From an uncultured Candidatus Saccharibacteria bacterium (GTDB taxonomy: Bacteria; Patescibacteriota; Minisyncoccia; Phycocordibacterales; PALSA-1337): a stretch of DNA of 64,000 bases. The translations under genes and the position numbers were made by a program. The notes under the pieces are model-generated. The model did no database searches and was not told the origin of the DNA. It was given only the letters and a program-made list of their open reading frames with translations. This document shows positions 1-64,000 of this stretch, piece by piece (within the stretch, counting starts at the first letter, position 1; the number at the start of each line of letters is the position of its first letter). The stretch covers positions 14,037 to 78,036 of the forward strand of contig CAYOER010000001.1 of the NCBI GenBank assembly GCA_964403205.1. The letters run 5' to 3'.

Positions 1-1988
1 TACCTTTTGAAGATAATGGGTATGTATATACTTCTGTGGATGCCGGAGTATCTTGGACAAGACGAGATAGTGCAGGACAGCGTGCTTGGACAGTTATTAC
101 TTCATCATCAGACGGTATGAGATTGGCTGCTGGTAGCTATGATAATATTAATAATCCTAGTGGATACATATATACGTCTGCAGATGGCGGAGCAACATGG
201 ATACAGAGAACAGGAGTGGGATATCGTTCATGGTCATCTCTTTCTTCATCAGCCGATGGTATGAGATTGGCTGCTGGTGAGTGGGGTGTTGGTGGAAATA
301 TATATATATCTTCAGATGGTGGAGTGACTTGGGTACCGAGTTTAGGGTTAGAAAGTAATCATTCTTGGGCAGATATTGCTTCATCGAATGATGGTATGAA
401 ATTAGCAACTAATAGTTATGGTGGAAACATATATACTTCCACTGACGGTGGTTTATCATGGATACATAGATTTAATACTGGAGGTATTACATTACATTCA
501 ATTGCATCATCAGCTGATGGTATAAAGCTCATTGCAGGAGACCTTTATCATAATTATGTATCTATAGATAGTGGAATATCATGGATAATACAAGATCTTC
601 CTGTACCAGCTGTTTGGTGGAATTCATTTTCAGTATCTGATGATGGTACACGATTTGTAGCATCTGTAGATGGTGGATATATATATACTAGTTATACAGC
701 TATTCCTTCATCAACTTTTGACTACTCTCTCTCTAATGGTGGTAACAGATATATAACTCCAGGAAGTACAGTTACAAATCCTATAACTGCAAATCTAGTA
801 TCAGGTACAACACAACCAATCAATCTGTATATTTCAAGTATAAAAAATAGTTCAAATGTAGAAGTATTCAATCAAGTAAATGGTATCGGTACAACATCGA
901 GTGCCTTAACAATAAATCCTGTAACACCTACTCAATCAAGCACACTCACTCTCTCTGCAACCGCTGGAGTACCTGCTGGAGTGTATACAGTGAATGTAAA
1001 TGGTATAGGAGATGGAGTAGCTCGCTCAACAAGCTTTACCGTAACTGTAGAATCATATAACCTAACTCTCGAAGATGGTAATACAGGAAATGGTGGTGGT
1101 GCAGCGGGATGTACCACTGGCTCTATTGTATTGACTTGGGATAAGGTAACTGGAATAGATCATTATAAAGTATATAGACAAGCTGGTAGTGATCCAGAGA
1201 TAGTAGTAAATGCAAATATAGCACAACCTAGCTCAGGTACTACAGTAACCTATGCAGATCAAGATCTAGCATCAGGTATATATACATATAGGGTAGAGGG
1301 CCTTCTCTCAGATAATACAATAGTAAGTAGTTCTCAACCGCAATCACACTTTGCTCCTGTAGATCCAGCTAAATGTCTATCATGTGATAATTTCACAGTA
1401 CCAGCATCTGTAATAAGTGGAGGTTCTGCAAATCTAGTATGGAATTCTACTAATGCCACTTCTTGCACTATAAAAAATGGATCTGGAACAACTCTATATT
1501 CAACTGAAGATGGAGATGAGACAATATCTAATATTACTAATCCACAGACATATAGATTATCATGTAATGGTCCAGAACCGATCGGAGAAGATAATATGTG
1601 TAGTATAAATCGTAGTCTGGTAGTAAGTGTAGAAGATACTTTCCCTCTATGGTTAAATGGAGATAGAAATGATATATCAGACAGAATAAGGGTTGGGCGA
1701 GAAATACATTTGAATTGGGAGACAACAGGTAAAGTTTCTGGAACTATAGTTCCTGATACATGTACTGGTAAAATTAAGAAAAATGGTAGTGATAGTACAA
1801 TGTCAGGATGGACAAATACAAATCTTTCTAAAGATAATATTATAAATCCTTTTGATTTAACATTGAGTGAAAGAGGGGATTATCAATTGACAGTACGATG
1901 TGATAGAGATACAGGTACATTAACAGATAGTGTTACTAGTAATCCAGTAAATATTAAGGTAACTCAAAGTACAATACAAGAAAGATAA
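1..1988 (+). CDS. BNR/Asp-box repeat surface protein with C-terminal Ig-like/fibronectin-like regions, 5' partial (reading frame is open to the window edge)
   Basis: Repeated S-x-D-x-G-x-(T/S)-W motifs (YIYTSADGGATW, IYISSDGGVTW, IYTSTDGGLSW and others) every ~45 aa. The frame upstream of the track start (nt 3-35) still encodes a repeat (YVYTSVDAGVSW) with no stop. The C-terminal half is Thr/Ser/Asn-rich and beta-rich. Confidence 0.6.
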   Translation, partial: PFEDNGYVYTSVDAGVSWTRRDSAGQRAWTVITSSSDGMRLAAGSYDNINNPSGYIYTSADGGATWIQRTGVGYRSWSSLSSSADGMRLAAGEWGVGGNIYISSDGGVTWVPSLGLESNHSWADIASSNDGMKLATNSYGGNIYTSTDGGLSWIHRFNTGGITLHSIASSADGIKLIAGDLYHNYVSIDSGISWIIQDLPVPAVWWNSFSVSDDGTRFVASVDGGYIYTSYTAIPSSTFDYSLSNGGNRYITPGSTVTNPITANLVSGTTQPINLYISSIKNSSNVEVFNQVNGIGTTSSALTINPVTPTQSSTLTLSATAGVPAGVYTVNVNGIGDGVARSTSFTVTVESYNLTLEDGNTGNGGGAAGCTTGSIVLTWDKVTGIDHYKVYRQAGSDPEIVVNANIAQPSSGTTVTYADQDLASGIYTYRVEGLLSDNTIVSSSQPQSHFAPVDPAKCLSCDNFTVPASVISGGSANLVWNSTNATSCTIKNGSGTTLYSTEDGDETISNITNPQTYRLSCNGPEPIGEDNMCSINRSLVVSVEDTFPLWLNGDRNDISDRIRVGREIHLNWETTGKVSGTIVPDTCTGKIKKNGSDSTMSGWTNTNLSKDNIINPFDLTLSERGDYQLTVRCDRDTGTLTDSVTSNPVNIKVTQSTIQER

Positions 1989-2014
1989 AAGGTACCTAGT
2001 ATGATATAAAAAAG

Positions 2015-2050
2015 GAAGCTCCCTGACCATGTGATAGTCTGGGAGCTTTT
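2015..2050. terminator. bidirectional rho-independent terminator hairpin between convergent genes
   Basis: gaagctccc-(17 nt loop)-gggagctt followed by tttt on the + strand; on the - strand the hairpin is followed by a U-tract (the A-run at 2007-2013). Confidence 0.5.
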
Positions 2051-2061
2051 GATAATGAGTG

Positions 2062-3102
2062 TCACAGTCCTTTCACTCGAAAGAAACTGCGCTGTGAACT
2101 CGGAAGGGTGATTTCGAAAGCCTGTTCTCCATAGTAATCAGGTATCCTCTCAACCCTATAGACCTCAGTCCAAGTGGTAAAGTTCGTAGACTCTTCTAAA
2201 AGGAGTGTTCTGAAGGAGTCTCCTCCTAATACCCTGATGGTAACTGTACCATCAAGATTATTGGTGATGCTCGTACGAATAGGGATGATCCCGGGTCTTT
2301 CGACTCCAGAACCATCTACTACTCTGTATGCACCATCATTTACTATGAGCTTGAATCTATTAGGCTCACCGGTAAGAAATCTGGTCTCAATGAACAACAG
2401 TTCATTTGCTCTATCAACCCAACCAATTTCTGGATCTGGATTGTTCTTGGAGTCCTTTACTCCCCAACTAATGATGTTACCGTTCTCGTCATAAGGCTGT
2501 TGAACAGCCCAACGGATTGTTGGAATGAAAAATACAAGTTTTGGTACGATTGGCATTTTGTATCCAGACAGATCTGGAATATTGTATTTTCCACTTACAC
2601 TACTATACTGAAATTCAAGAGTTGATAAGTATTCAAAGAAGTCAAAAAACTCCATACGCCCAGCTCTACCTACGAGACCATCAGCATAAGCATGGATAAT
2701 GAATTCCTTGCTGAAATCAGCATTGGTATTTGTAAGTGTTTGATTCAATACCTCACTGAGCTTCGATTGAAACATAGCATCAACTTCAGCTTTACTCTTG
2801 AATCGAGGATTATCAACGAAAGTTCTACCTGTAACAAAGAGTTGATTATCACTCTGTCTTCTCTGCATTGCAAAGATAACAAAGGATGATCTACAGTTTG
2901 TCGCTGCATAGTTTTCCACATCGTCGAATGGAAGAGAGAGAACTGTTCCACCCTGCACCACCTGAGCTTTTGCTTCGATGGTGATTGAGATGATGACTGA
3001 AATCGCGATCAGGAGGATCGCGATGAACCGAAACCAACGATTGATCGTGTTCACGATCTTCCTTTCTCTTTTAATTGTTATTGTTCCATAGATTTCACTC
3101 AT
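2062..3102 (-). CDS. hypothetical membrane-anchored/secreted protein (N-terminal TM helix), in a G+C-elevated islet
   Basis: 346-aa ORF with a single N-terminal hydrophobic helix (RWFRFIAILLIAISVIISITI). No recognisable catalytic motif. Its composition is clearly richer in G+C than the flanks. Confidence 0.45.
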   Translation of the reverse strand: MSEIYGTITIKRERKIVNTINRWFRFIAILLIAISVIISITIEAKAQVVQGGTVLSLPFDDVENYAATNCRSSFVIFAMQRRQSDNQLFVTGRTFVDNPRFKSKAEVDAMFQSKLSEVLNQTLTNTNADFSKEFIIHAYADGLVGRAGRMEFFDFFEYLSTLEFQYSSVSGKYNIPDLSGYKMPIVPKLVFFIPTIRWAVQQPYDENGNIISWGVKDSKNNPDPEIGWVDRANELLFIETRFLTGEPNRFKLIVNDGAYRVVDGSGVERPGIIPIRTSITNNLDGTVTIRVLGGDSFRTLLLEESTNFTTWTEVYRVERIPDYYGEQAFEITLPSSQRSFFRVKGL

Positions 3103-3261
3103 TAGACGTCAATGAGCTGAATCTGTCAAGATTATAGCACAGGTAAATTAAAAGTAAAGGAATTAATAAGTCAAGTGGAAAACTCTATATTTTAGCTATA
3201 AAATAAGACGCAATTATCTAATTTAATACAATTTAAACATAATTTATGATAATATGTATTT

Positions 3262-4125
3262 ATGAGTAAGGAAATTATAGAAAAATTGGAAAAATTGAAA
3301 CTATTTCTAGATACTAAAAATAATGTTCTAGCTGCATTTTTATTTGGTTCATATGCTAAGGATATGACTCATAGGGAATCAGATATAGATATTGCTATAT
3401 ATTTTAATCCGGAAGGTAAAGATGTGGAATACGAAGAAGAAAGACAATATGATGGAGAGGATGAATTATGGTCAGAAATTGAAAAAATATTAGAGATAAA
3501 GACAGATATGGTTGTATTGAACAGAGCATCATCAACTCTTGCAGACTCTATTATAAAGACTGGGAAATTACTCATAATGAAAGATCAAAAGTATTTTACT
3601 AGATTCACAAATGTAATAAATGAAGCTGCTGATTATTATAGAGATTATATGGATGATTTTCTTAAAATAAAAGAAAGATCAAATTCATTGAGTCTTACTG
3701 ATAAAGAAAGGCTAATTAAAATAACAGAATTTCTGGAACAAGAAATTAAGGATTTTCCTATTTTCAGGCAAATTGATCAGATAAAATATCAAAATGATAG
3801 AGGAACAAAAAGAAATATGGAAAGATGGGTTGAAAATATTGTCAATTCTAGTATAGATATAGCAAAGATCATTCTTGCTTCAGAGAAAAAACTTATTCCT
3901 AATACATATAAAACAATTTTAGAGAATCTAATTGAGGTAAATAATTTTGATTTAGAAAAAGCTAAGGCTCTTGGAAGATTTGCAAAAATTAGAAATATTC
4001 TCGCTCATGAATATCTTGATCTAAGGTTCAATAAGATTAGGGAATTCCTAGCTAATTCAGAAGAATACTATTCTTATCTCGTTTCTTTTTCAAGAGATTT
4101 TATTAAAAAAGATAAGGAAATCTAA
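3262..4125 (+). CDS. single-chain fusion of a minimal nucleotidyltransferase (MNT, Pol-beta fold) and a HEPN (DUF86/HepT-like) domain
   Basis: N-terminal LFGSYAKD...ESDIDIAIYF (GS-x9-13-DxD NTase signature). C-terminal FAKIRNILAHEY matches the HEPN Rx4-6H motif. Confidence 0.6.
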   Translation: MSKEIIEKLEKLKLFLDTKNNVLAAFLFGSYAKDMTHRESDIDIAIYFNPEGKDVEYEEERQYDGEDELWSEIEKILEIKTDMVVLNRASSTLADSIIKTGKLLIMKDQKYFTRFTNVINEAADYYRDYMDDFLKIKERSNSLSLTDKERLIKITEFLEQEIKDFPIFRQIDQIKYQNDRGTKRNMERWVENIVNSSIDIAKIILASEKKLIPNTYKTILENLIEVNNFDLEKAKALGRFAKIRNILAHEYLDLRFNKIREFLANSEEYYSYLVSFSRDFIKKDKEI

Positions 4126-4196
4126 CTAATTCTTATATATATATATTGTATCTATTATTCAATATTAATCAATTAGGTTAATATTTTATTAACATT

Positions 4197-5180
4197 TTAT
4201 TTTTTTAATATTTTCTTATCAAAAACATTCTTTTCATCAATATGCTGATGTAAATTCTTTATTTCCTGATATGCATTATTGAGGTCTTTTGTTAATTCCC
4301 TAATCTTCTCCATTTGATACATTCCATTTATTACATTTTTAATAAGGGTAATACCTATAAATATAGATATGATAAATACAGCAATACTTATGTATAGTTC
4401 ATTACTATTTTCAGAAAGAATTGTACGGAATAAAAGAAATATCCAAAGTATAAAAATAGCTGTTTCAATTGCAATGATTTTTATATTGAAAAGTCTGTGC
4501 TTTGTGATGGCGTAGGAGATAATAGAAATCCATATAATACTTGAGAGCGGGCTTGTCCAATCATAATTAAATATACCTAATCTCGGTAACACGAGACTAG
4601 TAATTAATGGTGGTATAAATCCAATTATAAATACTATAATCATGAAATTAAGATTTATTATGATTTGCTTATCAATAGTTTCTCTCAGTTTTTTATATAT
4701 AATATTTATCCCAATTAAAAAAATTGTAATAAAATTAATATCGAAAATAAACCAAAGTGGACCATATTCCCAACTTGGATAATTATTACTCTGTATCGTT
4801 ATAACATTACCAATAATTAAATTTGTAAAGAATAATAGATAGAAAATTAATATTAATGATAATATTAATGGATATACAATATTATCTTGTATTTTATTTT
4901 CATACGGGTATGAAATTACAAATAATAAGAATATATTAACCATTATAAATGCTAGAAAATAACTTAATTTTATAACTAAATTTGTCATATATATATCTTC
5001 TGTCATTACTGATAAATTAGCTATTCCTATAATAAAGCTCCACATAGAAAGAAAGAGAGATAAATATGAAAATAAACGTACTGACTGAATTTTTTTACCT
5101 AAATAATATAAACCTATTGAAAAAACAATAAGTATAGCTCCAGCTGACCAATCAATAATTGAATGTAAATTTGTATCCAT
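4197..5180 (-). CDS. polytopic membrane protein resembling the N-terminal sensor module of the adjacent histidine kinase, but lacking the kinase core
   Basis: Seven or more predicted TM helices followed by a coiled-coil tail. It shares the K(H/Y)RLFNIK motif plus a following TM helix with the histidine kinase at 6848-8440. No H-box or ATPase motifs. Confidence 0.45.
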   Translation of the reverse strand: MDTNLHSIIDWSAGAILIVFSIGLYYLGKKIQSVRLFSYLSLFLSMWSFIIGIANLSVMTEDIYMTNLVIKLSYFLAFIMVNIFLLFVISYPYENKIQDNIVYPLILSLILIFYLLFFTNLIIGNVITIQSNNYPSWEYGPLWFIFDINFITIFLIGINIIYKKLRETIDKQIIINLNFMIIVFIIGFIPPLITSLVLPRLGIFNYDWTSPLSSIIWISIISYAITKHRLFNIKIIAIETAIFILWIFLLFRTILSENSNELYISIAVFIISIFIGITLIKNVINGMYQMEKIRELTKDLNNAYQEIKNLHQHIDEKNVFDKKILKK

Positions 5181-5321
5181 AAGTTTTAATTTAACATTAT
5201 ATCCATTTTAAATAAATATCAATTATTTACTTAAATGTTGTACTTAATGTATAATAATAAGAAAATGACTGAGTTCTATTTAGTATTTTATAATATTAAA
5301 TAATTCAATAACTTAATTAAT

Positions 5322-6026
5322 ATGTTAACACCAAGATTTTGGAAGAGATATTTTGAGGAATATGATTTGTTAAATGAACTTACTCCGTACAGAGAATTAT
5401 TAGATGCGATTTGTGTACGTGCTAATATTAATACTGGTAACAACATACTTGATGTAGGTTCTGGTACTGGAAATTTATCTATAAAACTTGAGAAGTATGG
5501 TGCGATTGTAACAGGTATAGATTTTTCCAAGGAAGGACTAGAAATTCATAGGAAAAAATCAAATATAACAGAGTTAATTTATGGGGATATTAATCAACCA
5601 CTTCCTTTTTCTAATGACCAGTTTGAAACGGTTGTTTCAAATAATGTGCTTTATACCGTTTCTAGGAATGAACGTTTAACTGTAATGAAAGAACTTTATC
5701 GTGTTCTTAAACCTGGAGGTCGTATTATTGTTTCTAATGTGGTTGAGGGTTTTAGGCCACATGTTATTTATTTTGATCATGTCAATAGTCTTATTAAAAA
5801 AATAGGTATTTTTAAAGCTTTTATTGTTGTATTGAAATTATCTCGGTCGACGATTAAGATTTTATATTACAATTATAAGATTAATATGGAAAATAGACAC
5901 GGTGTGTATGATTTTTTTGGTTTAGGAGAACAGAAGAAATTACTAGAGGAATCAAAGTTTAAGAATGTGTCAGAAGACTATATTTTATATAGTGGTCAAG
6001 CTGTTTTAAATTGGGGTATAAAATAG
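5322..6026 (+). CDS. class I SAM-dependent methyltransferase
   Basis: Motif I ILDVGSGTGNLS, a post-I acidic residue (GIDFS), and LKPGGRIIVSN. Confidence 0.7.
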   Translation: MLTPRFWKRYFEEYDLLNELTPYRELLDAICVRANINTGNNILDVGSGTGNLSIKLEKYGAIVTGIDFSKEGLEIHRKKSNITELIYGDINQPLPFSNDQFETVVSNNVLYTVSRNERLTVMKELYRVLKPGGRIIVSNVVEGFRPHVIYFDHVNSLIKKIGIFKAFIVVLKLSRSTIKILYYNYKINMENRHGVYDFFGLGEQKKLLEESKFKNVSEDYILYSGQAVLNWGIK

Positions 6027-6089
6027 GTGATTATTTTCCATCATGTTAGGATTAAGATATATTAATAATAATGTTATAATATTTTTATC

Positions 6090-6842
6090 ATGGTTGTATA
6101 TAGAAGTTTAAAAATTTGCAGTAATAACTTATACGAAACTATTGTATTCGGAGAAGCAATAACAAATGAAGAACTTCAGGAAGTATATCGTTTCCGTTAT
6201 GATGTATATTCTGATAAAGATTATATTGACAAGGATAAATATTCTTACGGAATTGAAAAAGATGAATATGATGAACAGAGATTCTGTCGTTATTTTGTTG
6301 CAAAAATTAATGAGAGGTTAATTGGTACGATAAGAATTATTACATGTGACCCTCTTCCGACTGAGTATAGTTTTTCTTTTGAGGAACCAGAAATTATGAA
6401 ATCTATTCCACGATCTCAACGTGTAGAACTTGGTAGGTTTATTATAATTTCTCCGTACAAACAGAATGGAATTTATCTACCTCGTGGCCTAGTTATGTTA
6501 TTTTTGTTAGATATTCTAAGTTCATATGGTCTTAGAAATAATTTTTTAGGAGGTTATGCTTTTATTAAAACAAGCTTAGAGCGTAAAATGAATAAATTAA
6601 ACTTACCTATCAGAAAAATACCGATTTATCATCAAATATATCCTAAACAAGGAATTCTTTATAAATATTTTACACAAAAAGATGATCCAGTTATTCCTAT
6701 CTATTTTTTGACCAAAGATTTTGCAGATTATTCGAATTCAAGAATCAGAAATTCGTTAATGTTCAGTAAAATTAATGATAACGATTATGTGCTGCATAAT
6801 AATTTATATACTCAATTTTTGAAAATGCTTAAAATTATTTAA
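6090..6842 (+). CDS. putative GNAT-fold N-acyltransferase (N-acyl amino acid synthase / autoinducer-synthase-like)
   Basis: YRFRYDVYSD...YDE-x-RFCRYFVA...LIGTIRII...VELGRFIIIS resembles the LRY-VF/EDE-D/ELSR pattern of FeeM/PEP-CTERM-associated N-acyl amino acid synthases. The assignment is from memory of the family pattern only. Confidence 0.35.
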   Translation: MVVYRSLKICSNNLYETIVFGEAITNEELQEVYRFRYDVYSDKDYIDKDKYSYGIEKDEYDEQRFCRYFVAKINERLIGTIRIITCDPLPTEYSFSFEEPEIMKSIPRSQRVELGRFIIISPYKQNGIYLPRGLVMLFLLDILSSYGLRNNFLGGYAFIKTSLERKMNKLNLPIRKIPIYHQIYPKQGILYKYFTQKDDPVIPIYFLTKDFADYSNSRIRNSLMFSKINDNDYVLHNNLYTQFLKMLKII

Positions 6843-6847
6843 ATATA

Positions 6848-8440
6848 ATGGATACCTTTATTTTCTCAATTTTATCTGTAGTTGCTGTTACTAATATAAT
6901 ATTAGGGGGTATTATTTTTTCACGCGGTCTTAAAGTGTTTTCAAATATTTTATTTGGGCTTATAGCATTAACTGCAGCTATTTGGAGTATTGCCATTGTT
7001 GGCTTTTATTCAGAGCAATTTGGAGGAGCTATAAATTGGGTATTATTTACACATACTGCAGCTATACTCATTTCATCATTTTTTTTAGCATTTTCAGTCA
7101 ATTTTCCTCAAAAATTACCAAATAGAAATTATATAATTTCAATTTCAGCAATAGTTACTTTTTTATTAGTCTTTTTTATCTTCTTTAGTGATTATATTGT
7201 TGGTAACACAGAAAATAATACCTATTTTATAGGTATTGCTTATTCGGTCTATGCTTTTTTTATTAGTATTTTTTTTATATCAGGTTTTTTATTTTTATGG
7301 GAACAACTGAAATTATCTAATGATAGTAATCAAAAGAAACAAATTAAATATATATTTGTAGGCACACTTATTTCTTCTGTTCTTGCTATTATACCTGATT
7401 TGATTTTACCTTATTTCAATATTTTTCAATTTACTTGGTTAGGCCCTATTTTTACTCTAATAATGGTCGTTTCTCTTTTTTTAGCTATGCTTAAATATCG
7501 TCTCTTTAATATTAAGGTAGTTTTGACTGAAGTTATAAGTGTTTTGATTGTGATGGCTTTGTTAGTAGAATTATTATTAGCCCAGACACCAACAGAGATC
7601 TTACTTAAATCAGTTGTCTTAGCTATTGTAACAGTATTTAGTTTTTTACTTATCAAAAGTGTTATCAAGGAGGTCGCTCAGCGTGAAAATATTGAAAAAC
7701 TTGCTATAGAACTTCAAAAAGCTAATGATAGATTGAAGGATCTAGATAAACAGAAAAGCGAATTCGTCTCTTTTGCTACACATCAGCTTCGTGCGCCACT
7801 TACTGCTATGAAGGGTTATGCTTCGCTCATACTGGAAGGTGATCTCGGTAATATATCAGAGGAAATTAGGAATGCTATTTCGAGAATATTCAATTCATCA
7901 GAAACATTGACACATATTGTAGATGATTATCTCAATATTTCCAGAATCGAACTCGGTACTATGAAATATACTTTTGAAAATCTAGATTTGAGGGAGCTTG
8001 TGGATGATGTTATAGCAGAGCTCAAACCAAATATAGAAAAGAGTGAGACTAAACTTTCATTTATAGTAGATAGACAGAAGAAATTCCTAGTTCGTGCTGA
8101 TAAAGATAAATTTAAGCAGATTATTGCAAATATAATAGATAATTCTGTCAAATATACAAAGGCGGGTATAGTTACAGTCAAACTTGATAAAATAGATAAT
8201 ATTAAAATATTATTATCAATTAAGGATAATGGTATAGGTATAGCACCAGAGATTATGCCGAGACTCTTTGCAAAATTCTCCAGAGCTGATAATGCAAATA
8301 AGAAAAATATACATGGCACTGGACTAGGACTCTTCGTAGCAAAGGAAATAGTCAATGCACATAGGGGACGTATCTGGGCCGAATCCGAGGGAGAAGGGAA
8401 GGGCTCGATATTCTTTGTAGAATTGGAGGGAGGGGAATAG
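6848..8440 (+). CDS. sensor histidine kinase (polytopic N-terminal membrane domain, HisKA, HATPase_c)
   Basis: H-box THQLRAPLTAMKGY; N/G boxes DNGIGIAPEIMPRLFAKF and GTGLGLFVAKEIV; an N-terminal ~270 aa with multiple TM helices. Confidence 0.85.
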   Translation: MDTFIFSILSVVAVTNIILGGIIFSRGLKVFSNILFGLIALTAAIWSIAIVGFYSEQFGGAINWVLFTHTAAILISSFFLAFSVNFPQKLPNRNYIISISAIVTFLLVFFIFFSDYIVGNTENNTYFIGIAYSVYAFFISIFFISGFLFLWEQLKLSNDSNQKKQIKYIFVGTLISSVLAIIPDLILPYFNIFQFTWLGPIFTLIMVVSLFLAMLKYRLFNIKVVLTEVISVLIVMALLVELLLAQTPTEILLKSVVLAIVTVFSFLLIKSVIKEVAQRENIEKLAIELQKANDRLKDLDKQKSEFVSFATHQLRAPLTAMKGYASLILEGDLGNISEEIRNAISRIFNSSETLTHIVDDYLNISRIELGTMKYTFENLDLRELVDDVIAELKPNIEKSETKLSFIVDRQKKFLVRADKDKFKQIIANIIDNSVKYTKAGIVTVKLDKIDNIKILLSIKDNGIGIAPEIMPRLFAKFSRADNANKKNIHGTGLGLFVAKEIVNAHRGRIWAESEGEGKGSIFFVELEGGE

Positions 8441-8441
8441 T

Positions 8442-10250
8442 GTGATACAATATTTCCTTATGAAAAAATTAGGGGAAAATGTGTCCAATGCTCAAGTTAT
8501 AAAGCATATGTGGAACGGTACAAAATCATATCGTCCATATTTTTCTATATCCTATATTCTATTTAATTTAGCTAATATTATAGGTATATTAGTACCACTT
8601 TATTATAAAGATTTCTTTGATATTCTCAGTAAATCAGATGATCGTGCATTACTCGTTCCATCACTTATAAAGATTGTAATAATAATAGCTATTATACATT
8701 TTACAACATGGTTAATCTGGAGGATTGGTACATATTTCTATAATAAATCAGTATCAAGAGTTATGGCACTTTTGAAACAGAATGCTTTTGATTATATGAT
8801 GCGTCATTCTTATAACTTTTTTACCAATAATTTTACCGGTAGTCTAGTACAGAGATTAAATAGATTCAGCCGTGCTTTCGAAGCATTGAATGATACTCTA
8901 GTATTCAATATTTTCCCTCTGATTATAGCTATAGTAAGCTCTATAATAGTTACATATTTCATAGCACCTATTATTTCTCTTGTAATTACAATATGGGTTA
9001 TATTATTTATGATATTTAATATTTCTTTTTCAATTTGGAAATTGAAATATGATACAGCTGTGGCTGAAGCGGATTCTCGTACTAGTGGTTATCTATCTGA
9101 TTCTATTACTAATAATAATGCTATTATGCTTTTCACTGGTAATAGATATGAAACAATAGGATTCAATAAAGTATCAGATGATCAATCAAATAAAACCTTT
9201 CTAACCTGGACATTGAATGAAGTTTCAGATGCAGTGCAAGTAATTCTTATTGGTACTGTAGAATTTTTTGTATTTTATTTTTCTATTAAGTATTGGCAGA
9301 ACGGTCTAGCTACAGTCGGTACATTCGTATTGGCACAGACATATATTATAGGACTTTCACATCAGCTATGGGGTGTTGGTAGAGCTGTACGCAAGATCTA
9401 TGAAAGCTTTGCAGATTCAAAGGAAATGGTAGGAATATTAGAAATGCCATATGAGGTAAAGGATATACCAAATGCAAAAAATATTATTGTGAAAAATGGT
9501 GAAATAATCTTCAAAAATGTAACTTTTGCCTTCAATGAAACAAGAGAAGTAATAAAAGATTTAAATATTACAATAAAATCTGGTGAGAAAATAGCTATTA
9601 TAGGACCATCTGGAGCGGGGAAGACGACTTTTATTCGTCTTATTATGAGATTATACAATATAACATCTGGATCTATCTCCATTGATAATCAAGATATACA
9701 TACTGTAACTCAAGACAGTCTAAGAGATAATATAAGTCTCGTCCCTCAGGATCCTGTACTTTTTCACCGTACTCTCTTAGAGAATATCCGTTATGGAAAA
9801 AGAAATGCAAATGATGAAGAGGTGATAGAGGCAGCCAGACTAGCGCATTGTGATGAATTCATAGAAACTTTACCATTGAAATATAATACCTATGTCGGCG
9901 AGCGTGGAATAAAGCTTTCTGGTGGAGAACGTCAGAGAGTAGCTATTGCTAGAGCAATATTGAAGAAAGCTCCAATACTCATATTAGATGAGGCTACATC
10001 TAGTTTAGACTCTCATTCTGAAGCTCTGATACAGGATGCATTGGACAATCTTATGAAAAATTGTACAACTATTGTTATTGCTCATCGTCTATCAACAATA
10101 AAGAAAATGGATAGGATAATAGCCATGAAAGATGGGAAAATAGTAGAAGAGGGAACACATGATGAACTTGCAAATATGGATAGTGGATTATATAAAAAGT
10201 TATGGGATCTGCAGGTAGGTGGGTTTATAAAAGAAGAGGAAGGGGAATAG
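8442..10250 (+). CDS. ABC exporter, fused permease plus ATPase (MsbA/bacteriocin-exporter type without a peptidase domain)
   Basis: Six N-terminal TM helices; Walker A GPSGAGKTT; signature LSGGERQRVAIARA; Walker B ILILDEATS; H-loop IAHRLS. Confidence 0.85.
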   Translation: MIQYFLMKKLGENVSNAQVIKHMWNGTKSYRPYFSISYILFNLANIIGILVPLYYKDFFDILSKSDDRALLVPSLIKIVIIIAIIHFTTWLIWRIGTYFYNKSVSRVMALLKQNAFDYMMRHSYNFFTNNFTGSLVQRLNRFSRAFEALNDTLVFNIFPLIIAIVSSIIVTYFIAPIISLVITIWVILFMIFNISFSIWKLKYDTAVAEADSRTSGYLSDSITNNNAIMLFTGNRYETIGFNKVSDDQSNKTFLTWTLNEVSDAVQVILIGTVEFFVFYFSIKYWQNGLATVGTFVLAQTYIIGLSHQLWGVGRAVRKIYESFADSKEMVGILEMPYEVKDIPNAKNIIVKNGEIIFKNVTFAFNETREVIKDLNITIKSGEKIAIIGPSGAGKTTFIRLIMRLYNITSGSISIDNQDIHTVTQDSLRDNISLVPQDPVLFHRTLLENIRYGKRNANDEEVIEAARLAHCDEFIETLPLKYNTYVGERGIKLSGGERQRVAIARAILKKAPILILDEATSSLDSHSEALIQDALDNLMKNCTTIVIAHRLSTIKKMDRIIAMKDGKIVEEGTHDELANMDSGLYKKLWDLQVGGFIKEEEGE

Positions 10251-10271
10251 TGTTTTAATGAATGTATAATA

Positions 10272-10754
10272 TTAAAGTATTTTATTAATTTCATTAAAAT
10301 AATCTTTACTTAATCTATGTCCTGTATTAGGTACAATAATATCTCCTGATTCATTTTCTTTATCACCATACATTATTGTCTGTTTATTCGCTAGATGTAT
10401 TGGATTGATATTTTTAATTATATCATTTACAAACTTTAAACCAGTTATATTTATTAGTTCTTTTATCATTTTCTTATCTTTCCAATAATAATATGGTGTC
10501 ATAGAAGCTAATATTATGTGTTTACATTCATAATTCTGTGCTATTAACCATGCCAAAACTGCACCTAATGAAAAACCGATAATTATGGCATCTTTAGATA
10601 CAGGAAAAATCTGTGATGATAGTTCTTTATTCCAATCTACATTTTTATGTACCACTTCATAGCCCTTTTTTTCAGCAATTTCTGCTAGTAGTTGATATGG
10701 TTTACGTTTACAGGTTTCTTCCCATCCTGGTATGATATATATGATTTTTTTCAT
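10272..10754 (-). CDS. small alpha/beta-hydrolase-fold serine hydrolase (GxSxG esterase-like)
   Basis: Nucleophile elbow GFSLGA and a ~160-aa alpha/beta pattern with a C-terminal His (NTGHRL). Confidence 0.5.
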   Translation of the reverse strand: MKKIIYIIPGWEETCKRKPYQLLAEIAEKKGYEVVHKNVDWNKELSSQIFPVSKDAIIIGFSLGAVLAWLIAQNYECKHIILASMTPYYYWKDKKMIKELINITGLKFVNDIIKNINPIHLANKQTIMYGDKENESGDIIVPNTGHRLSKDYFNEINKIL

Positions 10755-10832
10755 AATGATTATTAATACTTTAAATAAAATAAAGAACGGGTAGAGATTT
10801 GTCGTCCTACCCGTTCACACCTTCTTTGGCGC

Positions 10833-11072
10833 CTAATTGAATTCACCGCCTTTGACGCCATTGACGAACGCTTTCCATTCGTCATGGCTAAAGAACAATG
10901 TCCGCTTTCTGCGGTCTTTGCTATCTCGGACAGCAACGCCCTCGAGCTTGGTCGCAACCAACACGCAGGTCTTCGGATTGTTTTTTGACCAGGAAGATTT
11001 GGTAAAATCCTGATCATCGACATCGAAACGACCATCATTTTCTGCACTGGTAGTGGAGTTTTTCTTTTTCAT
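10833..11072 (-). CDS. DUF397-domain protein (an actinobacterial-type small domain), solitary, in a G+C-rich islet
   Basis: FTKSSWSKNNPKTCVLVA...VAVRDSKDRRKRTLFFSHDEWKAFVNGVKGGEFN matches the DUF397 pattern (KSS-S..CVEVA ... VRDSKDP.GP.L.F....W.AF...VK.G.FD). Local G+C is around 50% against a backbone of about 30%. Confidence 0.65.
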   Translation of the reverse strand: MKKKNSTTSAENDGRFDVDDQDFTKSSWSKNNPKTCVLVATKLEGVAVRDSKDRRKRTLFFSHDEWKAFVNGVKGGEFN

Positions 11073-11223
11073 TCTATCTAGCTGTTTGTGTTGTTAGGTT
11101 GAGTCACCATGACTCATCTATAAATATTATATCCTAATAATTAAACATTCGTCAATATAATGAATGTTTAGACGAGTTGTGGTATTGAAAATAAGTGGAG
11201 AAGGGGGTAGGATAGAATAATAT

Positions 11224-11715
11224 ATGAAAATAACTGAGTTTTATAAAGGATACAGTCAAACAGAATATATTCTTGAATATCATGATGCGGATAATTTCGA
11301 TAATCTTGAATATGATAAATGTAAACAGTCTTATGGAATATGTTTCTATAATGGATTACTTGTTATTGGATTTGGTGGTAAAAAGAAAACATGGGGGCCA
11401 ATAGGTGGCACTATTGAGAAGGGAGAAACTTATGAAGAGACATTAATACGTGAAGTAAAAGAAGAATCAAATATGAAAGTTCTTTCCTATAAACCTATTG
11501 GTTATCAAAAGGTAATTGATGTTAAGGAAAATAGCTTTATATATCAGCTTAGATATGCATGTATTGTAGAACCATTTGGACCATTTATATCTGATCCAGC
11601 TATGGGAGTGAGTGAAATAAAACTTATTAATCCAAATGAATATAAAAAGTATTTTGATTGGAGACAGATTGGAGATCGACTTATAGATAGGGCTAGGGGG
11701 ATAATGAAAGTTTGA
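11224..11715 (+). CDS. NUDIX hydrolase
   Basis: Nudix box GGTIEKGETYEETLIREVKEESN (G-x5-E-x7-REVxEE). Confidence 0.7.
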   Translation: MKITEFYKGYSQTEYILEYHDADNFDNLEYDKCKQSYGICFYNGLLVIGFGGKKKTWGPIGGTIEKGETYEETLIREVKEESNMKVLSYKPIGYQKVIDVKENSFIYQLRYACIVEPFGPFISDPAMGVSEIKLINPNEYKKYFDWRQIGDRLIDRARGIMKV

Positions 11716-11743
11716 TATTTGTATATTTGCTGTCTTTTAATTA

Positions 11744-11782
11744 AAAACCCCCACAGCGATTAGAACGCTTGTGGGGGGTTTT
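11744..11782. terminator. rho-independent terminator (probably bidirectional)
   Basis: cccccacagcg-attagaa-cgcttgtgggggg followed by tttt; an A-run precedes it on the + strand. Confidence 0.7.
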
Positions 11783-11800
11783 AGACTGAAGCACTACGCT

Positions 11801-12025
11801 TTAGTCTCGTTCGTTTGTAGTGTAGAGCAACCTATTTCCGGTAAAGGGAATCTTTTCTGAAGATACCACTTCTCCGGAGAAGTCCACTTCAATTATTCGA
11901 GGTGGAGGCCATAGTGGTTTGACCATTGCTTCACATGGGGGTGGTGCCCCATCAACCACTTGATGCATTTGATTGAACCACCACTGTGCTCCAGCAAACC
12001 GTTTTCTCCGCACACATTTATTCAT
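11801..12025 (-). CDS. hypothetical small Pro/Trp-rich protein in a G+C-elevated segment (start chosen at an internal Met, MNKCVRR)
   Basis: An ORF in a locally G+C-rich segment between the terminator and the YqeY gene. No recognisable domain, so it could be non-coding. Confidence 0.25.
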   Translation of the reverse strand: MNKCVRRKRFAGAQWWFNQMHQVVDGAPPPCEAMVKPLWPPPRIIEVDFSGEVVSSEKIPFTGNRLLYTTNERD

Positions 12026-12080
12026 TGTGTCCCTTTTGGTTTGGATTATACGACATGCTTTACTAACTAATAGTATTATA

Positions 12081-12533
12081 TCACCTATTGACAATCTCGT
12101 CAACTACTTGTTTAACATCGTTACCATCTGCTTTACCTTTTAGCTCTTTCATTAGCATACCTATGAATTGCCCCACTTTTGTCTTATCTATTGCTCCTGT
12201 TTTCTTTATCTTTTCTTTTACAATTTTTTCTATTTCCTTTTTACTCATTGTGGCTGGTAGGAATTCTTCTAGAATTTTCAACTCCAATTTTTCTTGTTTT
12301 GCTAGATCATCTCTGCCACCTTTTTCGAATTGCTCAATAGAATCTTTTCTTTGCTTTACACTCCTTTTTATAAGAGTTATAACATCTTCATCTTTAAGTA
12401 ATGGATCATTTATACCTTTTGCAATTAATTCATTGCTAAAAAGAGCTTGGAGTCCACGTAGAACCTCTAGACGTACACTATCTCTAGCACGCATTGCTTC
12501 TTTTGTTTGGTTTTTTATATTTTCATGCATCAT
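12081..12533 (-). CDS. yqeY: GatB/YqeY-domain protein
   Basis: Whole-length similarity to the YqeY pattern (NIKNQTKEAMRARD..RLEVLRGL...IKRSVKQRKDSIEQF...ELKILEEFLP). Confidence 0.7.
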   Translation of the reverse strand: MMHENIKNQTKEAMRARDSVRLEVLRGLQALFSNELIAKGINDPLLKDEDVITLIKRSVKQRKDSIEQFEKGGRDDLAKQEKLELKILEEFLPATMSKKEIEKIVKEKIKKTGAIDKTKVGQFIGMLMKELKGKADGNDVKQVVDEIVNR

Positions 12534-12541
12534 ATTTATAT

Positions 12542-12589
12542 TGGTTTTATATTATTATTTTTGCTATATTATAGCATATGGAAATATTA
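12542..12589 (+). repeat. copy A of a ~48-bp direct repeat (tggttttatatt..ttg[c/a]tatattatagcatATGgaaatatta) immediately upstream of the glycan cluster
   Basis: An identical 25-mer, tatattatagcatatggaaatatta, at 12565-12589 and 19663-19687; the flanking ~20 nt are also near-identical. It contains a -10-like tatatt/tattat and ends in ATG GAA ATA TTA. Confidence 0.7.
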
Positions 12590-12660
12590 AATAAATCATT
12601 ATTAATATATTTAATAGAAACATATTGTTGTTCAAATGATAACATATACTATAAGTAATT

Positions 12661-13428
12661 ATGCAGACTCAATCTTCAGACAACTCGCTTCAGGAAATCA
12701 TCAATACACTATCGAAAAACAATAATGTCGATGCTTTGCTTTTGTGCGGTTCGACTGCGACAGAAACACAAACAAAAAGTAGTGATTATGATCTAGTCTT
12801 AGTCGTAAAGGAAAAACCTGAAAAGTTATTGTCGTTATTTACATATATAAATGCCATGCCTGCTGATATATTTTTTTACTCATTAACTGATATAAAGAAT
12901 ATTATCTTAAATAAGCAGGTAAAAGAAGGTGGTGAGACATGGCTTATGCACTGGCTTTTAAAAGGAAAAATTTCATTTGATAAATCTGGAGATTTGACAA
13001 AGTTACAGAGTATAATCTCAGAAATTCAATTTCCACCAGATATTTTTGCAGGAGCATCTGCTTACAAGATCAATTATAATTTGATCAATAATACTAGATA
13101 TTTTGAATCAAACGATCCATTATATCATTTATCTCTTGAGATTCGATTGTTATATTCCATTACCGAGACCCTAGTCGGATATTTCTCAATGCGCCATATT
13201 TATTGGGAAGGTGAGAAGAAAGCGATTCAATATTTAGAAAATAATGATTCTGAATATCTTTCAATTTTTCAAAAGACTATTAGAGCATCTAATCTACAGG
13301 ATAAATTCGCAACCTATCGAGATCTTGTGGAGAAATCTTTTACGAGTGAATATCCAAAATGGGACAAAAATGTTGTTGTGAGTATCGAGGGTGATTTTGG
13401 ATCATTTTGGAAGAAAATATTATATTAA
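12661..13428 (+). CDS. nucleotidyltransferase-fold protein (ANT/KNTase-like minimal NTase with a helical C-domain)
   Basis: LLCGSTATETQTKSSDYDLVLVV (GS-x10-DxD). Confidence 0.5.
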   Translation: MQTQSSDNSLQEIINTLSKNNNVDALLLCGSTATETQTKSSDYDLVLVVKEKPEKLLSLFTYINAMPADIFFYSLTDIKNIILNKQVKEGGETWLMHWLLKGKISFDKSGDLTKLQSIISEIQFPPDIFAGASAYKINYNLINNTRYFESNDPLYHLSLEIRLLYSITETLVGYFSMRHIYWEGEKKAIQYLENNDSEYLSIFQKTIRASNLQDKFATYRDLVEKSFTSEYPKWDKNVVVSIEGDFGSFWKKILY

Positions 13429-13432
13429 TAAT

Positions 13433-14713
13433 ATGGAAAAACATTTAGTGATAGCGACATATGATGGAATTGGTACGTATTATTCAGGGGTAGGTACTAT
13501 TGCAAAAAATATTGTAAATGCTCTTGATGGATTATCTAATGATTTGAAACTTAGAGTTAGTATTGCGTATGTGAATGTAGATAAAGAATCTAGAGTATTC
13601 AATAAACAATGTTTCGATTTGGCTTCAAAATTAGTTTCTAAAACTGATGGATATATGATACCGCTATGCAATACGACTAAAGGTCAAAGTGAATGGGATA
13701 TGTGGAGGAGTTTTGATGAGTGGAATTATACTTGTGTCTCATTGGTTACTTCTCTGAATTTGATTTTGAATCCGAATGATGAAAATTATATTATCCTAAA
13801 TGATACCCCGTTTTTATTTTTTGCTAAATATAGAGAGTTAATAAATGATAAAAATGCTAAATATTTTTATTTTCCATTAAGTACCGGTAAGAATCATGCT
13901 TTTGGAAATCAAGACTGGAGAAATAACCGTATTAAAGCAGAACAGAAATGTTTCGACTTGGTCTTAAAAGACCGCAACTCGAAAGTTATTGCTTTAGGGG
14001 AAAGGTTTGCGAAAAGATTGTCCAATGACTACGGGTTATCTTTTGAGGATGATGATTTTTTGCGTAATGGTCTATGTTTCGATAAATATTCGGATTTTTT
14101 AGACAAGGCATTTACGAATCAAGATTTAAAGAAGTTTGGTATAGAGATTGAAAAAGACAAAAAATTAATTTTTGCTTGGGGCCGTTGTTCTGTTGCAAAA
14201 GGTTTTAAAGAACTTGCAATAGCGTGGGTGAAAGTACACGAACAATTACCTAATCACTATCTTATTTTACAGATGCCGAATAATTCTGGTGAGTCGGATT
14301 ACTTTAGAGTGGTTCAGGATATCCTAGCAAAGACCTCGAGGTATGTGATTATAGATGATTTTAATCCAGAAATTTGGAAGACAATACTAAGGACAAAAAC
14401 TACTGATATGGTATGTGTACCCTCAATTATGGATCCATTTCCACACACATCGATTGAAGCAAAACTTTTTTCGGATGGTATGAACTATATAACCATCATT
14501 AGTGATGTGGATGGTGCCGTTGACGCCTTTAATGCTAATGAGGCTATCTATGTTGACCCGAGAAACTCAGGGTTATTCGTAGAAAAAATATTTGAAATTG
14601 CTAATATGAATTCTGAACAGAGGAGGAGAATTATAGACAGAAATAAGGAAACCATTAACAAGTTTAATTTTTCTAAAACTTTTGAAAACTTTATCAGGGT
14701 AAATATTCTATAA
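13433..14713 (+). CDS. GT-B glycosyltransferase (GT4-like)
   Basis: The C-terminal VCVPSIMDPFPHTSIEAKLFSDGMNYITI resembles the GT4 E-x7-E / PS..E.FG...EA motif region; ~430 aa with two Rossmann-like halves. The start is set at MEKHLVIATYDG. Confidence 0.45.
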   Translation: MEKHLVIATYDGIGTYYSGVGTIAKNIVNALDGLSNDLKLRVSIAYVNVDKESRVFNKQCFDLASKLVSKTDGYMIPLCNTTKGQSEWDMWRSFDEWNYTCVSLVTSLNLILNPNDENYIILNDTPFLFFAKYRELINDKNAKYFYFPLSTGKNHAFGNQDWRNNRIKAEQKCFDLVLKDRNSKVIALGERFAKRLSNDYGLSFEDDDFLRNGLCFDKYSDFLDKAFTNQDLKKFGIEIEKDKKLIFAWGRCSVAKGFKELAIAWVKVHEQLPNHYLILQMPNNSGESDYFRVVQDILAKTSRYVIIDDFNPEIWKTILRTKTTDMVCVPSIMDPFPHTSIEAKLFSDGMNYITIISDVDGAVDAFNANEAIYVDPRNSGLFVEKIFEIANMNSEQRRRIIDRNKETINKFNFSKTFENFIRVNIL

Positions 14714-14731
14714 TCTAAAATTATAAATAAG

Positions 14732-15502
14732 ATGATATTTAGATGGTCAATTTGGGGTAATAATAAATCAAAAAATCTTGAGTTGTTAAGGTATAGCATT
14801 CTTTCCTTTAGGAAACAATTTGGTGAAAATCATAGCTATTTATTATATACAGATTCTTCAGGAGAATTGGCGAATGAGTTTAGTAATATTGTTCAGGTAT
14901 TAGATTTCAATTCTACTAATAAAGACATATATAATATACAATCCAAAGCTACTTGGATGAAATGGTGTCCGACAGCAAGAATCGATATTAGTCAAACAGA
15001 ATTTTATGTAGACTCAGATGTGTTTCTCCTCAAATATCCAGTAGAAGTTGACGAATTTCTAAATAATTTAAAAATGAAGTTTGGGATTATGGATGAGTAT
15101 TACGGTCAATCTTGGCAACATGGTGCCATGCAAAGAAAATCATATAGTGATACGCCATTTGCAAATGCCGGTTTCTTTGTTCAAAAAGCAGGTTTCAGTA
15201 TTTCCGAGGATTTATTAAGAGAGTTAGATTGGTGGAAGAAAAATATACCAGAAGATCAACAAACACACCACGATGAACAGGGGGCTTTAGCTATTGCGTT
15301 AACTAAGTATTTAAGAAATGATGAATTATATATTTTTCCGAAAGACAAATACATGCTAATTGGTCCAAACGAAAACAAGGATATAAAGAATCTAGAAAAT
15401 GTAACTCTGTTTCATGCGGTCTATCCAGATCACCCTGCTTTCTATAATTTTAAAAGTTTTCTCGATAAGATCTTGAGAAATAACAATGGTTTAATACAGT
15501 GA
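14732..15502 (+). CDS. putative GT-A-fold glycosyltransferase (DxD motif)
   Basis: A YVDSDVFLL DxD-type motif in a ~250-aa protein, in a glycosyltransferase neighbourhood. Confidence 0.3.
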   Translation: MIFRWSIWGNNKSKNLELLRYSILSFRKQFGENHSYLLYTDSSGELANEFSNIVQVLDFNSTNKDIYNIQSKATWMKWCPTARIDISQTEFYVDSDVFLLKYPVEVDEFLNNLKMKFGIMDEYYGQSWQHGAMQRKSYSDTPFANAGFFVQKAGFSISEDLLRELDWWKKNIPEDQQTHHDEQGALAIALTKYLRNDELYIFPKDKYMLIGPNENKDIKNLENVTLFHAVYPDHPAFYNFKSFLDKILRNNNGLIQ

Positions 15503-17220
15503 ATGACTTTATGAAAAAAATAAATAATAATAATAAAAATACGATAGCAATCCTTATGACCGTTAGAGACGAGGAATCATATATTGATTTTAATATTTCA
15601 TATCATCTTGATCTTGGCTTTGACTATATATTTATAGCTAACCATTGTTCTACTGATAACACGAATAAGATACTGGAGTCTTACAAAAATGATTCGAGAA
15701 TCATAGTGATAGAAGAAAAAGACCCTGTTTTTGATCATGCAAAGATTGCTAACAAATTACTCAACTGTGCTAACTCAAATTACAAGATAGATTGGTTCAT
15801 CTTTCTAGATGCAGATGAGTTCCTTTCAATAAAAGATAAATTCATACACGATTTTGTGAACAGGTTAGAAACCAATGGAATCCCTTACGCGACTATTGGT
15901 TGGGCAAATGCACTCTTTGACCATACGCTTACTGACTATACTTGTGCACCATCAAATCCGATAGATACGATGAAATATTACTATCCTTGGTCAGAGAGAG
16001 ATTGGCAAGAGTTTGGCCACTTTAGAAAAGCTATTGTCAAGAATCATAAGAATATGGAAATAGTTGTTGGAGGGCACTATGTAGAGACGGGGAATAACAG
16101 AGAATTCTTTGGCGAGTATCATTGGAACCCATTCATTATTCCTAGAGATGAGGCTAGATTATTGCATTTTGAATTTAGAGACAAAGCAGATGTTATATAT
16201 AAAAAATGGGAGAAACTAGCATCGTTTGAAAATGATTCCACTTCCACTCCTAGTTCACCGTGGCTTGAAAGGATACAGACCATTAGAAAATATGTTAAGG
16301 ATTTCAAAGATAATACAGAAGAGATTAACAAGAGGTGGTTTTGCGAACATAGAACATTTTGGGGGACAATAATACCCAAGAACAGGATAGTACTCGATAT
16401 CACAATGGCCGTCTGGTATCAAAAATATTTTAGGAGAAAGTTAGAAAGTGGTAAGGTAAAGTCAGTCTGCTTGATTCGTAATGGTCATCTTGGTGATGTT
16501 ATTATGTCGGAACCAATTGCGCGATTTCTATCTAATTATGTCGATAAGGTCTGTCTGGCTACAGAAGTCGAATATGCAGGATTATTATTCCATTCTTACG
16601 ACAAGATTTATAAATACAATCAAATCAATTCCGGAGAGATCGATTGTGATATGACGATCAGATTGATCTATGAGCTTAGTGACAATAAAAAATCATACAT
16701 ACAGGGATATATGGAGTCAATTGGTTTCGGAGAAATTATTAATAAAGAGATCCCTATAATTAATAGCGACTGGGATAATATTATTGGAGAGGAATATATA
16801 CTTGTAGCTCCATTCACGAGTCCTTGGGAGGAGGAGAAAAGAAATTGGGGGTATAATAAGTTTGTTGAACTATCGAAATTATTAGAATCTGAATATAAGG
16901 TTAAATGTATAATCTTAGAGAAACACCATTCATTCAAGGAAATGATGTCTCTCATTAAACATTGTAAATTTATTGTTGGAAACGATTCTGCTCCCACGAT
17001 AATTGCTCAGAGCCTTAAGAAACAGTCTTTTATCGTTTTTGGGGCTACTCTGCCAGATTATATACATATGTTAGAATGTACTGTACCTATTTATGATAAG
17101 AATAGACATAAACTTTGCAAACATAAATCAAGACAGGAAGAGATAGATTGTTGCGAAGAGTTTTGTATGGATAGGGTAAGAGTTAGTGATGTCTTTAATC
17201 AGATTAAATCAAACATATGA
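15499..17220 (+). CDS. bifunctional glycosyltransferase: N-terminal GT2/GT-A domain fused to a C-terminal GT9 (heptosyltransferase-like) domain
   Basis: N-terminal IAILMTVRDEESYI...FIANHCSTDNT and FLDADEF (DxD). The C-terminal half begins LIRNGHLGDVIMSEPIARFL, like the GT9 R-x-GA-x-GD-x-L-x-P motif. Confidence 0.5.
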   Translation: MNDFMKKINNNNKNTIAILMTVRDEESYIDFNISYHLDLGFDYIFIANHCSTDNTNKILESYKNDSRIIVIEEKDPVFDHAKIANKLLNCANSNYKIDWFIFLDADEFLSIKDKFIHDFVNRLETNGIPYATIGWANALFDHTLTDYTCAPSNPIDTMKYYYPWSERDWQEFGHFRKAIVKNHKNMEIVVGGHYVETGNNREFFGEYHWNPFIIPRDEARLLHFEFRDKADVIYKKWEKLASFENDSTSTPSSPWLERIQTIRKYVKDFKDNTEEINKRWFCEHRTFWGTIIPKNRIVLDITMAVWYQKYFRRKLESGKVKSVCLIRNGHLGDVIMSEPIARFLSNYVDKVCLATEVEYAGLLFHSYDKIYKYNQINSGEIDCDMTIRLIYELSDNKKSYIQGYMESIGFGEIINKEIPIINSDWDNIIGEEYILVAPFTSPWEEEKRNWGYNKFVELSKLLESEYKVKCIILEKHHSFKEMMSLIKHCKFIVGNDSAPTIIAQSLKKQSFIVFGATLPDYIHMLECTVPIYDKNRHKLCKHKSRQEEIDCCEEFCMDRVRVSDVFNQIKSNI

Positions 17221-18251
17221 ATGAACAGAAACTAGAAATTAAATTATCGTTTATAACTGGCCTTAAGGATATTGTCTTAGACGAAATAAGTAAACAAGTT
17301 AATTTTCAGGTTCTTCGTGAATATGGAGATTCTTTATACCTTAGTTATGTGGAGGATCTTAGTATTATTAAACGTCTTAGAAGTGTTGCTAGGGCTTATG
17401 TGATAGTTCATGATCCTAAATATAACCCCCTTTATATTTTCAACCACAAATCTATTTTAGGAAGCCTTGTTAAAACAGTAATTGATAATAAAGGTCAAGA
17501 CACCTTTAAGACATTTAAAGTAACATGTGCTGGTTCTGATTCTAAAGAAGTTAATGATATCAATCGATATCTAAATAATACATATGACTTGATTGAAAAA
17601 GAGGAAGCGGATATTAAGATACATATAATTAAATTGGAAGATATCTGGGAGGTAGGTGTTCAAATTACCTCAAAGCCTCTATCTGTTAGGGATTATAAGA
17701 TTAAAAATATGAGAGGAGCCATGGACCCGACCATAGCATACGCAGTTAATTCCTTATGCGGATTAGATAAGGCAAATTCCTATCTGAATGTTTTTTCTGG
17801 AAGTGCAACTCTGCTTATCGAGGCGGCTCAGTGTTATTCTAAGCTGGAGACCTTAGTAGGTTTTGATAATAATAAAAAACATATTTCTCTGGCTATACAA
17901 AATATAAAGAAGGCCGGATTGATAAAAAAGATACAACTCAAGGAAATTGATATATTTGACAAACCAAACACCGGAAAATTTGATGCAATTACATCAGATT
18001 TACCTTTTGGTATGTCTATATCTAAAAATGAGGATTTGGGGAAATTATATAGACAGTTTGTTGAATATTGTCAGGACGTTTTAACTCCCTATGGTAATAT
18101 GGTTGTTTATACGAGCGAATACGAGATTTTTGGAAAAGCTCTTCTTGGATCAGAATTTAGGATTATAAAACAACTAGAGCTTAGATTTATTACTTCAGTA
18201 AATGCATATCTTCGTCCAAAAATCTTTGTATGCGAGTTAAGGCAAAACTAG
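17217..18251 (+). CDS. SAM-dependent methyltransferase of the THUMP-associated/UPF0020 (m2G/m6A, DPPY-type) family
   Basis: Motif I NVFSGSATLLIEAA (compare DPMCGSGT.LIEAA) and motif IV ITSDLPFG (a DPPYG variant). Confidence 0.5.
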   Translation: MNEQKLEIKLSFITGLKDIVLDEISKQVNFQVLREYGDSLYLSYVEDLSIIKRLRSVARAYVIVHDPKYNPLYIFNHKSILGSLVKTVIDNKGQDTFKTFKVTCAGSDSKEVNDINRYLNNTYDLIEKEEADIKIHIIKLEDIWEVGVQITSKPLSVRDYKIKNMRGAMDPTIAYAVNSLCGLDKANSYLNVFSGSATLLIEAAQCYSKLETLVGFDNNKKHISLAIQNIKKAGLIKKIQLKEIDIFDKPNTGKFDAITSDLPFGMSISKNEDLGKLYRQFVEYCQDVLTPYGNMVVYTSEYEIFGKALLGSEFRIIKQLELRFITSVNAYLRPKIFVCELRQN

Positions 18252-18282
18252 ACCGAAAGTCATTTCGCACAATTATATAATC

Positions 18283-19041
18283 ATGAAAGAGTTTGACTTA
18301 AAGAAATATATAAGGAAATACAAAAATGCCAATGTCGATTTCCTTCGATTTCCCGGTAATTATGGGGATTCTCTTATTTGGCACGGAACAAAGAAACTTT
18401 TATTATCTCTAAATATTTCGGAGCATTGTGTAGATATTTTCTCACCAAAATATAATGATGTGCTGTTTATTGATGGTGGCGGTAATCTCGTTGACCATTA
18501 TTCTGATATTAGGAATTTCCTGATTAAAAAACCAGCTTTGTATAAAGAGGTTGTTGTACTTCCACATACAATATTTGGTGAAAAACAGGTGGAAATTCTG
18601 AATAATGTCTCAAGCAAATTGACAATCTTTTGTCGGGAGAAAATTTCTGCAAAATTCTTAGAGGATAAACTAATACAAGCCGAAATATATCTGTGGCATG
18701 ACTGTGCGTTTTATAATAAGTTTGTTCAGGTACCTGAGGGAAATCGTGTTATGAATGTATTTCGTTCAGATATCGAATCATTATTAAACATACAGCCGGA
18801 GTCTAATAATGATTTATCGTGTAATGGATATGCCACTAAACCGCTTGATGAGTTAATCGAGATTTTACAAAAATGTGTACAAGTTAATACCGATAGATTG
18901 CATATAGCTATTGCTGCAACATTATTAGGGAAGAAGGTGAAGCTATTTCCTAATTCATATTATAAGAACAAGGCAGTTTTTGAATATTCTCTCAAGAAGT
19001 TTTCTAATGTAAATTTCATCGAGGATTTTAATGATCAATAA
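18283..19041 (+). CDS. polysaccharide pyruvyl transferase-like protein
   Basis: The N-terminal FPGNYGDSLIWHGTKKLL and FIDGGGNL resemble the PS_pyruv_trans G-x-x-GNxGD / GGG pattern. Confidence 0.4.
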   Translation: MKEFDLKKYIRKYKNANVDFLRFPGNYGDSLIWHGTKKLLLSLNISEHCVDIFSPKYNDVLFIDGGGNLVDHYSDIRNFLIKKPALYKEVVVLPHTIFGEKQVEILNNVSSKLTIFCREKISAKFLEDKLIQAEIYLWHDCAFYNKFVQVPEGNRVMNVFRSDIESLLNIQPESNNDLSCNGYATKPLDELIEILQKCVQVNTDRLHIAIAATLLGKKVKLFPNSYYKNKAVFEYSLKKFSNVNFIEDFNDQ

Positions 19042-19621
19042 TATGTATAATTTAAAGGTAATATCGAATATATTCTCAGATGTTCTCGGTGGTATATCAA
19101 CCAATTTTGAATCTAGGGATCAGTTAAGTCAACTGGTAAGATTGAATATGGAAACAAATTTAGAACTATGGGGTCTTGAAGATTCAGCAAGGATGACAGA
19201 GCTTGGTTCGGATCATGTAGCTAAGACTAAGCAGGAAATCGATAAAAATAATCAAATCAGAAATGATCTGATAAGAGAGATGGATATCGAGATTGCAAAA
19301 CAAATAGATATTTCACATAGCTTTCAAGAACAGTTTTATAGTGAAAGCCCAGGCATGATCATCGATAGACTTTCAATCATGTTTATTAAACTGGCAGTTA
19401 TTCATAGTTTATTGCTGGTGATTAAAGAGAAGGATTTACAGGAAGAGTATAAAGAAAAAGAAAATATAATGCTAAAGCAGATAGATCTTGTCGGTCAATT
19501 TTTAGATGCTTATTTTGCAAAACTTGAGCGCAAGGAGATTTTCTATGAAGTTCAACCAGCAATAAAGATTTATAATGATGAAAGGATTAGAAAATATATT
19601 AAAAATCAACACAATATATAA
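19031..19621 (+). CDS. DUF4254-like protein (a family often next to GT9 heptosyltransferases)
   Basis: LELWGLEDSAR ... KQEIDKNNQIRNDLIREMD resembles the DUF4254 W-H-L-ED..R ... KRRID.SNQ.R.DLVE.ID pattern (from memory). Confidence 0.4.
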   Translation: MINNMYNLKVISNIFSDVLGGISTNFESRDQLSQLVRLNMETNLELWGLEDSARMTELGSDHVAKTKQEIDKNNQIRNDLIREMDIEIAKQIDISHSFQEQFYSESPGMIIDRLSIMFIKLAVIHSLLLVIKEKDLQEEYKEKENIMLKQIDLVGQFLDAYFAKLERKEIFYEVQPAIKIYNDERIRKYIKNQHNI

Positions 19622-19640
19622 CTTAAATCATTCAGTATCA

Positions 19641-19687
19641 TGGTTTTATATTGTTATATTTGATATATTATAGCATATGGAAATATT
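19641..19687 (+). repeat. copy B of the ~48-bp direct repeat, overlapping the rmuC start codon
   Basis: See copy A; a 25/25 identity core. Confidence 0.7.
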
Positions 19688-20729
19688 ACTCATAATACTA
19701 ATAGTACTTGTAATCATCGCTATCTTTACCATGTTTATGGTATTTTCTCGTAAATCAAAGCCAATAGAGAAAGACGATACTGGTTTCAAACTTATTCTAG
19801 AACAGATAAATGAGCTCAATAGAACAGTAGATAAGAAAATGGGTGAAAGTAATAAAGATATGAGTACGGCATTACATCGTCAATTCAGCGAATCACAGAA
19901 ATTGATTCGTGATATTACAGAGGAGGTGACTCAGGTAAAGGAAATAGGTAAGCAGAGTTTATCTATTACTGAACAATTGAGAGAATTGCAAGATATTCTA
20001 AAGAATCCTAAACAGAGAGGAATACTAGGTGAATATTATCTAGAGACTTTATTGAAAAATATCCTAGCACCTAATCAATATAAAATGCAATACGCCTTTA
20101 CAAATGGAGAAATAGTAGATGCAGTAGTCTTTGTAAAAGATAAAATAATACCGATTGATTCTAAATTCTCTTTAGAAAATTATAATAAATTAGTAGAAGA
20201 AAAAAATCCAATAGAAAAAGAGAAATTGGAGAAGAGCTTTGTCAATGATTTGAAAAATCGTATACAAGAAACAGCAAAATATATAAGACCTAGTGAGGGA
20301 ACAATGGAATTTGCCTTTATGTTTATTCCACATGAAGCAATATATTATGATCTTCTAATAAATAAAATCGGCGCAATAACCGAAGAAACAGATAATCTCA
20401 TACAGCGCGCGGCAGGGAAGTATAAAGTCATAATAGTATCTCCAACATCTTTTCTTGCATATTTACAGACAGTCTTACAAGGTTTGAAAGCAATGCAAAT
20501 AGAAGAAACAGCAAAGGATATAATAAAAAGGGTGGATGAACTTGGAACTCATCTTAAAAGATATGAAGAATACCATTCGAAGCTCGGTTCATCGCTCGGA
20601 ACTGTTATAAATCATTATAATAATTCTGGAAAAGAATTGAAGAAAGTAGATAGAGATATTCTACGTATAACAGGGGATTCTCCAGGACTAGATACGAAAA
20701 CTGTTGACCAGCCAGAAGAGATAGTGTAG
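19677..20729 (+). CDS. rmuC: DNA recombination protein RmuC
   Basis: An N-terminal TM helix, a long coiled coil, and a C-terminal RmuC nuclease-like region (TMEFAFMFIPHEAIYYDL). Confidence 0.75.
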   Translation: MEILLIILIVLVIIAIFTMFMVFSRKSKPIEKDDTGFKLILEQINELNRTVDKKMGESNKDMSTALHRQFSESQKLIRDITEEVTQVKEIGKQSLSITEQLRELQDILKNPKQRGILGEYYLETLLKNILAPNQYKMQYAFTNGEIVDAVVFVKDKIIPIDSKFSLENYNKLVEEKNPIEKEKLEKSFVNDLKNRIQETAKYIRPSEGTMEFAFMFIPHEAIYYDLLINKIGAITEETDNLIQRAAGKYKVIIVSPTSFLAYLQTVLQGLKAMQIEETAKDIIKRVDELGTHLKRYEEYHSKLGSSLGTVINHYNNSGKELKKVDRDILRITGDSPGLDTKTVDQPEEIV

Positions 20730-20741
20730 TATGTATTCACT

Positions 20742-21059
20742 ATGGAATTTGCAGTAATACAAACAGGTGGAAAGCAATACAAAGTCCAAACAGGGGATAA
20801 AGTAAAGATAGAGAAGCTTCCAGGAGACCATAAAGAAGGCGATAAAATCGTCTTTGATAAGGTTTTACTAGTAGACAATGGCACAGATACCACTATTGGT
20901 ACACCATTCATAGAGAAGGCAAAAGTTACTGCAATTATCACTAAAATCGGTACTTTACCAAAGGTAACCGTCATAAAGTACAAACAGAAGAGTCGTTATT
21001 TCAAGAAAAACGGTCATAAACAACCATATTTCGAGGTGAAGATTGAGGGGGTGAAGTAA
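20742..21059 (+). CDS. rplU: 50S ribosomal protein L21
   Basis: MEFAVIQTGGKQYKVQTGDKVKIEKL is the canonical bL21 N-terminus. Confidence 0.9.
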   Translation: MEFAVIQTGGKQYKVQTGDKVKIEKLPGDHKEGDKIVFDKVLLVDNGTDTTIGTPFIEKAKVTAIITKIGTLPKVTVIKYKQKSRYFKKNGHKQPYFEVKIEGVK

Positions 21060-21215
21060 TTTTAATACAAGAAATATTACTATTGACTTTTTAGTCATTC
21101 TGTAGTAGTGTATTAATCAGAGCTCGAACTAAACACTCGGGCAGAAAAATCAAAAATAATAAAATTAACAAGAGCTCATGATTCTTTCTGCCTAAAAAGC
21201 AGGAGGATAGTGAGT

Positions 21216-21488
21216 ATGAACAATCAGTGTCGGTATTGTCAGGTCGCCGTAGGCCAGAATCATACGCCTAACTGTCCTATAATGGATGTGAATCCGGAAT
21301 GGGCAAAGAAGGAATGGCAGACTGGCTATGATCGAGGTTTCAATGATGACTTCGCACCTCGTCGCTTCCTCTCTCACTATTCACCTCATTTCCAAAGGGG
21401 TTATCAGATGGGGAGTGACGAGATTGATAGATTGGTTGAGAATGCAGAGTCAGATCGTTACCACGGTATTGGCGAAAGAGAATACTAA
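21216..21488 (+). CDS. hypothetical small Cys-containing protein (90 aa) in a G+C-rich islet with a strong SD
   Basis: AGGAGG sits 9 nt upstream of the ATG. A CRYC...NC cysteine cluster. G+C is clearly above background. The gene is flanked by a leader inverted repeat and a terminator. Confidence 0.5.
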   Translation: MNNQCRYCQVAVGQNHTPNCPIMDVNPEWAKKEWQTGYDRGFNDDFAPRRFLSHYSPHFQRGYQMGSDEIDRLVENAESDRYHGIGEREY

Positions 21489-21546
21489 CACAGGGCAAAA
21501 CGCCCAGAAAGGAGGTTCTCATGACCTAGCAAAACAAAAAAACACA

Positions 21547-21575
21547 GGGGCACTTCGGTGCCTCTTTGATTTTAT
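21547..21575 (+). terminator. rho-independent terminator
   Basis: ggggcac-ttcg-gtgcctc followed by tttgattttat. Confidence 0.6.
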
Positions 21576-21584
21576 ATATTAATC

Positions 21585-22187
21585 CTAAACCCCCTCTCTA
21601 TTCTTCAACGCATTCTTTATAGTCTCACTATCAGAATATTCCAATTCACTTCCGGTAGATAGACCTTTCCCGAGCACTGATACTTTAATATTCTGATTAA
21701 TATCACTTATTATTTTCTTTAAAAAGACTATAGTATTTTCACCTTCAGCATTTACATTTAATGATAGGATTATCTCATTTAATTTATTCTTATTTATTCT
21801 TTCTTTTAATTCTTTCAATCTAATCTTTTTTTCTGGTCCTTTATCAAGAATGGGAATAATTCCTCCAAGAATAAAGTATAAACCATTATAAACTTTACTT
21901 TTTTCTATTGATTCAAAATCTACATCTCTGGAGACTATCATGAGTTGATCGGTTTTTCTATTTTTATCTGAACAAATAGGACATAGGGTAGATTTCCCAT
22001 CTGGGTAGAAACGGAAGCAAGATGAGCATATTCTTATACTTTTCTTAATATCCAATATTAATCTTGCGATATCTTCTAGATATGCGACATTCCTAGTCAA
22101 AAGGAAATATACGAAGCGTCTAGCTTGTCTCGGACCGATGCCGGGGAATTCGCGGAAGTATTCTGTTAATTTAGAAATCGGATCCAT
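21585..22187 (-). CDS. recR: recombination protein RecR
   Basis: HhH N-terminus (FPGIGPRQARRFVYFLL), a C4 zinc finger (CSSC...CPIC) and a Toprim region. Confidence 0.9.
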   Translation of the reverse strand: MDPISKLTEYFREFPGIGPRQARRFVYFLLTRNVAYLEDIARLILDIKKSIRICSSCFRFYPDGKSTLCPICSDKNRKTDQLMIVSRDVDFESIEKSKVYNGLYFILGGIIPILDKGPEKKIRLKELKERINKNKLNEIILSLNVNAEGENTIVFLKKIISDINQNIKVSVLGKGLSTGSELEYSDSETIKNALKNREGV

Positions 22188-24867
22188 TATTTCCTGTATT
22201 ATCTATACCCTTATCGAAATCTCCGAAATCACTTTTATCAACAGTGATAAATGTCGTTTTCTTCTCATCGAAGAATAATTCTACTGTACCAGTTGGACCA
22301 TTCCTATGTTTCTCTATCATTATTTTCGCAATATTCGGCTTCGCACTGTCTTTATTATATTTATCTTCTCTGTGTATGAACATTACAACATCTGCATCTT
22401 GCTCGATGCTATTATGTACAATGAAATCATTAGCAAGGAAATTATGATAATTAGGTACAGTAGCATCGAAGACCTCTTCTATACCATTTGATTTTATAGA
22501 TATTATCTCATCCCAATATATATCTGATTCTGCAATATGCAATAATACATCACTTGAAAGAGCAGTAGCGACTGTAGTTAGGCGTTCTCTAGATATACCT
22601 GTAGACATAAGAGCAGTGCCATTGTATGAGACTTTCATACCTTCCGAGAGATCTCTCCATGACATATCTGCCTTATCTTTCTCTGTTTCAATAAGTGATT
22701 TCCATATTTCTTTAGGAATAGTATCTGTATTTGGATTCGAAACTATATTATTTAATTTTTCTTTCAAATCATTTACTATTTTTCCTCTTTCACCGAAGGA
22801 TCCTATTAATTCTAGGAATTTGATTTGCACAGGAGCACTTTGTATATGTATTTGATATATTGGACGATATTTATTTTGTAAAACTTTTTTAATATTACTC
22901 CATATACCTAATTTCAATAGAAGATGTTGTACTCCTGAAGCAAGTTCTTCACTTGTGGATGCATAATATATAGAAGCACTAGGTTTTCTATCTTCTAGAA
23001 TTTTCCATGAAATATTACCATCTGTAGCCCATAGATGATGTAAAAATAGGCATATTTGTTGCTCACCAATCTCGAAAAATGAATTTGGAATTTTCTTTTC
23101 ATATGATCTTACAGGTTTTATACCTAATCTTTCAAACCAGATTGTTATTGGATGCTTTTTACCTCTTGCTAATCTATATGGAGAAGGAAGATATATATGC
23201 CACCAATTTTCTTGTTTTATCCTACGAGCTTCTATTCTAAATAATGATTTTGCTGTTTCTTCTACTATTGCTAGATTCTCTTTATCTGCACTTGTATAAT
23301 GAATCGGTTGTTTTGGTAATACACAACCATCACCGAGAAGATGTGCTAGTAATATAATTTCATTATTATCTATTTTCTTTACTTTTTCTGTTTCAGGTAT
23401 AAAGCGAGGTAATGCTATTCTCATCTCTCCCTTCAATTCGTCTAGTCTTTTCCATCCTGATAGTGTGAAAAATTTATGATTTGAGGAGGCTTTTATTATC
23501 CTTCCACTTCTCGTCTGCATAGAGAATATTTCTTTTTTACCGCTTGGAAATATCTTTGTTGCTAGGGTATTTATAATTTTATACTTTTCATCAATTGCGA
23601 ATACTGGTACATTTTCATGTCCTACTAAATCTTTTATACAGATTCTTTCACCGGTATCTGCTCTTATTATTTTTGTATCACCAGTAAGACATCCAGAATC
23701 GCGTAAATCAGACAATCTCGGCTCACCACCTCTCTGCTCTACTGCACGGGAAAGCTGGGAAAGAGCGAGTACAGGAACTTCTAGCTCTCTTGCCATTTGT
23801 TTCAATGATCTAGAGATTTCTGTAACCTGTTGAACCATATTGTCACTATGGCGTGCCTGTGTAGGCACCATGAGCTGTAGATAGTCTACGACTATTAGCC
23901 CGAGTCCTTTTTCACTTTTCAATCTTCTAGCAACTGCACGCATTTTCAAAATATTATTTGCTGGCTGATCATCTATATATATCGGTGCATTGGAAAGTCT
24001 ATCCATAGCATCACGAATAGCTTTGAAATCATGATCAATAGATAGATTATGTCCTGTTCTTAATTTCCATGCATCAACCTGAGACTCTGCGGCGAGCATC
24101 CTATCTACTAGCTGTTGCGAGCTCATTTCAAGAGAAAATATACCAACAGGAATATTGTGATCTATTGCAGTTTTCCTAGCAATATCTAGCGCTAGGGAAG
24201 TCTTACCCATAGAAGGTCTAGCTGCGAGAATAATTAAGTCGGATTTTTGTAATCCTGCAAGTTTATTATCTAATCCAGAGAAGCCAGTAGGGATACCACG
24301 TAGTTCACCCTTTGTATTATGAAGTCTATCAATTCTCTCCCATGCTTCAGAAAGAGTGTCCTTCAAAGCTATGAATTTATGTGTACCGGTAAAATTGGTA
24401 ACTTCGAATATTTTCTTTTCTGCTTTATCTAGTAGCTCATCTAGTTCTCCCGCTTCATCGAAACCGAGCTCGCCGACATATTCTGATGCATTGATCAGAT
24501 CTCGCATAATATGTTTTTTCTGTACTATTTCTGCATAGTACTTTGCATTCGTAGAAGAGGGAACACCATTTACAAGTTCAGAAAGATAGCTCATCTCTCC
24601 TGCTTGTTCTAATATATCTTTTTCTTTTAATCTCGATGATAAAGATAGAAGATCAATAGGTGTGCCTTTATTATGTAATTCCATCATAGTCGCCCAGATC
24701 AGCTTATGCCTATCAGAATAGAAAGATCTATCAAATATAATATCAGTAATATCGTGCATCACTTCTGGGCGAATCATAATAGATCCGAGAAGTGCTTTCT
24801 CTGCCTCGATACTCTGCGGAGGAATGCGTAAATCTTTTGCTTTGAAATATGGTGAAGTCGAGCTCAT
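22171..24867 (-). CDS. dnaB: replicative DNA helicase DnaB interrupted by a 427-aa intein (898-aa precursor)
   Basis: DnaB N-domain (IEAEKALLGSIM); Walker A ARPSMGKTSLALDIA; the RecA-like core resumes after the intein with SIEQDADVVMFIHRED. Confidence 0.9.
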   Translation of the reverse strand: MSSTSPYFKAKDLRIPPQSIEAEKALLGSIMIRPEVMHDITDIIFDRSFYSDRHKLIWATMMELHNKGTPIDLLSLSSRLKEKDILEQAGEMSYLSELVNGVPSSTNAKYYAEIVQKKHIMRDLINASEYVGELGFDEAGELDELLDKAEKKIFEVTNFTGTHKFIALKDTLSEAWERIDRLHNTKGELRGIPTGFSGLDNKLAGLQKSDLIILAARPSMGKTSLALDIARKTAIDHNIPVGIFSLEMSSQQLVDRMLAAESQVDAWKLRTGHNLSIDHDFKAIRDAMDRLSNAPIYIDDQPANNILKMRAVARRLKSEKGLGLIVVDYLQLMVPTQARHSDNMVQQVTEISRSLKQMARELEVPVLALSQLSRAVEQRGGEPRLSDLRDSGCLTGDTKIIRADTGERICIKDLVGHENVPVFAIDEKYKIINTLATKIFPSGKKEIFSMQTRSGRIIKASSNHKFFTLSGWKRLDELKGEMRIALPRFIPETEKVKKIDNNEIILLAHLLGDGCVLPKQPIHYTSADKENLAIVEETAKSLFRIEARRIKQENWWHIYLPSPYRLARGKKHPITIWFERLGIKPVRSYEKKIPNSFFEIGEQQICLFLHHLWATDGNISWKILEDRKPSASIYYASTSEELASGVQHLLLKLGIWSNIKKVLQNKYRPIYQIHIQSAPVQIKFLELIGSFGERGKIVNDLKEKLNNIVSNPNTDTIPKEIWKSLIETEKDKADMSWRDLSEGMKVSYNGTALMSTGISRERLTTVATALSSDVLLHIAESDIYWDEIISIKSNGIEEVFDATVPNYHNFLANDFIVHNSIEQDADVVMFIHREDKYNKDSAKPNIAKIMIEKHRNGPTGTVELFFDEKKTTFITVDKSDFGDFDKGIDNTGNNGSDF
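22411..23691 (-). mobile_element. DnaB intein with a LAGLIDADG homing-endonuclease domain
   Basis: Begins with Cys (LRDSG|CLTGDTKI) and ends with His-Asn before the Ser+1 extein residue (FIVHN|SIEQDAD). Two LAGLIDADG-type motifs (LLAHLLGDGCV and LFLHHLWATDGNIS). The insertion follows the conserved RDSG of DnaB. Confidence 0.85.
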
Positions 24868-24961
24868 TTGCCCATTATATTTTATATGTAATCTTTTTGC
24901 TATATAGAAAGTTAATAAGATGTGGGTAAAATGGGGATATTGCTTTTATATTGTATTTACT

Positions 24962-26359
24962 CTATTTCTTTATTATTTCTGCACCATTCTCTCCATCTTT
25001 TACTATATATCCTCTATTTTCAATCTCTTTTCTTAATGCATCTGACTTTTCCCATTCTTTATTTTTTCTTGCTTCTTCGCGCACTTCTACTAGGGCCATA
25101 ATCTCTTCTGGTATATCTGTTTTTATTTCTGATAATTCTTTTAAATCAAGACCAAACACTTTATCAAAATCATTTATCAAATCTAATTTATCTTTATTTT
25201 CTATACTAGTATCTTTTATTAGATTCCATGTGAGAGCTAATGCTTCTGGCATATTGAAATCATCTGAAATTATCTTTTCAAACTCTTTTTTATAATCGAC
25301 TTTTTCATGATCTTCTCCATGATCTCCATGATGGTGATGATGTGTACTATCTTTATCTAAAGAAGTATTACCAAGGTCAATATAAGCCTCTAGAAGGCGT
25401 AGAAAGGCAGTCTGGGATGCCTGTAATGCTTCGAAAGTAAAATTTACTGGGGATCGATAATGTGAAGTCAATAACCAATATCGGAAAGCGAGAGGACTTA
25501 TGCCAGCATCTTTTATATCTTGTATTTTATAGAAATTACCCTTGGATTTTGCCATCTTTTCTCCACTAATATTTATGAAAGCCCCATGTATCCAATATCT
25601 AACAAAAAGTTTACCAGTACTTGCTTCACTCTGCGCTATTTCATTCGTATGATGAGGGAAAAGAAGATCAATACCACCAGTATGAATATCTATAGTTTCT
25701 CCAAGAGAAGCCTTTGACATTGCAGAACACTCTATATGCCAGCCAGGACGTCCCTTGCCAAATGGTGCCTCATAGTATATATCTCCATCATCTTCTGTAT
25801 GGAATTTCCAAAGAGAAAAGTCTCTGGGATTATCTTTATCATAATTATCATTTATAATTCTCTCTTTAACTTCATTATCTAGTTTTATATTCGCCATTTT
25901 CCCATAATCAGGGAATTTCTCAATACTGAAATACACACCGTCTTTTGTCTTATATGCTATACCCTTATCTAGAAGGGTAGAGATTATCTCTATCATCTCT
26001 TTTATATATACTCTAGCATTTAATATTTTCTTTGGTTTCAAAATATGCAGAGATTCTAGATCTTCTATAAAAAGATTTTCATAATATTTTGTTAATTCTT
26101 CCAAACTTTTATTTTCTTCTATACTTCTTTTTATAGTCTTATCATCTATATCAGTAATATTCATGACTTGATCTACATCGTATTGGAAATATCCGAAAAC
26201 TCTACGGATAATATCATCCATAATAAATGTTCGGAAATTGCCGATATGTGCGGTATCCCAGACTGTCGGACCACAATTATATATACCAACCTTACCTTTT
26301 TTTAAAGGTTTAAATTCTTCTTTTTTACCAGTTAGGGTATTGTATAGTGTTATAACCAT
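24962..26359 (-). CDS. cysS: cysteinyl-tRNA synthetase
   Basis: HIGH (CGPTVWDTAHIGNFRT) and KMSKS (KMAKSKGN). The start is set at MVITLYNTLTGKKEEF by alignment to canonical CysRS N-termini. Confidence 0.9.
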   Translation of the reverse strand: MVITLYNTLTGKKEEFKPLKKGKVGIYNCGPTVWDTAHIGNFRTFIMDDIIRRVFGYFQYDVDQVMNITDIDDKTIKRSIEENKSLEELTKYYENLFIEDLESLHILKPKKILNARVYIKEMIEIISTLLDKGIAYKTKDGVYFSIEKFPDYGKMANIKLDNEVKERIINDNYDKDNPRDFSLWKFHTEDDGDIYYEAPFGKGRPGWHIECSAMSKASLGETIDIHTGGIDLLFPHHTNEIAQSEASTGKLFVRYWIHGAFINISGEKMAKSKGNFYKIQDIKDAGISPLAFRYWLLTSHYRSPVNFTFEALQASQTAFLRLLEAYIDLGNTSLDKDSTHHHHHGDHGEDHEKVDYKKEFEKIISDDFNMPEALALTWNLIKDTSIENKDKLDLINDFDKVFGLDLKELSEIKTDIPEEIMALVEVREEARKNKEWEKSDALRKEIENRGYIVKDGENGAEIIKK

Positions 26360-27297
26360 TCTTTTTTCTTGAAATAGGTAAACATAGCAATAGCTAATAC
26401 TATCACTGTTCCAGTTAATATTTCCCAATCATAAGCTAAACCAATAATCGGTGTATGTGAAGTTGGTAAAGAGAAAATGTCTAAAAGTAAAGCAAGAGGG
26501 AAAGTAACAAAAGCTAAAATAGAAAATAATCTCAAACTATCATTTTGTTTTGTAGATAATAAAGAATCATTTGTTTCGCGAAGATCTGAAAGTAGCTCTT
26601 TATTGGAGATAATAAGATTATGTATTGATGAATATGAATGTTTAAGATCATCTACAAAATAATTAAAATCTTTATCAAAAAAGTCTTTTGGAATCTCTGA
26701 TAATGATTCTATTATTTCTTTATGTAAATGTGTGATTTGTTTAAAATCTATTAATTCTCTTGAGATAAGTGATAGATTCTCTACCATTTTCCTTTCATGA
26801 CCATTGAATATATGCTTTTCTGATTCTATTAAAGAGTCTTTTATATTCTCTAAATTATTTATCATATATTCATATAATCTCTTCATAATATAGAAAAATA
26901 TAATACCAGCATGATTGCCAATACCTTTTTTATCTAGTATGGAATTTGTTTCAAATATTTTAGAAAAACCATGAAGTGGTTCTATTATTTCATCATGTGA
27001 AGTTATTATAAAGTCTTTACCAATCACAAAATCTATTTCCTTACTTTTTACAATTCTCTTTTTATTTACACTTTCATGTATAGGAATATGTAATGCTAGA
27101 AATATATAATTATCGTAGATTTCTATCTTTGGTTTCCTGGTTGGGGAAAACAATTCTTCACCAATAAGCGGATGCAAACTGTATTCATTAATAAGAGAAG
27201 ATAGCTCATCTTTCGTTGGAGAAGAGGCATCTATCCAAGAAAGATTTTTATATTTATTGATATTTACCATGGTTATAGTATATAATACTTCAATCAT
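26350..27297 (-). CDS. CorA-like divalent cation transporter homologue with a non-canonical pore motif
   Basis: ~315 aa with two C-terminal TM helices and a terminal KKKEWL, as in CorA. SLP (DIFSLPTSH) occupies the position where GMN is expected. Confidence 0.5.
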   Translation of the reverse strand: MIEVLYTITMVNINKYKNLSWIDASSPTKDELSSLINEYSLHPLIGEELFSPTRKPKIEIYDNYIFLALHIPIHESVNKKRIVKSKEIDFVIGKDFIITSHDEIIEPLHGFSKIFETNSILDKKGIGNHAGIIFFYIMKRLYEYMINNLENIKDSLIESEKHIFNGHERKMVENLSLISRELIDFKQITHLHKEIIESLSEIPKDFFDKDFNYFVDDLKHSYSSIHNLIISNKELLSDLRETNDSLLSTKQNDSLRLFSILAFVTFPLALLLDIFSLPTSHTPIIGLAYDWEILTGTVIVLAIAMFTYFKKKEWL

Positions 27298-28557
27298 ATG
27301 GACAAAGAATCACAAAAGACAACAGTTCGCATAATAGTCGGACTCATAGTCGTTTTCATAATATTTTCTATCGGTAGATACACCGGTGAAAGATCAAATA
27401 ATATTTCTTCTAGAGATGTACCAATACCAGAAGGTGTAAATGTTACGGATAAACAATTCGAACCATTCTGGAAAGTCTGGAATATTTTGAGTCAAAAGTA
27501 TGTATCTGCTACGACTACAGATACAGATAAGAGAATCTGGGGTGCTATAGAGGGTCTAGCATCATCTCAGGGTGATCCTTATACAGTATTTTTTCCACCA
27601 GAAGAGTCAAAGATGTTCAAGAGCGATATTTCCGGTAATTTCGAAGGTGTTGGAATGGAAATCGGTATAAAAGATAATATGCTAATTATTGTGGCTCCAC
27701 TCAAGAATAGCCCGGCAGAGAAGGCAGGACTCCGATCAGGAGATAAAATAATAATGATAGATGATAAAAGCACCATAGATCTCCCTACAGATAAAGCCGT
27801 GAAGCTTATACGCGGTCCAAAGGGTAGTAAAGTAAAGATAACTGTTCTAAGAGATGGTTCTACTACTCCTATAGAAAAAACTATAATAAGAGATATTATA
27901 GATATACCTACAATACAAACAGAGATGAAGAGTAATGATAGCGGAATCGTATCAGAAGATAAAAGTGTAGGTCTAAGAAATGATGGAATATTCATAATTA
28001 AACTTTTTAGTTTTACTGCACAGTCCCCAGATCTATTTAGAAAAGCTCTGAGAGAATTCGTAGAATCAGGATCGAATAAACTTATTTTAGATCTACGTGG
28101 TAATCCAGGTGGGTATCTGGATGCTGCATGGGATATGGCATCATGGTTCCTGCCTCCTGGGAAAGTCATAGTTACAGAAGATTTTGGAGGTAAAAGAGAG
28201 AATATAGTTTATAAGAGTAAAGGTTATAATATTTTCACTAAAGATTTGAAATTTGTAATACTAGTGGATTCTGGTTCTGCATCCGCATCAGAGATACTCG
28301 CTGGAGCGCTACGAGAACATGGTGTAGCAACTCTTATAGGAGGGAAGACCTTTGGTAAAGGTTCAGTACAGGAGCTTATAGAGATTACTGGTGATACATC
28401 TCTCAAGGTCACCATTGCACGTTGGCTCACTCCGAAAGGTCACAATCTTTCCAATGATGGTCTCGTACCAGATATAGAGGTAAAACCAACAGCGAAAGAT
28501 ATAGAAATAAAGAAAGATGTAATTATGGACAAAGCAGTTGAATTTCTTAAAAAATAG
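27298..28557 (+). CDS. ctpA: carboxyl-terminal processing protease (S41 family) with a PDZ domain
   Basis: PDZ region (GLRSGDKIIMIDD) and the S41 motif LDLRGNPGGYLDAA, with the Ser in DSGSASASEI. Confidence 0.85.
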   Translation: MDKESQKTTVRIIVGLIVVFIIFSIGRYTGERSNNISSRDVPIPEGVNVTDKQFEPFWKVWNILSQKYVSATTTDTDKRIWGAIEGLASSQGDPYTVFFPPEESKMFKSDISGNFEGVGMEIGIKDNMLIIVAPLKNSPAEKAGLRSGDKIIMIDDKSTIDLPTDKAVKLIRGPKGSKVKITVLRDGSTTPIEKTIIRDIIDIPTIQTEMKSNDSGIVSEDKSVGLRNDGIFIIKLFSFTAQSPDLFRKALREFVESGSNKLILDLRGNPGGYLDAAWDMASWFLPPGKVIVTEDFGGKRENIVYKSKGYNIFTKDLKFVILVDSGSASASEILAGALREHGVATLIGGKTFGKGSVQELIEITGDTSLKVTIARWLTPKGHNLSNDGLVPDIEVKPTAKDIEIKKDVIMDKAVEFLKK

Positions 28558-28572
28558 TTTAATATAGAAAAT

Positions 28573-29019
28573 ATGAAAATAATATTATTGAAAGATACAG
28601 CAAAAATAGGTAAGAAATACGATATAAAGGATGTTGCAGAAGGATATGCGTTAAATCTACTCATACCCAATAAGCTAGCAATAGTCGCTACAAAAGACGC
28701 CATAAAGCGCATGGAGATAGAGAAGGCAAGAGAAGAAGGGGAAAAGAAAGTACATGAAGATTTAATATTAAAGAATATTGATGGATTAAAGAACACCCCT
28801 CTTATTATATCTGCAAAGACAAATGATAAAGGCCATCTTTTTGCTGGTCTTCATAGAGAAGATCTAGCAAAAGAAATAGAAAGACAGACGAAATTATCTA
28901 TTGATCCAACTTTTATAAAATTGGACAATCCTATTAAAGAAATAGGGGATTATAATATAGAGATAAATGCAATAGGGAAGAGTGTGAAGTTTAAACTATC
29001 TGTACAATCTTCTTCCTAA
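28573..29019 (+). CDS. rplI: 50S ribosomal protein L9
   Basis: [32 protein letters not shown]. Confidence 0.9.
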
Positions 29020-29260
29020 GAATAGAATTGTCAAAATGTACTTTTCTTTTTGTGCGGAATTCTACCTTACCTTCCTTCAATGCAAATAGTGTATGATCTT
29101 TACCTATTCCTATATTTCTTCCTGGTAATACATCTGTACCCCTCTGGCGTACTATGATATCGCCAATTTTTGCTGTACCACCATTATTTACCTTTATTCC
29201 AAGGTATTTTGGGCTGGAATCTCGGCCGTTTTTAGTTGTTCCTCCTGATTTCTTTGTTGC
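28991..29260 (-). CDS. rpmA: 50S ribosomal protein L27
   Basis: [25 protein letters not shown]...[10 protein letters not shown]. The start is moved to the conserved MATKK, so the track ORF is 5'-extended. Confidence 0.9.
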
Positions 29261-29346
29261 CATATTGAAGAATAGTATATAACAAAGCCCTAAAAAATGC
29301 AAATATATGCCTGTAAATAGGGCTAAATTAGGACACATTTACCCAT

Positions 29347-29375
29347 TGACAGCAACTATTTAGTATGCTAATATT
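29347..29375 (+). promoter_or_regulatory. sigma70-like promoter for the transglycosylase gene
   Basis: TTGACA-17 nt-TAATAT about 55 nt upstream of the ATG at 29430. Confidence 0.4.
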
Positions 29376-29429
29376 ATAGGGTAGTGAGGTATAAAAAGGT
29401 CATTCTTTGAATACCTCATTTTCAATTAT

Positions 29430-29873
29430 ATGATAGAAATTACTACAGGTATTGCATTCCTTTTGTCATCTATGTATGGTTCCGGTAATACAATCACTGT
29501 AGCAACAGTCTCACAAAGTGGTGTAGACTCTTCTACAGTAAAAGTAGAGACTGTGAATCTACAAGATCGCAAATCAGTAGAGAAGTATCTCAGAGAACAA
29601 TATTCAGACACTCCTATATTAGTCGATATTGCAAGATGTGAATCCACATTCAGCCAAGTCGATAAAGAAGGGAAGGTTATCCGCGGTAGAGTAAATAGTG
29701 CCGATGTCGGCGTGATGCAAATCAATGAAAAGTATCACTCTGTAAAGGCAGTAGAGCTCGGATATGATCTCCATACTATAGATGGTAATATCGCTTATGC
29801 GAAATATCTCTATGAGAAGTTTGGAGCACAACCATGGAAAGCTTCGTCTAAGTGTTGGTCAAAGAAGGTATAA
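29430..29873 (+). CDS. small secreted transglycosylase-like (SLT/Rpf-type lysozyme-fold) protein
   Basis: A signal peptide, then ARCESTFSQ ... ADVGVMQINEKYH (catalytic E-S plus a GLMQI-like motif). Confidence 0.6.
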   Translation: MIEITTGIAFLLSSMYGSGNTITVATVSQSGVDSSTVKVETVNLQDRKSVEKYLREQYSDTPILVDIARCESTFSQVDKEGKVIRGRVNSADVGVMQINEKYHSVKAVELGYDLHTIDGNIAYAKYLYEKFGAQPWKASSKCWSKKV

Positions 29874-30012
29874 GGGATTGGAAGATTAGATAAAATTAAA
29901 TAAAAAAAGAAATGGCAATCAGAAATGGTTGTCTTTTCTTTTGACTATTCTTAATCTTTATTATAGACTTCTCATAAACCTTGCTCTTCTAACAATCAAC
30001 CCCAATGCTAGA

Positions 30013-30471
30013 GTTATGAATAATCAAGTAAAGCCAATATCTTTTCTGCTACTTCAGAAAGAGTTTCTCTCAGCAATAAAGTCTCAGTGTCACATGCTAG
30101 GTGTGAGGGGCAGTAAAGATCTGTCTGTCAGGACCGGTATCAGTGAGGAGACTGCTACGGTTCTCTATAACTCTGCATATAGCAAAACGCCTATCACAAC
30201 GGTGCTGGTGGTGAATGGTAGGGAATGGGATGATGTTTTTTCCTGCCTCGGTATATCCTGGGCTGTAGTGGTGAATCAAGTATTAGAAATGTCTACAGAC
30301 GAAGCCATTTCCGAGCAGGACATTCTTGTGCCTATTGATACAGAACTTTCCATTTTCGGATACTATACTGCATTCATTCTCAAGGCGAGTATGATTACAC
30401 CCGCTATGATTGGATTTCACGATGGTGACACCAGGACTATGTCCGTCAGTCATCATTTTGGTGAATGGTGA
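30013..30471 (+). CDS. hypothetical protein (G+C-rich islet); start set at MNNQVKP
   Basis: An ORF of about 50% G+C with no recognisable motif. It is followed by a strong terminator at 30498-30530 (accgcgt-catgc-acgcggt plus a T-tract). Confidence 0.45.
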   Translation, partial: VMNNQVKPISFLLLQKEFLSAIKSQCHMLGVRGSKDLSVRTGISEETATVLYNSAYSKTPITTVLVVNGREWDDVFSCLGISWAVVVNQVLEMSTDEAISEQDILVPIDTELSIFGYYTAFILKASMITPAMIGFHDGDTRTMSVSHHFGEW

Positions 30472-30497
30472 ATTCTGAGGTGTGAACAAAAACACGG

Positions 30498-30530
30498 AAC
30501 CGCGTCATGCACGCGGTTTTCTTTTGTTTT
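30498..30530 (+). terminator. rho-independent terminator
   Basis: accgcgt / acgcggt stem followed by ttttcttttgttttt. Confidence 0.7.
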
Positions 30531-30568
30531 TATAATAGATATGATATTTATTGAATAATAACGACTTC

Positions 30569-30597
30569 TTGACATATATAGAAATATAAGTTAGCAT
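30569..30597 (+). promoter_or_regulatory. sigma70-like promoter driving a leaderless short transcript
   Basis: TTGACA (30569-74), a 17-nt spacer, TAGCAT (30592-97). An ATG lies 8 nt downstream of the -10. Confidence 0.45.
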
Positions 30598-30605
30598 ATA
30601 TACAC

Positions 30606-30689
30606 ATGACAAATTTTATCAACAACTTTAATACGTCACCAAATCCTGCACCTAAAGCAGGCTCTCTACGCTGTGTTCCCAGTATTTAA
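30606..30689 (+). other. candidate leaderless 27-codon small ORF (MTNFINNFNTSPNPAPKAGSLRCVPSI) or a ~130-nt sRNA/cis-regulatory leader, with its own terminator, upstream of an ABC exporter
   Basis: An ORF begins at the predicted TSS. An internal hairpin cctgc-acctaaa-gcagg. A terminator at 30714-30737 (acaccgc-gcagat-gcggtgt then tttt). Not in the ORF track because it is under 60 aa. Confidence 0.3.
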
Positions 30690-30713
30690 ACCATAAAACG
30701 TTGAATACCTAAA

Positions 30714-30737
30714 ACACCGCGCAGATGCGGTGTTTTT
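30714..30737 (+). terminator. rho-independent terminator ending the short transcript
   Basis: A 7-bp GC-rich stem with a 6-nt loop followed by tttt. Confidence 0.55.
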
Positions 30738-30801
30738 AGTTCTTTGATTATATTGTTCTTTCTGTTCTTAGACAATTCAAAACTCAACAAAAAGGTTAGA
30801 A

Positions 30802-32574
30802 ATGAAAATAATCGGTAATGACCCGATCAGTTATCTGTTTGGGAAAACGTGGAAGTATTCCGAAGGGAATAGGAAAAAGATAGTTGCGTACTGGCTGTGT
30901 TTCATCACTGCCAACGCTTTCTCTCTCATCACATATCCACTCACATTGTCGGAGTTAATCAATACGGTGCAGTTGCAGGGAATTACGAGCGATAACTTCG
31001 CATATTTATGCATGTTGCTCGCTATACTTCCTCTGACGAACTTCATCTTTTGGTGTTTCCATGGACCAGGTAGATACCTAGAAAGTATGAACAGCTTTCG
31101 CTGTCGGATAAATAAACGCAAACATCTCTTTAAGGGTGTTATGACGCTTCCTATGCAATGGCATGTAGATCATCATTCTGGGGACACAATCAGTAAAGTA
31201 GGAAAGGGCACACAGGCACTTTTCGACTTTTCATCGGAGGCATTTCTTGTCATACGACTAATTGTCATGCTCATCGTCTGTTGTTACATGCTCGCTCGAA
31301 ATAGTATTTCGATTGCACTCATCGTCGCAGGTACGGTACTACTTACTACGTGTATCACGATGTATTTCGATAAGGTCATCATGGCCTATCTCGAAATCTT
31401 GAACAAGCTTGAGAATGAAGCAGCTGCAGAAGTTCAGGATAACATTGGCAATATTGTCACGGTTATTATCCTTCGGGTTGAAAACTTCGTCTATGCTCGA
31501 ATCGGCAAGAAACTTGATGAACCGCTCGCAGTTCAAGGTAAGTATCGAAAAGCAATTGAGATGAAATGGTTTCTTATCAGTATGTCTGGTGTCGTACTTA
31601 CTTCAATGGTACTTCTCTCGTACTTCATCGAGCATCTTGATAGTCCAGAGAAATTGCTTGTCGGAAGTATTGTACTTCTCACACAGTATTTGGATAGACT
31701 TGAAAATGTCTTCTACGACTTTACAAGTATCTACTCCAATATTGTGCAGCAATACACGCAAGTGCAAGACTCGGAAAAACTCACAGAAGAGTTCCGAGAA
31801 AAAAGTTTGCAAAATCATCTTCTGCCGAAGGATTGGAGGGAAATAACAGTCAGAGATCTTAACTTTTCGTATCATCGTGAGAAGAGTCGGGAACAACACC
31901 TTACCAATCTCTCATTTTGGATACGTAGAGGCGAAAAGATCGCCTTTGTCGGTAAAAGTGGAAATGGAAAGTCGACATGCTTTAGTCTGATCATGGCACT
32001 TTACGATGCATTATCGGCTGAAATCTCTGTCGATGGTGTTACTGTTCCGAATGGCTTTGAGGGGATTTGTCGTGATATCGCGCTCGTCCCACAGGCTCCA
32101 GAGATATTTGCTACCACTGTGCGTGAGAATATCACAATGGGAGCAGATGTGAGTGAAGAGACACTTCGTCACTATACAGAGATGGCTTGTCTCACCGATG
32201 TTGTCGAACGCATGCCGAAAAAGTTTGATTCGAAGATTAACGAGAAGGGTGTGAATCTTTCTGTTGGCGAACAACAACGGCTTGCCCTCGCACGAGGATT
32301 GCTAGTCTGTAAAGACAAATCAATCATCTTACTCGATGAGCCTACTAGTAGTCTCGATGCTGTAACTGAATTCCGTGTATATGAAAATGTATTTCGGATC
32401 AAAAATACAGCTGTCATCTCCTCGATTCACCGTTTCAACCTACTACCACTTTTTGACTACATTTATGTATTTGAGAAGGGTAGGATTGTCGCTCATGGAA
32501 CTCTATTAGAACTTCGTAAGCGAAGCTCTGAGTTTCAAGAATTGTACAAGAGTTACGAGAACGCTCAGAAGTAA
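30802..32574 (+). CDS. ABC exporter (fused TMD-NBD) in a G+C-rich islet
   Basis: Walker A GKSGNGKST; signature LSVGEQQRLALARGL; Walker B IILLDEPTS; an N-terminal 6-TM domain. G+C is clearly higher than the backbone. Confidence 0.8.
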   Translation: MKIIGNDPISYLFGKTWKYSEGNRKKIVAYWLCFITANAFSLITYPLTLSELINTVQLQGITSDNFAYLCMLLAILPLTNFIFWCFHGPGRYLESMNSFRCRINKRKHLFKGVMTLPMQWHVDHHSGDTISKVGKGTQALFDFSSEAFLVIRLIVMLIVCCYMLARNSISIALIVAGTVLLTTCITMYFDKVIMAYLEILNKLENEAAAEVQDNIGNIVTVIILRVENFVYARIGKKLDEPLAVQGKYRKAIEMKWFLISMSGVVLTSMVLLSYFIEHLDSPEKLLVGSIVLLTQYLDRLENVFYDFTSIYSNIVQQYTQVQDSEKLTEEFREKSLQNHLLPKDWREITVRDLNFSYHREKSREQHLTNLSFWIRRGEKIAFVGKSGNGKSTCFSLIMALYDALSAEISVDGVTVPNGFEGICRDIALVPQAPEIFATTVRENITMGADVSEETLRHYTEMACLTDVVERMPKKFDSKINEKGVNLSVGEQQRLALARGLLVCKDKSIILLDEPTSSLDAVTEFRVYENVFRIKNTAVISSIHRFNLLPLFDYIYVFEKGRIVAHGTLLELRKRSSEFQELYKSYENAQK

Positions 32575-32593
32575 CCAAGAGCAAACTATCACA

Positions 32594-32627
32594 AGCAGTC
32601 TAGGACAACCTAGGCTGCTTTTTTTTA
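32594..32627 (+). terminator. rho-independent terminator
   Basis: agcagtctagg-acaa-cctaggctgct followed by tttttttt. Confidence 0.7.
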
Positions 32628-32813
32628 ATCACTCATCCCCAACAGGGAATAGAATATAAACTATTCAAATCAAAAGTAATATTTTTTAATAATTTACCGA
32701 AAACAAGAATCCAAGATTTTATTAGTATTATAAACAGGGAACCCCTTACAGCGCTCAATGTAGAGTGTCGCACAATCTTTCTTTTACGATGTGGTTAGTT
32801 TGGTAATCCCCTG

Positions 32814-33131
32814 TTATTGCACCAAATTTGGTTCTGCGAGCTTTGGTGCAAGCTTATCTATATCTGTAGGTTCATTGTTCCCCACTTTCTTTAGATTGTT
32901 CATAGCTGGATACCAAACAATTTTTAGGAATATTTCCTTCCATAGATATGTTACTGGTTTTTTCAAAAATCCATGCCAAGCTTTATAAGCTAATGTTTGA
33001 ACATAATTGAAATTACTCTGCGTCGTAGGTGCCTCTATAGCCTTCCTAATATCGAATCCATAGTATCCGAGTACTATAAGAGCTATTACTATTATTACAA
33101 TCCATTTTATAAAGCCTTGATTTGTTTGCAT
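32814..33131 (-). CDS. small signal-anchored protein; a paralogue (N-terminal module) of the 35839-36342 protein
   Basis: MQTNQGFIKWIVIIVIALIVLGYYGF...EAPT compared with METNQGIKAWQWIVTVIVIIILIVLGYYMF...EAPT. Confidence 0.5.
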   Translation of the reverse strand: MQTNQGFIKWIVIIVIALIVLGYYGFDIRKAIEAPTTQSNFNYVQTLAYKAWHGFLKKPVTYLWKEIFLKIVWYPAMNNLKKVGNNEPTDIDKLAPKLAEPNLVQ

Positions 33132-33208
33132 AAAAATTTTTTATTAATTTAATTATATTATTTATACTTAATATTTTATCATATTTAATAAAAAGGTTTA
33201 TAGGATTT

Positions 33209-34480
33209 TTAGAGATAAGATAGGGGATTCAAATATGCTTTGAGATCAGCTACAGGGACAGTCGCACCCTTGCAATTTTTACTATTCACAAATGTAGTAA
33301 TCTGCACACCTTGGGTAGCATATACACCATAGTGTAGATGTGGACCAGTAGTATAGCCTGTATTGCCACTATAGCCGATTATCTGACCCGTAGAGACTTT
33401 GTCACCCTTTGCAACAGTCTGGAGTGATAGATGAGCATATAGAGTCGATAGACCGTTTATATGTTCTATCATTATCCATTTACCATAGGAATAGCATCCA
33501 GGAACTAGATCGGTATTGGCAACTCCTGTGACAGTACCACTGAGGGAGGCCTTTATCGGTGTACCGACAGAAGCAGCAAAATCTACACCAGTATGACCTT
33601 TACCATTATATATTTGTGGATTCTTCGTAGAGAAAGGTGTATTACCGAAATATTGCGTTATCCTAATATTCAATAATGGCCAAGCGAGTATTCCTGAACC
33701 TGTATGTGGTATAAGACTAGGGTCTATAGCGATTCTCAAGGCGCTTTCATATTCCAACATTTCCCTTTCAAATGCCTCTTTCTGTGCCTTCTTTGAAGCT
33801 AGTATTTTCTTATAATTTGATTCTGTATTTTTTGTAGATTTTAAAAGATTATTTTTCTCTACTGTATTTTCTGCTACTATCTTTTTCTGATTAACTAGAT
33901 CTTTTTCTAATGATAATAATTCGGCTTTTTTTGCTTCCGTCTTTACTTTATTTTCTTCTAGAGAAACTTTTATATCTTTTAATTCAGATATTCTATTTCT
34001 CACACTGCTCTGTAGAGCATTAAGATTATCTGTTTCCTCCCATAATTCTCCAAAGCTTTTTGCTCCTAATATAGTTTCAAATATAGAATTAGACTCTGAT
34101 CTAGATATAGCTCCTAGGGACTGGGATATCACCCTCCTACCGTCTCCTATACGGACATTCTTATCATCTATTTGTAGAGATAACTCCTGTATTTCTAGAT
34201 TTGTAGAAGATATTCTATTTTCTGTAATAGATAGATCTGCCTCCAATTTTTTCTTTGTAAGATCTAGAGATGCTAAAGTATTTTTCAATGAATCTGCTTC
34301 TTTACCCAGGCTTTCTATTTGCCCTTGATATTTCTTTATTTCTTCTTCTAGAGCTTTAATATTATTACCCTTTTCATTTATTTTATTTTTCAATTCATCT
34401 ATTGTCTGTCCATAGGCAGTAGAATATGAAAGAAATATTAGAGTAAATATAAAAAGAATTTTAAATAATTTCATAGGCAA
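33209..34480 (-). CDS. M23/LytM-family peptidoglycan endopeptidase with an N-terminal coiled coil (EnvC-like)
   Basis: A signal peptide, a long coiled coil, and a C-terminal HTGVDFAASVGTPIKA ... HLH M23 motif region. Confidence 0.8.
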   Translation of the reverse strand: MPMKLFKILFIFTLIFLSYSTAYGQTIDELKNKINEKGNNIKALEEEIKKYQGQIESLGKEADSLKNTLASLDLTKKKLEADLSITENRISSTNLEIQELSLQIDDKNVRIGDGRRVISQSLGAISRSESNSIFETILGAKSFGELWEETDNLNALQSSVRNRISELKDIKVSLEENKVKTEAKKAELLSLEKDLVNQKKIVAENTVEKNNLLKSTKNTESNYKKILASKKAQKEAFEREMLEYESALRIAIDPSLIPHTGSGILAWPLLNIRITQYFGNTPFSTKNPQIYNGKGHTGVDFAASVGTPIKASLSGTVTGVANTDLVPGCYSYGKWIMIEHINGLSTLYAHLSLQTVAKGDKVSTGQIIGYSGNTGYTTGPHLHYGVYATQGVQITTFVNSKNCKGATVPVADLKAYLNPLSYL

Positions 34481-35780
34481 AAGTAAGTCTTTTAACTGTC
34501 TCTTCTTTGCCGAGTATATCTGCTAGTATGAATGGATCCGGACTCTTATCCTTCCCTGATAGGGCATAGCGCATAGGCCAGAGGATATTGCCCTTCCCTA
34601 TCGCTATTGCTATAGGCCATATTGCAGATTTTATATTGTCTTTTGTAAAATTATCATTATCTATTTTAGAAATTATCTCTATAATATTTTTCAAATATTT
34701 TTTTGTATTTACTAGATCCTTTTCTTCCTTCCATTTCAGAGATTCTTTTGTATATTCTTTCAATTGATTAGTAAAAGACAATTCCCCTTCCAATAGTTCA
34801 GGTATTTGACTAAAATATGATATTTTTTCTTTTAATAACAGCATTATCTTATCTGGTATTTCTTTTTTAGTGAAGTCGTTTACAGATTTTATAAAATCTT
34901 CAATATTCATTTTTTCTATGTATTGTCTATTTATCCAATTCAATTTTTCTTCATTGAATATTGCTCCGCTTTTCTGTACCTTCTCTAAACTAAATTTAGA
35001 GATAATCTCTTCTATTGATAGAATCTCTTGATCTGTACCAGGATTCCAACCGAGTAGCATCATATAGTTCACCAATGCCTGTGGAAGATAGCCTTTATTT
35101 CTATATTCTGTTATAGCTAGAGCACCTTTTCTCTTCGAAAGTTTTGATTTATCAGGAGATAGAAGCAGTGGGACATGGGCATACAGTGGTTGTGGTATAC
35201 CTAGGGCTTCTTGTATCAAAATATGTCTTGGAGTATTGGATATATGGTCCTCCCCCCTTATGATAAGTGTCACTCCCATTTCACTATCATCTACTACTAC
35301 GACTAGATGGAAGACTGGCTCAGTCATGCTCCTAGCAATGATAAAATCACCGAGTTCTGTAGTATCAAATTCTATTTTCCCTCTTATAAGATCATTCCAG
35401 CTGACTTTCTTATTTGGATTTCTGAAACGTATTACTTCTTCCCTATCACCCTCATTTTTTATAGTTTCTTTTGAAATATATGCATGATTGGAATCTATAA
35501 GTTTCTGAATATATGATCTATGTATATCTTCTCTGTCACTCTGTCTATAGAATTCATCATATTTTATTCCGAGCCATTCTAAGCTCTCTATTATATTTTC
35601 TTCATATTCTTTCTTAGAACGAGCTTTATCTGTATCCTCTATTCTTAATATAAATTTACCCTTATTCTGTAGAGCATAGATATATGCAAAAAGCGCTGTT
35701 CTATAGTTGCCAGCATGTAGGAATCCTGTAGGTGATGGTGCAAATCTGGTTATTACTTTTTTATCCATATTATCATGCAT
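34461..35780 (-). CDS. gltX: glutamyl-tRNA synthetase
   Basis: RFAPSPTGFLHAGN (HIGH-class) and KLSKRKGA (KMSKS). Confidence 0.9.
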   Translation of the reverse strand: MHDNMDKKVITRFAPSPTGFLHAGNYRTALFAYIYALQNKGKFILRIEDTDKARSKKEYEENIIESLEWLGIKYDEFYRQSDREDIHRSYIQKLIDSNHAYISKETIKNEGDREEVIRFRNPNKKVSWNDLIRGKIEFDTTELGDFIIARSMTEPVFHLVVVVDDSEMGVTLIIRGEDHISNTPRHILIQEALGIPQPLYAHVPLLLSPDKSKLSKRKGALAITEYRNKGYLPQALVNYMMLLGWNPGTDQEILSIEEIISKFSLEKVQKSGAIFNEEKLNWINRQYIEKMNIEDFIKSVNDFTKKEIPDKIMLLLKEKISYFSQIPELLEGELSFTNQLKEYTKESLKWKEEKDLVNTKKYLKNIIEIISKIDNDNFTKDNIKSAIWPIAIAIGKGNILWPMRYALSGKDKSPDPFILADILGKEETVKRLTFAYEII

Positions 35781-35838
35781 TATAACATAAAAGCGCCTTT
35801 TGGCGCCTATTATGTATCTTATTTATATATGAAGTTTA

Positions 35839-36342
35839 TTATCCCTTTATCTCTGTAATATTTGTAGTTGCTCTGAATGTTTTCATTATGATATTACCCT
35901 TTGAATCCTTTAATGGTAGATCTTTACTTGCATTGAATGTCTTATCCCCGTCATCACTATGAAGCATTGCATAATACATCTTACCATCTACTGTGTTCTT
36001 TGAAAGCATAACCTTGCCTGTATTTGTACCCTTATCAAAGTATATAGATCCTATTATATCTCCTGGTATACCGTCTTTGTCCTCATGTATGACGACAAAA
36101 CCTGGCTTTGCAAATTGTACGGATGATATATATGCTACATTTCCTGGATATTGATCATTTATTACTATTCTATTTATTTCATTGGAAGTAGCTGTATCGT
36201 CTGTTAATTCTGTATCATCGCTCTCTGTTGGAGCTTCTGCACTTTTACCGCTGAACATATAATATCCTAAAACAATAAGAATAATGATAACTATTACAGT
36301 CACTATCCATTGCCATGCCTTTATTCCCTGATTTGTTTCCAT
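35839..36342 (-). CDS. signal-anchored hypothetical protein (paralogous N-terminus to the 32814-33131 protein)
   Basis: See the paralogue; the C-terminal domain is of unknown function. Confidence 0.5.
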   Translation of the reverse strand: METNQGIKAWQWIVTVIVIIILIVLGYYMFSGKSAEAPTESDDTELTDDTATSNEINRIVINDQYPGNVAYISSVQFAKPGFVVIHEDKDGIPGDIIGSIYFDKGTNTGKVMLSKNTVDGKMYYAMLHSDDGDKTFNASKDLPLKDSKGNIIMKTFRATTNITEIKG

Positions 36343-36402
36343 TTTATTTTTATTAATTAAGTTATAATGCCGATCTCTTTATTTAATAGCACTATATCAT
36401 GA

Positions 36403-37554
36403 TTAGCTTTCATGTTCAAGACCTATTGAGATTAGAGCTTCAGCTATTTTTGCTGATGCATCAGAATGGCTCCATTGCTTGGCATTCTGGCTCATCTTCT
36501 CAGAAATATGCTTATTATTTACTATATTGTCAATTTCTCTGACTAGAATAGCGTCGCTGAGATTATTTTCTTCTATTACTATACAGGCACCGGTTTTTGC
36601 ATATGAAAAGGCATTATCTACTTGATCATGACTCACCTCCTTTGGTAAAGGAATAATAATAGACGGTATTCCCCAGTTTGATATTTCAAATATTGCTGAA
36701 CCAGCACGAGATACTATAACACTGGCTATACCTGCACTCATACGTATAGCTAGATCATTGAGATAATCAAATGGATGATAGCGATATGAATTTGGATTAT
36801 CTTTCAAGACTATTTTTACCATTTCTTTTATTGGTTCTAGATTCTTCCTACCTGTCTGATGTATAACTTCATATCTTTTTATAAGCTCTGGTAGAGCATC
36901 AACTATTGTATCGTTTATAATCTGTGATCCTTGTGAACCACCTAGTATAACTATAACTGGAGTTTCATTTTCTAAATGTAGGAATTCTCTAGCACCATTT
37001 GGTAGACTCTCTATTATTCCCTTTCTTATCGGTACTCCTGTGAGAGCGATTCTTTCATCTACGATATTATCGGCGGTCTTTTTTGTAAAATATTTTGCTG
37101 ATTCTGTATATGAAATTGCAATTTTTTTAGCAAATTTCCCTGCCCATGTATTTACCATTCCCGGACTACTATCTGATTCATGGATTATGACTGGAATATG
37201 TAGAAGTTTCGCTGCAAAGAGTGCTGGGAAACTAGCATATCCACCCTTACCAAATACTATATCAGGATAAATCCTATACATCTTTATTGTGGCGATTATT
37301 ATTCCATATATAGTTCTAAAGATATCTAGGAAATTGAGTATAGAAAAATATCTACGATATTTACCAGCTGGTACATGCACATACTCTATATCATTATCAA
37401 AAAGTGCTCGAGGATTGTATTGTGTCGGAGACATGAAATACATCTTCGGTTGTATTATTTTCTTTTCTTTTACTTTATCATATATTGCTTCAGCAATAGC
37501 AATAATAGGATAGAAATGCCCACCTGTTCCACCTCCTGTAAAAAGTATTTTCAT
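36403..37554 (-). CDS. murG: UDP-GlcNAc:undecaprenyl-PP-MurNAc-pentapeptide GlcNAc transferase MurG
   Basis: MKILFTGGGTGGHFYPIIAIAEAI is the MurG G-loop; the length is about 380 aa. Confidence 0.9.
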   Translation of the reverse strand: MKILFTGGGTGGHFYPIIAIAEAIYDKVKEKKIIQPKMYFMSPTQYNPRALFDNDIEYVHVPAGKYRRYFSILNFLDIFRTIYGIIIATIKMYRIYPDIVFGKGGYASFPALFAAKLLHIPVIIHESDSSPGMVNTWAGKFAKKIAISYTESAKYFTKKTADNIVDERIALTGVPIRKGIIESLPNGAREFLHLENETPVIVILGGSQGSQIINDTIVDALPELIKRYEVIHQTGRKNLEPIKEMVKIVLKDNPNSYRYHPFDYLNDLAIRMSAGIASVIVSRAGSAIFEISNWGIPSIIIPLPKEVSHDQVDNAFSYAKTGACIVIEENNLSDAILVREIDNIVNNKHISEKMSQNAKQWSHSDASAKIAEALISIGLEHES

Positions 37555-37576
37555 GGTTTTATTATACCCTATTATA

Positions 37577-38674
37577 TCAATTCTTTTGATACTTTGAAAT
37601 ATTGGCTATTATACCGGTAGCAGAGAGTATAACGATGAGTGCTGTTCCACCATGGCTTATGAATAATAATGGCATGCCGGATATGGGTATGATACCGAGC
37701 ATAGAAGAAATATTCATAAAGGATTCTATAATAATGAGTATAGCTATACCACTAGAGACTAGTCTAGCAAATACATCTTCTGATCTAGATGCAATACGGA
37801 ATGAACTAAAAATAAATAGTAGGAATAAAATAATAAGAATAATACTACCGAGAAAACCGAATTCTTCTGCCTGCACAGCAAAGACCGAGTCCCCTATTGG
37901 CTCTGGTAAATATTTGAATTTCTGTACACTCTGGCCGAATCCCCTACCAGTGAGCTCTCCTGAACCTATCGCTATGAGACTCTGTTGAACCTGATACCCT
38001 ACTTGTTGAGAGTCTAGTGTCGGATTCAAAAAAGTCTTTATACGATTAACAATATATGGTTTACTCATGATGATAACACTCAAGGCCAGAGACATTATAA
38101 GAAAAAGTAAAAGTATATCTCTTATCCTTCCTCCAGATATAAAAAACATAATAATCCCTGTTATAGATATCACTACGAGAGTATCCATATCGCTTTGAAG
38201 ATATAATAGTATTCCTAATACTCCTATGATAATCAAATATGGTAAAGCGCCATTGGAGAAACTCGCAACCCTATCCTTTACCATTGATAGCCAAGCTGCA
38301 AAATATATAATAAATGCAATTTTTAGGAATTCCCCTGGTTGAAAGGTGATAAAACCGAGATCTATCCATCTAGAAGCTCCACCATGTGTAAAGGAGAGTG
38401 AAGGTATAAATATTAATAAATTTATTATTATTGCGAATAAGAAAATATAGAAAGAATATTTGCGAATTATTTTATAATTGATTTTTGAAATTATAATAAA
38501 AGCGCCAATGCCTATAATTAGACTAATTAATTGTTTCAATACTACATTCTGGAAGCTAGCGCCATCACGAGCGAGTAGTCCTAGAGATGCAGAACTAAAT
38601 ACAAAAAATCCTGCTATAACGAGCAAGATCACTGAAGTTAGGAAGAATTTATCAATTTTTTGTACTATCCTCAT
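37577..38674 (-). CDS. ftsW: SEDS-family peptidoglycan glycosyltransferase FtsW/RodA
   Basis: A ten-TM profile with conserved SEDS blocks (GASRWIDLG, LPEPIGDSVFAV, ISHGGTAL). Confidence 0.85.
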   Translation of the reverse strand: MRIVQKIDKFFLTSVILLVIAGFFVFSSASLGLLARDGASFQNVVLKQLISLIIGIGAFIIISKINYKIIRKYSFYIFLFAIIINLLIFIPSLSFTHGGASRWIDLGFITFQPGEFLKIAFIIYFAAWLSMVKDRVASFSNGALPYLIIIGVLGILLYLQSDMDTLVVISITGIIMFFISGGRIRDILLLFLIMSLALSVIIMSKPYIVNRIKTFLNPTLDSQQVGYQVQQSLIAIGSGELTGRGFGQSVQKFKYLPEPIGDSVFAVQAEEFGFLGSIILIILFLLFIFSSFRIASRSEDVFARLVSSGIAILIIIESFMNISSMLGIIPISGMPLLFISHGGTALIVILSATGIIANISKYQKN

Positions 38675-39209
38675 GATGTGTTTCTGTTTTATAGTTTGCT
38701 ATATCTCTTTTTACATTTTCATAATCTGGTAATTCTGTTATTTTTGATATTCCTAGATAGGATATTAATTCTAGACTGGGTTTATATAGGAAACTTCTTT
38801 GGTCTTTTGGATTATCTACTTTCTCTATGAGTCCGCGTATGAGTAGATTCCTCAGTATAAATTGGGAATTGACTCCACGTATATAGTCTATCTCCACTCT
38901 AGATAATGGACCTTCATAGAGGATAATAGATAATGTTTCTAGTCCTGCTTTTCCTAAATCTTTTATTAATTCTTCTTTTGTTAATGTTTCTATAAGACCA
39001 GATACTTCTTTAGAAGTACCGAGTGTGTATTCATCTTCCCATTCTATGAGTGTGAGTCCTCTCTCTTCTAGATCATGTGCTAGCTCTTTCAAAGCGGACT
39101 TTATTTCATCATCATCCTTTTTAAAAATCTGACAGAGACGTTTAATAGGCAAAGGTTCTGCCTTATAGAAAAGTACTGCTTCAATTTTTGCAGAAAGTGA
39201 TAATGCCAT
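38652..39209 (-). CDS. scpB: segregation and condensation protein B
   Basis: The ScpB winged-helix pattern (IEAVLFYKAEPLPIKRL...), immediately downstream of scpA. Confidence 0.85.
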   Translation of the reverse strand: MALSLSAKIEAVLFYKAEPLPIKRLCQIFKKDDDEIKSALKELAHDLEERGLTLIEWEDEYTLGTSKEVSGLIETLTKEELIKDLGKAGLETLSIILYEGPLSRVEIDYIRGVNSQFILRNLLIRGLIEKVDNPKDQRSFLYKPSLELISYLGISKITELPDYENVKRDIANYKTETHHEDSTKN

Positions 39210-39264
39210 TTATATTCGCATTATAACATAAAAATACAAAATGTATTTAATAGTTATATTTATA

Positions 39265-40041
39265 TTAATTATATCTTGGTACACCTACATTCTTTGTTTC
39301 CATCTGTATATCTCCGAAATTGCTATTCTGTTCTACATAGATAGTTCCCTGCTTTACAAGCTCAAGCATTGCGAGAAAGCCCACAATAACATTTATCTTT
39401 TCACCCTTATGATTATTAGCAAAATCTTTGAAACTCATTTTGAGCCCTACTGTTATACGTTTCGTCAGATTATCTATCATTTCTTCTAGACTAATTACTT
39501 TTCTTACTATTGCTTTTGGTATATTTTCTTTTTTAGGCAGACTATTGATTATATCTTTTATACTTTTTGCTAGAGATAATAGATTCATACTTTCATGAGG
39601 AGAAAAGATCGGCTCAATATTTCTTGCCTGTGATTGAGAAAATATTACTTCTTTACAGAATATCTCTTTTATATTGAGACTTGCTTCTTTTATTCTCTTA
39701 TATATTTTCAAACGTATTTCTAGATCATGGACATCCACCTCTTCTTCTTCTGTAAGAGATAGAGTAGGTAGGAGTGATCTGGACTTTATAAGTAGAAGAG
39801 TAGAGGCAATGAGTATGAATTGGGCACTTTCTCCTATCGGTAATTTATCAAATTGTTCTATATGATGTATATAATCATCTGTAACCTTTGCCAGAGAAAT
39901 ATCATTAATAAAAAATTTGCGCTTTTCTATTAGTGACAATAGTAGATCTAGAGGTCCTTCGAAGACTTCGGTTTTGATTTTGAATTTTATATCTGGAACT
40001 ATCTTTTCTGCTTTTATAGCTTCTATGGAGGAGTTATCCAT
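39265..40041 (-). CDS. scpA: segregation and condensation protein A
   Basis: FEGPLDLLLSLIEKRKFFINDISLAKVTDDYI is the ScpA N-terminus. Confidence 0.85.
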   Translation of the reverse strand: MDNSSIEAIKAEKIVPDIKFKIKTEVFEGPLDLLLSLIEKRKFFINDISLAKVTDDYIHHIEQFDKLPIGESAQFILIASTLLLIKSRSLLPTLSLTEEEEVDVHDLEIRLKIYKRIKEASLNIKEIFCKEVIFSQSQARNIEPIFSPHESMNLLSLAKSIKDIINSLPKKENIPKAIVRKVISLEEMIDNLTKRITVGLKMSFKDFANNHKGEKINVIVGFLAMLELVKQGTIYVEQNSNFGDIQMETKNVGVPRYN

Positions 40042-40118
40042 GAGGGAAATTATAGCATAAAAATAAAAAGCCAGGAGGATAGAACTCCTTGGCTTTCATT
40101 AATTTCTCTGATTGCGAG

Positions 40119-40598
40119 CTAGCTCGCAATGCCACACATTGCCTGCCGACGCTTCTTGCTATGCCCATTTCTGCCGTTGCGCCCATGGGTGCTATTGGCG
40201 AGAGCGACAATTTCTTCATTTGAAATACCGCCTCGAATTGGAAGGACAAGGGCTGGCTTACATGGAAACCAATCCTCTGCAATCACATCGGATTGCTGAG
40301 TCGGGAAGACTGCATCCTCCACCGGCTTTCTGGCAGTTTTTCCATCGAAACTCTTGCGAGGTCCCCAGATCCAGGCACAGAGTTTGTTGTCTGTACTTCT
40401 ACCGTCTAGGATCAGGACGATCAGATCCCCAGTCTGTGGATGTTCGTCGAGGTGGTTTTCAGTGATCCACCCAGACTCAGTCTCTCTGCAGGAATCGATG
40501 TGGATATAGACTTCGCCTTGGCTGGTATTTTCCAAGCTAGCAAAGCCGAACCCCCGATTTCCGAATCGAGTCACTGTCGCAAACCTAATCTGTGCCAT
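40119..40598 (-). CDS. cold-shock-domain (CSD) protein with a ~100-aa C-terminal extension, in a G+C-rich (about 55%) islet
   Basis: The N-terminal ATVTRFGNRGFGFASLE...GEVYIHID matches the CSD RNP motifs (G.VKWFN..KGFGFI ... DVFVHFS). Confidence 0.6.
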   Translation of the reverse strand: MAQIRFATVTRFGNRGFGFASLENTSQGEVYIHIDSCRETESGWITENHLDEHPQTGDLIVLILDGRSTDNKLCAWIWGPRKSFDGKTARKPVEDAVFPTQQSDVIAEDWFPCKPALVLPIRGGISNEEIVALANSTHGRNGRNGHSKKRRQAMCGIAS

Positions 40599-40691
40599 AT
40601 ATATCCTTAATCGAATTGTGTTGTGCTAAAGCAAAGAGATAGCCTAAAATAAGGATCCCCAAGCTCGTTCTATATAACCCTAGCATACTAT

Positions 40692-40706
40692 TGACTAGTT
40701 GTCAAT
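40692..40706. promoter_or_regulatory. near-palindromic operator-like site TTGAC-tagtt-GTCAA upstream of the CSD gene
   Basis: TTGACTAGTTGTCAA (12/15 palindromic positions) about 95 nt upstream of the CSD start; it overlaps a -35-like TTGACA on the coding strand. Confidence 0.3.
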
Positions 40707-40783
40707 ATTAATTTAATATTACCCTACTTTTCTGTGGACATTATACCAAAAAGTTCGGATTTTTCGGCGGGCGGGCTTAAATT

Positions 40784-42562
40784 CTAATTACCAACAACCT
40801 CAAATAAGCACTTATTTTTTGTAACTATATTTTTGAGATATTCGTCACAGAAATTTACCATATCCTTGAAGGGTAAAAACTTTGGCTGGGTGTTGGTAAT
40901 TTTATAAGGGAAAATATAGAAATTCATTTTATTATCTCCCAGCACTACTCCGGCTCCAATGCCTTGATTAGTCTCTGATGTTTGCTGATCGAAGATTAAA
41001 CTTCCTAAGGAATAAAAAATTGTCCTGTTCTTATATATTTCTACTGACTGAATCACATGTGGATGGTGACCAAAAATGACATCCGCTCCATTATCAATAA
41101 GGCTATGTGCTATCTCTTTTTGGATTTTTGATTGAAGTTTATCGTATTCGTAACCCCAATGAATGTTTATAACAACATAGTTATTTTCTGACTTCAGTCT
41201 CTTAACGAGAGGATAAAAATTCTCTACGGGCACAGGTTGATTTGTTTGGTCTATGCCCACAAATGCAATATTCTTGTCATGAACCTTCTTAATTACATAA
41301 CTTGATTCGAGAGATCGGTTTCCAAAGTAGCCAATATTGTAATTACTCAAATATTTTTGTGTGCTATCAATTCCCGCTTGGTAACAATCAAATGAGTGAT
41401 TATTCGCAAGATTTACTAAATCAAAATTAGCGGCGTATAACAGCTTGTTGGTAGTAGAGGCAAACTGGAAAGTAAGTTCCTTATTTTGGCACTCAGCTCT
41501 AGGTATCTCAATAATTGGACCCTCAAGATTGCCGATAATAAAGTCCACCCCCTTTAAGAAATTACCTTCGGTCCCACGAATAAACTCGAACGGGTCCTTT
41601 CCTTTTTGAGTGTATACCCTTACTCCACGATCAAACATCATATCTCCAAAGTTAAGAATAGAGACGTTTTCACTCATTACTGGTTTGCCTTTTATGAAAT
41701 ATGAAAAGAGATAACTTGTTACATCCTCTGAATCAAAATTTGCGCCAAATATAGCTGAGTTTGTATTCTTATACTCCATTTTCTGAGCGCCTTTACCTTC
41801 AAGATATTTCAAGAGAGTATATATTGACGGAGGACTATCTATCTCAAGATTTAGGACCGTATCGTAATCAAAATTATCTATAGCAGATATACTTTTCTTA
41901 TCGTGAAATTCTGAAACAATCTCTTTACTGTGATGTGAGAAATCTACGCTAGCAAGAATAAGAGTATCAACAGGGAGAGTTTTATTTAAATCACTGACTA
42001 GCTGATCTAATTTTGCTTTCGATGTCGTTCTTTTGAGGATTATAGGTACTAATTTTGAATCAGGAAAAGCTTTTTTAATGTAAGAAACATCTGCAGCGAT
42101 TGAATGCTCTATTTCAAATGGCTGTTCGTTATTATGAACGATACTATCCTGGAGGAGTTGATCAATGGTTTTACTATCCGGCTCGAGTATTCCCCACGGT
42201 GTTTGGTATGGATATTTAGAAACCAAAATATCATCAGTTCCCAAACTATAATGATTTGGTCCTATTAGTACAATCGTCTTAGGGTGTTGTTTTTTTAAAC
42301 TAGCAAAGAATTGTGCAATTTCTGAGGCCACATACAGATGATGCGAAAGAATCCCACCATAAACCTTCTCATCAAACACCTTCTTGGGCACAATCTCTTC
42401 TACATCCCCGTAGAATGATTTATCCTTAAAAGAAGCGTAGTGGAAATTTGTGTATACAATTTCTTGCACCTTTTCAGCTTTCTTGGAATAGCCTATGGCT
42501 AGCAGTGCAACTAAAGCCACCCCTAAAATTATAGGTAATAATATCAGGGTGATCTTCTTCAT
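40784..42562 (-). CDS. membrane-anchored fusion of a MEMO1/AmmeMemoRadiSam-B-like domain and a CapA/PGA_cap metallophosphoesterase domain
   Basis: N-terminal half: YGGILSHHLYVAS ... TIVLIGPNHY ... TPWG ... EHSI ... LVPIILK ... SVDFSHH (MEMO pattern). C-terminal half: HWGYEY ... GADVIFGHHPH (CapA signature). Confidence 0.55.
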   Translation of the reverse strand: MKKITLILLPIILGVALVALLAIGYSKKAEKVQEIVYTNFHYASFKDKSFYGDVEEIVPKKVFDEKVYGGILSHHLYVASEIAQFFASLKKQHPKTIVLIGPNHYSLGTDDILVSKYPYQTPWGILEPDSKTIDQLLQDSIVHNNEQPFEIEHSIAADVSYIKKAFPDSKLVPIILKRTTSKAKLDQLVSDLNKTLPVDTLILASVDFSHHSKEIVSEFHDKKSISAIDNFDYDTVLNLEIDSPPSIYTLLKYLEGKGAQKMEYKNTNSAIFGANFDSEDVTSYLFSYFIKGKPVMSENVSILNFGDMMFDRGVRVYTQKGKDPFEFIRGTEGNFLKGVDFIIGNLEGPIIEIPRAECQNKELTFQFASTTNKLLYAANFDLVNLANNHSFDCYQAGIDSTQKYLSNYNIGYFGNRSLESSYVIKKVHDKNIAFVGIDQTNQPVPVENFYPLVKRLKSENNYVVINIHWGYEYDKLQSKIQKEIAHSLIDNGADVIFGHHPHVIQSVEIYKNRTIFYSLGSLIFDQQTSETNQGIGAGVVLGDNKMNFYIFPYKITNTQPKFLPFKDMVNFCDEYLKNIVTKNKCLFEVVGN

Positions 42563-42565
42563 GTG

Positions 42566-44188
42566 TTATCTAAGTAATACTCCACCCCATTCTGCGACTA
42601 TGAATCCATTGCGCTCCGGTGTTACAGGTAGTACCTGTGGCTTTATATCTTTTGCTTGAGTTAAACCTTTTGCTGTCAACATAACTCTTATAACTGTATC
42701 TGGATAAACAGGAGAAATCTTGAGAGGTGCCATTTGGTCAAGCTGATTCTTTGGCAAGAATGAGATCTGGTAATACGGCATATCACTGAGCTTCGTAACC
42801 CAATATTCTTTGAAGTCTGCAATTTCCTTAGTATTCAATCCGAGTATCTTTAATTTTTCATCGAGGAAGCTAGCAATATTTTCTTTCTTCACTATCCAGC
42901 CTTCTGTTTCGTTTATCGGATAATTAAGACCGATTCCAGACCAGTAAAGATAGTCGTAATTATTGCCCGTCTTAAGATCGACAACATTACCGTTTGGATT
43001 CGCTTCTACGTTCCACCCGTCATCAGTATATTGAGGGATGGTCTTAATGAATCCTCCATTTGGAGTAACTTGAACATTAAGATTAGTTTTCTCCGTAGGA
43101 TAGAGATAGATTACAGGTTTACACTTCTCTGCCGCAATAAGGAATCTTTTATTCTTAAACTCAATCCATCTTCCCAGTGGGTCCTTCCAGTACATCAAAG
43201 GATGAAAATTCGTAAATTGCTGATAAGTATATTTATTTGTCGCTACTTGCTGATAATTACCAGATTCGTTACTTATGTACGCAACAGTATTTTTGTCATT
43301 ATACAAAGCCTGAAGGGTTGGATCTGAAGAATTTTTATACTCGTAAAAATCTTCTCCATTTGATGCCTTACCTGCGAGAATTAATCTGTCGTTCAGCTTC
43401 AATTCTGTATCTTTTACATCGGCAAGATACATACAAACAGCTCCACATCCTCCTATGCGAGTGAATTCATATTGCTCATTATTTTGTACATTACCGTTAA
43501 AAGTAAGATTTACTTCTCCGTTTTCAGCATTCACAAACGGTATTTTAAAATCGTATGCAATTGCTGTGTGGTCAGGCAACTCAATCATGATGCAACCATG
43601 ATCTGTTAGATAAAAATCTCCGAGGCCCACCATACTAAACAATTTCTTTACAGGCTTTACATCTTTGTAAAGCATACTTGGGGAGTACCATTTCTTCATC
43701 TTGTAATTTGATCCGGGGAAAGCTATTTCTTCCGGTAGATCAGAAATCCCATGTATTGTAAACTTGTTTTCCTCTAAAGAAACCTTTTTACCATTTGAAA
43801 TAACATAGTGATCGTAATAATCGCCTCCCATTTCGCCTTGAGCACGCAAATATATTGTTTGACCCTTCAGGGCTCCATTTGTGATCTGGCCAACAATATA
43901 TTTAGTTGAGTAATCACAACCTGGTTTGCCTTCACAATTTTCAGATACATTCGTTAACTGATTTTGCCATGCAACTTCAACCAAATAGGGTGTAACACTG
44001 AATGATATGGATGGTTCAGGTTGGTTATCAGTAGGTGTGGTATTTTTTACTGGATTATTTACAACGGGACTATTATCCACTATTTTATTAAGGGACACAT
44101 CGCCTATTTTTTTGTTTTGGAATATAAAAAATCCTGCTACTACAATAACTATTATACCGACCACAACCCAAATATTTTTGTTATGCAT
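42566..44188 (-). CDS. hypothetical secreted protein (N-terminal TM/signal anchor), probably co-transcribed with the CapA fusion
   Basis: A 540-aa ORF with an N-terminal hydrophobic helix and no recognised motif; it is 3 nt from the downstream gene. Confidence 0.5.
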   Translation of the reverse strand: MHNKNIWVVVGIIVIVVAGFFIFQNKKIGDVSLNKIVDNSPVVNNPVKNTTPTDNQPEPSISFSVTPYLVEVAWQNQLTNVSENCEGKPGCDYSTKYIVGQITNGALKGQTIYLRAQGEMGGDYYDHYVISNGKKVSLEENKFTIHGISDLPEEIAFPGSNYKMKKWYSPSMLYKDVKPVKKLFSMVGLGDFYLTDHGCIMIELPDHTAIAYDFKIPFVNAENGEVNLTFNGNVQNNEQYEFTRIGGCGAVCMYLADVKDTELKLNDRLILAGKASNGEDFYEYKNSSDPTLQALYNDKNTVAYISNESGNYQQVATNKYTYQQFTNFHPLMYWKDPLGRWIEFKNKRFLIAAEKCKPVIYLYPTEKTNLNVQVTPNGGFIKTIPQYTDDGWNVEANPNGNVVDLKTGNNYDYLYWSGIGLNYPINETEGWIVKKENIASFLDEKLKILGLNTKEIADFKEYWVTKLSDMPYYQISFLPKNQLDQMAPLKISPVYPDTVIRVMLTAKGLTQAKDIKPQVLPVTPERNGFIVAEWGGVLLR

Positions 44189-44229
44189 AATTTTGACAAA
44201 AATTAGTTAATAATATCAAGAATTCAATT

Positions 44230-45618
44230 TTACCTAAGCTTAATCCCCAATTCCTTCAATTGCTTTTCATTTGCTTCGCTTGGTGCATTCATCATAAGAT
44301 CCTTCCCTTCTCCTGTTTTCGGATAAGCTATCACTTCACGGATATTAGGTTCCCCTAATAGAATCATCACTATACGATCTATACCAGGAGCGAATCCTCC
44401 ATGTGGAGGAGCACCGTATTTGAAAGCTTCTAACATATGAGCAAATTTTCTCTGTTGTTCTTCCTCACTGATTCTTAATAATTCGAATACTCTTTTTTGT
44501 ATATCACTTTGATGTATACGAATACTACCAGAACTTAACTCATAACCATTTAATACTAGATCATAGGAATTCGCTCTTATTGAGAATAAATCTTTACCAG
44601 ACATGAAATTTCCCAAATCTTCTTCTTTTATAGAACAGAATGGATGATGTGCCGCTTGTATATTTCCTTCTTCATCTTTCTCAAACATTGGAAAATCGAC
44701 AATCCATGCAAAAGCGAGTTCATTTGGATTATTTTTATCCTTTCTTAAATCTGGCTTATCTGAACCATATTTATCCACTGATTCTTTATATGTAAGTCTT
44801 GGAAAAGGGATCTGTGTAAAGGTTTTTTCTGGAAAAAGAGTTTTTACTAATTCTATAAACATCGGTTCTGTATAGCTTAATATATCCTCTTGATTTACGA
44901 ATGACATTTCGAAATCCAGCTGTGTAAATTCTGGCTGTCTGTCTCCTCTTAGATCCTCATCTCTCATACATCTCGCTATTTGGAAATATCTATCGAATCC
45001 TGCCACCATAGAAAGTTGCTTAAACTGTTGTGGACTTTGTGGAAGAGCATAGAATTTACCATTTTCTATTCTAGATGGTACTAGATACTCTCTAGAACCC
45101 TCTGGTGTACCTTTCATAAGAATTGGAGTTTCTATTTCTACAAAATTATTCTTATGCATATACTCTCTAAAGAAAGTGATAATTTTATCTCGCATTACTA
45201 TATTTCTCTGCATCCTCGGTCTTCGGAGATCTAGGTATCTATATTTCAATCTCACCTCTTCCCCTATTTCCCTTCCATCACTTTGTACATCAAAAGGTGG
45301 AGTTTCTGCTCTATTTAAGACTTTAATATTTAAAATTTCTAATTCTATATTGCCATTCTGTTTATCTTTTTGTGCATTCTTTTCTGGACGTTTATTTACC
45401 TTTCCTTTCACCTCTACTACCCATTCTGGTCTGATTTCTTTTGCTATTTCTAATGTCTCTTTATTGTTAGATAGAACGACACCTTGTATCTTCCCTGTTA
45501 CATCACGGAAATCAAAGAAGACCATTTTACCCTGATCACGCCGAATATCGATCCAGCCGGATATGCTTATTTCTTCACCTATTTTACTTCCTAGATCCTT
45601 TATATATGTTCTTTTCAT
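44230..45618 (-). CDS. aspS: aspartyl-tRNA synthetase (class IIb, lacking the GAD insertion domain)
   Basis: Motif 2 FRDEDLRGDRQPEFTQLDFEMSF; motif 3 GGFAPGIDRIVMILLG; a bacterial AspRS-type C-terminus (AYPKTGEGKDLMMNAPSEANEKQLKELGI). Only 462 aa. Confidence 0.8.
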   Translation of the reverse strand: MKRTYIKDLGSKIGEEISISGWIDIRRDQGKMVFFDFRDVTGKIQGVVLSNNKETLEIAKEIRPEWVVEVKGKVNKRPEKNAQKDKQNGNIELEILNIKVLNRAETPPFDVQSDGREIGEEVRLKYRYLDLRRPRMQRNIVMRDKIITFFREYMHKNNFVEIETPILMKGTPEGSREYLVPSRIENGKFYALPQSPQQFKQLSMVAGFDRYFQIARCMRDEDLRGDRQPEFTQLDFEMSFVNQEDILSYTEPMFIELVKTLFPEKTFTQIPFPRLTYKESVDKYGSDKPDLRKDKNNPNELAFAWIVDFPMFEKDEEGNIQAAHHPFCSIKEEDLGNFMSGKDLFSIRANSYDLVLNGYELSSGSIRIHQSDIQKRVFELLRISEEEQQRKFAHMLEAFKYGAPPHGGFAPGIDRIVMILLGEPNIREVIAYPKTGEGKDLMMNAPSEANEKQLKELGIKLR

Positions 45619-45687
45619 ATTAGGGTAATATTAGCATATTACTGTATTCATTTCATCTGGTAATAGATAATCTTTATTGCTATTATT

Positions 45688-45975
45688 ATGTCAGAAAGGC
45701 TCCCCATGATCAACTCCGAAATTACAGATAAAATCATGCAGGGTTTGCAGGTTTCTCTGGAAGCAATAGGAAAGGATGAGGATGAGATTAGAAAATTGAT
45801 GTGGCACTTCAGAAGTATGATGATAAATGTGAATCGAAATGTGTATATTCTGCCATCCGGCGATTACAAATTCACACTTGTCATTGCTTCTGTAGCTAAT
45901 CAACAAATTCGTTTACTTGTTGCAAGTGCTCTCAATCAATCAAGCCTCAACTTCTCCACTGTTTCTGCTGTATGA
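45688..45975 (+). CDS. hypothetical small protein in a G+C-elevated segment
   Basis: A 95-aa ORF followed by the hairpin cgccacgc...gcgtggcg; no recognised motif. Confidence 0.3.
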   Translation: MSERLPMINSEITDKIMQGLQVSLEAIGKDEDEIRKLMWHFRSMMINVNRNVYILPSGDYKFTLVIASVANQQIRLLVASALNQSSLNFSTVSAV

Positions 45976-46049
45976 GAAACACAGACTCAACTAACGCCAC
46001 GCTCTGAATTAACACTCAGGCGTGGCGAGGGTTGTTATGTAAGGTTATT

Positions 46050-46442
46050 TTATTTAATCTCCACTATCTCCACCCCACTTTCCCCTACCCTTACCTCTGC
46101 ATATCTATAGACATTTGCATTTTTATAATTCCCTACTGTAGTGATCTTATGAATATTCCCTACTTTTTCTACTTTTAGAATCTGACAATATAGCCACGGC
46201 ATATCTATAGATTCATCACCCTCTCTAATTTCAAAAAAATAATCATGAATAAGCATAAGTATTGCCTGATCTATACATGAAAAAGCATAATAATGATTCA
46301 TGGTTCTATACTCTTTACGTAGAGCTTGATCAAAAAATGTTGCTGATTCTAAAGATGAATAAGAAATAAGAGCTAATAGTATGCCTGATACCATGAGTAC
46401 AATTATTATGGCGATGAAACCTTTATTATTTTTCTTTTTCAT
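46050..46442 (-). CDS. pseudopilin-like protein (N-terminal prepilin-like hydrophobic segment)
   Basis: MKKKNNKGFIAIIIVLMVSGILLALISY has a charged leader, a Gly and a hydrophobic helix, but no Glu at +5. Confidence 0.45.
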   Translation of the reverse strand: MKKKNNKGFIAIIIVLMVSGILLALISYSSLESATFFDQALRKEYRTMNHYYAFSCIDQAILMLIHDYFFEIREGDESIDMPWLYCQILKVEKVGNIHKITTVGNYKNANVYRYAEVRVGESGVEIVEIK

Positions 46443-46584
46443 AATTTTTATCTATTTTTCTTTGTTCAAGATCAATAATCATATAGACAGACGAAAAAAC
46501 ACCAATCATTAGTATTGCCAATAAAGCTGTATATATTATTGTTTCTATAAGAGTATTCCCTTTTTTATTTTTTCTTATATTCAT
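46429..46584 (-). CDS. unannotated 52-aa type IV prepilin-like ORF (class III signal peptide)
   Basis: The reverse-complement translation is MNIRKNKKG|NTLIETIIYTALLAILMIGVFSSVYMIIDLEQRKIDKNYEKEK, with a G-N-T-L-I-E prepilin peptidase motif. Its ATG overlaps the TGA of the upstream pilin gene (ATGA), and its 3' end overlaps the next pilin-like gene by 14 nt. Confidence 0.55.
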
Positions 46585-47801
46585 TTTATTTTCATTATTC
46601 CTATTCCATGACTATCTCCAGTGGCAAAATAGAAAGTGTTTCTATCACAGGTAAAAGCATTCGGTAGAAATCCGAGAGCTCTATCTAATATTTTATTTTC
46701 TAGTGTTTGATCTAATATTTGTAATTCTTTACCAGGAGACTTCGTAGATATATAGATATTAGGAGGACGAATAAGAGTATCATAAACACCACCTGGTATA
46801 TCTCTAGAATATTGTGATGATGAGGAAAATAAAAATAATTCATGATTATTAATATTATTAAATCCACCAACTGTTCTACTGAAAGCGTAAGAATCTTGGA
46901 AAAATGATAGGGATTTCCCTTCTTGAGTTTCATATCCAGATGGAGAAAATGAATCTATTTCTATAATATTAGTATGATCAGAAATATTTAACACAATCAT
47001 CTGCTCTTCATTTGCTGTAGCTAGATAAGCGAGATTACCTTTCACATATATATCATTTACGAGTGTATCAGTCTCAAATCCCCCTAGATAATTTGGTAAA
47101 TATGGATTAGAAACATCTATAATAGCGAATTCCCTACCGTTCCATTTCCTAGTACCTAGATATATTTTATTTTTATAATAGAAAATACTTTCTGCCCAAG
47201 GCGCAGTTGTAGATGCCGTGGGTAATGGTAATTTCAAAGTAGAAATAAGTATTGGATTTTCTCTATTTTCAATATCCAATATTTGCATTTGACTGACTGT
47301 GCTCTGATTTGCAAGATACGCATAGTGTCCTGCAATCTCTAGAGAAGAAAGTCCAGGACTAGTATGTATAGATGAAATAATACTCGATGATGCAGGATCT
47401 CTGGCATCTATAATATAGAAATCTGGAGCAGATAAAATACTAGAATCTGTTGTAAGGTATATAATCCCATTTCTCACTTCTATATCTGTACTGATATTCC
47501 CTATTCCAAGATCTATACCTTGTGAATACAGAGTTATATTTTCTGAATTAAAATATATATTTTCATAACAATTATCTCTACCCCATTCTCTACTATAATC
47601 ACTTAATTTATATTGATTTTCTAGATTTGGTATTTCAGCTTCCAATTTCTCTAGATTTTTCTCTGCTTGATGGTATAGAGCTTGCATAGTTTCTGATAGA
47701 GTCAGTGAGGAAATGAGAAAAAGAGTCATGAGGGAGAAAGCAATCATGATTTCAAGTAAAAGAAAACCATTTATAAATTTTAAATTTAATTTATTTTGCA
47801 T
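46581..47801 (-). CDS. large type IV pilin-like protein (prepilin N-terminus plus a ~370-aa beta-rich domain)
   Basis: N-terminal KFINGFLLLEIMIAFSLMTLF (G-F-x-L-x-E). Confidence 0.7.
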   Translation of the reverse strand: MQNKLNLKFINGFLLLEIMIAFSLMTLFLISSLTLSETMQALYHQAEKNLEKLEAEIPNLENQYKLSDYSREWGRDNCYENIYFNSENITLYSQGIDLGIGNISTDIEVRNGIIYLTTDSSILSAPDFYIIDARDPASSSIISSIHTSPGLSSLEIAGHYAYLANQSTVSQMQILDIENRENPILISTLKLPLPTASTTAPWAESIFYYKNKIYLGTRKWNGREFAIIDVSNPYLPNYLGGFETDTLVNDIYVKGNLAYLATANEEQMIVLNISDHTNIIEIDSFSPSGYETQEGKSLSFFQDSYAFSRTVGGFNNINNHELFLFSSSSQYSRDIPGGVYDTLIRPPNIYISTKSPGKELQILDQTLENKILDRALGFLPNAFTCDRNTFYFATGDSHGIGIMKIK

Positions 47802-47809
47802 TTTTTATT

Positions 47810-48850
47810 TTAACGACTGAGATGATTGGTTATTTCATATATTGGTAAAATAATAGATAGAGCTACACCACCAACCATAATTCCCATAAAGATCATGAGT
47901 ATAGGTTCAATAAAAGATGAAATTTGTTTTATAAATGAGTCCAATTCATCTTCATAGACTCTTGAAAGATTTTTAAACATAAGACCGAGTGTCCCAGTTC
48001 TCTCACCGATAGATAGCATCTCTGGAATAAGTTTAGGAAAGAATCTATTATTCTTCCGCATATAATCAGATATCGATACGCCTTTCATTATTTCATCTAG
48101 AGCATTACCCCATACCTTTTTGTATGGTTCAAAGATAGCAAAGCTTTCGCTTTTCTCAAGAATTTTTGGAATTGATTGTCCATATTCCAGAAGTATCCCT
48201 ATGGAACGACAATTAATACTCAAAGAATATTTTTTCAATATTTCTCCAATAATTGGAAGTGAAATTATCATTTTCTGTATATTGAATTTGAATTTATCTA
48301 TTTTTTTATATAAAAATATGAATAGAAAAAATAAAATAATAATTGAAATACCCGTCCATAATCCATAATCAATAGAGTATTCATATATTTTCTTCACTAA
48401 TCTAGTAATAAAGGGCAAAGTAATATTGAGACTAGAAAAAAGTGGCATAATCTTGGGGAAAATATAAATAATAAGAAAAGCTGTCATGGCTAGAGTAGAT
48501 ATAGCTATGAAAGATGGATATACCATAGCTCCGAAAAGCCTTTTCTTTATATTTTTTGATTTTTCTAATATTTCTTTTGCTTGTTTTATTGATATAGACA
48601 ATATTCCACTTTCTTCACCATAGGCGATCATGGATATGAGTATTTGATCAAAGCGTGTACTAGATAAAGTCATGCTTTTTGAAAGTGATATGCCTTTTCT
48701 TATTTTTTCTCTTATTTCATTTATTATTTTCTTTATTTTTTTATTTTCTTCAGTATTCAGAATAATAGAAAGGGTTTCTTCCATAGATATACCAGAATCT
48801 ATAAGATTGGCTATTTTATCTATGAATTGTATTTGTCTATTTTTATTCAT
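47810..48850 (-). CDS. pilC: type IV pilus/T2SS platform protein PilC (GspF family)
   Basis: A polytopic T2SSF-like protein located between pilB and the pilin genes. Confidence 0.7.
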   Translation of the reverse strand: MNKNRQIQFIDKIANLIDSGISMEETLSIILNTEENKKIKKIINEIREKIRKGISLSKSMTLSSTRFDQILISMIAYGEESGILSISIKQAKEILEKSKNIKKRLFGAMVYPSFIAISTLAMTAFLIIYIFPKIMPLFSSLNITLPFITRLVKKIYEYSIDYGLWTGISIIILFFLFIFLYKKIDKFKFNIQKMIISLPIIGEILKKYSLSINCRSIGILLEYGQSIPKILEKSESFAIFEPYKKVWGNALDEIMKGVSISDYMRKNNRFFPKLIPEMLSIGERTGTLGLMFKNLSRVYEDELDSFIKQISSFIEPILMIFMGIMVGGVALSIILPIYEITNHLSR

Positions 48851-48865
48851 TTTTTTATTTAGAAT

Positions 48866-49996
48866 CTATTCATGTAGAACTCGTAGAACTTCTTCTTTTG
48901 TGGTTATTCCCTTTTCGACCTTTTCCATACCATCCTCATACATAGATATCATTCCAGATACTCTGGCATAGCGACTAATCTCTCCTATGGAAATACGAGA
49001 CATAATGTACTTTCTCATTTCCTCATCTATTACTAGAGTTTCAGAAAGCACTGTTCTGCCTTTGTATCCACTTTTAGCACAAATATCACAACCTATTCCC
49101 TGACAATTCTTACAGATCTTTCTGACTAATCTCTGTGCAACAATAATAGAAAGTGTAGAAGCAATAAGATATGGATCCACACCCATATCTATAAGTCGGG
49201 GTATGGTAGAAATAGCAGAATTGGAATGTAGAGTAGATAATAGAAGATGTCCCGTAAGAGAAATATTGGTAGCGATACGAGCTGTTTCTGTATCTCTTAT
49301 TTCTCCAACCATGATAATATCTGGATCTTGGCGGACTATAGAACGCAGACCATTTGCAAAAGAAATACCATGCTTCTCTCTTATTTGTATTTGTCGTATT
49401 CCAGCGATAGCGTATTCTATTGGATCTTCTAGAGTGATAATAGAGGTTTTCCCATCTTGGAGAAGTTTCAATAATGTATATAGTGTGGAAGTTTTCCCTG
49501 AACCTGTAGGACCAGTGACTAATATCATACCTTGATGGTGATTTATCCCGTCTCTTATACATCTCTCATCTCTTTCGCTGAAACCGAGTGCAGATATGGA
49601 TGGTATTGTATTGTCTTCTATGAGGATTCTAAGTACTGCATTTTCTCCATAATGTGTAGGAATAATAGAAACTCGTATATCACATTCACATACACCTTCA
49701 GAATATCGGAATCTTCCGTCTTGTGGTGTGAAATGTATATCTGTACGTAGTCCTGATAATATCTTTATCCTAGCTATTATTTCTTCATGATTATCTAGAG
49801 AAAGACTGTCAATATAAATAAGTGCGCCATCTATACGGAAACGTACAACAATAGCATCAGAAGATGGATCTATATGTATATCAGATGCATTCCGATAATA
49901 TGCATATACAATAAGCGAGTCTATAAGCTCAATAGTAGAGTGAATATCATGTAGAATTTTATTTTCTTTTATAATTTCATATATTTTTTCTTTCAT
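48866..49996 (-). CDS. pilB: type IV pilus assembly ATPase PilB/GspE family (short form)
   Basis: Walker A GPTGSGKTST, a His box, and the tetracysteine CKNCQGIGCDICAKSG typical of GspE/PilB. Confidence 0.8.
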   Translation of the reverse strand: MKEKIYEIIKENKILHDIHSTIELIDSLIVYAYYRNASDIHIDPSSDAIVVRFRIDGALIYIDSLSLDNHEEIIARIKILSGLRTDIHFTPQDGRFRYSEGVCECDIRVSIIPTHYGENAVLRILIEDNTIPSISALGFSERDERCIRDGINHHQGMILVTGPTGSGKTSTLYTLLKLLQDGKTSIITLEDPIEYAIAGIRQIQIREKHGISFANGLRSIVRQDPDIIMVGEIRDTETARIATNISLTGHLLLSTLHSNSAISTIPRLIDMGVDPYLIASTLSIIVAQRLVRKICKNCQGIGCDICAKSGYKGRTVLSETLVIDEEMRKYIMSRISIGEISRYARVSGMISMYEDGMEKVEKGITTKEEVLRVLHE

Positions 49997-50179
49997 GAGG
50001 AAATCCTAGCAAAGCAGTGATAAAGAAATAATAAAAAAATAATAAAATTTCGATAAAGTTTTTACTAGAAAATAGGTGTATCAGGCATGTCAATATAGTA
50101 GCCAAATAAACCTAGTATATTGGCAATTATATACAGTATTGACCAAACTAGCATTTGTATGCTTTACTGTATACTCGTT

Positions 50180-51982
50180 ATGGAAATTAGAAATATAGCA
50201 ATAATAGCCCATGTGGACCACGGGAAGACTACTCTGACTGACGCTATCATGACTCAATGTGGCCATGGTGATGAAGGTAGTATGGACTCCAATGCTCTAG
50301 AACAAGAGCGTGGTATTACTATTTATGCGAAAAATACTTCAATAAAGTATAAAGATACAAAGATAAATATTGTAGATACTCCTGGACATGCTGATTTCGG
50401 CTCTGAAGTTGAACGTGTATTGCGTTCTATCGATACTGTCCTCCTTGTAGTAGATGCTCAGGAGGGTCCTATGCCACAGACACGCTTCGTATTGAAGAAA
50501 TCTCTAGAATTAGGATTGAAACCTATTGTAGTTATAAATAAAATTGATAAACATGCAGCAAATCCTGAACATGCTCATGAACAGGTATTAGAGCTTTTCA
50601 TGGAGCTTGGTGCAAATGATTCCCAATTAGACTTCCCTACTGTATATGCTATAGGACGTGATGGTGTAGCTATGAAGAAATTAGCAGATGAAAGAAAAGA
50701 TATAACTCCACTTCTAGACACTATATTGGAACATATTCCACCTGCAAATAAAGATCATAGCAATGAATCTCCGCTCACATTGCAGACCTTCAATCTTGGT
50801 TATGACAATTTCCTAGGACGTTTGGCAATCGGTCGTATCTATGATGGGACAATTAAAACTGGACAAACTGTCTTTGAAAAGAAGATAGATGGTTCTGTTT
50901 CCTCAGGAAAAGTTACGAAACTCTTTACATTCGAAGGAAAACAGAGGATAGAAATAGAAGAGGCGAGTGCAGGAGATATTGTGACTATTGCCGGTTTCCC
51001 AAATATATATATTGGAGAGACTATTACAGATAATGAAGCTACCCCTGCTCTACCAGCTATAAGGATAGATGAACCTACTATTTCTCTAAACTTTTTTGTA
51101 AATAATTCCCCTTTTGCTGGACGTGAGGGTAAATTCGTCACTGGTAGGCAGATACGTGAAAGACTAGAGAAAGAATTAGAAGTCAATGTCGGATTAAAAG
51201 TAGATTTTACTTCAAATGAATATTATAGAGTTTTCGGTCGTGGAGAATTGCATATCGCTATTCTATTAGAGAATATGCGTCGTGAAGGTTATGAATTACA
51301 AGTCTCTCAACCACAAGTAATCATAAAAGATATAGCAAATGAAAAAGGTGAAATGATAAAAAGTGAACCATACGAGGAACTCACTATCGATGTACCAGAT
51401 GAATTCACAGGGGCTATTATAGAAAAACTGGGTCAGAGAAAAGCCGTAATGCTCGATATGAAAAATAAAAATGGACAAACACGTATGATATTCGATATTC
51501 CCACTCGTGGTCTACTAGGATATCGTAGTGTTTTCGTAATTGATACAAAGGGTGAAGGAATACTAGGTAGTAGATTCACAGATTTCAGACCTTATGTTGG
51601 AGAAATTGAAAGACATAATACAGGATCAATGACATCTATGATGGCTGGTAAAGCACTAGCATTCGCACTGTGGAATCTACAAGAACGTGGAAGAATATTC
51701 ATAGTGCCAACTACAGAAGTCTATGAAGGAATGGTAGTCGGTGATACATCTAAGGGTGATGATATGGATGTGAATCCATGTAAAGGAAAAGCAATGTCCA
51801 ATATGCGTTCTTCTGGAAATGATGAGCATATTATGCTCACTCCGGCTTGGACGCTAGATATAGAGAAGGGGCTTGAAACAATGCGTGAAGATGAATATCT
51901 AGAGATAACACCTATAAATGTGAGGTTGCGTAAGAGATTTCTGACTGGTACAGATAGAGCTAGAGCGGGGAGGAAAGAATAG
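50180..51982 (+). CDS. typA: translational GTPase TypA/BipA
   Basis: [21 protein letters not shown], the DTPGHADF G-domain, and TypA-specific C-terminal domains. The start is set at MEIRN rather than the upstream ATG at 50120. Confidence 0.9.
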
Positions 51983-52001
51983 TTATACTCCTATTTGGGT
52001 A

Positions 52002-52805
52002 TTAATAGCAAGTTGTCCCAAGCTTTAATGATTTTGTTAAGTAATACATAGGGTTTTTGAATAATTCTGGTGAGGAAAATCTGAATGAAAATTCCCTCAC
52101 ATATTTTTCTAAATTAGTTGACCAATGATGATGATACATTCTTCTAACAAAAGTACGGTAGTTTCCAAATACTCCTTCGATTTCTGATGTATGAGCAAAT
52201 TCAAATCTTTTATGTATATCTCTACTGTGTTTAACTGGCCACCATTTGTTAATTCCTTTGTAAATCGCTGCACCATCAGTCCACAGTTTAGATCCTGGTT
52301 TAACTTTTCTAAAGAGAAAATATCCTGCATGATGTCTCTGTACTGATGTCCCAATAATGACATCATATGCTAGTTTTCTAGTTCCTTTTTGTTTACCCAT
52401 AACCAATGTCATATCCTTGAAATACGCCTCGTCTAACTGCACTATACGCTCTAGAATGTGGGTTTCCCGTGGTAATTGTCCTCTGAATGTGTCAAACCAC
52501 TTACGTATACAAAGTGGAGATAGTTCTGTAAATGCAACCGTTTGTTTAACTGGTATCTCACAACTCTAACACCAGAGTATCATCCACCACTTTTGAAGTG
52601 GTAATTTTAAATTAGAAAGCCATGTGTGTGACAGGAGAGAGAATCTGATGCGACAATCTTTACACCTATATCGACCTGATTGTATTCCTATTCGTCTCGA
52701 CTTACATTCAGGACAAAATATGTTCTTGCCAAACAATATTCTGCGAATATATTTTCTAATTTGTGCCTCACTTGGTATTTGATTGTGTGTATACATAATG
52801 TCCAT
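52002..52805 (-). pseudogene. IS1595-family (ISXO2-like) transposase disrupted by a frameshift
   Basis: The N-terminal piece (52566-52805) has the zinc ribbon CPECKSRRIG...RYRCKDCRIRFS. The C-terminal piece (52002-52442) has VQLDEAYF (the first D of DDE) and HTSEIEGVFGNYRTFVRRMYHHHW...REFSFRF. The linking segment (KWFDTFRGQLPRETHILERI) is readable only in a different frame from the N-piece. Confidence 0.75.
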
Positions 52806-52828
52806 ATTCTAATATGTATGGGACAACT
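52011..52828 (-). mobile_element. IS1595-like insertion sequence (~0.82 kb) with perfect 10-bp terminal inverted repeats
   Basis: AGTTGTCCCA at 52011-52020 and its reverse complement TGGGACAACT at 52819-52828. The left IR overlaps the transposase stop and the right IR lies just upstream of its start. Confidence 0.65.
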
Positions 52829-52901
52829 GGTATATATTACCCTCCTATTTACTATTGACAAGGATACTAAATCATGATAGTCTCGCATATAGATTCGCAC
52901 C

Positions 52902-53189
52902 ATGAAAAATGCATATCAAATCCTAGGGGTTTCCCCTGCCGCTAGTATAGCGGAAATCAAGGATGCGTACCGAAAACTCTCGGTACATTGGCATCCGGAC
53001 AAAAACAAGAGTCCGGAAGCTGGGCACACCTTTGCCTCGATTTCGGAAGCTTATGGCATCCTCTCTGACTCGCGCAAGCGACAAGAGTTGGATGAAAAGA
53101 TTTCCAAAGGCCAAGTTGAGAATATCAATGAGGTCGTGGAGAGAGTCGTGGATTCATTTCTTGATTCGTTAACTGAACGGAAACACTAA
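52902..53189 (+). CDS. J-domain-only protein (DnaJ N-terminal domain, 95 aa)
   Basis: YQILGVSPAASIAEIKDAYRKLSVHWHPDKN with the HPD tripeptide. G+C is about 50%. Confidence 0.8.
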   Translation: MKNAYQILGVSPAASIAEIKDAYRKLSVHWHPDKNKSPEAGHTFASISEAYGILSDSRKRQELDEKISKGQVENINEVVERVVDSFLDSLTERKH

Positions 53190-53219
53190 TCAACAACAAA
53201 ACAAAGAGAAAGGATACGG

Positions 53220-53648
53220 GTGAGGACACTGAACGTAGTGGTAAATGAACTTCGTGAACAAATTGAGGAGGCTACAGATCCCAAGGATCCAAACAAGCTT
53301 CCACAATACACCGCTTCGCTGCGGGATGGTATTGATTCGTTTGTCTCGATGCTCACTGATGACCCGACGATGGCCGCGCTCGCATTCCACAATCAAATCA
53401 GATACGACAATCAGTCGGTTATGATCAAAATTGTGGAACACGACACGGTATCCGGTAGTGATTGGCCGCTTATCAAGCAGTCGATCCAAGTGCGCCCCGA
53501 TGCGCATAAGGCCGTCAAAACCCTTGAACAAGCTGGGCTCGAAGCAGTATTGGCGACCGCTGTGGCCGCCAACTTCAAGCTCACACAACAACGTCGCGCT
53601 CAACGCGAGGCGTTGGAACAAGAAGAGGAGTACCAAAATGTTGAATGA
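53220..53648 (+). CDS. hypothetical protein (G+C-rich cassette gene 2)
   Basis: A 142-aa ORF with no recognised motif. Its stop overlaps the next start (ATGTTGAATGA). Confidence 0.45.
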   Translation: MRTLNVVVNELREQIEEATDPKDPNKLPQYTASLRDGIDSFVSMLTDDPTMAALAFHNQIRYDNQSVMIKIVEHDTVSGSDWPLIKQSIQVRPDAHKAVKTLEQAGLEAVLATAVAANFKLTQQRRAQREALEQEEEYQNVE

Positions 53649-54351
53649 ACAAGACAAAATGAGTGAGCATGAAAAGCTCGTCACCGTACTTCGTTATCAG
53701 GGTGCATTGGCTGTCGAAAGTCAGCTTGTGGATCTTGCCAATAAGGAGGGTGATGAAGCCATTGTGAGAATCGCCGGAAATCTATCTGCTGCCGAAGTTG
53801 CGCAAGTAACTTCTGAGGCAGATATGGTCAGCCCGTCACTTCTGCATACTGCAGTCAATCTCGAACAGTTCCGCGGAGTATTTCGGCGCATAGGCGTTCG
53901 ATGGAGCTCTGCGGAACAAGAGGATTGCTCACCTGAAACACTTCAGGAACTTCAGGATGAACTCAAACAGTTCTTCTGTGCATTCATTCTTCTGAACGAA
54001 GACGGAAAGCGTCGCGTTGAACTGATGAATGTCATTCTGGACGAGCCGCACGGTATCCATGCCCTAGTCTTCAGTGTCGTCCACGAAAAGGACTTTCTTG
54101 AATTCCTAGAATCCAATGGAAGCACTAGTGATGTCGGGGATTGGCGCGAGGTTATTGGGATCTTGCGTAACAACTTTCCCGAACAGTGGGAACGGTTCAA
54201 GAAAATTTTACCGGACTGTTACAACGGTAATGATTACCTCAACTTCATTCATGAGATCGCCGCTGAAATCTATGCGGTAGCCGTGTCTCAAGGAGCCGTC
54301 AGACGAACAGAAGTCGAAAAAGCGGATGATCTATTTATTCCGCTTGAATAG
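53638..54351 (+). CDS. hypothetical protein (G+C-rich cassette gene 3); start set at MLNEQDK
   Basis: A 238-aa ORF. The longer track ORF from 53431 overlaps gene 2 out of frame and is taken as a 5' over-extension. Confidence 0.4.
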   Translation: MLNEQDKMSEHEKLVTVLRYQGALAVESQLVDLANKEGDEAIVRIAGNLSAAEVAQVTSEADMVSPSLLHTAVNLEQFRGVFRRIGVRWSSAEQEDCSPETLQELQDELKQFFCAFILLNEDGKRRVELMNVILDEPHGIHALVFSVVHEKDFLEFLESNGSTSDVGDWREVIGILRNNFPEQWERFKKILPDCYNGNDYLNFIHEIAAEIYAVAVSQGAVRRTEVEKADDLFIPLE

Positions 54352-54413
54352 GCATGCAAACCAACAGCCTCCCCGAGTGACCCTCCGGGAGGCTGTATTT
54401 CTGAAAGGAATAT

Positions 54414-55388
54414 ATGAATCTGCAAATTAGAGATAAACGAGATCCGTTCACCCAAGCGTTGGCATTTCTTTTCAGAAGCGAGGAGAATGTGCTGACATTA
54501 AGACGAAAGCTCCATAAGGAAATGATTTCTCTTGTGACTCAAGTCGCGGTGAAAATTGGTGGTATCGATACCGAAAAAGCTGTTCGTGATCGTGCATTAG
54601 CGGTATTCACTGGAATCGTAAGTCTCTATCTGATGAATCTAACAAAAGGTTCGAACAATCCTGAAGAATGGTCAAGGATTGTGAGCTCTGGAGATCTCAG
54701 AATACTTTTCCAGCGTGGATATACGATGATACATGAAATCCTTCATGGTCGTTGGAAATTGGAGATTGAAAAGGATGGCAAAAGAATATTCTACGAAACC
54801 AGGACTGAACGACTTGAACAATTCGCTGTTCATCGGATAAATGATCAATGGGCAGGGTATATTCTATACCTCAAGGAAGCAACTTCGCTGAAAGAGGAGA
54901 TTCTCTGGAGTGAATTCGCAAATTGGTTAAAAGACGATTACAGCGGAAAAAGAGAACATAGAAGAATTTCTGAACAGAGCCTTTTTCATGAAGGAGAACT
55001 TTTTGAAGAAGGAGAAATTATCAGAAGAGTGTTCTACCACATCCTTCATTCTGGTAAGCCTTCTTTTATAATGAACTTTCGAATAGCACGTGAGATTGTG
55101 GATCACGCACAGAAAGACAAAAAGTGGCTACAGAAGGCTACAATCAACTACTCCAGATTCGTTACTAGCTTACCACTTCGTTTTCAGGAATGCTTTCTCT
55201 ATCAAGTGAGAGAAGATGAACCGGGAAACAGTATAATGAGCGAAGTATCTTCTGTTTGGAGGAATGTGAAGTGGATATGCAGAAAACGCAAGCATAGCAA
55301 TAGATCAGAAGCAATCGATTCTGTTTGTATTAATACAGGAGTTCCATCTCCTGGACTTAGTAAATCAAACAGAACTACATTCGAATAG
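54414..55388 (+). CDS. hypothetical protein (G+C-rich cassette gene 4)
   Basis: A 324-aa ORF with no recognised motif. Confidence 0.45.
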   Translation: MNLQIRDKRDPFTQALAFLFRSEENVLTLRRKLHKEMISLVTQVAVKIGGIDTEKAVRDRALAVFTGIVSLYLMNLTKGSNNPEEWSRIVSSGDLRILFQRGYTMIHEILHGRWKLEIEKDGKRIFYETRTERLEQFAVHRINDQWAGYILYLKEATSLKEEILWSEFANWLKDDYSGKREHRRISEQSLFHEGELFEEGEIIRRVFYHILHSGKPSFIMNFRIAREIVDHAQKDKKWLQKATINYSRFVTSLPLRFQECFLYQVREDEPGNSIMSEVSSVWRNVKWICRKRKHSNRSEAIDSVCINTGVPSPGLSKSNRTTFE

Positions 55389-55437
55389 CTCAACACAAAA
55401 CCGAAAACTCGTAAGAGTGAGTAGGTTTTTTTTATTA

Positions 55438-56415
55438 TCACCCCCACTTCGTCTTTATATACTCCGTCGTCTCACTCATAGAGAATGGCTGAGTGGAGTT
55501 CCCTACTCTTACAAAAAAGTCTTCTTTTTTATCTCCATTTGTGAGATATGCTGGTTTATGACTTTCTTTTACATCTACAATACAAATCTCTTTATTTTCT
55601 ATTTTCTCAAATTTTATATTTATATATTTAGAAAAAGCTAAACCAATCATATTTTTTATAAGAGTATTAACATAATTTTCAAATCCGTCTTTATCTTTTC
55701 TCTGTTGCAAAGTTTTATAATCATTTTCTAGACCGATTATTTCACCATTATCTCTTACACCGATAAGCAGAATTCCACCAGAAGCATTGAGAAAACCTAC
55801 AATAGTTTTCATAATAGATTTCTCCATTTCCTTATTCATTTCATTCTTACGGATGTCATATCGCAATGTTTCTTTGAATTCTAAAAGTAATCCTTCACCA
55901 TCTTCTATTAAACTCTTTATATCTTTTATGAAAATCTTGCCAGATGAACTATGTACCATTTGCTTTATTATATATACATATTCTTCGAAATTCCCTATAT
56001 TCTTTATTTTTGTCACTCTCTCATTATTATGTTCAAGAATAATAGTGGCATGATTCATCATCCTACCTAGAGGACTCTGATATGTCTCTACAGATGCTAC
56101 GTCAGACAAACCTACACTTTTCTTTTTTCTAAACAAAAGCCCACTTTTCTTTATTATTTCTTTTTCTCTGATTTCATAATGAGAGAAGTACCAATCTAAA
56201 AAGAGAATACCAATATAGATAAATTGAAAAAATGAGAAGATTATTATTTCAAAGATATCAAAACGGATATAATCATGAAAACCAAGATTCCTAAACATCA
56301 TTTCATAATTACCAAGAAAAGAAACGGCAAAGAAGAATAGAGAAGCGATAATTTCCATAGCTATTAGATTGCGTAGGAAAACCAATGGTCCTTCTTTTAT
56401 TATTATTACTCTCAT
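55438..56415 (-). CDS. membrane protein fusing a bPH_2 (YdbS/YdbT-like bacterial PH) domain to a Schlafen-type AlbA_2 putative DNA/RNA-binding domain
   Basis: N-terminal two TM helices plus KKSGLLFRKKKSVGLSDVASVETYQSPLGRMMNHATIILE (bPH_2). C-terminal EGLLLEFKETL...KTIVGFLNASGGILLIGVRDNGEIIGLEND (AlbA_2 pattern EFK..FaNt.GG.lliGv.d.G.i.G). Confidence 0.55.
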   Translation of the reverse strand: MRVIIIKEGPLVFLRNLIAMEIIASLFFFAVSFLGNYEMMFRNLGFHDYIRFDIFEIIIFSFFQFIYIGILFLDWYFSHYEIREKEIIKKSGLLFRKKKSVGLSDVASVETYQSPLGRMMNHATIILEHNNERVTKIKNIGNFEEYVYIIKQMVHSSSGKIFIKDIKSLIEDGEGLLLEFKETLRYDIRKNEMNKEMEKSIMKTIVGFLNASGGILLIGVRDNGEIIGLENDYKTLQQRKDKDGFENYVNTLIKNMIGLAFSKYINIKFEKIENKEICIVDVKESHKPAYLTNGDKKEDFFVRVGNSTQPFSMSETTEYIKTKWG

Positions 56416-56419
56416 ATGG

Positions 56420-57115
56420 CTATTCTAACATAATTTTAGTCCTTTTTATCGAATACGCTATAGCACCTATTCCCATATCCTTCCCTATTCTATCCGCTAG
56501 ACTCCGCATATATGTTCCACTGGAACAAACAACTTTCAACTTTATTATTTTAAATTGATTTTTTGCAAATTTCTTTCCATACTTTTCCCATTTATCTATT
56601 ATCTTTTCCTGACGGAAATCCCCTTTTACTTTTTTTATTTTTTCTATACTTTCTCTAGCTATTTCTTCTCCACTTTTCTCTATTTCAACTAATTTATTAA
56701 TAGAATAAATCTGTACCTCTTTACTTGGTATTTCATCTGGTATTTCTTTCATTGCAATTATTTTTGATGAATATCTAGGATACTTTTGTATATATCTGCC
56801 TATATATTTTTCTAATTCAATCTTATTTATTTTATTTATATTTATATTCTTTATTAATCCAAGAATATCATAGCTATCAGTTTCTAAACCAAACAAAACC
56901 TCTATTTCATATTCTTTATCTAAACCTGTATATTTATCTTTATTTTTACACTCTTCACCGATGAGGATGATGAGCATTCCTTCTGCCATCGGATCTAGTC
57001 TACCTGCATAAGTCATAGACACACTCTTATCTATACCGTTTTCTATACGGATTCTTTCTAGACATTCTAGTGGTGTCTCCCCTATTACTTTATTGCAAAT
57101 AATGACATTTTTCAT
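56420..57115 (-). CDS. truB: tRNA pseudouridine(55) synthase TruB-family (short form)
   Basis: MTYAGRLDPMAEGMLIILIGEECK (G-x-x-G-TLDP-x-A-x-G-L-L). Confidence 0.7.
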   Translation of the reverse strand: MKNVIICNKVIGETPLECLERIRIENGIDKSVSMTYAGRLDPMAEGMLIILIGEECKNKDKYTGLDKEYEIEVLFGLETDSYDILGLIKNININKINKIELEKYIGRYIQKYPRYSSKIIAMKEIPDEIPSKEVQIYSINKLVEIEKSGEEIARESIEKIKKVKGDFRQEKIIDKWEKYGKKFAKNQFKIIKLKVVCSSGTYMRSLADRIGKDMGIGAIAYSIKRTKIMLE

Positions 57116-57136
57116 AACTTTGTTACAATATACCTT

Positions 57137-58399
57137 ATGAATAAGAACTTGGGAACAGATCCATATAAAGGCGTGCGGGATTTCTATCCTGCTGATATGG
57201 CCGTGCAGAATTATATTTTTGATATTTGGAAAAGTACAGTTAAGAAATATGGTTATGAAGAATACAATGCCTCTGTTCTAGAACCAGCAGATCTGTACAG
57301 GGCCAAGACCGGTGAAGAAATAGTCAATGAACAAACATACACCTTTACTGATAGAGGTGATAGAGAAGTGACTCTACGTCCAGAGATGACTCCTACACTA
57401 GCCAGAATGGTAGCAGGCAAAAGACGTGAGCTAGTCTTCCCTCTTCGCCTTTTTTCTATTCCCAATCTTTTCCGTTATGAACAGCCACAGAGGGGGCGAC
57501 TCCGTGAACATTGGCAACTCAATGTTGATATTTTCGGCATAGACGGCATACAAGCTGAAATAGAAATATTACAAATTGCTTATGATATTACAAAGAAATT
57601 AGGATTATCAGATACGGATTTTGAAATTAGACTCAATAATCGTAAATTGATGAATTATGTGACAAAGGAAGTATTCAAGCTCGATGATGAACAATCCAGA
57701 AAGTTAGGTAAATTAATTGATAAAAAAAATAAAATTGAAAAAAGTGTATTTGAAAAAACAGCAAATGAAATTCTAGGTGAAAATACTGATAACTTTATTA
57801 CTTTACTCAATTCTAAAAATTTTGAGGAATTTACTATTCATCTTCCACAGACAAAAGAAGAGCATGATGGATTGAAAGAAATAAAGAAAATAATAGAGGC
57901 TCTAGAAAAACTTGGGATTACGAATGTACGCTTTGATCAGACACTTATGCGTGGTTTCGACTATTATACTGGAACAGTTTTTGAAATATTTGATAATAAT
58001 CCAGAGAATAGACGTTCAATATTCGGTGGTGGTCGCTATGATGATCTTCTTTCCCTTTTCGGTGGGGAGAAGGTATCTGCAGTGGGATTTGGCGCTGGGG
58101 ATGTTATAGCTCGAGATCTTCTAGAGACTTATGGAAAAATTGTAGAAGCAAAGAATACAGTAGCAGATATAGCAATATGTACTCTGGGTGAGCAGAATAT
58201 TCCCTATTCTCTAGATCTAGCTCAAACTCTACGTAATAATGGCAAGAAAGTCATGGTTGATTTCTCTTTAAAAAAAATAGGCGATAAGATAAGTAATGCA
58301 AGTAAAAGAGGTATAGAGAAGATTATCTGTATTGGTGATGAAGAAGTAAAGACTGGAAAATATAAAATAAAAGATCTGGCTACTGGAATAGAAGAGTAG
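57137..58399 (+). CDS. hisS: histidyl-tRNA synthetase
   Basis: Class II motifs (REVTLRPEMTPTLARMVA, FRYEQPQRGRLREHWQLNVDIFG, GGGRYDDL) and a C-terminal anticodon-binding domain. Confidence 0.9.
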   Translation: MNKNLGTDPYKGVRDFYPADMAVQNYIFDIWKSTVKKYGYEEYNASVLEPADLYRAKTGEEIVNEQTYTFTDRGDREVTLRPEMTPTLARMVAGKRRELVFPLRLFSIPNLFRYEQPQRGRLREHWQLNVDIFGIDGIQAEIEILQIAYDITKKLGLSDTDFEIRLNNRKLMNYVTKEVFKLDDEQSRKLGKLIDKKNKIEKSVFEKTANEILGENTDNFITLLNSKNFEEFTIHLPQTKEEHDGLKEIKKIIEALEKLGITNVRFDQTLMRGFDYYTGTVFEIFDNNPENRRSIFGGGRYDDLLSLFGGEKVSAVGFGAGDVIARDLLETYGKIVEAKNTVADIAICTLGEQNIPYSLDLAQTLRNNGKKVMVDFSLKKIGDKISNASKRGIEKIICIGDEEVKTGKYKIKDLATGIEE

Positions 58400-58423
58400 A
58401 TTGAGAAAAATTCAGAAAAGATA

Positions 58424-59008
58424 ATGAGACTGATAACATTTGATATTGAAACAAAGAATTTCTTTCAAGATGTAGGATCAAATGATCCGAAAGCTCTTGA
58501 TATTTCTGTTTTATGTATTCATGATTCTCTAGATAATAGCTATAAGAGTTTCCAAGAAAAAGACTTTCCCCTATTATGGCCTATTATAGAGAAGACAGAT
58601 GCATTGATCACATGGAATGGCGATCATTTCGATATTCCTATTCTTAATAAATATTATTCAGGAGATCTTACAAAGATAAAAAGCATAGATTTGATGAAAG
58701 AAATGAAGGATGTATTAGGAAAAAGGCTGAAACTTGATACAGTAGCAGAAGCGACTTTGGGAAAAAAGAAAAGTGGGAATGGCATGGAGGCGGTGTATTG
58801 GTGGAGAAATGGTGAAATAGATAAAATAATCAAATATTGTATAGAAGATGTAAGGATTACGAAAGAACTCTATGACTATGCAATTGCAAATAAAAGCTTG
58901 AAATACAAGGATCTAGGAGCAAATGGAGCAATATACGAAGTGAAATTAAATACAGATAATTGGGAGAAAAAGGAGGATAATGCCATGACTTTTACTTTAC
59001 CGTTCTAA
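58424..59008 (+). CDS. RNase H-like 3'-5' exonuclease (DEDD/YprB-like)
   Basis: ITFDIETKNFF (Exo I-like) and ITWNGDHFDIPIL (Exo II-like). Confidence 0.4.
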   Translation: MRLITFDIETKNFFQDVGSNDPKALDISVLCIHDSLDNSYKSFQEKDFPLLWPIIEKTDALITWNGDHFDIPILNKYYSGDLTKIKSIDLMKEMKDVLGKRLKLDTVAEATLGKKKSGNGMEAVYWWRNGEIDKIIKYCIEDVRITKELYDYAIANKSLKYKDLGANGAIYEVKLNTDNWEKKEDNAMTFTLPF

Positions 59009-59072
59009 ATGTGTATAATACAAAATATTAATGGCGGTTTGCTTATAAGAAGATAATAAAAGATATAAAGAT

Positions 59073-59816
59073 ATGAAAAAAATAATATCAGTAATCGTTA
59101 TATTAGTAGTAGTGTTAATAATAATAGCTCTAGTAGGTAGCAATAAAGCTCCTGCAGTTTCAAAACAAGTAGAGAATGCAGAGGTAGTAGCAAGTTCTAC
59201 TTCTGTTGTAGTACCAAATGTGAATCTAGTAGATGGTTCATATAGTGTTAGTCCTAGCGATGCCAAGCTCACATGGACTGGAAAGAAAAAGATTTTAAAG
59301 AATTGGATAGATAAGGGTACAATAGCATTAAAGTCAGCAGAATTCGAAGTAAAGAACGGTGCTATAGTTTCCAATAGTTTCCTCATAGATATGACAAGTA
59401 TAAAGAATCTGACAAATGGTTCAAAGAAGAATCAGGATTTAATGGCAAAACATTTGAAATCAGCAGATTTCTTTGATGTAGAGAATTTTGCAACTTCTAC
59501 ATTCATAGCAAAGGAATTCACAGCTACGACTAGTGATACTTTCCTAGTAAAAGGTGATCTTACAATAAAAGGTATAACAAATGAAATCACAATACCAGCA
59601 AGTCTAAAGTATACAGACGGCAATATAATAGTAGTGAAAGGTAAGGCAGATATTGACAGAACATTGTGGGATATAAAGTATGGCTCAGATAATTTCTTCG
59701 ATAATCTTGGAGATAATGTTATAGAAAATATATTCACTCTAGAATTCGAATTACAATTGAAATTAAATACAGTTAAAGTTGAAGGAGTATCTACTAGTAC
59801 AGTAGAGAGTATCTAA
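59073..59816 (+). CDS. YceI-like polyisoprenoid-binding protein with an N-terminal membrane anchor
   Basis: A beta-barrel pattern with KLTWTGKK ... FFDVENFATSTF ... GDLTIKGITNEITIP, typical of the YceI family. Confidence 0.6.
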   Translation: MKKIISVIVILVVVLIIIALVGSNKAPAVSKQVENAEVVASSTSVVVPNVNLVDGSYSVSPSDAKLTWTGKKKILKNWIDKGTIALKSAEFEVKNGAIVSNSFLIDMTSIKNLTNGSKKNQDLMAKHLKSADFFDVENFATSTFIAKEFTATTSDTFLVKGDLTIKGITNEITIPASLKYTDGNIIVVKGKADIDRTLWDIKYGSDNFFDNLGDNVIENIFTLEFELQLKLNTVKVEGVSTSTVESI

Positions 59817-59858
59817 TACTAATAATAAAATAATACATAGTTATTTTATTAATTTATA

Positions 59859-60377
59859 TTAAATTCCTTTAAATAGCATACCAGCAAAATAAGCAATAGA
59901 TGATGCAAGGGCGCCGATAATAAGCGTCTCTATTGCTGTTATTATAGGATGTTTATGAGATATTTCTCCTCTGATGAATCCAATAGTAAGGAAAACTAGA
60001 GCTGTAACTATGATAGATATTGTAAAAGCATTTATAGATGTGATAAAAGCAGAAGCATAAACAAATGGAAGTAGAGGTATAGTACCAACAAAAATAAATG
60101 AAAGAAAAGTAATAATTGCAGTTTTCCATGGACCTTTTTTCATATCCCCAGATAATCCTAGAGCTTCATTTGTCTGTTGTGATAGGAAATTGGAAGATGC
60201 CATGGAGAAACCATCTGCAAAGACATTAGCAAATCCTAGAGCGAGTATGATAGCTGGTGCGAGTCCAGCACCAGATACAGCAGAAATAATAGCAAAGGTA
60301 GTAACAGTACCGTCTATAGAGCCGTAGATAAATTCTGCTAGATATTTACGGGAATTAGTGGTGGGAGGCATACACAT
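59859..60377 (-). CDS. VIT1/CCC1-family (PF01988) iron/manganese transporter, short form
   Basis: YLAEFIYGSIDGTVTTFAIISAVSGAG (compare Y-x-x-VYGANDGIVSTFALVAGVAGA) plus C-terminal TM helices. Confidence 0.6.
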   Translation of the reverse strand: MCMPPTTNSRKYLAEFIYGSIDGTVTTFAIISAVSGAGLAPAIILALGFANVFADGFSMASSNFLSQQTNEALGLSGDMKKGPWKTAIITFLSFIFVGTIPLLPFVYASAFITSINAFTISIIVTALVFLTIGFIRGEISHKHPIITAIETLIIGALASSIAYFAGMLFKGI

Positions 60378-60394
60378 ATTATAACATGAATGAT

Positions 60395-60964
60395 CTAATA
60401 CTTACGAATCACTCCTTTTACAACAGCAGCGATATTTAATTCGTATTCTGGATATATTGGTTTATACTTTTTATTTGCAGGCTCTAGAAAAATAGATTTA
60501 TCAGACTTTTTTCTCAAGAATTTCATTGTCCATCCCCCATCAACCTGAGCTATGACTATATCACCGTCTTTTGGATCCTTTGTCCTCTCTACAACAACAA
60601 GATCTCCCTCTCTAATTCCCTCTTCTATCATTGAATCTCCCCTTACCTCAAGTATGAAAGTTTTAGAAGCATCTCTTATAAGATAATCATCGAAACTCAT
60701 AGTATCTAGAAGTTCTTCCTCAGCCACTGTTGGTAGTCCAGCTTCTACCAATCCTAGAAATGGGGTCTCACTTCTTAATTTCTTTGGTATGAGTCTACCC
60801 TGAGAATCTTTTGATAATACATTCTCCGCAACCAGCTTGTTCACAAGCTTATATACCGCATTTTTTGATTTGAATCCGAGTAAATTCATAATCTCTTGAT
60901 AACTCGGCATTCTCCTCTTATCGGTATAGAAAGAAACAATTTTTTGCTTATAGTTATTATTCAT
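60395..60964 (-). CDS. lexA: LexA repressor (SOS regulator)
   Basis: An N-terminal winged helix (SYQEIMNLLGFKSKNAVYKLVNKLV), the Ala-Gly cleavage site (LVEAGLP), and the S24 Ser/Lys dyad (GDSMIEEGI ... WTMKFL). Confidence 0.85.
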   Translation of the reverse strand: MNNNYKQKIVSFYTDKRRMPSYQEIMNLLGFKSKNAVYKLVNKLVAENVLSKDSQGRLIPKKLRSETPFLGLVEAGLPTVAEEELLDTMSFDDYLIRDASKTFILEVRGDSMIEEGIREGDLVVVERTKDPKDGDIVIAQVDGGWTMKFLRKKSDKSIFLEPANKKYKPIYPEYELNIAAVVKGVIRKY

Positions 60965-60971
60965 TTGATAA

Positions 60972-61256
60972 TTAGAAAATAAATGTAGTTACGTATCGAC
61001 CAAGCATTCCGAAGAAGCTAAAGAGATTCTTATCCGATGTTTTCACTGGAGCTTTTGTAGCTAATACCGGAACAGGTTTCGGAGTCTTCACATATGAATA
61101 TTGCTTCATGGCTAGAGAATTGAGCTCTGATATTAGGAATTTATGTCGACGGGAAAGGTCTTTATATGAAATGCCTTTTATAATTCTCATATCAATAAGT
61201 GTATTGATATTTTTTATTTCCTTCATAATCTCTTTTTTTAAGGTGTATTTATTCAT
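60972..61256 (-). CDS. hypothetical small protein co-transcribed upstream of lexA (first gene of the SOS-box-controlled operon)
   Basis: A 94-aa ORF 8 nt upstream of lexA, with the SOS box about 60 nt upstream. Hydrophobic C-terminus. Confidence 0.45.
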   Translation of the reverse strand: MNKYTLKKEIMKEIKNINTLIDMRIIKGISYKDLSRRHKFLISELNSLAMKQYSYVKTPKPVPVLATKAPVKTSDKNLFSFFGMLGRYVTTFIF

Positions 61257-61316
61257 ATTTTTATTTTAATTAATTAATAATTTATTATTGATAATTTATT
61301 TATAGATACATTATAG

Positions 61317-61332
61317 GTGAACGACTGTTCAC
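61317..61332. promoter_or_regulatory. Cheo-type SOS box (LexA operator) GTGAAC-gact-GTTCAC
   Basis: A GAAC-N4-GTTC palindrome (61319-61330) upstream of the small-ORF/lexA operon. Confidence 0.6.
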
Positions 61333-61365
61333 CGTCAATAAAAAGTGGGGATAACTTAATAATAA

Positions 61366-61390
61366 TAGAAAAAGAGCCATAATGGCTCTC
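61366..61390 (-). terminator. rho-independent terminator for the small membrane protein gene
   Basis: The perfect palindrome agagccat-a-atggctct; on the - strand it is followed by a U-tract (the + strand A-run at 61366-61372). Confidence 0.6.
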
Positions 61391-61407
61391 TTGAGATGAA
61401 GGAATTG

Positions 61408-61749
61408 TCATGGTAGGCTATCCATCCATGTACTTTCCTTTGGATCTGGTCTACTCCATATAAGTATAAGTATGAGAATATAAATAAATCCCATAAAGAC
61501 TTGGACAGCTCCCATAAAGTATATACCAAGGCTGATAAGGATTAGTTCCTGCCAGAGACTGTTTGGCTCGAGTAAATATCTGACAGAGATATAGATGCTA
61601 GTAGGGGTCATGCAGATAATGAACCAGAGAAGTGTGGCCAATGGCCTACGATTATGAATCCAGGATAGGATATTACGTATAACAAGCCAGATACCGAGAG
61701 ATTTCACTTCTTCCACTTCCTCGACTTCACTTGCCTCTTGAGTTTTCAC
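61408..61749 (-). CDS. small hypothetical membrane protein (3 TM helices)
   Basis: A 113-aa ORF with three hydrophobic helices. Confidence 0.4.
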   Translation of the reverse strand: MKTQEASEVEEVEEVKSLGIWLVIRNILSWIHNRRPLATLLWFIICMTPTSIYISVRYLLEPNSLWQELILISLGIYFMGAVQVFMGFIYILILILIWSRPDPKESTWMDSLP

Positions 61750-62061
61750 TTGATTCCTTTTTGTTTGAGGTGCTGATTTATGATGATATTAGCACTATGA
61801 ATTTGTAGAGTCAATAATTATCTATTAATTGAAAAACCTATCTTTCCTTTTGGCTTATTTGGCCTCTCTATAAGTTGCTTAACTACTGCATGGATATTAG
61901 ATAATGGTAAATAACGACTACCACCATGTTTTGGTCTTGCAATTTGCAATATCAAAGTATCTAGATCATTTTTTGTGAGTTGAAATATAAAATCACTAAT
62001 AAATCAATATTGTGGATAACTTGCTACACTTTTCGGTTTCTATTCGGTTATAATATTACTA

Positions 62062-63633
62062 ATGTTAAATTTAACTAAGAAACAAAAAGTGGTCTTCGAT
62101 TTCATAAATAACTATATTTCAGAAAATGGTATATCTCCTACTATTGAAGAAATAAGAAGGCAGTTAAAATTAAAGGCAGTTTCCACTATTCATGAGCATA
62201 TAAAGACTCTTACAAAAAAAGGATACCTTTTAAAATCTGATAATTCAGCACGAGGTATACATAGCAAAGAAAGCTTAGACACAGTAGTAGAAATTCCGAT
62301 ATTAGGCAGAATATCTGCTGGTCAGCCTATAGAAGCTGTTGAGGAAATACAAGGTTATGCTTCATTGACAAATACAAATATTAAAAGTCCTCAAGGCTAT
62401 TATGCTTTACGTGTTATTGGAGATAGCATGATCGATGAAGGAATCTTTGATGGTGATCTTGTAATAATCAAGAAACAATCAGTTGCTGAAAATGGGCAAA
62501 CTGTAGTTGCTATAATTGATGAAAACGAAGCAACATTAAAGAAAATATATAGGGAAAATAGTGGATTCCGCTTACAACCAGCAAATCAAACCCTGCTTCC
62601 GCTTTTTAGAAAAGAAGTAGAGATACGTGGAGTTGTAGTACAAATAATAAGAAATATTAATAAGACTAGTAGTTTAGATACAGTAACTAAGAATGAATTA
62701 CATACTATTGATCTTTTTGCTGGAGTAGGTGGTATCAGGCTAGGATTTGAAAAAGCTGGATTTAAAACAGTCTTTGCTAATGATTTTGAAGCGAAATGTA
62801 AAGACACTTATGATATGAACTTTAAAGACTCTAAACTAGTAGTAGAAGATATAAGAAAAATAGGTATCGATGATCTTCCAGAATTTGATTTTCTATTGGG
62901 TGGATTTCCTTGTCAGGCTTTCTCTATTGCTGGATATAGAGAGGGTTTCAAGGACAGAAAAGATAGAGGGAATCTGTTTTTTGATGTGGCAAAGATAATA
63001 GAAGAGAGGAAACCTAAGGGTTTCTTATTGGAGAATGTAAAAAATCTCAGAAGTCATGATGGGGGTAGGACATTTGAAATAATAGAAAATACTCTAAAAA
63101 ATCTAGGTTATCATATAAAATCAAAAGTACTTAATAGCATGGAGTATGGGAATATACCCCAAAATAGAGAGCGTATTTATATTGTAGGATTCCGAGATAA
63201 AAATCATTATGATAATTTTAATTTTCCAGAGTCAATTAAATTAACAAAAAAGATTACTGATCTGCTAGAAGATGATGTACCAGAAAAATATTACTATAAT
63301 GGAAAGCCTCTATATAAAAAATTATATGGTGTTATTAAAGATGAAGGAAAAGTATATCAATGGAGAAGACAGTATGTTAGAGAAAATAAAAAAGGAGTAT
63401 GCCCAACTCTCACAGCTAATATGGGTACGGGTGGCCATAATATACCGATAATAAAAGATAAAAAAGGTATAAGAAAATTAACCCCCTTAGAGTGTGCAAG
63501 AATACAAGGGTTTCCTAATGATTTTAAATTACCAAATATTTCAGATTCAGCATTGTATAAACAATTTGGAAATTCTGTTAGTGTGCCCGTAATTGAAGCA
63601 ATAGCTAGGCAGATATTGAAAGCAATAAATTAA
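62062..63633 (+). CDS. in-frame fusion of a full LexA (HTH + Ala-Gly site + S24 peptidase) with a C5-cytosine DNA methyltransferase
   Basis: Residues 1-~200 align motif-for-motif with LexA: LTKKQKVVFDFINNYISENGISPTIEEI...EHIKTLTKKGYL; RISAGQPIEA (the A-G cleavage site); VIGDSMIDEGIFDGDLVII...ATLKKIY (Ser/Lys dyad); ...VVVQIIRNI (the LexA C-terminus). With no stop or Met, the frame continues into MTase motif I IDLFAGVGGIRLGF, motif IV GGFPCQAFSIAG, motif VI FLLENVKNL, and motif IX/X QFGNSVSVPV. Confidence 0.75.
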   Translation: MLNLTKKQKVVFDFINNYISENGISPTIEEIRRQLKLKAVSTIHEHIKTLTKKGYLLKSDNSARGIHSKESLDTVVEIPILGRISAGQPIEAVEEIQGYASLTNTNIKSPQGYYALRVIGDSMIDEGIFDGDLVIIKKQSVAENGQTVVAIIDENEATLKKIYRENSGFRLQPANQTLLPLFRKEVEIRGVVVQIIRNINKTSSLDTVTKNELHTIDLFAGVGGIRLGFEKAGFKTVFANDFEAKCKDTYDMNFKDSKLVVEDIRKIGIDDLPEFDFLLGGFPCQAFSIAGYREGFKDRKDRGNLFFDVAKIIEERKPKGFLLENVKNLRSHDGGRTFEIIENTLKNLGYHIKSKVLNSMEYGNIPQNRERIYIVGFRDKNHYDNFNFPESIKLTKKITDLLEDDVPEKYYYNGKPLYKKLYGVIKDEGKVYQWRRQYVRENKKGVCPTLTANMGTGGHNIPIIKDKKGIRKLTPLECARIQGFPNDFKLPNISDSALYKQFGNSVSVPVIEAIARQILKAIN

Positions 63634-64000
63634 AGCTTGCTTATTAATTTTTTCCAATCGTCATCTAAATTATGTAAATATTTTACAGATTTAACATATC
63701 TATACCCGTTACTAAATTTTTGACCAGGTATTGCTTTAACTTTTTCTAATTCTTCTGCATATGCAAAACCACAAATCCAAACTGGTATTTCCTCTAATTT
63801 ACCAATTTTTTTGAAATTTTTATTATCATCAATAAATTTTCTAACCTTTCCAAAAAAAGAATGGTCTCTTAATATTCTAAAAAGATGATCACTTGGTAAA
63901 CCCACTCGCGCAAATATATAAATATCACTCCTCCTTTCTTTTAGGTCTAATTCATTTGAACCCAATACAAGAAAAGCATTCTTCATTTTACTTGCTTTAA
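63630..64000 (-). CDS. hypothetical protein, convergent with the methyltransferase; probably 5'-truncated by the window edge
   Basis: The frame remains open to nt 64000 beyond the first Met (63986). No recognisable motif (not Vsr-like). Confidence 0.35.
   Translation of the reverse strand, partial: KASKMKNAFLVLGSNELDLKERRSDIYIFARVGLPSDHLFRILRDHSFFGKVRKFIDDNKNFKKIGKLEEIPVWICGFAYAEELEKVKAIPGQKFSNGYRYVKSVKYLHNLDDDWKKLISKL

Follow-up and report, generated by a model that had tools for sequence, protein, structure and literature searches.

The bmrB-bmrCD locus of Bacillus subtilis, which encodes a multidrug ABC exporter, is controlled by ribosome-mediated transcription attenuation. Efficient translation of bmrB leads to termination, and slowing of translation by lincomycin, erythromycin or chloramphenicol results in read-through (PMC4191407). 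For vmlR, a TTNTTT pause motif occurs together with a hairpin sequestering the Shine-Dalgarno (SD) sequence (PMC9226507). Leaderless regulatory small open reading frames (sORFs) are represented by the polycysteine sORFs of mycobacteria (bioRxiv 10.1101/834739) and by trpL of Sinorhizobium (PMC7298713).

Here, a comparable arrangement is analyzed in a 64-kb stretch of DNA (the window; all positions refer to it). Like bmrB-bmrCD, the locus combines a short leader ORF, an intrinsic terminator, an alternative antiterminator and a type I ABC exporter, and its three-segment logic fits the bmrB-bmrCD model best. The two differ in layout: BmrB has 53 codons, a 5′ untranslated region of about 70 nt, a ribosome-binding site and a terminator inside the coding region, whereas the leader in the window is leaderless, has 27 codons, carries its terminator after the stop codon and lacks sequence similarity to bmrB. 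BmrCD is moreover a heterodimer from a different phylum, as opposed to the single half-transporter gene found here, and it was not among the best 60 PDB matches of the exporter. The likeness is functional and not a matter of homology. Most likely, the 27-codon gene and its terminator constitute a conserved on/off switch that senses the performance of translating ribosomes and thereby governs a drug-type ABC exporter in ultra-small Patescibacteria, and not a gene for a secreted peptide.

Organization of the locus

The leader is preceded by a sigma-70-type promoter (30569..30597, plus strand) consisting of the -35 element TTGACA (30569-30574), a 17-nt spacer and the -10 element TAGCAT (30592-30597), with 10 of 12 consensus positions matched. 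The ATG of the leader ORF (30606..30689, plus strand; 27 codons, MTNFINNFNTSPNPAPKAGSLRCVPSI; stop codon TAA at 30687-30689) lies 8 nt 3′ of the -10 element, and transcription probably starts at about 30604-30606. About 20 nt beyond the stop codon follows an intrinsic terminator (30711..30737, plus strand) with an 11-bp stem (30711-30736), the loop CAGA and a U-tract, bringing the unit of promoter, ORF and terminator to ~130 nt. The ATG of the exporter gene is situated 65 nt downstream of this terminator, at 30802. Two further terminators close the upstream 150-aa ORF (30496-30520) and end the exporter transcript (32593..32620, plus strand). A first-pass annotation, made from the letters of the DNA, had described this arrangement of promoter, start codon, ORF, terminators and exporter, and each element was confirmed where it had been placed. 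Both strands of the 64 kb were scanned for a promoter with an ATG within 6-10 nt, a short ORF and a terminator, and the leader unit was the sole match.

The exporter (30802..32574, plus strand) is a 590-aa fused half-transporter, ABCB-like, with the domains ABC_membrane (PF00664) and ABC_tran (PF00005). It starts directly with the transmembrane domain, followed by the ATPase, and the domain search returned no C39 peptidase domain. Its homologues all belong to Patescibacteria, with at most 52% identity. Between the leader terminator and the exporter gene, three GTTCTT(T) boxes (30739..30769, plus strand; at 30739, 30755 and 30764) are followed by an A/C-rich tract extending to the SD sequence AAAGG (30791-30795). 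GTTCTTT boxes number 43 in 34 leaders, against 0.6 expected, and accompany the leader regardless of the downstream gene. They pair with the SD sequence in 11 of 34 minimum-energy folds, with weak energies.

The 150-aa protein encoded upstream (30019..30471, plus strand) is an ORFan with its own terminator. Among 5.8 billion proteins it matched itself only, and searches of Pfam, NCBIfam, PHROGs and PADLOC gave no match. The AlphaFold2 single-sequence model (pLDDT 41) was too poor for a structure search. By eye alone, the N-terminus looks helix-turn-helix-like. Judged by its absence from all related loci, the ORFan is not part of the conserved module. The other genes neighbouring the unit in the window encode the ribosomal proteins L9 and L27, an SLT-like protein, an M23 peptidase and GltX, and in none of the 80 related loci did a synteny comparison, made to look for an insertion, find any of the window unit's neighbours.

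The segment had also been called compositionally foreign. The shift in composition was borne out: the ORFan (GC 0.435, GC3 0.43) and the exporter (GC 0.421, GC3 0.44) deviate from the mean of the genes in the window (GC 0.338, GC3 0.26 +/- 0.08) with z about +2.1 to +2.2, which places them 3rd and 4th among the 56 ORFs. In composition the segment thus stands apart, without being the window's extreme. The shift does not establish a foreign origin, since the exporter homologues are all from Patescibacteria at no more than 52% identity and the ORFan has no homologue.

Conservation of the leader

A covariance model of the element, R1, was searched at 80 Patescibacteria loci carrying an orthologous exporter. 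The element was found immediately upstream of the exporter gene in 34 of them, each with E < 1e-6, and once in the window. Scanning metagenomes with the motif only gave 19 matches, 11 of which are full copies according to the covariance model; 6 of these stand before the exporter gene and 4 before a gene for a GNAT acetyltransferase of the Acetyltransf_3 type (L087, L090, L092 and L095, independent loci). Seven of the 19 pattern matches proved to be chance occurrences inside unrelated sequence and gave no match to the covariance model. Finding the same leader ahead of either an exporter or a GNAT gene is as expected for a regulatory module.

In the 34 related loci a matching promoter was found at the same distance from the start codon. 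Over all 35 loci, the gap between -10 element and start codon is 7-11 nt, with a mode of 9 nt (22 of 35), and the leader ORF is therefore predicted to be leaderless, which lends comparative support to the leaderless start postulated by the first-pass annotation. Together with promoter and terminator, the ORF is open over 26-47 codons in these loci, whereas frames +1 and +2 contain 90 and 78 stops, respectively, across the 34 non-redundant loci. ORF, frame, stop codon and leaderless start are kept in 35 of 35 loci and likewise in 9 of the 11 new metagenome copies, those with a readable ORF; no leader ORF was recovered from L088 and L096. The stop is invariably TAA or TGA, despite lying inside a conserved hairpin with its middle base in a covarying pair. 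Third positions are the most variable in codons 3, 4, 5, 7 and 8, and residues 4 and 8 are hydrophobic but encoded by differing codons. The N-terminal motif M-[KTI]-[NK]-hydrophobic-x-x-[QK]-hydrophobic-N summarizes the peptides; conservation of the small gene next to exporters elsewhere, a check proposed at the outset, was thus found, as an ORF with this motif.

RNA pairing imposes the C-terminal RCV/HDV of the peptide (antiterminator strand A, see below), an A..AG stretch (internal hairpin) and K/N/T-rich codons at the N-terminus (region 1). Much of the peptide similarity is thus forced by pairing, and peptide conservation alone is therefore no proof of translation. The retention of ORF, frame, stop codon and leaderless spacing points indirectly to translation of the leader ORF.

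Mutually exclusive RNA structures

The terminator is formed by the 5′ arm B (AAAACACCGCG, 30711-30721) and the 3′ arm C (UGCGGUGUUUU, 30726-30736). Across the relatives this helix is 93% paired, with compensatory changes at 6 of 11 pairs. Strand B can also pair (30713-30721) with strand A (CGCUGUGUU, 30669..30677, plus strand; codons 22-24, R-C-V), giving an antiterminator in which 90% of cells are paired and 7 of 11 pairs show a compensatory change; a U-C mismatch is present within it in 18 of 30 sequences. The antiterminator helix was picked by RNAalifold unaided (13 of 19 pairs compensatory), and of 35 transcripts cut off ahead of strand C, 33 have A:B as the fold of lowest energy. Antiterminator and terminator are mutually exclusive, with three-way covariation among A, B and C. 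The earlier suggestion that the terminator serves as an attenuator is supported. In the window the two folds are nearly isoenergetic (terminator -13.9, antiterminator -13.5 kcal/mol).

The stop codon lies in a hairpin (30682..30708, plus strand) in which GUAUUUAA (30682-30689) pairs with UUGAAUAC (30701-30708). This hairpin is 90% paired and stacks within the antiterminator helix. At its middle position the stop codon has solely A or G, and the opposite base, U or C, covaries with it (AU 21, GC 7, GU 2). A further hairpin, internal to the ORF (30645..30661, plus strand; CCUGC-ACCUAAA-GCAGG, -6.9 kcal/mol), is possibly a pause or timing hairpin; hairpins of differing sequence occur just 5′ of the antiterminator strand in most relatives (mean z -1.4; window z -2.6).

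Pairing of nucleotides 5-20 of the ORF (region 1) with strand A (region 2) was scored by duplex energies per sequence against shuffles; this scoring took the place of a test in fixed register, the subtypes being offset from one another by 1 nt. Energies of -12 to -25 kcal/mol with z <= -2.3 were obtained in 18 of 34 loci, so that about half of the relatives are trp-like four-segment attenuators. The window copy is the three-segment version: it has no 1:2 pairing (-1.8 kcal/mol, z +1.1, the worst among 34) and may read through constitutively when not translated.

Strand A sits 10-18 nt ahead of the stop codon and would be covered by a ribosome that has reached the end of the ORF. For the window sequence, masking a ribosome footprint placed on the stop codon gave the terminator fold, and moving the mask to codon 9-10 gave the antiterminator fold. 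In this model ribosome position can decide between the folds, as a matter of geometry and not of function.

Proposed mechanism

Taken as a whole, the leader unit is, with good probability, a transcription attenuator that depends on the ribosome, with the leader peptide ORF acting as the switch for the ABC exporter. Transcription would begin 0-2 nt ahead of the AUG, producing a leaderless mRNA with no SD sequence, and the ribosome would therefore load directly on the 5′ end. As the polymerase advances, strand A would pair with strand B, with the stop hairpin stacked inside, so that the antiterminator forms first and the terminator is blocked. A ribosome translating smoothly as far as the stop codon would open and occupy strand A together with the stop hairpin's 5′ arm; strand B, once freed, would pair with strand C, and the resulting terminator would switch the exporter off. 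Should the ribosome instead be held up or stall at an earlier codon, A:B would persist, resulting in read-through and synthesis of the exporter. Ribosome position would thus set the fold, and the model requires close coupling of transcription and translation. By analogy with bmrB-bmrCD, our leading guess for the signal is a slowing of translation, whether general or caused by a drug, such as the stress that an antibiotic puts on translation.

Alternative signals and alternative functions

A more specialized form of the same switch, which we consider improbable, is that the N-terminal nonapeptide acts as a drug- or metabolite-dependent arrest peptide and stalls translation at codon 9-10, much as Erm leaders do. 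If so, the leader would be devoted to sensing a single class of translation poisons, and export by the ABC pump would be coordinated in Patescibacteria with acetylation by a RimL/SpeG-like GNAT, each gene having its own copy of a portable leaderless switch. The GTTCTTT boxes would then be NusG-type pause sites, and a phylum-wide chemical-defence regulon in ultra-small episymbionts would be readable from sequence.

Improbable, too, is an attenuator of identical build in which the signal is a shortage of charged tRNA-Asn, read by Asn regulatory codons and possibly brought about by inhibitors of aminoacyl-tRNA synthesis. Asn accounts for 16% of codons 2-16, compared with 5.9% in the proteins of the window (2.7-fold enriched), it occurs at position 9 in 34, at position 3 in 20 and at position 13 in 12 of 43 leaders, and its codons occupy the sites at which stalling would put the ribosome over region 1. 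The Acetyltransf_3 family, to which the other regulated gene belongs, includes RimL/MccE enzymes that acetylate toxic aminoacyl-nucleotides, which also speaks for this reading. On the other hand, the leader contains no tandem run of one codon, and hence no Asn run as in classic attenuators; the A-rich region 1, a mimic of strand B, itself favours AAU, AAC and AAA; and neither regulated gene concerns Asn supply.

The covarying helices inside the ORF, a fold z-score of -3.0 and a stop-hairpin sequence conserved beyond the needs of pairing would suit a switch made of RNA only (a riboswitch, or a leader binding a protein or tRNA) with an incidental ORF. We regard this as unlikely. The Rfam search proposed by the first-pass annotation, run over 29800-33300 on both strands at E <= 10, found no family for the leader: its three matches were at chance level (E 3.3-4.4, far under the gathering scores) and driven by the terminators. 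A tRNA/tmRNA scan was likewise without a match. Between the 5′ end and strand A lie ~60 to 120 nt, within which no unpaired core is conserved, and a leaderless ORF is consistently retained, as described above. The element is not a riboswitch, because its middle varies in sequence and in length, with an ORF of 26-47 codons, and holds no conserved aptamer core. From the earlier suggestion of a riboswitch or sRNA leader controlling the exporter, control by a leader was retained and the riboswitch discarded.

Having its own promoter and terminator, the unit might also yield a terminated ~130-nt transcript that works as a trans-acting small RNA, or a peptide acting in trans, either being compatible with a function in cis; action in trans has a precedent in rnTrpL/peTrpL (PMC6614838, PMC7298713). 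This is unlikely here, given that no candidate target was found and that the cis switch accounts for every conserved feature.

Finally, the proposal that the locus produces a secreted peptide (a pheromone, bacteriocin or RiPP precursor) for the adjoining ABC exporter, which the first-pass annotation had favoured on account of the small ORF beside it, is very improbable and is not supported: the exporter lacks a C39 peptidase domain, the peptide has neither a GG or GA cleavage motif nor a double-glycine leader and is conserved in neither core nor length (26-47 residues), no modification, immunity or sensor genes are among the neighbours in the window, the leader also precedes a cytoplasmic acetyltransferase gene in 4 independent loci, and the covarying antiterminator overlaps the 3′ end of the ORF.

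Comparison with other leader systems

With the attenuator as the preferred reading, the leader can be set beside the remaining described systems. Attenuators of the trp, his, leu and phe type have mutually exclusive 1:2, 2:3 and 3:4 pairings, which are matched in about half of the relatives, and their stop codon is placed, as here, such that a terminating ribosome covers segment 2. They differ in having a run of regulatory codons, in controlling biosynthetic operons instead of an exporter or acetyltransferase, and, as regards the window copy, in the 1:2 pairing that it lacks. The antibiotic-responsive attenuators of vmlR, msrD and mef/mel, together with the erm leader peptides, resemble the proposed switch in having a short upstream ORF (uORF) in which early stalling (codons 1-10) switches a downstream structure, and the GTTCTTT boxes, which can pair with the SD sequence, fit the TTNTTT of vmlR. 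However, the uORFs of these systems have SD sequences, they control ABC-F factors or methyltransferases, and their arrest motifs differ.

In the mycobacterial and Sinorhizobium leaders, as here, a leaderless regulatory sORF is the first cistron. Unlike the present leader, they respond to cysteine or tryptophan codons, and the mycobacterial sORFs act on downstream translation or Rho-dependent termination and have no covarying intrinsic terminator and antiterminator. Peptidase-containing ABC transporters (PCAT) with double-glycine peptides resemble the locus in that a small ORF adjoins an ABC exporter, but here C39 domain, GG leader and accessory genes are absent and the two genes are coupled by a terminator and antiterminator.

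Significance

A search of the literature gave no description of this leader element in Patescibacteria. The leader is a conserved module undescribed so far; the kind of mechanism is well known, and the surprise is therefore moderate. Patescibacteria (Candidate Phyla Radiation) are largely uncultured and their gene regulation is barely characterized. The module can be read from sequence, its marks being a leader ORF that is itself leaderless, an antiterminator that covaries with the terminator, and a box conserved downstream of them, and the covariance model can be used for annotating Patescibacteria genomes. The leader marks a small regulon of ABC exporter and GNAT genes, an indication that cells as reduced as these use the ribosome itself to sense translation stress or antibiotics.

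Organization of the leader and the exporter

All elements described in the first-pass annotation (promoter, ORF, terminators and exporter) were correctly placed in the window. The near-consensus promoter on the forward strand consists of a -35 box TTGACA (30569-30574), a 17-nt spacer and a -10 box TAGCAT (30592-30597). The ATG of the 27-codon ORF MTNFINNFNTSPNPAPKAGSLRCVPSI lies at 30606, 8 nt after the -10 box, and its TAA stop codon at 30687-30689; 21 nt past this stop codon, an intrinsic terminator of 11 bp with a U-tract spans 30711-30736. Following a further 65 nt, a gene for a 590-aa fused ABC half-transporter, preceded by an AAAGG Shine-Dalgarno sequence, starts at 30802 on the same strand. 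Leader and exporter are bracketed by terminators at 30496-30520 and 32593-32620. Scanning both strands of the whole window revealed no second unit with this architecture.

The terminator at 30496-30520, which follows the upstream 150-aa ORF, scores on both strands. The minus strand carries promoter-like sites at 30612-30583 and 30775-30747, and antisense transcription from these sites could also be stopped by this terminator.

The exporter contains only ABC_membrane and ABC_tran domains; no peptidase domain was found by domain search, and the protein falls below every specific NCBIfam cutoff. The closest solved structures are generic ABCB/ABCC exporters. Its homologues all belong to Patescibacteria (Paceibacteria, Zambryskibacteria, Taylorbacteria and others), with identities of at most 52%.

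Conservation of the leader and linked genes

Genomic loci with exporter orthologues (80 in total) were collected and their upstream regions were read. The same layout was present in 34 of the 80, giving 35 loci including the window. Shared features are a -35 box TTGACx, a -10 box (TGn)TAnnnT, a gap of 7-11 nt between -10 box and start codon (9 nt in 22/35), a terminator 18-47 nt past the stop codon and the exporter another 30-103 nt downstream; the ORF ranges from 26 to 47 codons among related loci. A covariance model (R1) was made from the 3' half of 30 leaders (alignment A2). At E < 1e-6 it matched the window and 34 of the 80 loci, always directly upstream of the exporter, and gave no match elsewhere in the window.

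Metagenome contigs were searched using the bare 19-base motif GCGCTGTGTTNNNAGTATTTRA, a search blind to the downstream gene. Of 19 matches, 11 were full elements by R1, followed by the exporter in six cases and by a GNAT acetyltransferase in four; the remaining one was cut by the contig end. The GNAT proteins, of about 200 aa, belong to the Acetyltransf_3 family (PF13302), with weak best NCBIfam matches to PseH, SpeG, AAC(6') and RimJ. These copies lie on contigs L087 (1182-1885), L090 (R1 match 1183-1274, reverse), L092 (2482-2568, reverse) and L095 (9007-9089, reverse), and their leaders score 66-78 bits with R1. Occurring before either gene, the leader is thus a portable regulatory module rather than an exporter-specific partner; a small regulon under a common signal is suggested.

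Terminator and antiterminator pairing

Strand A, CGCUGUGUU (30669-30677, codons 22-24), pairs with the terminator 5' arm at 30713-30721, forming an antiterminator. Pairing in alignment A2 reaches 93% for the terminator and 90% for the antiterminator, and compensatory changes were seen in 6 of 11 and 7 of 11 pairs, respectively; all controls with slid antiterminator partner strands drop to 34-54%. A terminator with AACAUCGUGCC is matched by an upstream strand with GGCAUGAUGUU, and the peptide then changes from RCV to HDV; the RNA therefore dictates codons 22-24. RNAalifold, run without any hint, returned the antiterminator as consensus structure, with compensatory changes in 13 of 19 pairs.

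For 33 of the 35 loci, the transcript cut before the terminator 3' arm folded into the antiterminator; at full length, about two thirds of the transcripts adopted the terminator. For the window's copy, the energies of terminator and antiterminator are nearly equal (-13.9 vs -13.5 kcal/mol). With a ribosome footprint masked at the stop codon, the computed fold was the terminator; with the mask at codon 9-10, it was the antiterminator.

In 18 of 34 loci, strong pairing (-12 to -25 kcal/mol, z <= -2.3) links ORF nucleotides 5-20 (segment 1) to the antiterminator strand, completing the classic four-segment arrangement of 1:2, 2:3 and 3:4 pairing. This 1:2 pairing is absent from the window's copy (-1.8 kcal/mol, the weakest among the 34).

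A hairpin with arms GUAUUUAA and UUGAAUAC (30682-30708), holding the stop codon in its 5' arm, sits between the two antiterminator strands. Its sequence is conserved more than pairing alone demands, and AGU AUU (Ser-Ile) usually precedes the stop codon. This may serve as a slow-termination context that holds the ribosome on the antiterminator strand.

Immediately past the terminator, GTTCTT(T) boxes occur at 30739, 30755 and 30764 (within 30739-30769). In total, 43 were counted in 34 leaders vs 0.6 expected, often preceding GAC-TTCACA and an A/C-rich tract. The box matches TTNTTT, a NusG pause motif known from Bacillus and Mycobacterium. Pairing with the downstream Shine-Dalgarno sequence is possible as well, and is seen in just 11 of the 34 minimum-energy folds.

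Coding properties of the leader ORF

In all 35 loci, the ORF with promoter and terminator is predicted to be leaderless. Over the ORF stretches of 34 non-redundant loci, the other two frames contain 90 and 78 stops, and close leaders differ by whole codons (26, 35, 37, 45 and 46 codons). The start codon keeps a constant distance from the -10 box and has no Shine-Dalgarno sequence. Among 30 sequences, 21 have TAA and 9 have TGA as the stop triplet within the hairpin; covariation links the middle base of the triplet to its partner (A-U, G-C), and no pyrimidine occurs there.

RNA pairing explains a large share of the similarity between the peptides: the C-terminal RCV/HDV results from strand A pairing, the A..AG stretch from an internal hairpin, and the K/N/T-rich N-terminus from the mimicry of the terminator 5' arm by ORF nucleotides 5-20. 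The third position is most variable in codons 3, 4, 5, 7 and 8, peptide positions 4 and 8 are hydrophobic via differing codons, and conservation extends to Q/K7 and N9. Asn occupies position 9 in 34 of 43 leaders (in the window as AAU, which with the following A spans 30630-30633), and its codons are enriched 2.7-fold over codons 2-16. Asn9, the Asn enrichment and the hydrophobic positions 4 and 8 may reflect a peptide- or codon-level constraint, since segment 1:2 pairing does not account for them.

Proposed mechanism and signal

Beyond the observed anatomy, conservation, covariation and energetic balance of the leader, we infer that a ribosome would load directly at the 5'-terminal AUG and that its position would set the choice of fold. 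A ribosome at the stop codon while the polymerase makes the terminator would occupy strand A, allowing the terminator to form; with a lagging or stalled ribosome, pairing of strand A with the terminator 5' arm would stay and the exporter would be transcribed. In the bmrB system, termination is favoured by translation through the ORF, and read-through by slowed translation (PMC4191407). Because segment 1:2 pairing is absent, the window's leader should act alike.

The leading candidate for the signal is a general or antibiotic-induced slowing of translation, favoured because the regulated genes encode an efflux-type ABC pump and a GNAT with weak best matches to SpeG, AAC(6') and RimJ-type enzymes, and because experimental precedent exists. 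The whiB7 uORF system of mycobacteria can also be counted as a functional analogue, with the GNAT Eis and efflux pumps among the members of its regulon. Two less probable variants are a leader that encodes a drug-dependent arrest peptide and one that senses Asn-tRNA.

Alternative identities

The locus had been taken preferentially for a peptide-pheromone, bacteriocin or RiPP locus. This reading was abandoned: the exporter has no C39 domain and the peptide no GG leader, the neighbours in the window comprise ribosomal proteins, an SLT-like protein, an M23 peptidase and GltX, with no modification genes, and the same leader also precedes a cytoplasmic enzyme, the GNAT. An aptamer-like element was dismissed on the variable middle region of the leader. 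A known riboswitch or sRNA family was likewise rejected: over 29800-33300, Rfam 15 gave only three chance-level matches (E 3.3-4.4), each attributable to a terminator hairpin.

Attenuators of the leader-peptide kind are already well known, and examples that are leaderless or stand before ABC exporters have been described. The present family has no counterpart in Rfam, and no description for Patescibacteria was found in the searchable literature.

Composition of the segment and the upstream ORF

The segment had also been called compositionally foreign. Its G+C shift is real: the upstream 150-aa ORF and the exporter have a GC3 of 0.43-0.44 vs 0.26 +/- 0.08 for the window, and rank third and fourth by G+C among 56 window ORFs. 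A foreign origin is unproven; acquisition from another Patescibacterium is plausible, and synteny is uninformative on this point, the window's neighbours being common to no related locus. Higher values were obtained for ORFs 40119-40598 (-) and 53431-54351 (+) (GC 0.49-0.52, GC3 0.52-0.53), which may be other acquired genes or not genes.

The putative 150-aa ORF (30019-30471, +) has no Shine-Dalgarno sequence and a promoter-like site at 29941-29969. Protein search found no homologue, and the ORF accompanies the leader module in no relative. Structure prediction gave no confident model, only three N-terminal helices (residues 9-54, pLDDT 57-70), with the remainder unmodelled.

Other leaders of similar design

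An unrelated unit of the same design is present at locus L026 (1450-1640). Its promoter reads TTGACA-17-TAAAAT, the ATG follows after 7 nt and opens a 26-codon ORF, MQIKIARYKRYYKVYRTNFWGNFCVL, and a terminator separates this ORF from a gene of 323 aa. In these genomes, attenuators built on a leaderless leader ORF may represent a general mode of regulation. Leaders following the same logic with other sequences were seen before exporter orthologues at L015, L020, L023 and L046, and also at L010, L026 and L035. Among these, one group has 44-47 codons, ends in ..IFDFQ.. and shows covariation in an antiterminator of its own; in another group, the 5' UTR may be structured. Leader sequences change rapidly, with the architecture kept.

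Follow-up and report, generated by a model that had tools for sequence, protein, structure and literature searches.

A helix-only mini-pilin encoded within a probable minor-pilin module of a Patescibacterium

The question raised by this locus is whether an open reading frame (ORF) of 52 codons, set between two larger pilin-like genes, is a gene at all and, if so, what a pilin of this size can do. Minor pilins prime the assembly of type IV filaments and present effectors at the tip. Patescibacteria, for their part, are obligate epibionts thought to locate and bind their hosts by type IV pili. The host of the genes described here is a Patescibacterium of the class Paceibacteria, near Ca. Taylorbacteria, and the window (the whole stretch of DNA that was analysed, 64 kb) carries an ordered set of genes on the minus strand. 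Read from the sequence, these encode a T2SSE ATPase, a T2SSF platform protein and then products of 406, 52 and 130 aa (table 1). This is the arrangement that a preliminary description of the stretch had given, namely three tandem pilin-like genes behind pilB/pilC-type genes. Its ATGA start/stop overlap is likewise present, and the 14-nt overlap that it reported at the other end of the small ORF consists of 14 sense nucleotides which, with the stop codon, make 17 nt in full. The ATPase does not have the long N-terminal domain, and against the NCBIfam models for GspE, PilB and ComGA every score was under the cut-off. A homologue of it is placed upstream of the pilin trio in nearly all related loci, where the position of the platform protein is also kept.

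Table 1. Coordinates, within the window, of the pilus genes and of the features discussed in the text; a slash marks the end of the leader.
Feature	Position	Strand	Remarks
PilB/GspE-type assembly ATPase, 376 aa	48866-49996	minus	Pfam T2SSE, E 1.3e-111
PilC/GspF-type platform protein, 346 aa	47810-48850	minus	Pfam T2SSF, E 3.8e-44, two stretches
Propeller pilin, 406 aa, modular, candidate tip adhesin	46581-47801	minus	start MQNKLNLKFING/FLLLE
Mini-pilin, 52-aa precursor, head-less	46426-46584	minus	start MNIRKNKKG/NTLIE; Pfam N_methyl match
Mini-pilin leader MNIRKNKKG	46558-46584	minus	
Mini-pilin mature helix-only part, 43 aa	46429-46557	minus	
Mini-pilin stop codon	46426-46428	minus	
130-aa pilin, Glu5-less, GspK-like cap or nucleator candidate	46050-46442	minus	start MKKKNNKG/FIAII
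ATGA overlap, TGA of 406-aa gene and ATG of 52-aa gene	46581-46584	minus	read from sequence
17-nt overlap, mini-pilin 3' end and 130-aa gene start	46426-46442	minus	read from sequence
Inverted repeat, probable operon end	45988-46034	.	between convergent 130-aa gene and 95-aa ORF

The 52-aa ORF is indeed a gene, and dozens of the ultrasmall Patescibacteria have retained it. The class III signal previously noted in it is genuine: the product matches the Pfam family N_methyl (PF07963) at 27.8 bits, over a gathering cut-off of 21.2, and in a six-frame translation of the whole window the 406-aa ORF is the only other one with such a signal. The preliminary description had made the case for the gene depend on conservation of its frame in homologous loci, and of 51 species-level loci that could be evaluated, 46 have the frame in this slot, so that its refuting condition clearly fails. 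The gene is under purifying selection, with a dN/dS of 0.14-0.15 against its two nearest relatives (median 0.28). Identity at codon positions 1, 2 and 3 is 0.56, 0.82 and 0.37, the second position being the most conserved, and stops occur in each of the alternative frames in 43/43 loci. A search of 5.8 billion proteins returned 84 clusters (90% identity), all of 43-81 aa, a size range that was also found by exhaustive HMMER search; the family is missed when ORFs shorter than 60 aa are discarded. The mature protein has 43 residues here and 31-54 across the family. All of 82 family members have Glu5. The 41 sequences taken from the loci all have Tyr9 as well, which in the set of 82 is conserved to at least 90%. 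Position +1 is occupied by Asn, where Phe is usual, and Asn is also found in the nearest relatives. The word 'unannotated', which had been applied to the ORF, does not hold, as the ORF has been called on 10 public contigs and some of its relatives have received automatic names (e.g. 'prepilin-type N-terminal cleavage/methylation domain-containing protein').

The three genes are packed closely, and the packing is itself conserved. The distance from the stop of the propeller-pilin gene to the start of the mini-pilin is between -8 and +19 nt in 40 of 41 loci, with overlaps of 4 or 8 nt in 20/41. At its other end the mini-pilin runs into the third gene in 36 of 40 related loci, the commonest overlap being 8 nt, and a Shine-Dalgarno (SD)-like motif precedes the mini-pilin in only 2/43. 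Conserved stop/start packing and the scarcity of SD-like motifs fit the tight translational coupling proposed in the preliminary description. Two other readings of the DNA were considered and rejected. A frameshifted single gene is rejected on the variable stop-to-start spacing among relatives and on the separate signal of each product, and an alternative genetic code with UGA as Gly on the long intact table 11 ORFs across the window.

Where did so short a pilin come from? In four loci from sister lineages (L066, L050, L051 and L054), the mini-pilin slot is occupied by a pilin of 148-154 aa. In the first of these, the genes on either side of the full-size pilin are homologous to the propeller pilin (hhalign 99.8%) and to the 130-aa gene (98.9%). 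The N-terminal helix of the full-size pilin aligns with the mini-pilin profile (hhalign 99.4%), and the match stops at about residue 40 of the helix. With its 43 mature residues, the mini-pilin has no C-terminal globular alpha/beta head. Because the same slot in sister lineages holds a pilin of about 150 aa with a homologous N-terminal helix, the mini-pilin is, judging from these alignments, a derivative of a minor pilin of that size by loss of the globular head. Equating the C-terminal motif of the family, DYxLLIxNFHE, with EGNFxLxKIxW at the alpha-1 end of the full-size relatives was unsupported, since the hhalign alignment ends earlier.

The C-terminal half of the mini-pilin is variable and sometimes deleted. 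In the window, a deletion of about 40 nt has removed the DYxLLIxNFHE motif; the motif, and any contact made by it, is dispensable because it is deleted in this copy. In a whole bacterial class one minor pilin has stayed under purifying selection since the loss of its entire globular domain, which amounts to a natural experiment, and the sequences suggest that an alpha-1 helix with Glu5 may be enough for the role of the mini-pilin.

The two neighbours of the mini-pilin are pilins of quite distinct build. The 406-aa protein begins with a 12-aa leader ending in Gly and the sequence F-L-L-L-E. A single long alpha-1 helix comes next and is joined by a flexible linker to an LVIVD beta-propeller of seven blades. 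The propeller is supported by Pfam and by an AF2 model, in which the alpha-1 helix and the propeller are present and the pilin sheet is absent. E17 of the family (Glu5 of G/FLLLE) is at least 90% conserved. Pfam N_methyl does not match this protein, and its family profile gave nothing significant against PDB sequences. Like modular type IV pilins such as PilB and PilC of Streptococcus sanguinis, it combines a class III signal with Glu5 and a non-pilin functional domain. The beta-propeller, standing in place of the globular head, is presumed to be an adhesin.

The 130-aa protein, in turn, has its own leader, Gly and a 60-residue alpha-1 helix, and its structure model consists of helix and sheet only. 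The mature N-terminus, F-I-A-I-I, has no Glu at +5, and a conserved Glu is absent from the N-terminal helix in the family alignments; two Cys are invariant. It has no Pfam or NCBIfam match (T2SSK and PilX_N included), and its pilin fold, as predicted, resembles that of GspK. It can be likened both to GspK and to PilA of S. sanguinis, which is small and Glu5-less, although it does not have the alpha-helical insertion domain of GspK, for which 130 aa is too short.

We favour, with a probability of roughly 0.6, the reading that the three minor pilins form the tip of a type IV filament or prime its assembly, as a module of an adhesin pilin, a helix-only pilin and a cap pilin. Coupled translation of the three genes would give roughly equal amounts of their products, and prepilin peptidase would cut each precursor after its conserved Gly. 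The three alpha-1 helices would then form a staggered bundle in the membrane, on the PilC-type platform, putatively as a 1:1:1 complex. The mini-pilin would provide the filament core with a helix bearing the invariant Glu5 and would add no bulk beside the large propeller, and the Glu5-less 130-aa pilin would sit on top. Below them a conventional major pilin, from a separate gene, would polymerise and push the propeller out at the tip of a pilus that would incorporate the trio. If so, this is a minimal three-part tip module. Since Patescibacteria are thought to attach to their hosts by type IV pili, the module with its propeller is a candidate for host recognition in the Paceibacteria, a large and uncultured group.

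The surroundings of the trio bear on which filament this would be. A conventional pilin of 150-170 aa lies directly downstream in 30/52 related loci, with an almost invariant N-terminus (GFTLIEILVVIGIIAVL...NPARQFKLARDSQR). The other 22/52, and the window, have no conventional major pilin gene adjacent to the trio. Against the module reading, the 64-kb window and a further 9 kb or so on either side of it yielded no gene for a prepilin peptidase, a major pilin, PilT, PilMNO or other pilus proteins, and hence no candidate for the filament that the module would prime in this genome. The dispensable C-terminal motif, the leaderless and fused variants described below and the lack of a match to any curated minor-pilin family also count against it.

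Several known systems resemble the trio in part. The PilABC tip complex of S. sanguinis is encoded by an operon and unites a small Glu5-less pilin with modular pilins that have bulky adhesive modules and an 'unusually short pilin moiety' (PMC9934059); PilA-PilB-PilC has been proposed as a reduced H-I-J-K priming complex (PMC9934059; PDB 7o5y). Both have an operon of three minor pilins and join a minimal pilin moiety to a bulky module, adhesive in S. sanguinis and presumably so here. They differ in that the module is an LVIVD beta-propeller here and a vWA or lectin domain there, that the propeller pilin here is without any pilin beta-sheet, and that one of the three subunits here is alpha-1 only, a kind not described for S. 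sanguinis. By sequence, the two systems are not homologous.

The core priming complexes of the T2SS and T4aP, of the GspK-GspI-GspJ and FimU-PilVWX(-PilY1) type (PDB 3ci0, 5vtm; PMC7541494), are likewise operon-encoded minor pilins beside assembly genes, and a beta-propeller tip effector would be common to the T4aP (PilY1) and the trio. Here, however, propeller and pilin helix belong to one protein, whereas PilY1 is a separate non-pilin protein. In addition, the trio has three subunits, one of them head-less, against four in complexes of this type. None of the trio genes matched the curated GspH/I/J/K, PilV or ComG models above cut-off. In particular, the mini-pilin and its full-size relatives gave only weak, sub-threshold matches of the N-terminal helix, spread over several of the families GspH, GspI, GspJ, ComGD, ComGE, ComGF and PilV, and no curated minor-pilin family (ComGE, GspI, GspH, GspJ, ComGF) was matched above cut-off. 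A ComG operon is not indicated by the NCBIfam scores, which were 241.7 bits for ComGA (cut-off 300), 136.5 for ComGB (240) and 18.2 for the mini-pilin against ComGE (49); the resemblance does not go beyond the N-terminal helix.

A further parallel is the T4P-2 pilus of the Saccharibacterium TM7x, whose minor pilin PilX2 carries a heptabladed propeller and is required for host binding (PMC11623550). The trio would likewise belong to a Patescibacterial type IV pilus with a propeller-bearing minor pilin. The propeller of PilX2 is made of RCC1 repeats and the protein has no predicted PilD signal, whereas the 406-aa protein has LVIVD repeats and a G/FLLLE signal; a helix-only minor pilin is not reported for TM7x in the same paper (PMC11623550). 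TM7x belongs to the Saccharimonadia and the trio to the Paceibacteria. Neither a helix-only minor pilin nor the Paceibacteria module was found described in the literature searched, a weak indication given its incomplete coverage.

Would the mini-pilin have to enter the filament at all? It could instead be a membrane-resident pilin mimic that regulates or scaffolds assembly; it might, for instance, occupy the platform or the peptidase, or act as a chaperone for the alpha-1 helix of the propeller pilin. Some variants look the part. In three loci (L059-L061) the ORF begins at MLIE, without leader or Gly, and therefore cannot be a peptidase substrate there; like these leaderless variants, two very short ones of 36 and 42 aa (L019, L025) keep the transmembrane helix alone. 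The dispensable C-terminal tail also suits such a role, and in an operon without PilMNO-type alignment proteins a small bitopic helper is conceivable. Yet Glu5 is invariant and the signature at G-1, +3, +4 and +5 is kept, which is needed for filament registration and not for an anchor, and the mini-pilin descends from a genuine full-size pilin at this position of the operon. We consider the mimic unlikely.

The preliminary description had offered two roles for the mini-pilin, the major filament subunit or a priming minor pilin. The second agrees with the gene context and is the one we infer; the first is quite improbable, since 30/52 loci have the conventional pilin directly after the trio. 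As a major subunit, the mini-pilin would polymerise into an ultrathin helix-only filament in which the propeller and cap pilins are minor. Helix-only major pilins do exist, as in the Flp/Tad (type IVc) pilins and Geobacter PilA-N, which are major subunits. Like them, the mini-pilin is in its mature form little more than an alpha-1 helix (about 40-60 residues). Flp pilins have a G/xxxxEY motif and the TadA/B/C/V machinery, and Geobacter PilA-N has its head supplied by a second protein, PilA-C. The mini-pilin, by contrast, has a T4a/T2SS-like N-terminus (G/xTLIE...Y9), with Thr or Ile at +6 and Tyr at +9, so the Flp motif is missing, and Pfam Flp gave no match at E up to 0.1. Its gene lies between minor pilins and its neighbours are of the PilB/PilC type (T2SSE and double-T2SSF proteins), which is not a Tad neighbourhood. 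Nor is this a split pilin of the Geobacter type, as the downstream 130-aa protein has a pilin helix of its own.

The want of an adjacent conventional pilin in the window and in 22 loci, and of any in the window flanks, speaks for the major subunit, as do the 1.8 nm type IV pili observed in a Saccharibacterium (PMC11623550). Against it, the slot is a minor-pilin slot in sister lineages, the C-terminal half is variable, and a gene without an SD motif that is coupled to low-copy tip components would be unexpected for a subunit needed in thousands of copies. A narrower version, restricted to the lineages without an adjacent conventional pilin (this genome included), would make the 43-residue pilin the main subunit of an ultrathin, bare alpha-1 filament capped by the propeller. 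It is very doubtful; if true, a T4a/T2SS-type machine would be producing an Flp-like fibre.

Finally, a decaying, functionless remnant of a truncated minor pilin gene, for which the origin by domain loss, the varying C-terminal end and the further deletion in the window copy could be cited, is extremely improbable and already largely refuted by the conservation pattern, that is, by a similar length kept across the species-level loci and the 84 clusters, a dN/dS of 0.14-0.28 with the second codon position most conserved, and a start still tightly placed beside the upstream stop.

In two loci (L056, L057) one ORF encodes both the mini-pilin and the cap pilin, and the membrane topology of its product does not readily fit two pilins that are inserted independently. 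Scans of the window with Rfam and for tRNAs gave no hits, and consensus scans of the window for promoters and terminators gave counts at or below shuffle expectation. The inverted repeat beyond the 130-aa gene was not called by the consensus terminator scan; its 15-nt arms are 80% complementary and lie 17 nt apart.

In the window, three pilin genes follow pilB/pilC-type genes, and the middle one, a 52-codon ORF encoding only a leader and the alpha-1 helix (the mini-pilin), is a real, conserved minor pilin gene; that it is a gene is agreed by six lines of evidence. Its product reaches 27.8 bits against Pfam N_methyl (gathering score 21.2), and the exact protein is present, without a name, in a public collection. 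Moreover, the ORF is called as a gene on 10 public metagenome contigs (groundwater and other sources), with the same two neighbours every time. Its absence from the ORF track is thus due to a length cut-off rather than to a lack of annotation, and the term ‘unannotated’ used in the preliminary description does not truly apply. Both overlaps reported there were borne out: the ATGA reads from the sequence exactly as described, and the 14-nt overlap with the 130-aa gene becomes 17 nt once the stop is counted. A six-frame motif scan of the 64-kb window returned no class III signals other than those of the 406-aa and 52-aa ORFs. The pilin genes lie among housekeeping genes (AspRS, BipA, ScpA/B, HisRS, TruB).

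Features of the pilin locus in window coordinates (slash, position following the cleavage-site Gly or its equivalent).
Feature	Position	Strand	Detail
T2SSE ATPase, 376 aa	48866-49996	-	Pfam E 1.3e-111
T2SSF platform protein, 346 aa	47810-48850	-	Pfam E 3.8e-44
406-aa ORF (propeller pilin)	46581-47801	-	N-terminus MQNKLNLKFING/FLLLE
52-aa ORF (mini-pilin)	46426-46584	-	N-terminus MNIRKNKKG/NTLIE
130-aa ORF (cap-like pilin)	46050-46442	-	N-terminus MKKKNNKG/FIAII
ATGA stop/start overlap, 406-aa ORF and 52-aa ORF	46581-46584	-	
17-nt overlap, 52-aa ORF and 130-aa ORF	46426-46442	-	14 sense nt + stop
Inverted repeat	45988-46034		Between the 130-aa gene (last of the row) and a convergent 95-aa ORF

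The 406-aa protein family comprises 147 clusters in Patescibacteria, and its alignment led, among GTDB representatives, to 52 species-level loci, which carry the names Taylorbacteria, Paceibacteria, Nomurabacteria or, as a mislabel, ‘Saccharibacteria’. The region downstream of the propeller gene was evaluable in 51, and 46 of these carry a mini ORF in the slot. An ORF of 36-66 aa with a leader, a Gly and xTLIE...Y directly follows the propeller gene in 42/51; beyond these, locus L058 has a 45-aa version and three loci a leaderless one (see below). A full-size pilin of 148-154 aa holds the position in three loci and a fusion ORF in two. Mean pairwise identity at codon positions 1, 2 and 3 is 0.56, 0.82 and 0.37 (30 ungapped codons, counted from the Gly at the cleavage site), and each of the five alternative frames is interrupted by stops in 43/43 sequences. 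Pairwise dN/dS is 0.14 and 0.15 against loci L011 and L012, respectively; for 438 pairs the median is 0.28.

Shortness is a property of the whole family. A profile of 41 mini-pilins, run against 5.8 billion proteins, matched 84 clusters; each is 43-81 aa long, and some are automatically named PulG, PulJ, PilW or FimT. When 1.84 billion representatives were searched exhaustively with HMMER, 46 clusters came up at E up to 1e-10, nearly all of 46-81 aa and matching the whole profile; matches below ~57 bits are ordinary 120-180-aa pilins, aligned over profile positions 1 to ~42 only. Glu5 is invariant in 82 family members; Tyr9 occurs in every one of the 41 locus-derived mini-pilins and in at least 90% of the 82. 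Both residues are also invariant in the nearest full-size pilins (e.g. P0301, 154 aa), which match the mini-pilin profile with an hhalign probability of 99.4% over 45 columns. P0301 occupies the same operon slot, with a propeller-pilin homologue upstream (99.8%), a counterpart of the 130-aa gene downstream (131 aa, homologous at 98.9%, 14-nt overlap) and then a 153-aa N_methyl pilin; Doudnabacteria-type loci L050, L051 and L054 share this layout. In the sister lineages (L066:1-2662 and L050:4537-7654), the slot holds a 148-154-aa pilin, and in L050 a further 150-aa pilin precedes the propeller pilin, so that its layout, with four minor pilins, comes closer to H-I-J-K. Judged by the shared slot and the homologous N-terminal helix, the mini-pilin corresponds in position to a minor pilin of ~150 aa that has shed its whole part beyond the alpha-1 helix.

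Shortening goes further in some loci. In the window (46426-46470), the mini-pilin has lost ~40 nt compared with L011 and L012, which removes the family's C-terminal DYxLLIxNFHE motif and places the start of the 130-aa gene further into it (overlap 17 nt, 8 nt being usual); those of L019 (36 aa) and L025 (42 aa) stop just past the hydrophobic helix. Three loci (L059:~6026-6157; L060 and L061:~6032-6162) have a 43-aa mini ORF that starts with the residues MLIE, 10 nt ahead of the TGA of the propeller gene, lacks leader and Gly and is therefore not processable by prepilin peptidase. Such leaderless and ultra-short variants speak for a membrane-resident helper, never incorporated into the filament, but invariant Glu5 argues against this reading, which we consider unlikely. 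In two divergent species (L056:5934-6557, 207 aa; L057:1905-2447, 180 aa), mini-pilin and cap-like (GspK-like) pilin form one ORF, which is Rosetta-stone evidence for a functional link. The fusion runs from a leader and G/FSLLE helix through a ~22-residue charged linker to a second ‘KG/F’ hydrophobic helix and a head; its membrane topology does not fit two standard pilins, and both topology and processing are puzzling.

The order ATPase, platform, propeller pilin, mini-pilin and cap-like pilin is preserved in almost all loci. In 40/41 loci, the mini-pilin starts -8 to +19 nt from the propeller-gene stop (20 of these show an overlap of 4 or 8 nt); it also overlaps the next gene in 36/40 and is preceded by an SD-like motif in only 2/43, a combination that fits termination-reinitiation translation. 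A pilin of 150-170 aa whose N-terminus (GFTLIEILVVIGIIAVLAAVVLVAINPARQFKLARDSQR) hardly varies, presumably the major pilin, directly follows the trio in 30/52 loci (L016, L020, L022, L024 and others), ~100-1200 nt downstream of the third gene. This gene is not adjacent in loci of the window's subclade, and none was found in the window or ~9 kb of extra flank. For this genome, the mini-pilin as major subunit of a helix-only filament, an option raised in the preliminary description, keeps some standing because of that absence; however, a conventional pilin gene is usually present, the mini-pilin descends from a minor pilin and its expression signals are weak, which makes this option distinctly improbable. 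A non-functional remnant is scarcely credible, as the conservation pattern contradicts it.

The best-supported reading is that the trio forms a putative reduced minor-pilin tip or priming module. The 130-aa family (60 clusters, all unnamed or ‘hypothetical’, with no Pfam domain) conserves G/F, lacks Glu5 and has two invariant Cys. Its AF2 model (pLDDT 92.6) has a helix at 6-66 and a 4-5-stranded sheet, and gave no Foldseek match. In the GspK-I-J structure, the filament is capped by a Glu5-less subunit. The 406-aa protein (Pfam LVIVD repeat) is modelled (pLDDT 87.3) as a helix (10-63), a disordered linker (61-74) and a 7-bladed propeller made of 28 strands, with no pilin sheet. The mini-pilin would supply the core of the tip bundle with a Glu5-bearing alpha-1 helix, its missing head may leave space for the propeller, and coupled translation would yield the three products in roughly equal amounts. 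Minor pilins prime assembly and then locate to the tip, presenting effectors such as PilY1 (PMC9934059; see also PMC7541494). The nearest worked-out parallel is PilABC of S. sanguinis, which combines a small Glu5-less pilin with modular pilins whose bulky modules sit on ‘unusually short’ pilin moieties, and which its authors proposed as a rudimentary H-I-J-K complex (PMC9934059). In TM7x (Patescibacteria), a propeller-bearing minor pilin, PilX2, is required for host binding (PMC11623550). Unlike in these systems, one subunit of the trio is a helix alone; neither a conserved helix-only minor pilin nor this Paceibacteria trio module was found described in the searchable literature.

Across the 64-kb window, part of a low-GC (25-42%) genome, scans returned no tRNA genes and no Rfam families at gathering threshold. 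A local GC-rich patch (40040-40780), with no credible Rfam match, holds many overlapping ORFs on both strands, the longest of 159 aa (40119-40598, minus strand; no Pfam match). Two large genes lie downstream of AspRS (40784-44188, minus strand): one encodes a 592-aa Memo-like + PGA_cap fusion; the product of the other, of 540 aa, has a transmembrane helix at its N-terminus and lacks Pfam domains. Adjoining the BipA gene is a 146-aa IS1595-family DDE transposase fragment (52002-52442, minus strand; Pfam E 6e-13), also found on public contig L001/L010. Finally, a 325-aa protein (55438-56415, minus strand) in which a bacterial PH domain (bPH_2) is joined to a Schlafen AlbA_2 domain may be defence-related.

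Follow-up and report, generated by a model that had tools for sequence, protein, structure and literature searches.

A divergent, probably horizontally acquired relative of the AtcJABC system beside an IS1595-family element in a probable Candidate Phyla Radiation bacterium

Four co-directional genes in the 64,000-nucleotide stretch of DNA analyzed here (the window) probably make up a divergent AtcJ-AtcA-AtcB-AtcC system, one that would link DnaK to RNA polymerase (RNAP), that was acquired horizontally, and beside which an IS1595-family insertion sequence (IS) was later inserted. The locus is a new, horizontally moving member of the known Atc system and thus an extension of it, not a new kind of system. 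AtcJABC, the "adaptation to cold" system, is known from Shewanella oneidensis (SO_1850-SO_1846), with orthologues in Aeromonas and Moritella (PMC6715715; bioRxiv 10.64898/2026.09.07.749886). An initial annotation of the window had proposed that a J-domain protein with three dedicated partners could form a specialized Hsp70-recruiting system; this was essentially right, the cassette being, to judge from its sequence, a distant homologue of AtcJABC. The features of the locus are as follows.

51997..52842, - strand: IS1595-family insertion sequence, 846 bp (Pfam, inverted repeats, 8-bp repeat)
52855..52883, + strand: putative cassette promoter (TTGACA, 17 nt, TGaTAGTCT; read from sequence)
52902..53189, + strand: atcJ-like gene 1, 95 aa (Pfam DnaJ, 2.8e-23; NCBIfam AtcJ; alignment)
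53220..53648, + strand: atcA-like gene 2, 142 aa, GTG start (NCBIfam AtcA; PF27445:AtcA; alignment)
53638..54351, + strand: atcB-like gene 3, 237 aa (NCBIfam AtcB; hhalign; D39/D62)
54364..54396, + strand: predicted stem-loop between atcB and atcC (inverted repeat I7; hairpin prediction)
54414..55388, + strand: atcC-like gene 4, 324 aa (fourth position; transitive profile links)
55438..56415, - strand: neighboring gene for a bPH_2 + SLFN_AlbA_2 membrane protein (Pfam matches)

The four ORFs span positions 52902 to 55388 of the ORF map in the fixed order atcJ-atcA-atcB-atcC, and independent gene callers made the same four calls on contigs identical to the window. The initial annotation thus correctly placed four co-directional genes to the right of an IS, with short gaps between genes 1 and 2 (30 nt) and genes 3 and 4 (62 nt). 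The overlap that it reported between genes 2 and 3 is also real (11 nt), but the ATGA on which it was based (53645-48) has its ATG out of frame with gene 3. The latter starts with the ATG at 53638, preceded by a GAGGAG Shine-Dalgarno sequence (53624-29), and encodes 237 aa, not 238 as first stated, whereas the sizes given for the other two partners (142 and 324 aa) stand. The overlap, which measures 8 to 17 nt in the five clade loci read (the window, L005, L007, L009, and L011) and is replaced by a 13-nt gap in L031, suggests that atcA and atcB may be translationally coupled. All four ORFs are intact and have plausible ribosome-binding sites. The putative promoter lies outside the IS; it went unreported by a consensus scan because its -10 hexamer matches at only three of six positions.

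Between atcB and atcC, the G+C-rich 14-nt arms of inverted repeat I7 are 93% complementary, and a strong hairpin is predicted at this place in five of five clade loci, with stems of differing sequence. In the window the stem-loop is followed by UUUCUGAAAGGAA, within which lies the Shine-Dalgarno sequence of atcC. An RNA thermometer acting on this sequence was considered and dropped, since the predicted pairing of AGGAA hardly differs between 5 and 37°C. Within the window there were no Rfam matches and no DnaK gene.

As a reference for the family assignment we used a bona fide Aeromonas caviae operon, all four proteins of which score above the NCBIfam cut-offs; it derives from a plasmid-collection entry that is a mislabeled 4.9-Mb Aeromonas chromosome. 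Genes 1, 2, and 3 of the cassette match, in this order, the NCBIfam models AtcJ, AtcA, and AtcB. All four genes fall far below the equivalog cut-offs (gene 4 giving no match), so that an identical function is not guaranteed. The three partners had initially been described as devoid of recognizable motifs, a statement now outdated, as models for AtcA, AtcB, and AtcC exist and the family signatures are present. A Pfam-A search with genes 2 to 4 returned nothing, the set used apparently being without the new AtcA and AtcB_N families, and searches of PDB sequences gave nothing significant for the same three genes. The remote-homology comparison that the initial annotation had recommended led, by family models for AtcA and by profile-profile alignment as well for the others, to AtcA, AtcB, and AtcC, the last only transitively.

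Gene 1 is a stand-alone J domain, as originally annotated. The Pfam DnaJ match covers residues 3 to 64, and the HPD motif (H31-P32-D33) is invariant in the alignment with AtcJ from Aeromonas and from intermediate operons (see below); among PHROGs, only J-domain families of unknown function were found. The match to NCBIfam AtcJ (NF050028, 5e-11) extends over model positions 1 to 92 of 93 but scores 42.9 bits where the cut-off is 150, and the J domain is followed by a C-terminal extension of ~30 aa that is helical by alignment. The PX7W motif is absent, the aligned positions being I and V (I-x7-V; ..ENINEVVERVVDSF..) versus P-x7-W in Aeromonas and in the intermediate operons L014 and L016. The Trp of this motif is needed for AtcJ-AtcC binding in S. 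oneidensis (PMC6715715; bioRxiv 10.64898/2026.09.07.749886). In published non-proteobacterial Atc systems, AtcJ lacks any PX7W, yet experiments confirmed that J binds C and C binds B (bioRxiv 10.64898/2026.09.07.749886). PX7W is thus typical but not strictly defining, because those who described Atc accept systems in which the motif is degenerate or absent.

Gene 2 matches NCBIfam AtcA (NF047888) at 2.8e-6 over residues 5 to 138, and an identical 142-aa protein carries a precomputed Pfam PF27445:AtcA match, unmarked (E <= 1e-5). At 27.3 bits it stays below the cut-off (200) and does not qualify as an equivalog. Its acidic tail is short (..EALEQEEEYQNVE) compared with the ~45 acidic residues of Aeromonas AtcA, and the long C-terminal Asp/Glu-rich disordered region of canonical AtcA is absent.

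The assignment of gene 3 draws on several comparisons. It matches NCBIfam AtcB (NF047889) at 2.9e-6 (26.9 bits versus a cut-off of 440) and Aeromonas AtcB by BLASTP at 2e-8, while its family profile aligns by hhalign with Aeromonas AtcB over 202 columns (94.2% probability, E = 1.1e-7) and with the intermediate family at 96.3% and 1.5e-9. Residues D39 and D62 align with D37 and D60 of Aeromonas AtcB and are invariant in 20 homologues; across homologues of 48 to 71% identity, 39 AtcB columns are invariant. The AF2 model of the protein has a pLDDT of 83.5. Both D37 and D60 are reported to be essential for RNAP binding by AtcB (bioRxiv 10.64898/2026.09.07.749886), and by homology gene 3 is presumed to encode the RNAP-binding component. 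The AtcB proteins of the published non-proteobacterial systems did not bind RNAP of E. coli.

Gene 4 occupies the fourth place in every cassette. It had no direct match to NCBIfam AtcC (NF047890) and no BLASTP alignment with Aeromonas AtcC, and the hhalign comparison with the latter was weak (33% probability, 4.5e-4). The link to AtcC is transitive, direct similarity being insignificant, and would run through the intermediate operons L014 (GCA_964556655.1), L016, and L017, in which all four Atc models are matched at 1e-7 to 1e-20. A member of the gene 4 family, P0004, matches NCBIfam AtcC at 1.2e-5; the family profile retrieved 55 proteins, with 9 of 38 second-tier matches fitting AtcC (best E, 8.6e-18); and hhalign relates the family to the AtcC-positive fourth proteins of J-A-B-C operons at 97.1% and 4.8e-11. 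Gene 4 is presumed to be the adaptor between AtcJ and AtcB.

The cassette family comprises about 20 protein clusters, the named ones all from the Candidate Phyla Radiation (CPR) (Paceibacterota, Taylorbacteria, "Saccharibacteria"). The co-occurrence proposed for examination in the initial annotation was borne out, the J-A-B-C order being common to 10 related loci. A broad 47-sequence profile recovered only eight proteins in a word-index search, and 3 of 185,579 GTDB species representatives were found to carry the cassette.

Compared with the Atc systems of Shewanella, Aeromonas, and Moritella, the window has the same four genes in the same order and likewise tightly packed, a short J protein (about 90 to 95 aa) that carries HPD and a helix at its C terminus, AtcA, AtcB, and AtcC homology detectable by family models and profiles (transitively for AtcC), both RNAP-binding Asp residues of AtcB at an identical spacing of 23 residues, the C-terminal D-x-F-x-x-L end of AtcB, and an aquatic, presumably cool habitat. 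It differs in the NCBIfam scores, all below the equivalog cut-offs, in the I-x7-V that replaces PX7W, in the missing acidic disordered tail of AtcA, in the conserved hairpin between atcB and atcC, and in the host, which is probably a member of the CPR and not of the proteobacteria. Relative to Aeromonas, J, A, and B are only 20 to 32% identical, AtcC identity is undetectable by BLASTP, and AtcB is without an acidic insertion of ~30 residues. The intermediate operons share the J-A-B-C order as well as the "EGD" and "E-H-D" motifs and F-x-P-L end of AtcB; unlike the window, they keep the canonical PX7W in AtcJ, have a shorter AtcA (122 to 137 aa) and AtcB (217 to 226 aa), and match the NCBIfam Atc models much better. 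As described, the published non-proteobacterial systems resemble the window in the missing PX7W and in their occurrence outside Beta- and Gammaproteobacteria, and that of Verrucomicrobium in an AtcA without the acidic disordered region, whereas their AtcC is reported to be much longer than 298 aa, against 324 aa in the window.

The higher G+C content that the initial annotation had attributed to the cassette was evident upon comparison with the 51 other ORFs in the window, with values of 0.46, 0.51, 0.47, and 0.40 for genes 1 to 4 against 0.333 ± 0.045. GC3, also suggested there as a check, was 0.49, 0.54, 0.47, and 0.35 against 0.254 ± 0.071, i.e., z = 3.3, 4.0, and 3.0 for genes 1 to 3 and only 1.4 for gene 4. 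In principle, the raised GC3 might belong to the operon as such and say nothing of where it came from. A native, vertically inherited operon, its high G+C due to operon-specific constraints (amino acid content, mRNA structure), would agree with the very high GC1 of the cassette (0.63), which reflects Ala/Glu/Asp-rich proteins; with a cassette GC3 equal to or above host GC3 in nearly every locus; and with a divergence between the window and L009 cassettes (43 to 59%) like that of a flanking housekeeping-type gene (53%). It would also be in line with the published distribution of Atc in 294 genomes, mostly of Beta- and Gammaproteobacteria, where AtcB, AtcC, and AtcJ are congruent with the species tree and the system was called vertically inherited (bioRxiv 10.64898/2026.09.07.749886).

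We nevertheless regard a native origin as unlikely, and horizontal acquisition is supported by the GC3 contrast, the variable location, the native composition in relatives, and an empty site. GC3 is largely independent of amino acid content and lies 3 to 4 standard deviations above that of the window genes for genes 1 to 3. Seven loci showed seven different neighborhoods. The closest relatives of the cassette reside in genomes of roughly 51 to 53% G+C, where its composition is native; it is native in L009, L030, and L031 (host GC3, 0.5 to 0.68), and the intermediate operon in L014 is likewise native in composition. In L007 and L005, as in the window, cassette GC3 exceeds that of the host. In the relative L020, truB and typA are 20 nt apart, representing the empty site, and in the relative L019 an orthologue of the bPH_2/SLFN_AlbA_2 gene, itself absent from L020, is present without the cassette. 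The rarity among GTDB representatives and the state of the L005 copy, which has lost atcJ, has a split atcC, and adjoins a transposase, also speak against a native operon. Since the cassette has diverged much like the flanking gene, any transfer would be old or from an unsampled donor. The horizontal transfer indicated here differs from the vertical inheritance reported for Atc.

The adjoining element is IS1595-like, as first described, with Zn_ribbon_IS1595 (7.6e-8) and DDE_Tnp_IS1595 (6e-13) Pfam domains and imperfect 24-nt inverted repeats, 75% complementary, at 51997-52020 and 52819-52842. IS1595-family elements generate 8-bp target-site duplications, and a direct repeat of 8 bp (TCCTATTT, 51989-51996 and 52843-52850) brackets the IS only. 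One in-frame TAG (52566-52568) interrupts the single 267-codon frame of the transposase, and the element is therefore probably inactive. Because the duplication is the IS's own and the transposase is interrupted, its adjacency, part of the original case for horizontally acquired cargo, is no evidence of how the cassette arrived; the compositional part of that case holds, together with the neighborhoods, the native composition in relatives, and the empty site. The IS is a separate insertion and not the vehicle of the cassette. Delivery as an IS-borne composite transposon was rejected, as the duplication surrounds the IS alone and there is no second IS or repeat flanking the cassette; tRNA-linked integration was likewise rejected, no tRNA being present within the window. 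The bPH_2 + SLFN_AlbA_2 gene on the right, of native low G+C and with a weak pAgo-associated PADLOC match (3.2e-6), is not a component of the Atc cassette, although both lie in one variable island between typA and truB.

If the cassette works as its Shewanella homologue does, the 95-aa J protein would dock on the host DnaK through its HPD motif, and its C-terminal helix would bind the AtcC-like adaptor (gene 4). The adaptor would in turn bind the AtcB-like protein (gene 3), and the latter RNAP via the conserved aspartates D39 and D62. DnaK so recruited may limit or remodel the AtcB-RNAP complex, and we propose that chaperone activity would thereby be coupled to transcription, presumably serving low-temperature growth in groundwater. 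The sequences show homology for all four genes (transitively for gene 4), their order, the key residues, the foreign composition, the variable location, and the empty site. The protein-protein contacts, the effect on RNAP, and the link to cold are what we infer from the comparison, as is the direction of transfer: the donor would have been a CPR lineage of roughly 50% G+C and the recipient a low-G+C, probably Paceibacteria-type CPR genome from groundwater. The operon would have inserted between the convergent genes typA and truB and been partially ameliorated since, the IS1595 element having probably inserted beside it later.

Specialized adaptors that bring a general chaperone to one client are also found in the dedicated bacterial J-domain co-chaperones HscB, DjlA, and CbpA and in the tripartite toxin-antitoxin-chaperone systems. 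In the last of these the chaperone controls a toxic protein, and it is SecB-like, not DnaK with a J protein. To our knowledge, none of these targets RNAP, and we know of no described system other than Atc whose J-domain protein directs DnaK to an RNAP-binding protein. Beyond the J domain, they have no sequence relationship with the cassette.

Another explanation would make the cassette a mobile module of the toxin-antitoxin or abortive infection kind, with AtcB as an RNAP-inhibiting toxin that AtcC, AtcJ, and DnaK restrain; DnaK availability would be disturbed by phage infection or cassette loss, freeing AtcB and shutting down transcription. Overproduced AtcB is indeed toxic via RNAP binding, and AtcJ, AtcC, and DnaK rescue the cells (bioRxiv 10.64898/2026.09.07.749886). 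Moreover, the cassette has a patchy distribution among CPR genomes and moves between them; in the window it lies in a variable island together with the IS and the bPH/SLFN_AlbA_2 gene, with its weak pAgo-associated match; and a transposase or recombinase is found near the L005 and L014 cassettes. We judge such a module to be distinctly improbable. None of the four proteins matched PADLOC-DB v2 at E <= 0.1, and searches with the AtcB-like gene brought up no copy among phage genomes, viral contigs, and plasmids; the initial suggestion of an effector/assembly or anti-phage module accordingly found no backing. Nine of 10 neighbors from six other loci were without a PADLOC match, the tenth being a weak generic DEDDh, and most other neighborhoods are of housekeeping type (ribosomal proteins plus rpoA, mreB, the atp operon, aminoacyl-tRNA synthetases). 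The phenotype of atc deletion in Shewanella is one of impaired growth in the cold rather than of addiction (PMC6715715; bioRxiv 10.64898/2026.09.07.749886). The chance is slim that the CPR cassettes are selfish or defensive, chaperone-dependent toxin-antitoxin or abortive infection modules spreading between ultra-small bacteria; if they were, the "cold adaptation" phenotype of Shewanella would be the domesticated side of a toxin-neutralization logic.

That the cassette is a nonfunctional, decaying remnant of an acquired operon is very improbable, for although a population variant (P0084) has AtcA and AtcB fused by a frame change, the L005 copy is degraded, and the adjoining IS is itself inactivated, the reading frames of all four window genes are unbroken and have plausible ribosome-binding sites, five contigs from at least three sequencing datasets match the window at 100% identity, and HPD, D39, D62, and the 39 invariant AtcB columns are kept across the divergent homologues.

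Read as a divergent Atc system, the locus extends Atc to CPR bacteria with minimal genomes, and its foreign GC3, the empty site, the seven neighborhoods, and the decaying copy beside a transposase are evidence of Atc mobility. It also supplies a divergent natural test set for the features that Atc requires, HPD and the two AtcB aspartates being kept and PX7W and the acidic tail of AtcA appearing dispensable, and it prompts one to ask how a protein that binds RNAP specifically can remain compatible when it passes from host to host.

The four co-directional genes proposed at window positions 52902 to 55388 were borne out, with independent gene callers returning the same four ORFs on five contigs (100% identical to the window) that come from three or more datasets. 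GC3 z-scores are relative to 51 window ORFs outside this cassette (0.254 ± 0.071):

52902-53189, +, g1 (atcJ-like), 95 aa; GC3 0.49, z = 3.3
53220-53648, +, g2 (atcA-like), 142 aa, GTG start, AAGGA upstream; GC3 0.54, z = 4.0
53638-54351, +, g3 (atcB-like), 237 aa, ATG start, GAGGAG upstream; GC3 0.47, z = 3.0
54414-55388, +, g4 (atcC-like), 324 aa, ATG start, AAGGA upstream; GC3 0.35, z = 1.4

G+C content reaches 44 to 53% across 52850-54650 (window mean, 33.9%), declines through g4, and falls below 30% past 55400. The markedly higher G+C initially ascribed to all four genes is thus real in g1 to g3 (z, 3.0 to 4.0) and mild in g4. The ATGA stop/start overlap of genes 2 and 3 had to be corrected: the actual overlap is 11 nt, the ATG of that ATGA (53645-53647) being out of the g3 frame. 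Five clade loci read have an A/B overlap of 8 to 17 nt, and L031, another related cassette locus, has a 13-nt gap instead. P0084, a variant within the population of this strain (ENA contig, 3933 bp), encodes a 370-aa AtcA-AtcB fusion whose frame switches within the AtcA tail (..KLTQQR/WNKKRSTKMLNEQ..; window 53590-53660), close to a small inverted repeat (53594-53608); the microdiversity is real or the assembly is in error here.

By sequence homology, the module belongs to the already described "adaptation to cold" system Atc (AtcJABC) of Shewanella and Aeromonas. As annotated, g1 is a stand-alone J domain (Pfam DnaJ, 2.8e-23; H31-P32-D33), and its full length is matched by the NCBIfam model "cold adaptation protein AtcJ" (5e-11). 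The partner genes, previously considered devoid of recognizable motifs, proved assignable: g2 and g3 match NCBIfam AtcA (2.8e-6) and AtcB (2.9e-6), in the J-A-B order of atcJABC, and precomputed Pfam annotation independently places PF27445:AtcA on g2. The NCBIfam scores of g1, g2, and g3 are all far under the equivalog cutoffs. The reference operon was that of Aeromonas caviae, a tblastn match in a 4.9-Mb record mislabelled "plasmid," all four Atc proteins of which score above the NCBIfam cutoffs. Against its AtcB, g3 gave a BLASTP E value of 2e-8, and the g3 family profile (20 members) aligned over 202 columns (94.2% probability, E = 1.1e-7). D39 and D62 of g3, invariant in 20/20 homologues, align with Aeromonas D37 and D60, the pair being 23 residues apart in each protein, and both proteins end in DD(L/M)F..L. 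Likewise, g1 aligns with Aeromonas AtcJ end to end, although the P and W of the PX7W peptide are I and V in g1; the globular part of g2 is alignable with AtcA, but its acidic tail is short.

For g4, there was no direct NCBIfam match and no BLASTP alignment with Aeromonas AtcC, and hhalign gave only 33%. However, P0004, a g4 homologue (36% identical, E = 2e-42), does match the AtcC model (1.2e-5). When 1.84 billion representatives were searched exhaustively with HMMER, the g4 family profile recovered 55 proteins, and 9 of 38 second-tier proteins from the profile search match AtcC (best, 8.6e-18). Three AtcC-matching proteins are the fourth genes of intermediate Atc-like operons (L014, L016, and L017) whose first three genes match AtcJ, AtcA, and AtcB. 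The g4 family aligned with these fourth proteins in profile-profile comparison at 97.1% probability (E = 4.8e-11; AtcB counterpart, 96.3%, E = 1.5e-9). Because of this link through J-A-B-C operons and its fourth position, we take g4 to be homologous to AtcC, the evidence being transitive and positional. Homology, gene order, key residues, and the A/B overlap are shown by the sequences.

In Shewanella oneidensis, where the system was described (PMC6715715), the HPD of AtcJ binds DnaK and its C-terminal PX7W peptide binds AtcC, which binds AtcB (PMC6715715; bioRxiv 10.64898/2026.09.07.749886). AtcB D37 and D60 bind RNA polymerase (RNAP), overproduced AtcB is toxic unless AtcJ, AtcC, and DnaK limit the AtcB-RNAP complex, and strains deleted for atcJ, atcB, or atcC no longer grow at 7°C (bioRxiv 10.64898/2026.09.07.749886). 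By homology, g1 would recruit DnaK and its C-terminal amphipathic helix (..INEVVERVVDSFLDSL..) would dock on g4; g4 would hold g3, which would bind RNAP via D39 and D62, and DnaK would tune the level of g3-RNAP complex, thereby modulating transcription. The role of these contacts would plausibly be growth in cold groundwater. The suggestion of a dedicated Hsp70-recruiting module finds its counterpart in a known system. There is no DnaK gene within the 64-kb window; in L007, grpE-dnaK lies 6.4 kb downstream of the cassette.

The atcB-atcC spacer contains a G+C-rich, strong stem-loop, present in 5/5 clade loci examined:

54364-54396 (plus 54397-54413), window
6725-6757, L011
3044-3076, L005
10758-10785, L009
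1617-1647, L008

Directly 3′ of it, UUUCU(U)GAAAGGAA contains the atcC ribosome-binding site. The stem sequences differ among these loci, yet all five have the structure, which indicates that it is kept; it may act as a partial terminator, as an attenuator, or through mRNA stability, and thereby set AtcC stoichiometry. In silico prediction gave no support for thermometer-like masking of the atcC Shine-Dalgarno sequence.

The four genes co-occur elsewhere. A word-index search of 5.8 billion proteins found at least 20 clusters of AtcB-like proteins (48 to 71% identity) and at least five of AtcC-like proteins, lower bounds because the sensitivity of the method is limited. Named carriers are Candidatus Paceibacterota, Candidatus Taylorbacteria, and an "uncultured Candidatus Saccharibacteria" genome; the cassette occurs in only 3 of 185,579 GTDB species representatives. 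J-A-B-C order is kept across loci, and the neighbors differ in each of seven:

Window: typA, then SLFN-truB
L011: PDT/PDH (prephenate dehydratase/dehydrogenase) gene
L005: IS256-type transposase; atcJ lost, atcC split
L007: infA, ribosomal proteins, rpoA, grpE-dnaK
L009: DEDDh/RNase_H-like exonuclease
L030: mreB
L031: atpEFH

The L005 copy (1161-4080, Candidatus Paceibacterota) is decaying, with an IS256/Transposase_mut gene in place of atcJ, atcC split into ORFs of 85 and 198 aa, and GC3 nearly ameliorated to host level.

The site also varies among relatives. In L020 (groundwater; TypA 74% and TruB 53% identical to the window proteins), the convergent genes truB and typA are separated by 20 nt, the IS, cassette, and SLFN gene all being absent. 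L019, a closer relative (HisS 83%, SLFN 78%), also lacks the cassette: past its truB-SLFN come AT-rich DNA and a different gene. On these grounds, 51983-56419 of the window is a variable island. At the matching site (10790-10897), the L019 gene starts with the N terminus MANRNLTNAKRVKNDEFYTQYSDIQKEIE, which resembles the start of some DNA methyltransferases; if it is one, the site would be a hotspot for accessory genes.

The proposal of horizontally acquired cargo is supported by GC3, the seven contexts, and the empty site in L020. Cassette GC3 exceeds that of the host in the window, in L007 (0.62 versus 0.30 to 0.45), and in L005 (0.29 to 0.34 versus ~0.2), and is native in L009, L030, and L031 (0.49 to 0.67 versus 0.5 to 0.68), whose hosts have ~51 to 53% G+C. 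The nearest cassette to that of the window is L030 (AtcB 71% identical; host genome, 51% G+C). The cassette is best read as coming from a higher-G+C lineage of the Candidate Phyla Radiation (CPR) and since partly ameliorated. Its divergence from L009 (43 to 59%) is similar to that of the flanking exonuclease gene (53%), so transfer from the L009 lineage would not be recent. Some residual chance must be allowed for a GC3 bias intrinsic to the operon, but its combination with vertical inheritance is unlikely given an empty site in L020, seven different contexts, and so few carriers; rather than conserved synteny with native composition, we found seven different neighborhoods and foreign GC3 in the window.

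The initial annotation also took the adjacent IS as a sign of cargo. An IS1595-type element of 846 bp, with zinc-ribbon and DDE domains (Pfam) and imperfect 24-nt inverted repeats (51997-52020 and 52819-52842), does adjoin the cassette. However, the 8-bp direct repeat TCCTATTT immediately flanking it (51989-51996 and 52843-52850) encloses the IS alone, which is hence an independent insertion into the typA-g1 spacer and not the vehicle of the cassette. One TAG interrupts its single 267-codon transposase frame, and the element is probably now dead.

Other genes in the window include the following:

50210-51982, +, TypA/BipA, ribosome-associated GTPase, left neighbor
55438-56415, -, SLFN, membrane-anchored protein with bPH_2 (bacterial PH) and Schlafen/AlbA_2 domains
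58424-59008, +, RNase_H_2/DEDDh-type exonuclease, 3 kb right of the cassette
2062-3102, -, ORF, GC3 0.39, no Pfam match
29929-30471, +, ORF, GC3 0.40, no Pfam match
30802-32574, +, ABC transporter, GC3 0.44
40119-40598, -, ORF, GC3 0.53, no Pfam match

E. coli needs TypA/BipA for low-temperature growth; its adjacency here is probably coincidental because typA abuts truB directly in L020. The SLFN gene, of native G+C, weakly matches a pAgo-associated PADLOC model (3.2e-6) and counts as the second variable gene in the typA|truB island, since L019 has it and L020 does not. The exonuclease is 53% identical to the product of the gene adjoining the L009 cassette (8619-9197, -), in a different orientation relative to the cassette, which could be chance or the trace of an older linkage. 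The last four ORFs, with elevated GC3 (background, 0.25), may also be horizontally acquired. No tRNA genes (ARAGORN) or Rfam families at gathering score were found in window 1-64000.

A toxin-antitoxin or abortive infection-like module would agree with the published toxicity-and-rescue logic and with cassette mobility. We nevertheless regard this as improbable, and the effector/assembly or anti-phage function first envisaged found no support: PADLOC matched none of the four cassette proteins and, among 10 neighbors at six other loci, only one, as a weak generic DEDDh; no copies were found in the phage genomes, viral contigs, and plasmids searched, and the other loci adjoin mostly housekeeping genes. 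That the cassette is itself decayed and nonfunctional is very improbable, its ORFs being intact and its residues conserved, even if the P0084 fusion and the degraded L005 copy show that loss occurs.

CPR/Patescibacteria are not named as Atc carriers in the literature searched. What is new here is the occurrence of this homologue in that lineage, its degree of divergence, and the evidence for horizontal transfer, which runs against the published claim that Atc is vertically inherited (bioRxiv 10.64898/2026.09.07.749886).

Follow-up and report, generated by a model that had tools for sequence, protein, structure and literature searches.

The gene at 55438..56415 on the minus strand of the window (the whole stretch of DNA that was analysed, 64,000 nucleotides) is confirmed as a real fusion, in which a two-helix membrane anchor and a bacterial PH domain are joined in one 325-aa protein to a Schlafen domain with an intact catalytic site. 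Since the gene is chromosomal, single-copy, vertically inherited and linked to truB, we read its product as a membrane-tethered Schlafen RNase, a built-in switch that would couple RNA cleavage to the state of the membrane or envelope, and the gene as something other than a mobile defence gene, and we put the probability of this reading at roughly 45%.

It was not until 2026 that prokaryotic Schlafens were recognized as antiphage tRNases coupled to sensors (PMC13056530, PMC13462974). Of the prokaryotic Schlafen (pSlfn) genes, 69.6% lie near defence genes, defence-associated pSlfns being defined by a defence score above 0.5 (PMC13056530). The gene in the window is a candidate example of the roughly 30% that have no such association, and is fixed in what is probably a housekeeping operon of ultra-small, host-dependent Patescibacteria.

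Domain architecture and catalytic site

The pairing of an AlbA_2 with a bPH_2 domain, proposed in a first-pass annotation of this DNA, is upheld by Pfam, with both profiles above their gathering cut-offs: bPH_2 (PF03703) covers aa 75-144 (E 4e-11, 43.3 bits against a cut-off of 22) and SLFN_AlbA_2 (PF04326) covers aa 175-311 (E 1e-20, 74.4 bits against a cut-off of 25.3). From the N- to the C-terminus the order is two TM helices, bPH_2, linker and SLFN_AlbA_2. This layout of the whole gene, drawn from the list of open reading frames and the Pfam matches, recurs in homologues. The two TM helices and the YdbS-type plan, which had also been put forward, agree with the hydropathy profile and with the helices of an AF2 model. 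That model is of a monomer and has a pTM of 0.58. Within it the PH portion adopts a beta-sandwich capped by a C-terminal helix and the C-terminal portion adopts the Schlafen/AlbA_2 fold, for which the top structural matches are the AlbA_2 domains of SAMD9 and DIP2311, both of which are nucleic acid binders.

The features of the protein are given here from its N-terminus, with coordinates on the minus strand. A predicted cytoplasmic segment (aa 1-10, 56386..56415) contains the invariant residues K7, G9 and P10 and, in the AF2 model, a short beta-strand at aa 4-7. PF03703-type PH domains are missing the beta-1 strand (Xu 2010), and the N-terminal strand may supply it. TM helix 1 (aa 11-33, 56317..56385; AF2 helix 10-33) is supported by hydropathy, the translation and conservation, with M20 and the membrane-embedded E21 invariant. 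It is followed by a short loop (aa 34-52, 56260..56316), assigned as extracytoplasmic from the distribution of K/R; its conservation (0.54) is the lowest of any region after the linker, and Y37 is invariant. TM helix 2 (aa 53-77, 56185..56259; AF2 helix 52-77), identified on the same grounds as helix 1, has Q64, F72, W75 and Y76 invariant. The bPH_2 domain, predicted to be cytoplasmic, and its C-terminal helix (aa 143-157) occupy 55945..56184, and lead into a flexible linker (aa 158-168, 55912..55944) in which the AF2 pLDDT falls below 50 at aa 160-163 and conservation is the lowest of all regions (0.44). The nuclease-type Schlafen/AlbA_2 domain completes the protein (aa 169-325, 55441..55911), with the stop codon at 55438-55440. 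The basic N-terminus and the 12 K/R after TM helix 2, set against a neutral loop of 19 aa, combine with hydropathy to predict, by the positive-inside rule, an N-terminus inside, two TM helices and a cytoplasmic PH domain.

Conservation of the TM/PH half of the protein (0.66-0.72) is nearly that of the nuclease half (0.75), and E21 and Q64 inside the bilayer are invariant, as is the K7-x-G9-P10 motif. The TM/PH half is thus constrained almost as the nuclease half is, which makes it more than a passive anchor.

The catalytic site is formed by the motif Ex4ExK, E174-G-L-L-L-E179-F-K181 (55873..55896, translated as EGLLLEFK), and by a third acidic active-site residue, D222 of a 'GVxD' motif (55750..55752), both on the minus strand. 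E174, E179, K181 and D222 are invariant in alignments of the family, first of 30 sequences and then of 79 orthologues, and Ex4(E/D)xK is kept in 147 of the 150 best representatives of a profile search. A profile of the Schlafen domain alone matches the nuclease C-lobes of SLFN14, SLFN11, SLFN13, SLFN12 and SLFN5 (E 1e-9 to 1e-7) and, weakly, CbCash (E 0.016). In this comparison E174/E179/K181 align with E206/E211/K213 of SLFN14, and D222 with the second Asp of its 'GVDD' (D249). The same catalytic positions are marked by PDB entries for SLFN14-E211A and SLFN11-E209A, in which the enzymes were inactivated by mutation. Ex4(E/D)xK is the active-site motif of prokaryotic and human Schlafen nucleases (PMC13056530), and CbCash has a triad of E17-D22-K24 with Mg2+ (PMC13462974), which we match to the motif of the gene by motif register and not by alignment. 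Nuclease competence of the domain is thus well supported by its sequence. The motif also occurs in some eukaryotic SLFNs whose main activity is DNA binding, and its conservation is no guarantee of tRNase activity. That the protein is a nucleic-acid enzyme located at the membrane gains good support from the invariant motif; the defence argument of the first-pass annotation, taken up below, proves weak.

The likeness to nucleic acid binders bears on a reading in which the roles are reversed, with the Schlafen/AlbA_2 domain as a nucleic-acid sensor and a YdbS-like TM-PH ring as a pore or transporter effector. DNA or RNA that is foreign or abnormal might, once bound, trigger permeabilization of the membrane or export, or DNA might be tethered at the membrane during uptake. 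For 2TM-PHb families, membrane oligomers, pores or transporters have been proposed, the PHb domains are predicted to be intracellular, and PHb domains form rings, although rings have been solved solely for PF08000 PHb proteins and not for PF03703 (Xu 2010). Export of a leaderless bacteriocin requires the bPH_2 proteins DdE and DdF, and the invariant polar residues of the two TM helices and the type IV pilus genes beyond the neighbouring typA would also suit such a role, as would the nucleic acid binding of SAMD9 and DIP2311. However, a pure binder would not need the full Ex4ExK plus D set, and in the prokaryotic Schlafens that have been surveyed it is the fused partner that senses and the Slfn domain that acts as effector (PMC13056530). 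Nor is any YdbT-like partner or transporter gene conserved nearby: a YdbT-like gene (3xPH, 6 TM; a second PF03703 gene) was found neither among the window's neighbours nor in three related loci (L001, L003 and L005), and PF03703 is absent from the top families in scans of the neighbours. We regard a reversal of roles as very improbable.

Distribution and inheritance of the family

A word-indexed search gave at least 434 homologue clusters at 90% identity with the same architecture. The best 120 of these 434 are 62-76% identical to the query, come from Patescibacteria MAGs, contain both domains and are 313-346 aa long, except for one fragment of 237 aa; PF03703 is annotated in all 120 homologues listed. 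When each GTDB species was represented by one genome, relatives turned up in at least 94 species, all Paceibacteria-type Patescibacteria. We kept the loci of 80 of these 94 relatives, from distinct assemblies (identity 47-78%), and their labels are Taylorbacteria, Nomurabacteria, Vogelbacteria, Paceibacterota or Parcubacteria. An exhaustive profile search, counted as representatives at 50% identity, returned 1013 proteins at E<=1e-30. No relative was found in IMG/VR contigs, and phage records gave four weak matches (25-33% identity).

Synteny holds across at least 80 species loci, in which the gene is present as a single copy of about 324 aa. The pairwise identity of the gene averages 0.61-0.63, compared, for the same genome pairs, with 0.54 for HisRS, 0.56 for TruB, 0.80 for TypA and 0.71 for the neighbouring exonuclease. 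It is thus slower-evolving than HisRS and TruB and faster-evolving than TypA and the exonuclease, and is a chromosomal gene vertically inherited in one large Paceibacteria clade.

The same Schlafen subfamily (E about 1e-45) is also found as the C-terminal module behind many other domains, among them DUF262/GmrSD_N with or without HNH, HsdR helicase, STAND NTPase, TIR, LRR-TPR, WD40 and pentapeptide repeats. Its membrane partners are SBP_bac_3 with a TM helix, two TM helices without PH, and stretches of 4-6 TM helices. Among the best 150 representatives, the membrane-linked plans comprise 57 with two TM helices, a PH-sized region and the Schlafen domain, 19 TM-SLFN, about 10 SBP_bac_3-TM-SLFN and 2 polytopic. 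Its occurrence behind so many unrelated domains marks the Schlafen module as a portable effector. EcoSlfn7, which has been validated by experiment, is itself a DUF262-Slfn protein (PMC13056530). Since the module also follows DUF262, HsdR, STAND and TIR, a defence role retains some probability on family grounds.

NCBIfam has no match for the 325-aa protein. In PADLOC the protein gives a weak pAgo match, through its Schlafen part, which is explained by Schlafen-pAgo fusions.

The typA-truB junction

The dominant order in the 80 species loci is exo<, hisS<, truB>, the gene (>), a variable slot, typA<, T2SSE> and T2SSF>, where the arrowheads give direction. Type IV pilus genes lie beyond typA. In the window, truB (tRNA pseudouridine-55 synthase, Pfam TruB_N; 56420..57115, minus strand) is upstream of and co-directional with the gene, and its TAG is separated from the ATG of the gene by 4 nt (CCAT). 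A co-directional truB lies -4 to 70 nt upstream in 30 of the 76 loci with enough flank, and the link is confined to one subclade. In two loci (L043 and L056) truB is instead immediately downstream of the gene, and in seven it is pth that is the upstream co-directional gene. Promoter and terminator signals did not exceed chance expectation, and no terminator separates truB, the gene and the cassette described below. By the 4-nt spacing truB is probably an operon partner of the gene; we treat it as context, and as a putative functional partner at most.

On the other side of the gene, typA/bipA (50180..51982, plus strand) is the ancestral convergent neighbour, being convergent in all 47 of the loci that have typA. 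The distance from the end of the gene to the end of typA ranges from 2 nt to 3.5 kb and is below 100 nt in 12 loci. Further afield, a sample of neighbours (149 representatives for 304 ORFs, assigned with Pfam) consists mostly of rpoB/C, pyrG, ftsZ, pth, dus, ddl, adk and bacA; rplS also lies near the gene, besides hisS and typA. Distant full-length members have as neighbours uvrC-ddl, ndk with a tRNA-U5 methyltransferase, or cotH, and other membrane-linked variants lie beside rpmB/adk, rpiB or MscS/TrkAH. The first-pass annotation had named a conserved housekeeping context of homologues as what would count against its proposal, and such a context (truB/pth/hisS/typA) is what the homologues have, which speaks against a gene of a defence island.

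The apparent operon with truB or pth, the proximity of hisS, typA and rplS, the core-gene neighbours and the housekeeping-like evolutionary rate would all fit a constitutive housekeeping RNase, localized to the membrane like RNase Y or RNase E, that processes or degrades RNA; its substrates would be mRNA or the precursors of tRNA or rRNA, in genomes whose RNase set is reduced. Against this, the gene is dispensable. In a set of 80 metagenome loci collected by way of TypA only, with no reference to the Schlafen gene, it is present in 9 of the 56 with at least 1.5 kb downstream. The TypA-anchored loci whose HisS is about 70% identical to that of the window all carry it. In two loci of sister lineages (L103 and L117) the T2SSE-typA-truB-hisS block is the same, typA and truB are only about 450 and 433 nt apart, and neither tblastn at E<=10 nor the family HMM detects a remnant of the gene; in a third (L118) an unrelated membrane protein of 431 aa takes its position. 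The Schlafen nucleases studied so far are, moreover, tightly regulated toxins. A constitutive RNase is accordingly a most unlikely identity for the protein, and the description of the gene as a core housekeeping gene was rejected in view of the 9 of 56 loci and the true empty sites. The empty or differently filled sites imply that the typA-truB junction is itself a variable islet, where the bPH-Schlafen gene has long resided and has become fixed in a single large clade.

In the window the gene-typA slot measures 3455 nt, among the largest of the loci compared, and holds an inserted block (52002..55388, with parts on both strands) that we place outside the system on the basis of Pfam, the GC profile and comparison of slots. 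It consists of a split IS1595 transposase (52002-52805, minus strand) identified with Pfam, and a GC-rich cassette (52902-55388, plus strand). The affinity of the cassette comes from L092, a separately assembled locus from this population with 99.5% identity, in which its middle ORF is intact, 370 aa long and matched by Pfam AtcA, and stands beside a J-domain protein of 95 aa. From these two features, the cassette looks like an AtcJ/AtcA-type co-chaperone operon and not like a defence cassette. At relatives the slot contains HicA/HicB (in 3-4 loci), MazF, AbiEii, NYN, Bro-N, IS elements and two PADLOC candidate families. PDC-S13 is also among its contents. No partner gene recurs in the slot across the loci compared, and PADLOC models match at most 6 of the 69 slot ORFs, mostly with generic models. 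That the gene adjoins the cassette and the IS, as had been pointed out in the first-pass annotation, is correct. Because the gene is ancestrally tail-to-tail with typA, this adjacency reflects a secondary insertion between ancestral neighbours and loses its bearing on defence; we rejected it as the sign of a defence island, the cassette being AtcJ/AtcA-like and the slot a general insertion site. Co-localization of homologues with defence islands, which the first-pass annotation had suggested looking for, was likewise not observed. PADLOC gave a handful of matches among the 149 neighbour representatives, mostly generic ATPases and one reverse transcriptase, and most members do not lie within 10 kb of defence genes, as judged from flanks of +-6 kb in Patescibacteria, where defence is poorly catalogued.

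These data also weigh on the proposal that the protein is a dedicated anti-phage abortive-infection effector. Its TM-PH part would then sense phage at the membrane, through DNA injection, holin action or depolarization, and release the Schlafen tRNase, so that the infected cell is killed or arrested; the space between typA and truB would be a small defence islet in which the gene settled long ago and became fixed. The variation in presence at one syntenic site fits this proposal, as do the HicAB, MazF, AbiEii, NYN, PDC-S13 and IS elements of the slot, the weak pAgo match of the Schlafen part and the association of the same subfamily with DUF262 (as in EcoSlfn7), HsdR, STAND and TIR. The characterized prokaryotic Schlafens are, in addition, antiphage tRNases, and 69.6% of pSlfn genes are found near defence genes (PMC13056530, PMC13462974). 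The behaviour of the gene itself is different: with a fixed length of about 324 aa and 51-78% identity, it keeps a single copy and strict synteny across at least 80 species loci, HisRS and TruB both evolve faster, and the gene is placed downstream of truB (at 4 nt), pth or ddl as if co-transcribed with housekeeping genes. Few known defence genes lie nearby, in the slot or among the neighbour representatives, the gene is absent from the viral contigs of IMG/VR, and membrane-linked variants stand beside rpmB/adk, rpiB or MscS/Trk genes. On balance we consider an abortive-infection effector unlikely, while giving it appreciable weight.

Proposed switch and comparison with known systems

As a membrane-tethered Schlafen RNase, the protein might work as follows. 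The N-terminal 157 aa, with their YdbS plan, would anchor it in the membrane and probably assemble an oligomer, and the flexible linker would hold the single-lobe Slfn domains just under the membrane. A membrane-borne cue could then change the TM-PH assembly and re-arrange the Slfn domains into active pairs, which would cut tRNA or other structured RNA at the metal-dependent Ex4ExK...D site. The expected outcome is translation arrest, which might be triggered by envelope or energy stress or by phages that attack at the membrane. We hold the biochemical core of this model, that is a YdbS-like oligomer that tethers Slfn, pairs it in response to a cue and cuts RNA, to be rather probable, and are more tentative, at somewhat less than even odds, about a physiological stress or growth-arrest switch as its biological role. 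If the model is true, membrane state would be a new class of regulatory input for Schlafen nucleases, the widespread but functionally obscure YdbS/bPH_2 membrane module would have its first enzymatic output, and there would be a testable handle on translation shutdown in genome-reduced bacteria.

A broader and more doubtful idea is that the 2TM-PH, 2TM, SBP-TM and polytopic proteins form a hitherto unrecognized clade of transmembrane-signalling Schlafen RNases, in which membrane or extracytoplasmic cues would lead directly to tRNA cleavage and non-immune growth arrest; in Paceibacteria the switch would be fixed in the TruB operon and might serve T-loop surveillance. CbCash, the single prokaryotic Schlafen characterized structurally, cuts the T-loop just 5' of U55, the target of TruB, in unmodified and native tRNA alike (PMC13462974), and pairing with truB could thus reflect tRNA surveillance that depends on T-loop modification. 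Because the truB link occurs in one subclade and CbCash cuts both forms of tRNA, we have downgraded a specific functional pairing with truB to speculation; distant members lie beside ddl, ndk or cotH.

A TM anchor combined with a cytoplasmic nucleic-acid-related domain is also the plan of Cam1 (a CRISPR effector), RNase Y and RNase E, and the two RNases provide a precedent for RNA cleavage organized at the membrane. None of the three is homologous to the protein in the window. In Cam1 it is the membrane part that is the effector, and RNase Y and RNase E occur throughout their respective lineages and are not Schlafen-fold. Eukaryotic SLFN11/12/13/14 are soluble and have two lobes in one chain together with linker and helicase domains, whereas, compared with eukaryotic SLFN and the AlbA_2 tRNase domain of SAMD9, the protein in the window has a single lobe and is membrane-tethered. 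With a single lobe, an active groove would need at least a dimer.

The N-terminal 157 aa follow the plan of YdbS (two TM helices and one cytoplasmic PHb2-type domain) and resemble YdbS/YdbT and DdE/DdF. YdbS-like proteins are, however, about 140-160 aa long, have no enzymatic part and occur together with a YdbT-like partner (3xPH), and the known link of YdbS/DdE/DdF is to bacteriocin export or resistance; in the window a nuclease domain is appended.

The closest functional comparison is with the pSlfn tRNases RorSlfn5 (Ig-like-Slfn), EcoSlfn7 (DUF262-Slfn) and CbCash (Slfn-Csx15), which have the fold and Ex4(E/D)xK in common with the gene and likewise join the nuclease to a regulatory module in one polypeptide. 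Those studied are inactive tRNases activated by a sensor-driven oligomeric change, with Cash passing from dodecamer to filament and RorSlfn5 oligomerizing (PMC13056530, PMC13462974), and we infer comparable control by oligomerization here. The partner in the window differs in being a membrane module (2 TM helices and bPH_2), and the Slfn domain is C-terminal. The context is housekeeping rather than a defence island, and the gene passes vertically and evolves slowly. Membrane, transmembrane or PH fusions are absent from the main texts, as distinct from the supplementary tables, of the two surveys from 2026 (PMC13056530, PMC13462974). The domain pair is already recorded in databases, for example as 'membrane protein YdbS with pleckstrin-like domain' or as 'RNA-binding domain-containing protein', and what is new relative to those main texts is a Schlafen domain coupled to the membrane through a PH module.

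The gene–typA junction and its synteny

The bPH-Schlafen gene (window 55438-56415, minus strand) faces typA, and this convergent junction is an insertion hotspot across species. Measured from gene stop to typA stop in loci of relatives (L008-L086), it ranges from 2 nt to 3.5 kb, with examples at L039 7005-7863, L021 7064-10375 and L078 2855-4702. Its contents include HicA/HicB pairs, MazF, AbiEii, an NYN nuclease, Bro-N and further singletons. One junction ORF matches the PADLOC candidate PDC-S13 (E 2e-133), and our guess is that it is the ORF at L008 7081-8283, or L014 7490-8770.

The typA-truB-hisS synteny is common to the sister lineages L103, L117 and L118. The site where the Schlafen gene would lie is empty in L103 (9780-10229) and L117 (9870-10302), which have ~450 nt of intergenic sequence free of remnants there, and in L118 (6548-7843) it is occupied by an unrelated membrane protein of 431 aa. 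Beside hisS, a 194-aa RNase_H_2/PolB-exo-like 3'-5' exonuclease (window 58424-59008, plus strand) is conserved in 35 of 80 loci, with a mean pairwise identity (0.71) that exceeds those of HisRS and TruB.

Other membrane-linked Schlafen architectures

The Schlafen module of the window gene, with its Ex4ExK motif intact, is also found in a group of proteins of 430-470 aa, where it comes after a signal peptide or TM helix, an SBP_bac_3 solute-binding domain in the periplasm and another TM helix. The group is represented by proteins P0208, P0218, P0219, P0231, P0235, P0244, P0252, P0255 and P0266 (loci L091 789-2201 and L177 6001-7335). These proteins resemble one-component transmembrane receptors whose output would be an RNase; we found no description of this architecture in the literature examined.

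Two different membrane-linked Schlafen architectures, weak-bPH-Slfn (L094 3192-6265) and 6TM-Slfn (L178 2874-10173), are adjoined by genes for a patatin and an MscS mechanosensitive channel, and TrkA/TrkH are also present at the 6TM-Slfn locus. These neighbors possibly tie membrane-linked Schlafens to membrane tension or osmotic physiology, and chance may suffice to explain an association seen in two lineages. At L087 1704-2839, a 2TM-Slfn variant that lacks the PH domain (P0157) is preceded, with a 4-nt overlap, by an ORF of 133 aa without a Pfam match; in other contigs the ORF in front is 335 aa long.

The slot occupied in the window

Directly after typA in the window lies a split IS1595/ISXO2-family transposase (52002-52805, minus strand), composed of a Zn-ribbon ORF (52566-52805) and a DDE ORF (52002-52442). 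Window 52891-56842 is 99.47% identical, with 19 gap positions, to L092 (ENA ERZ28563774 scaffold_13147), an independent assembly of the same population. In the window a frameshift interrupts an AtcA-like ORF that is intact in L092, and in L092 a frameshift divides the bPH-Schlafen gene (237 aa + 70 aa). Such differing frameshifts may stem from indel errors or from variation within the population, and the other split ORFs of the window should therefore be read with caution; the transposase is either a decayed copy or one more indel artefact.

The GC-rich cassette (window 52902-55388, plus strand; L092 1455-3931) begins with a J-domain protein of 95 aa, from which the C-terminal PX7W tryptophan is absent. 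In the window the second ORF is broken into two (53220-53648 and 53431-54351); its counterpart in the near-identical L092 assembly is an unbroken 370 aa with a Pfam AtcA match. The third encodes 324 aa without a Pfam match. AtcC was not seen with these genes, and AtcB is perhaps a further member. The cassette looks like an AtcJ/AtcA co-chaperone operon of the type involved in cold adaptation in Shewanella (PMC6715715).
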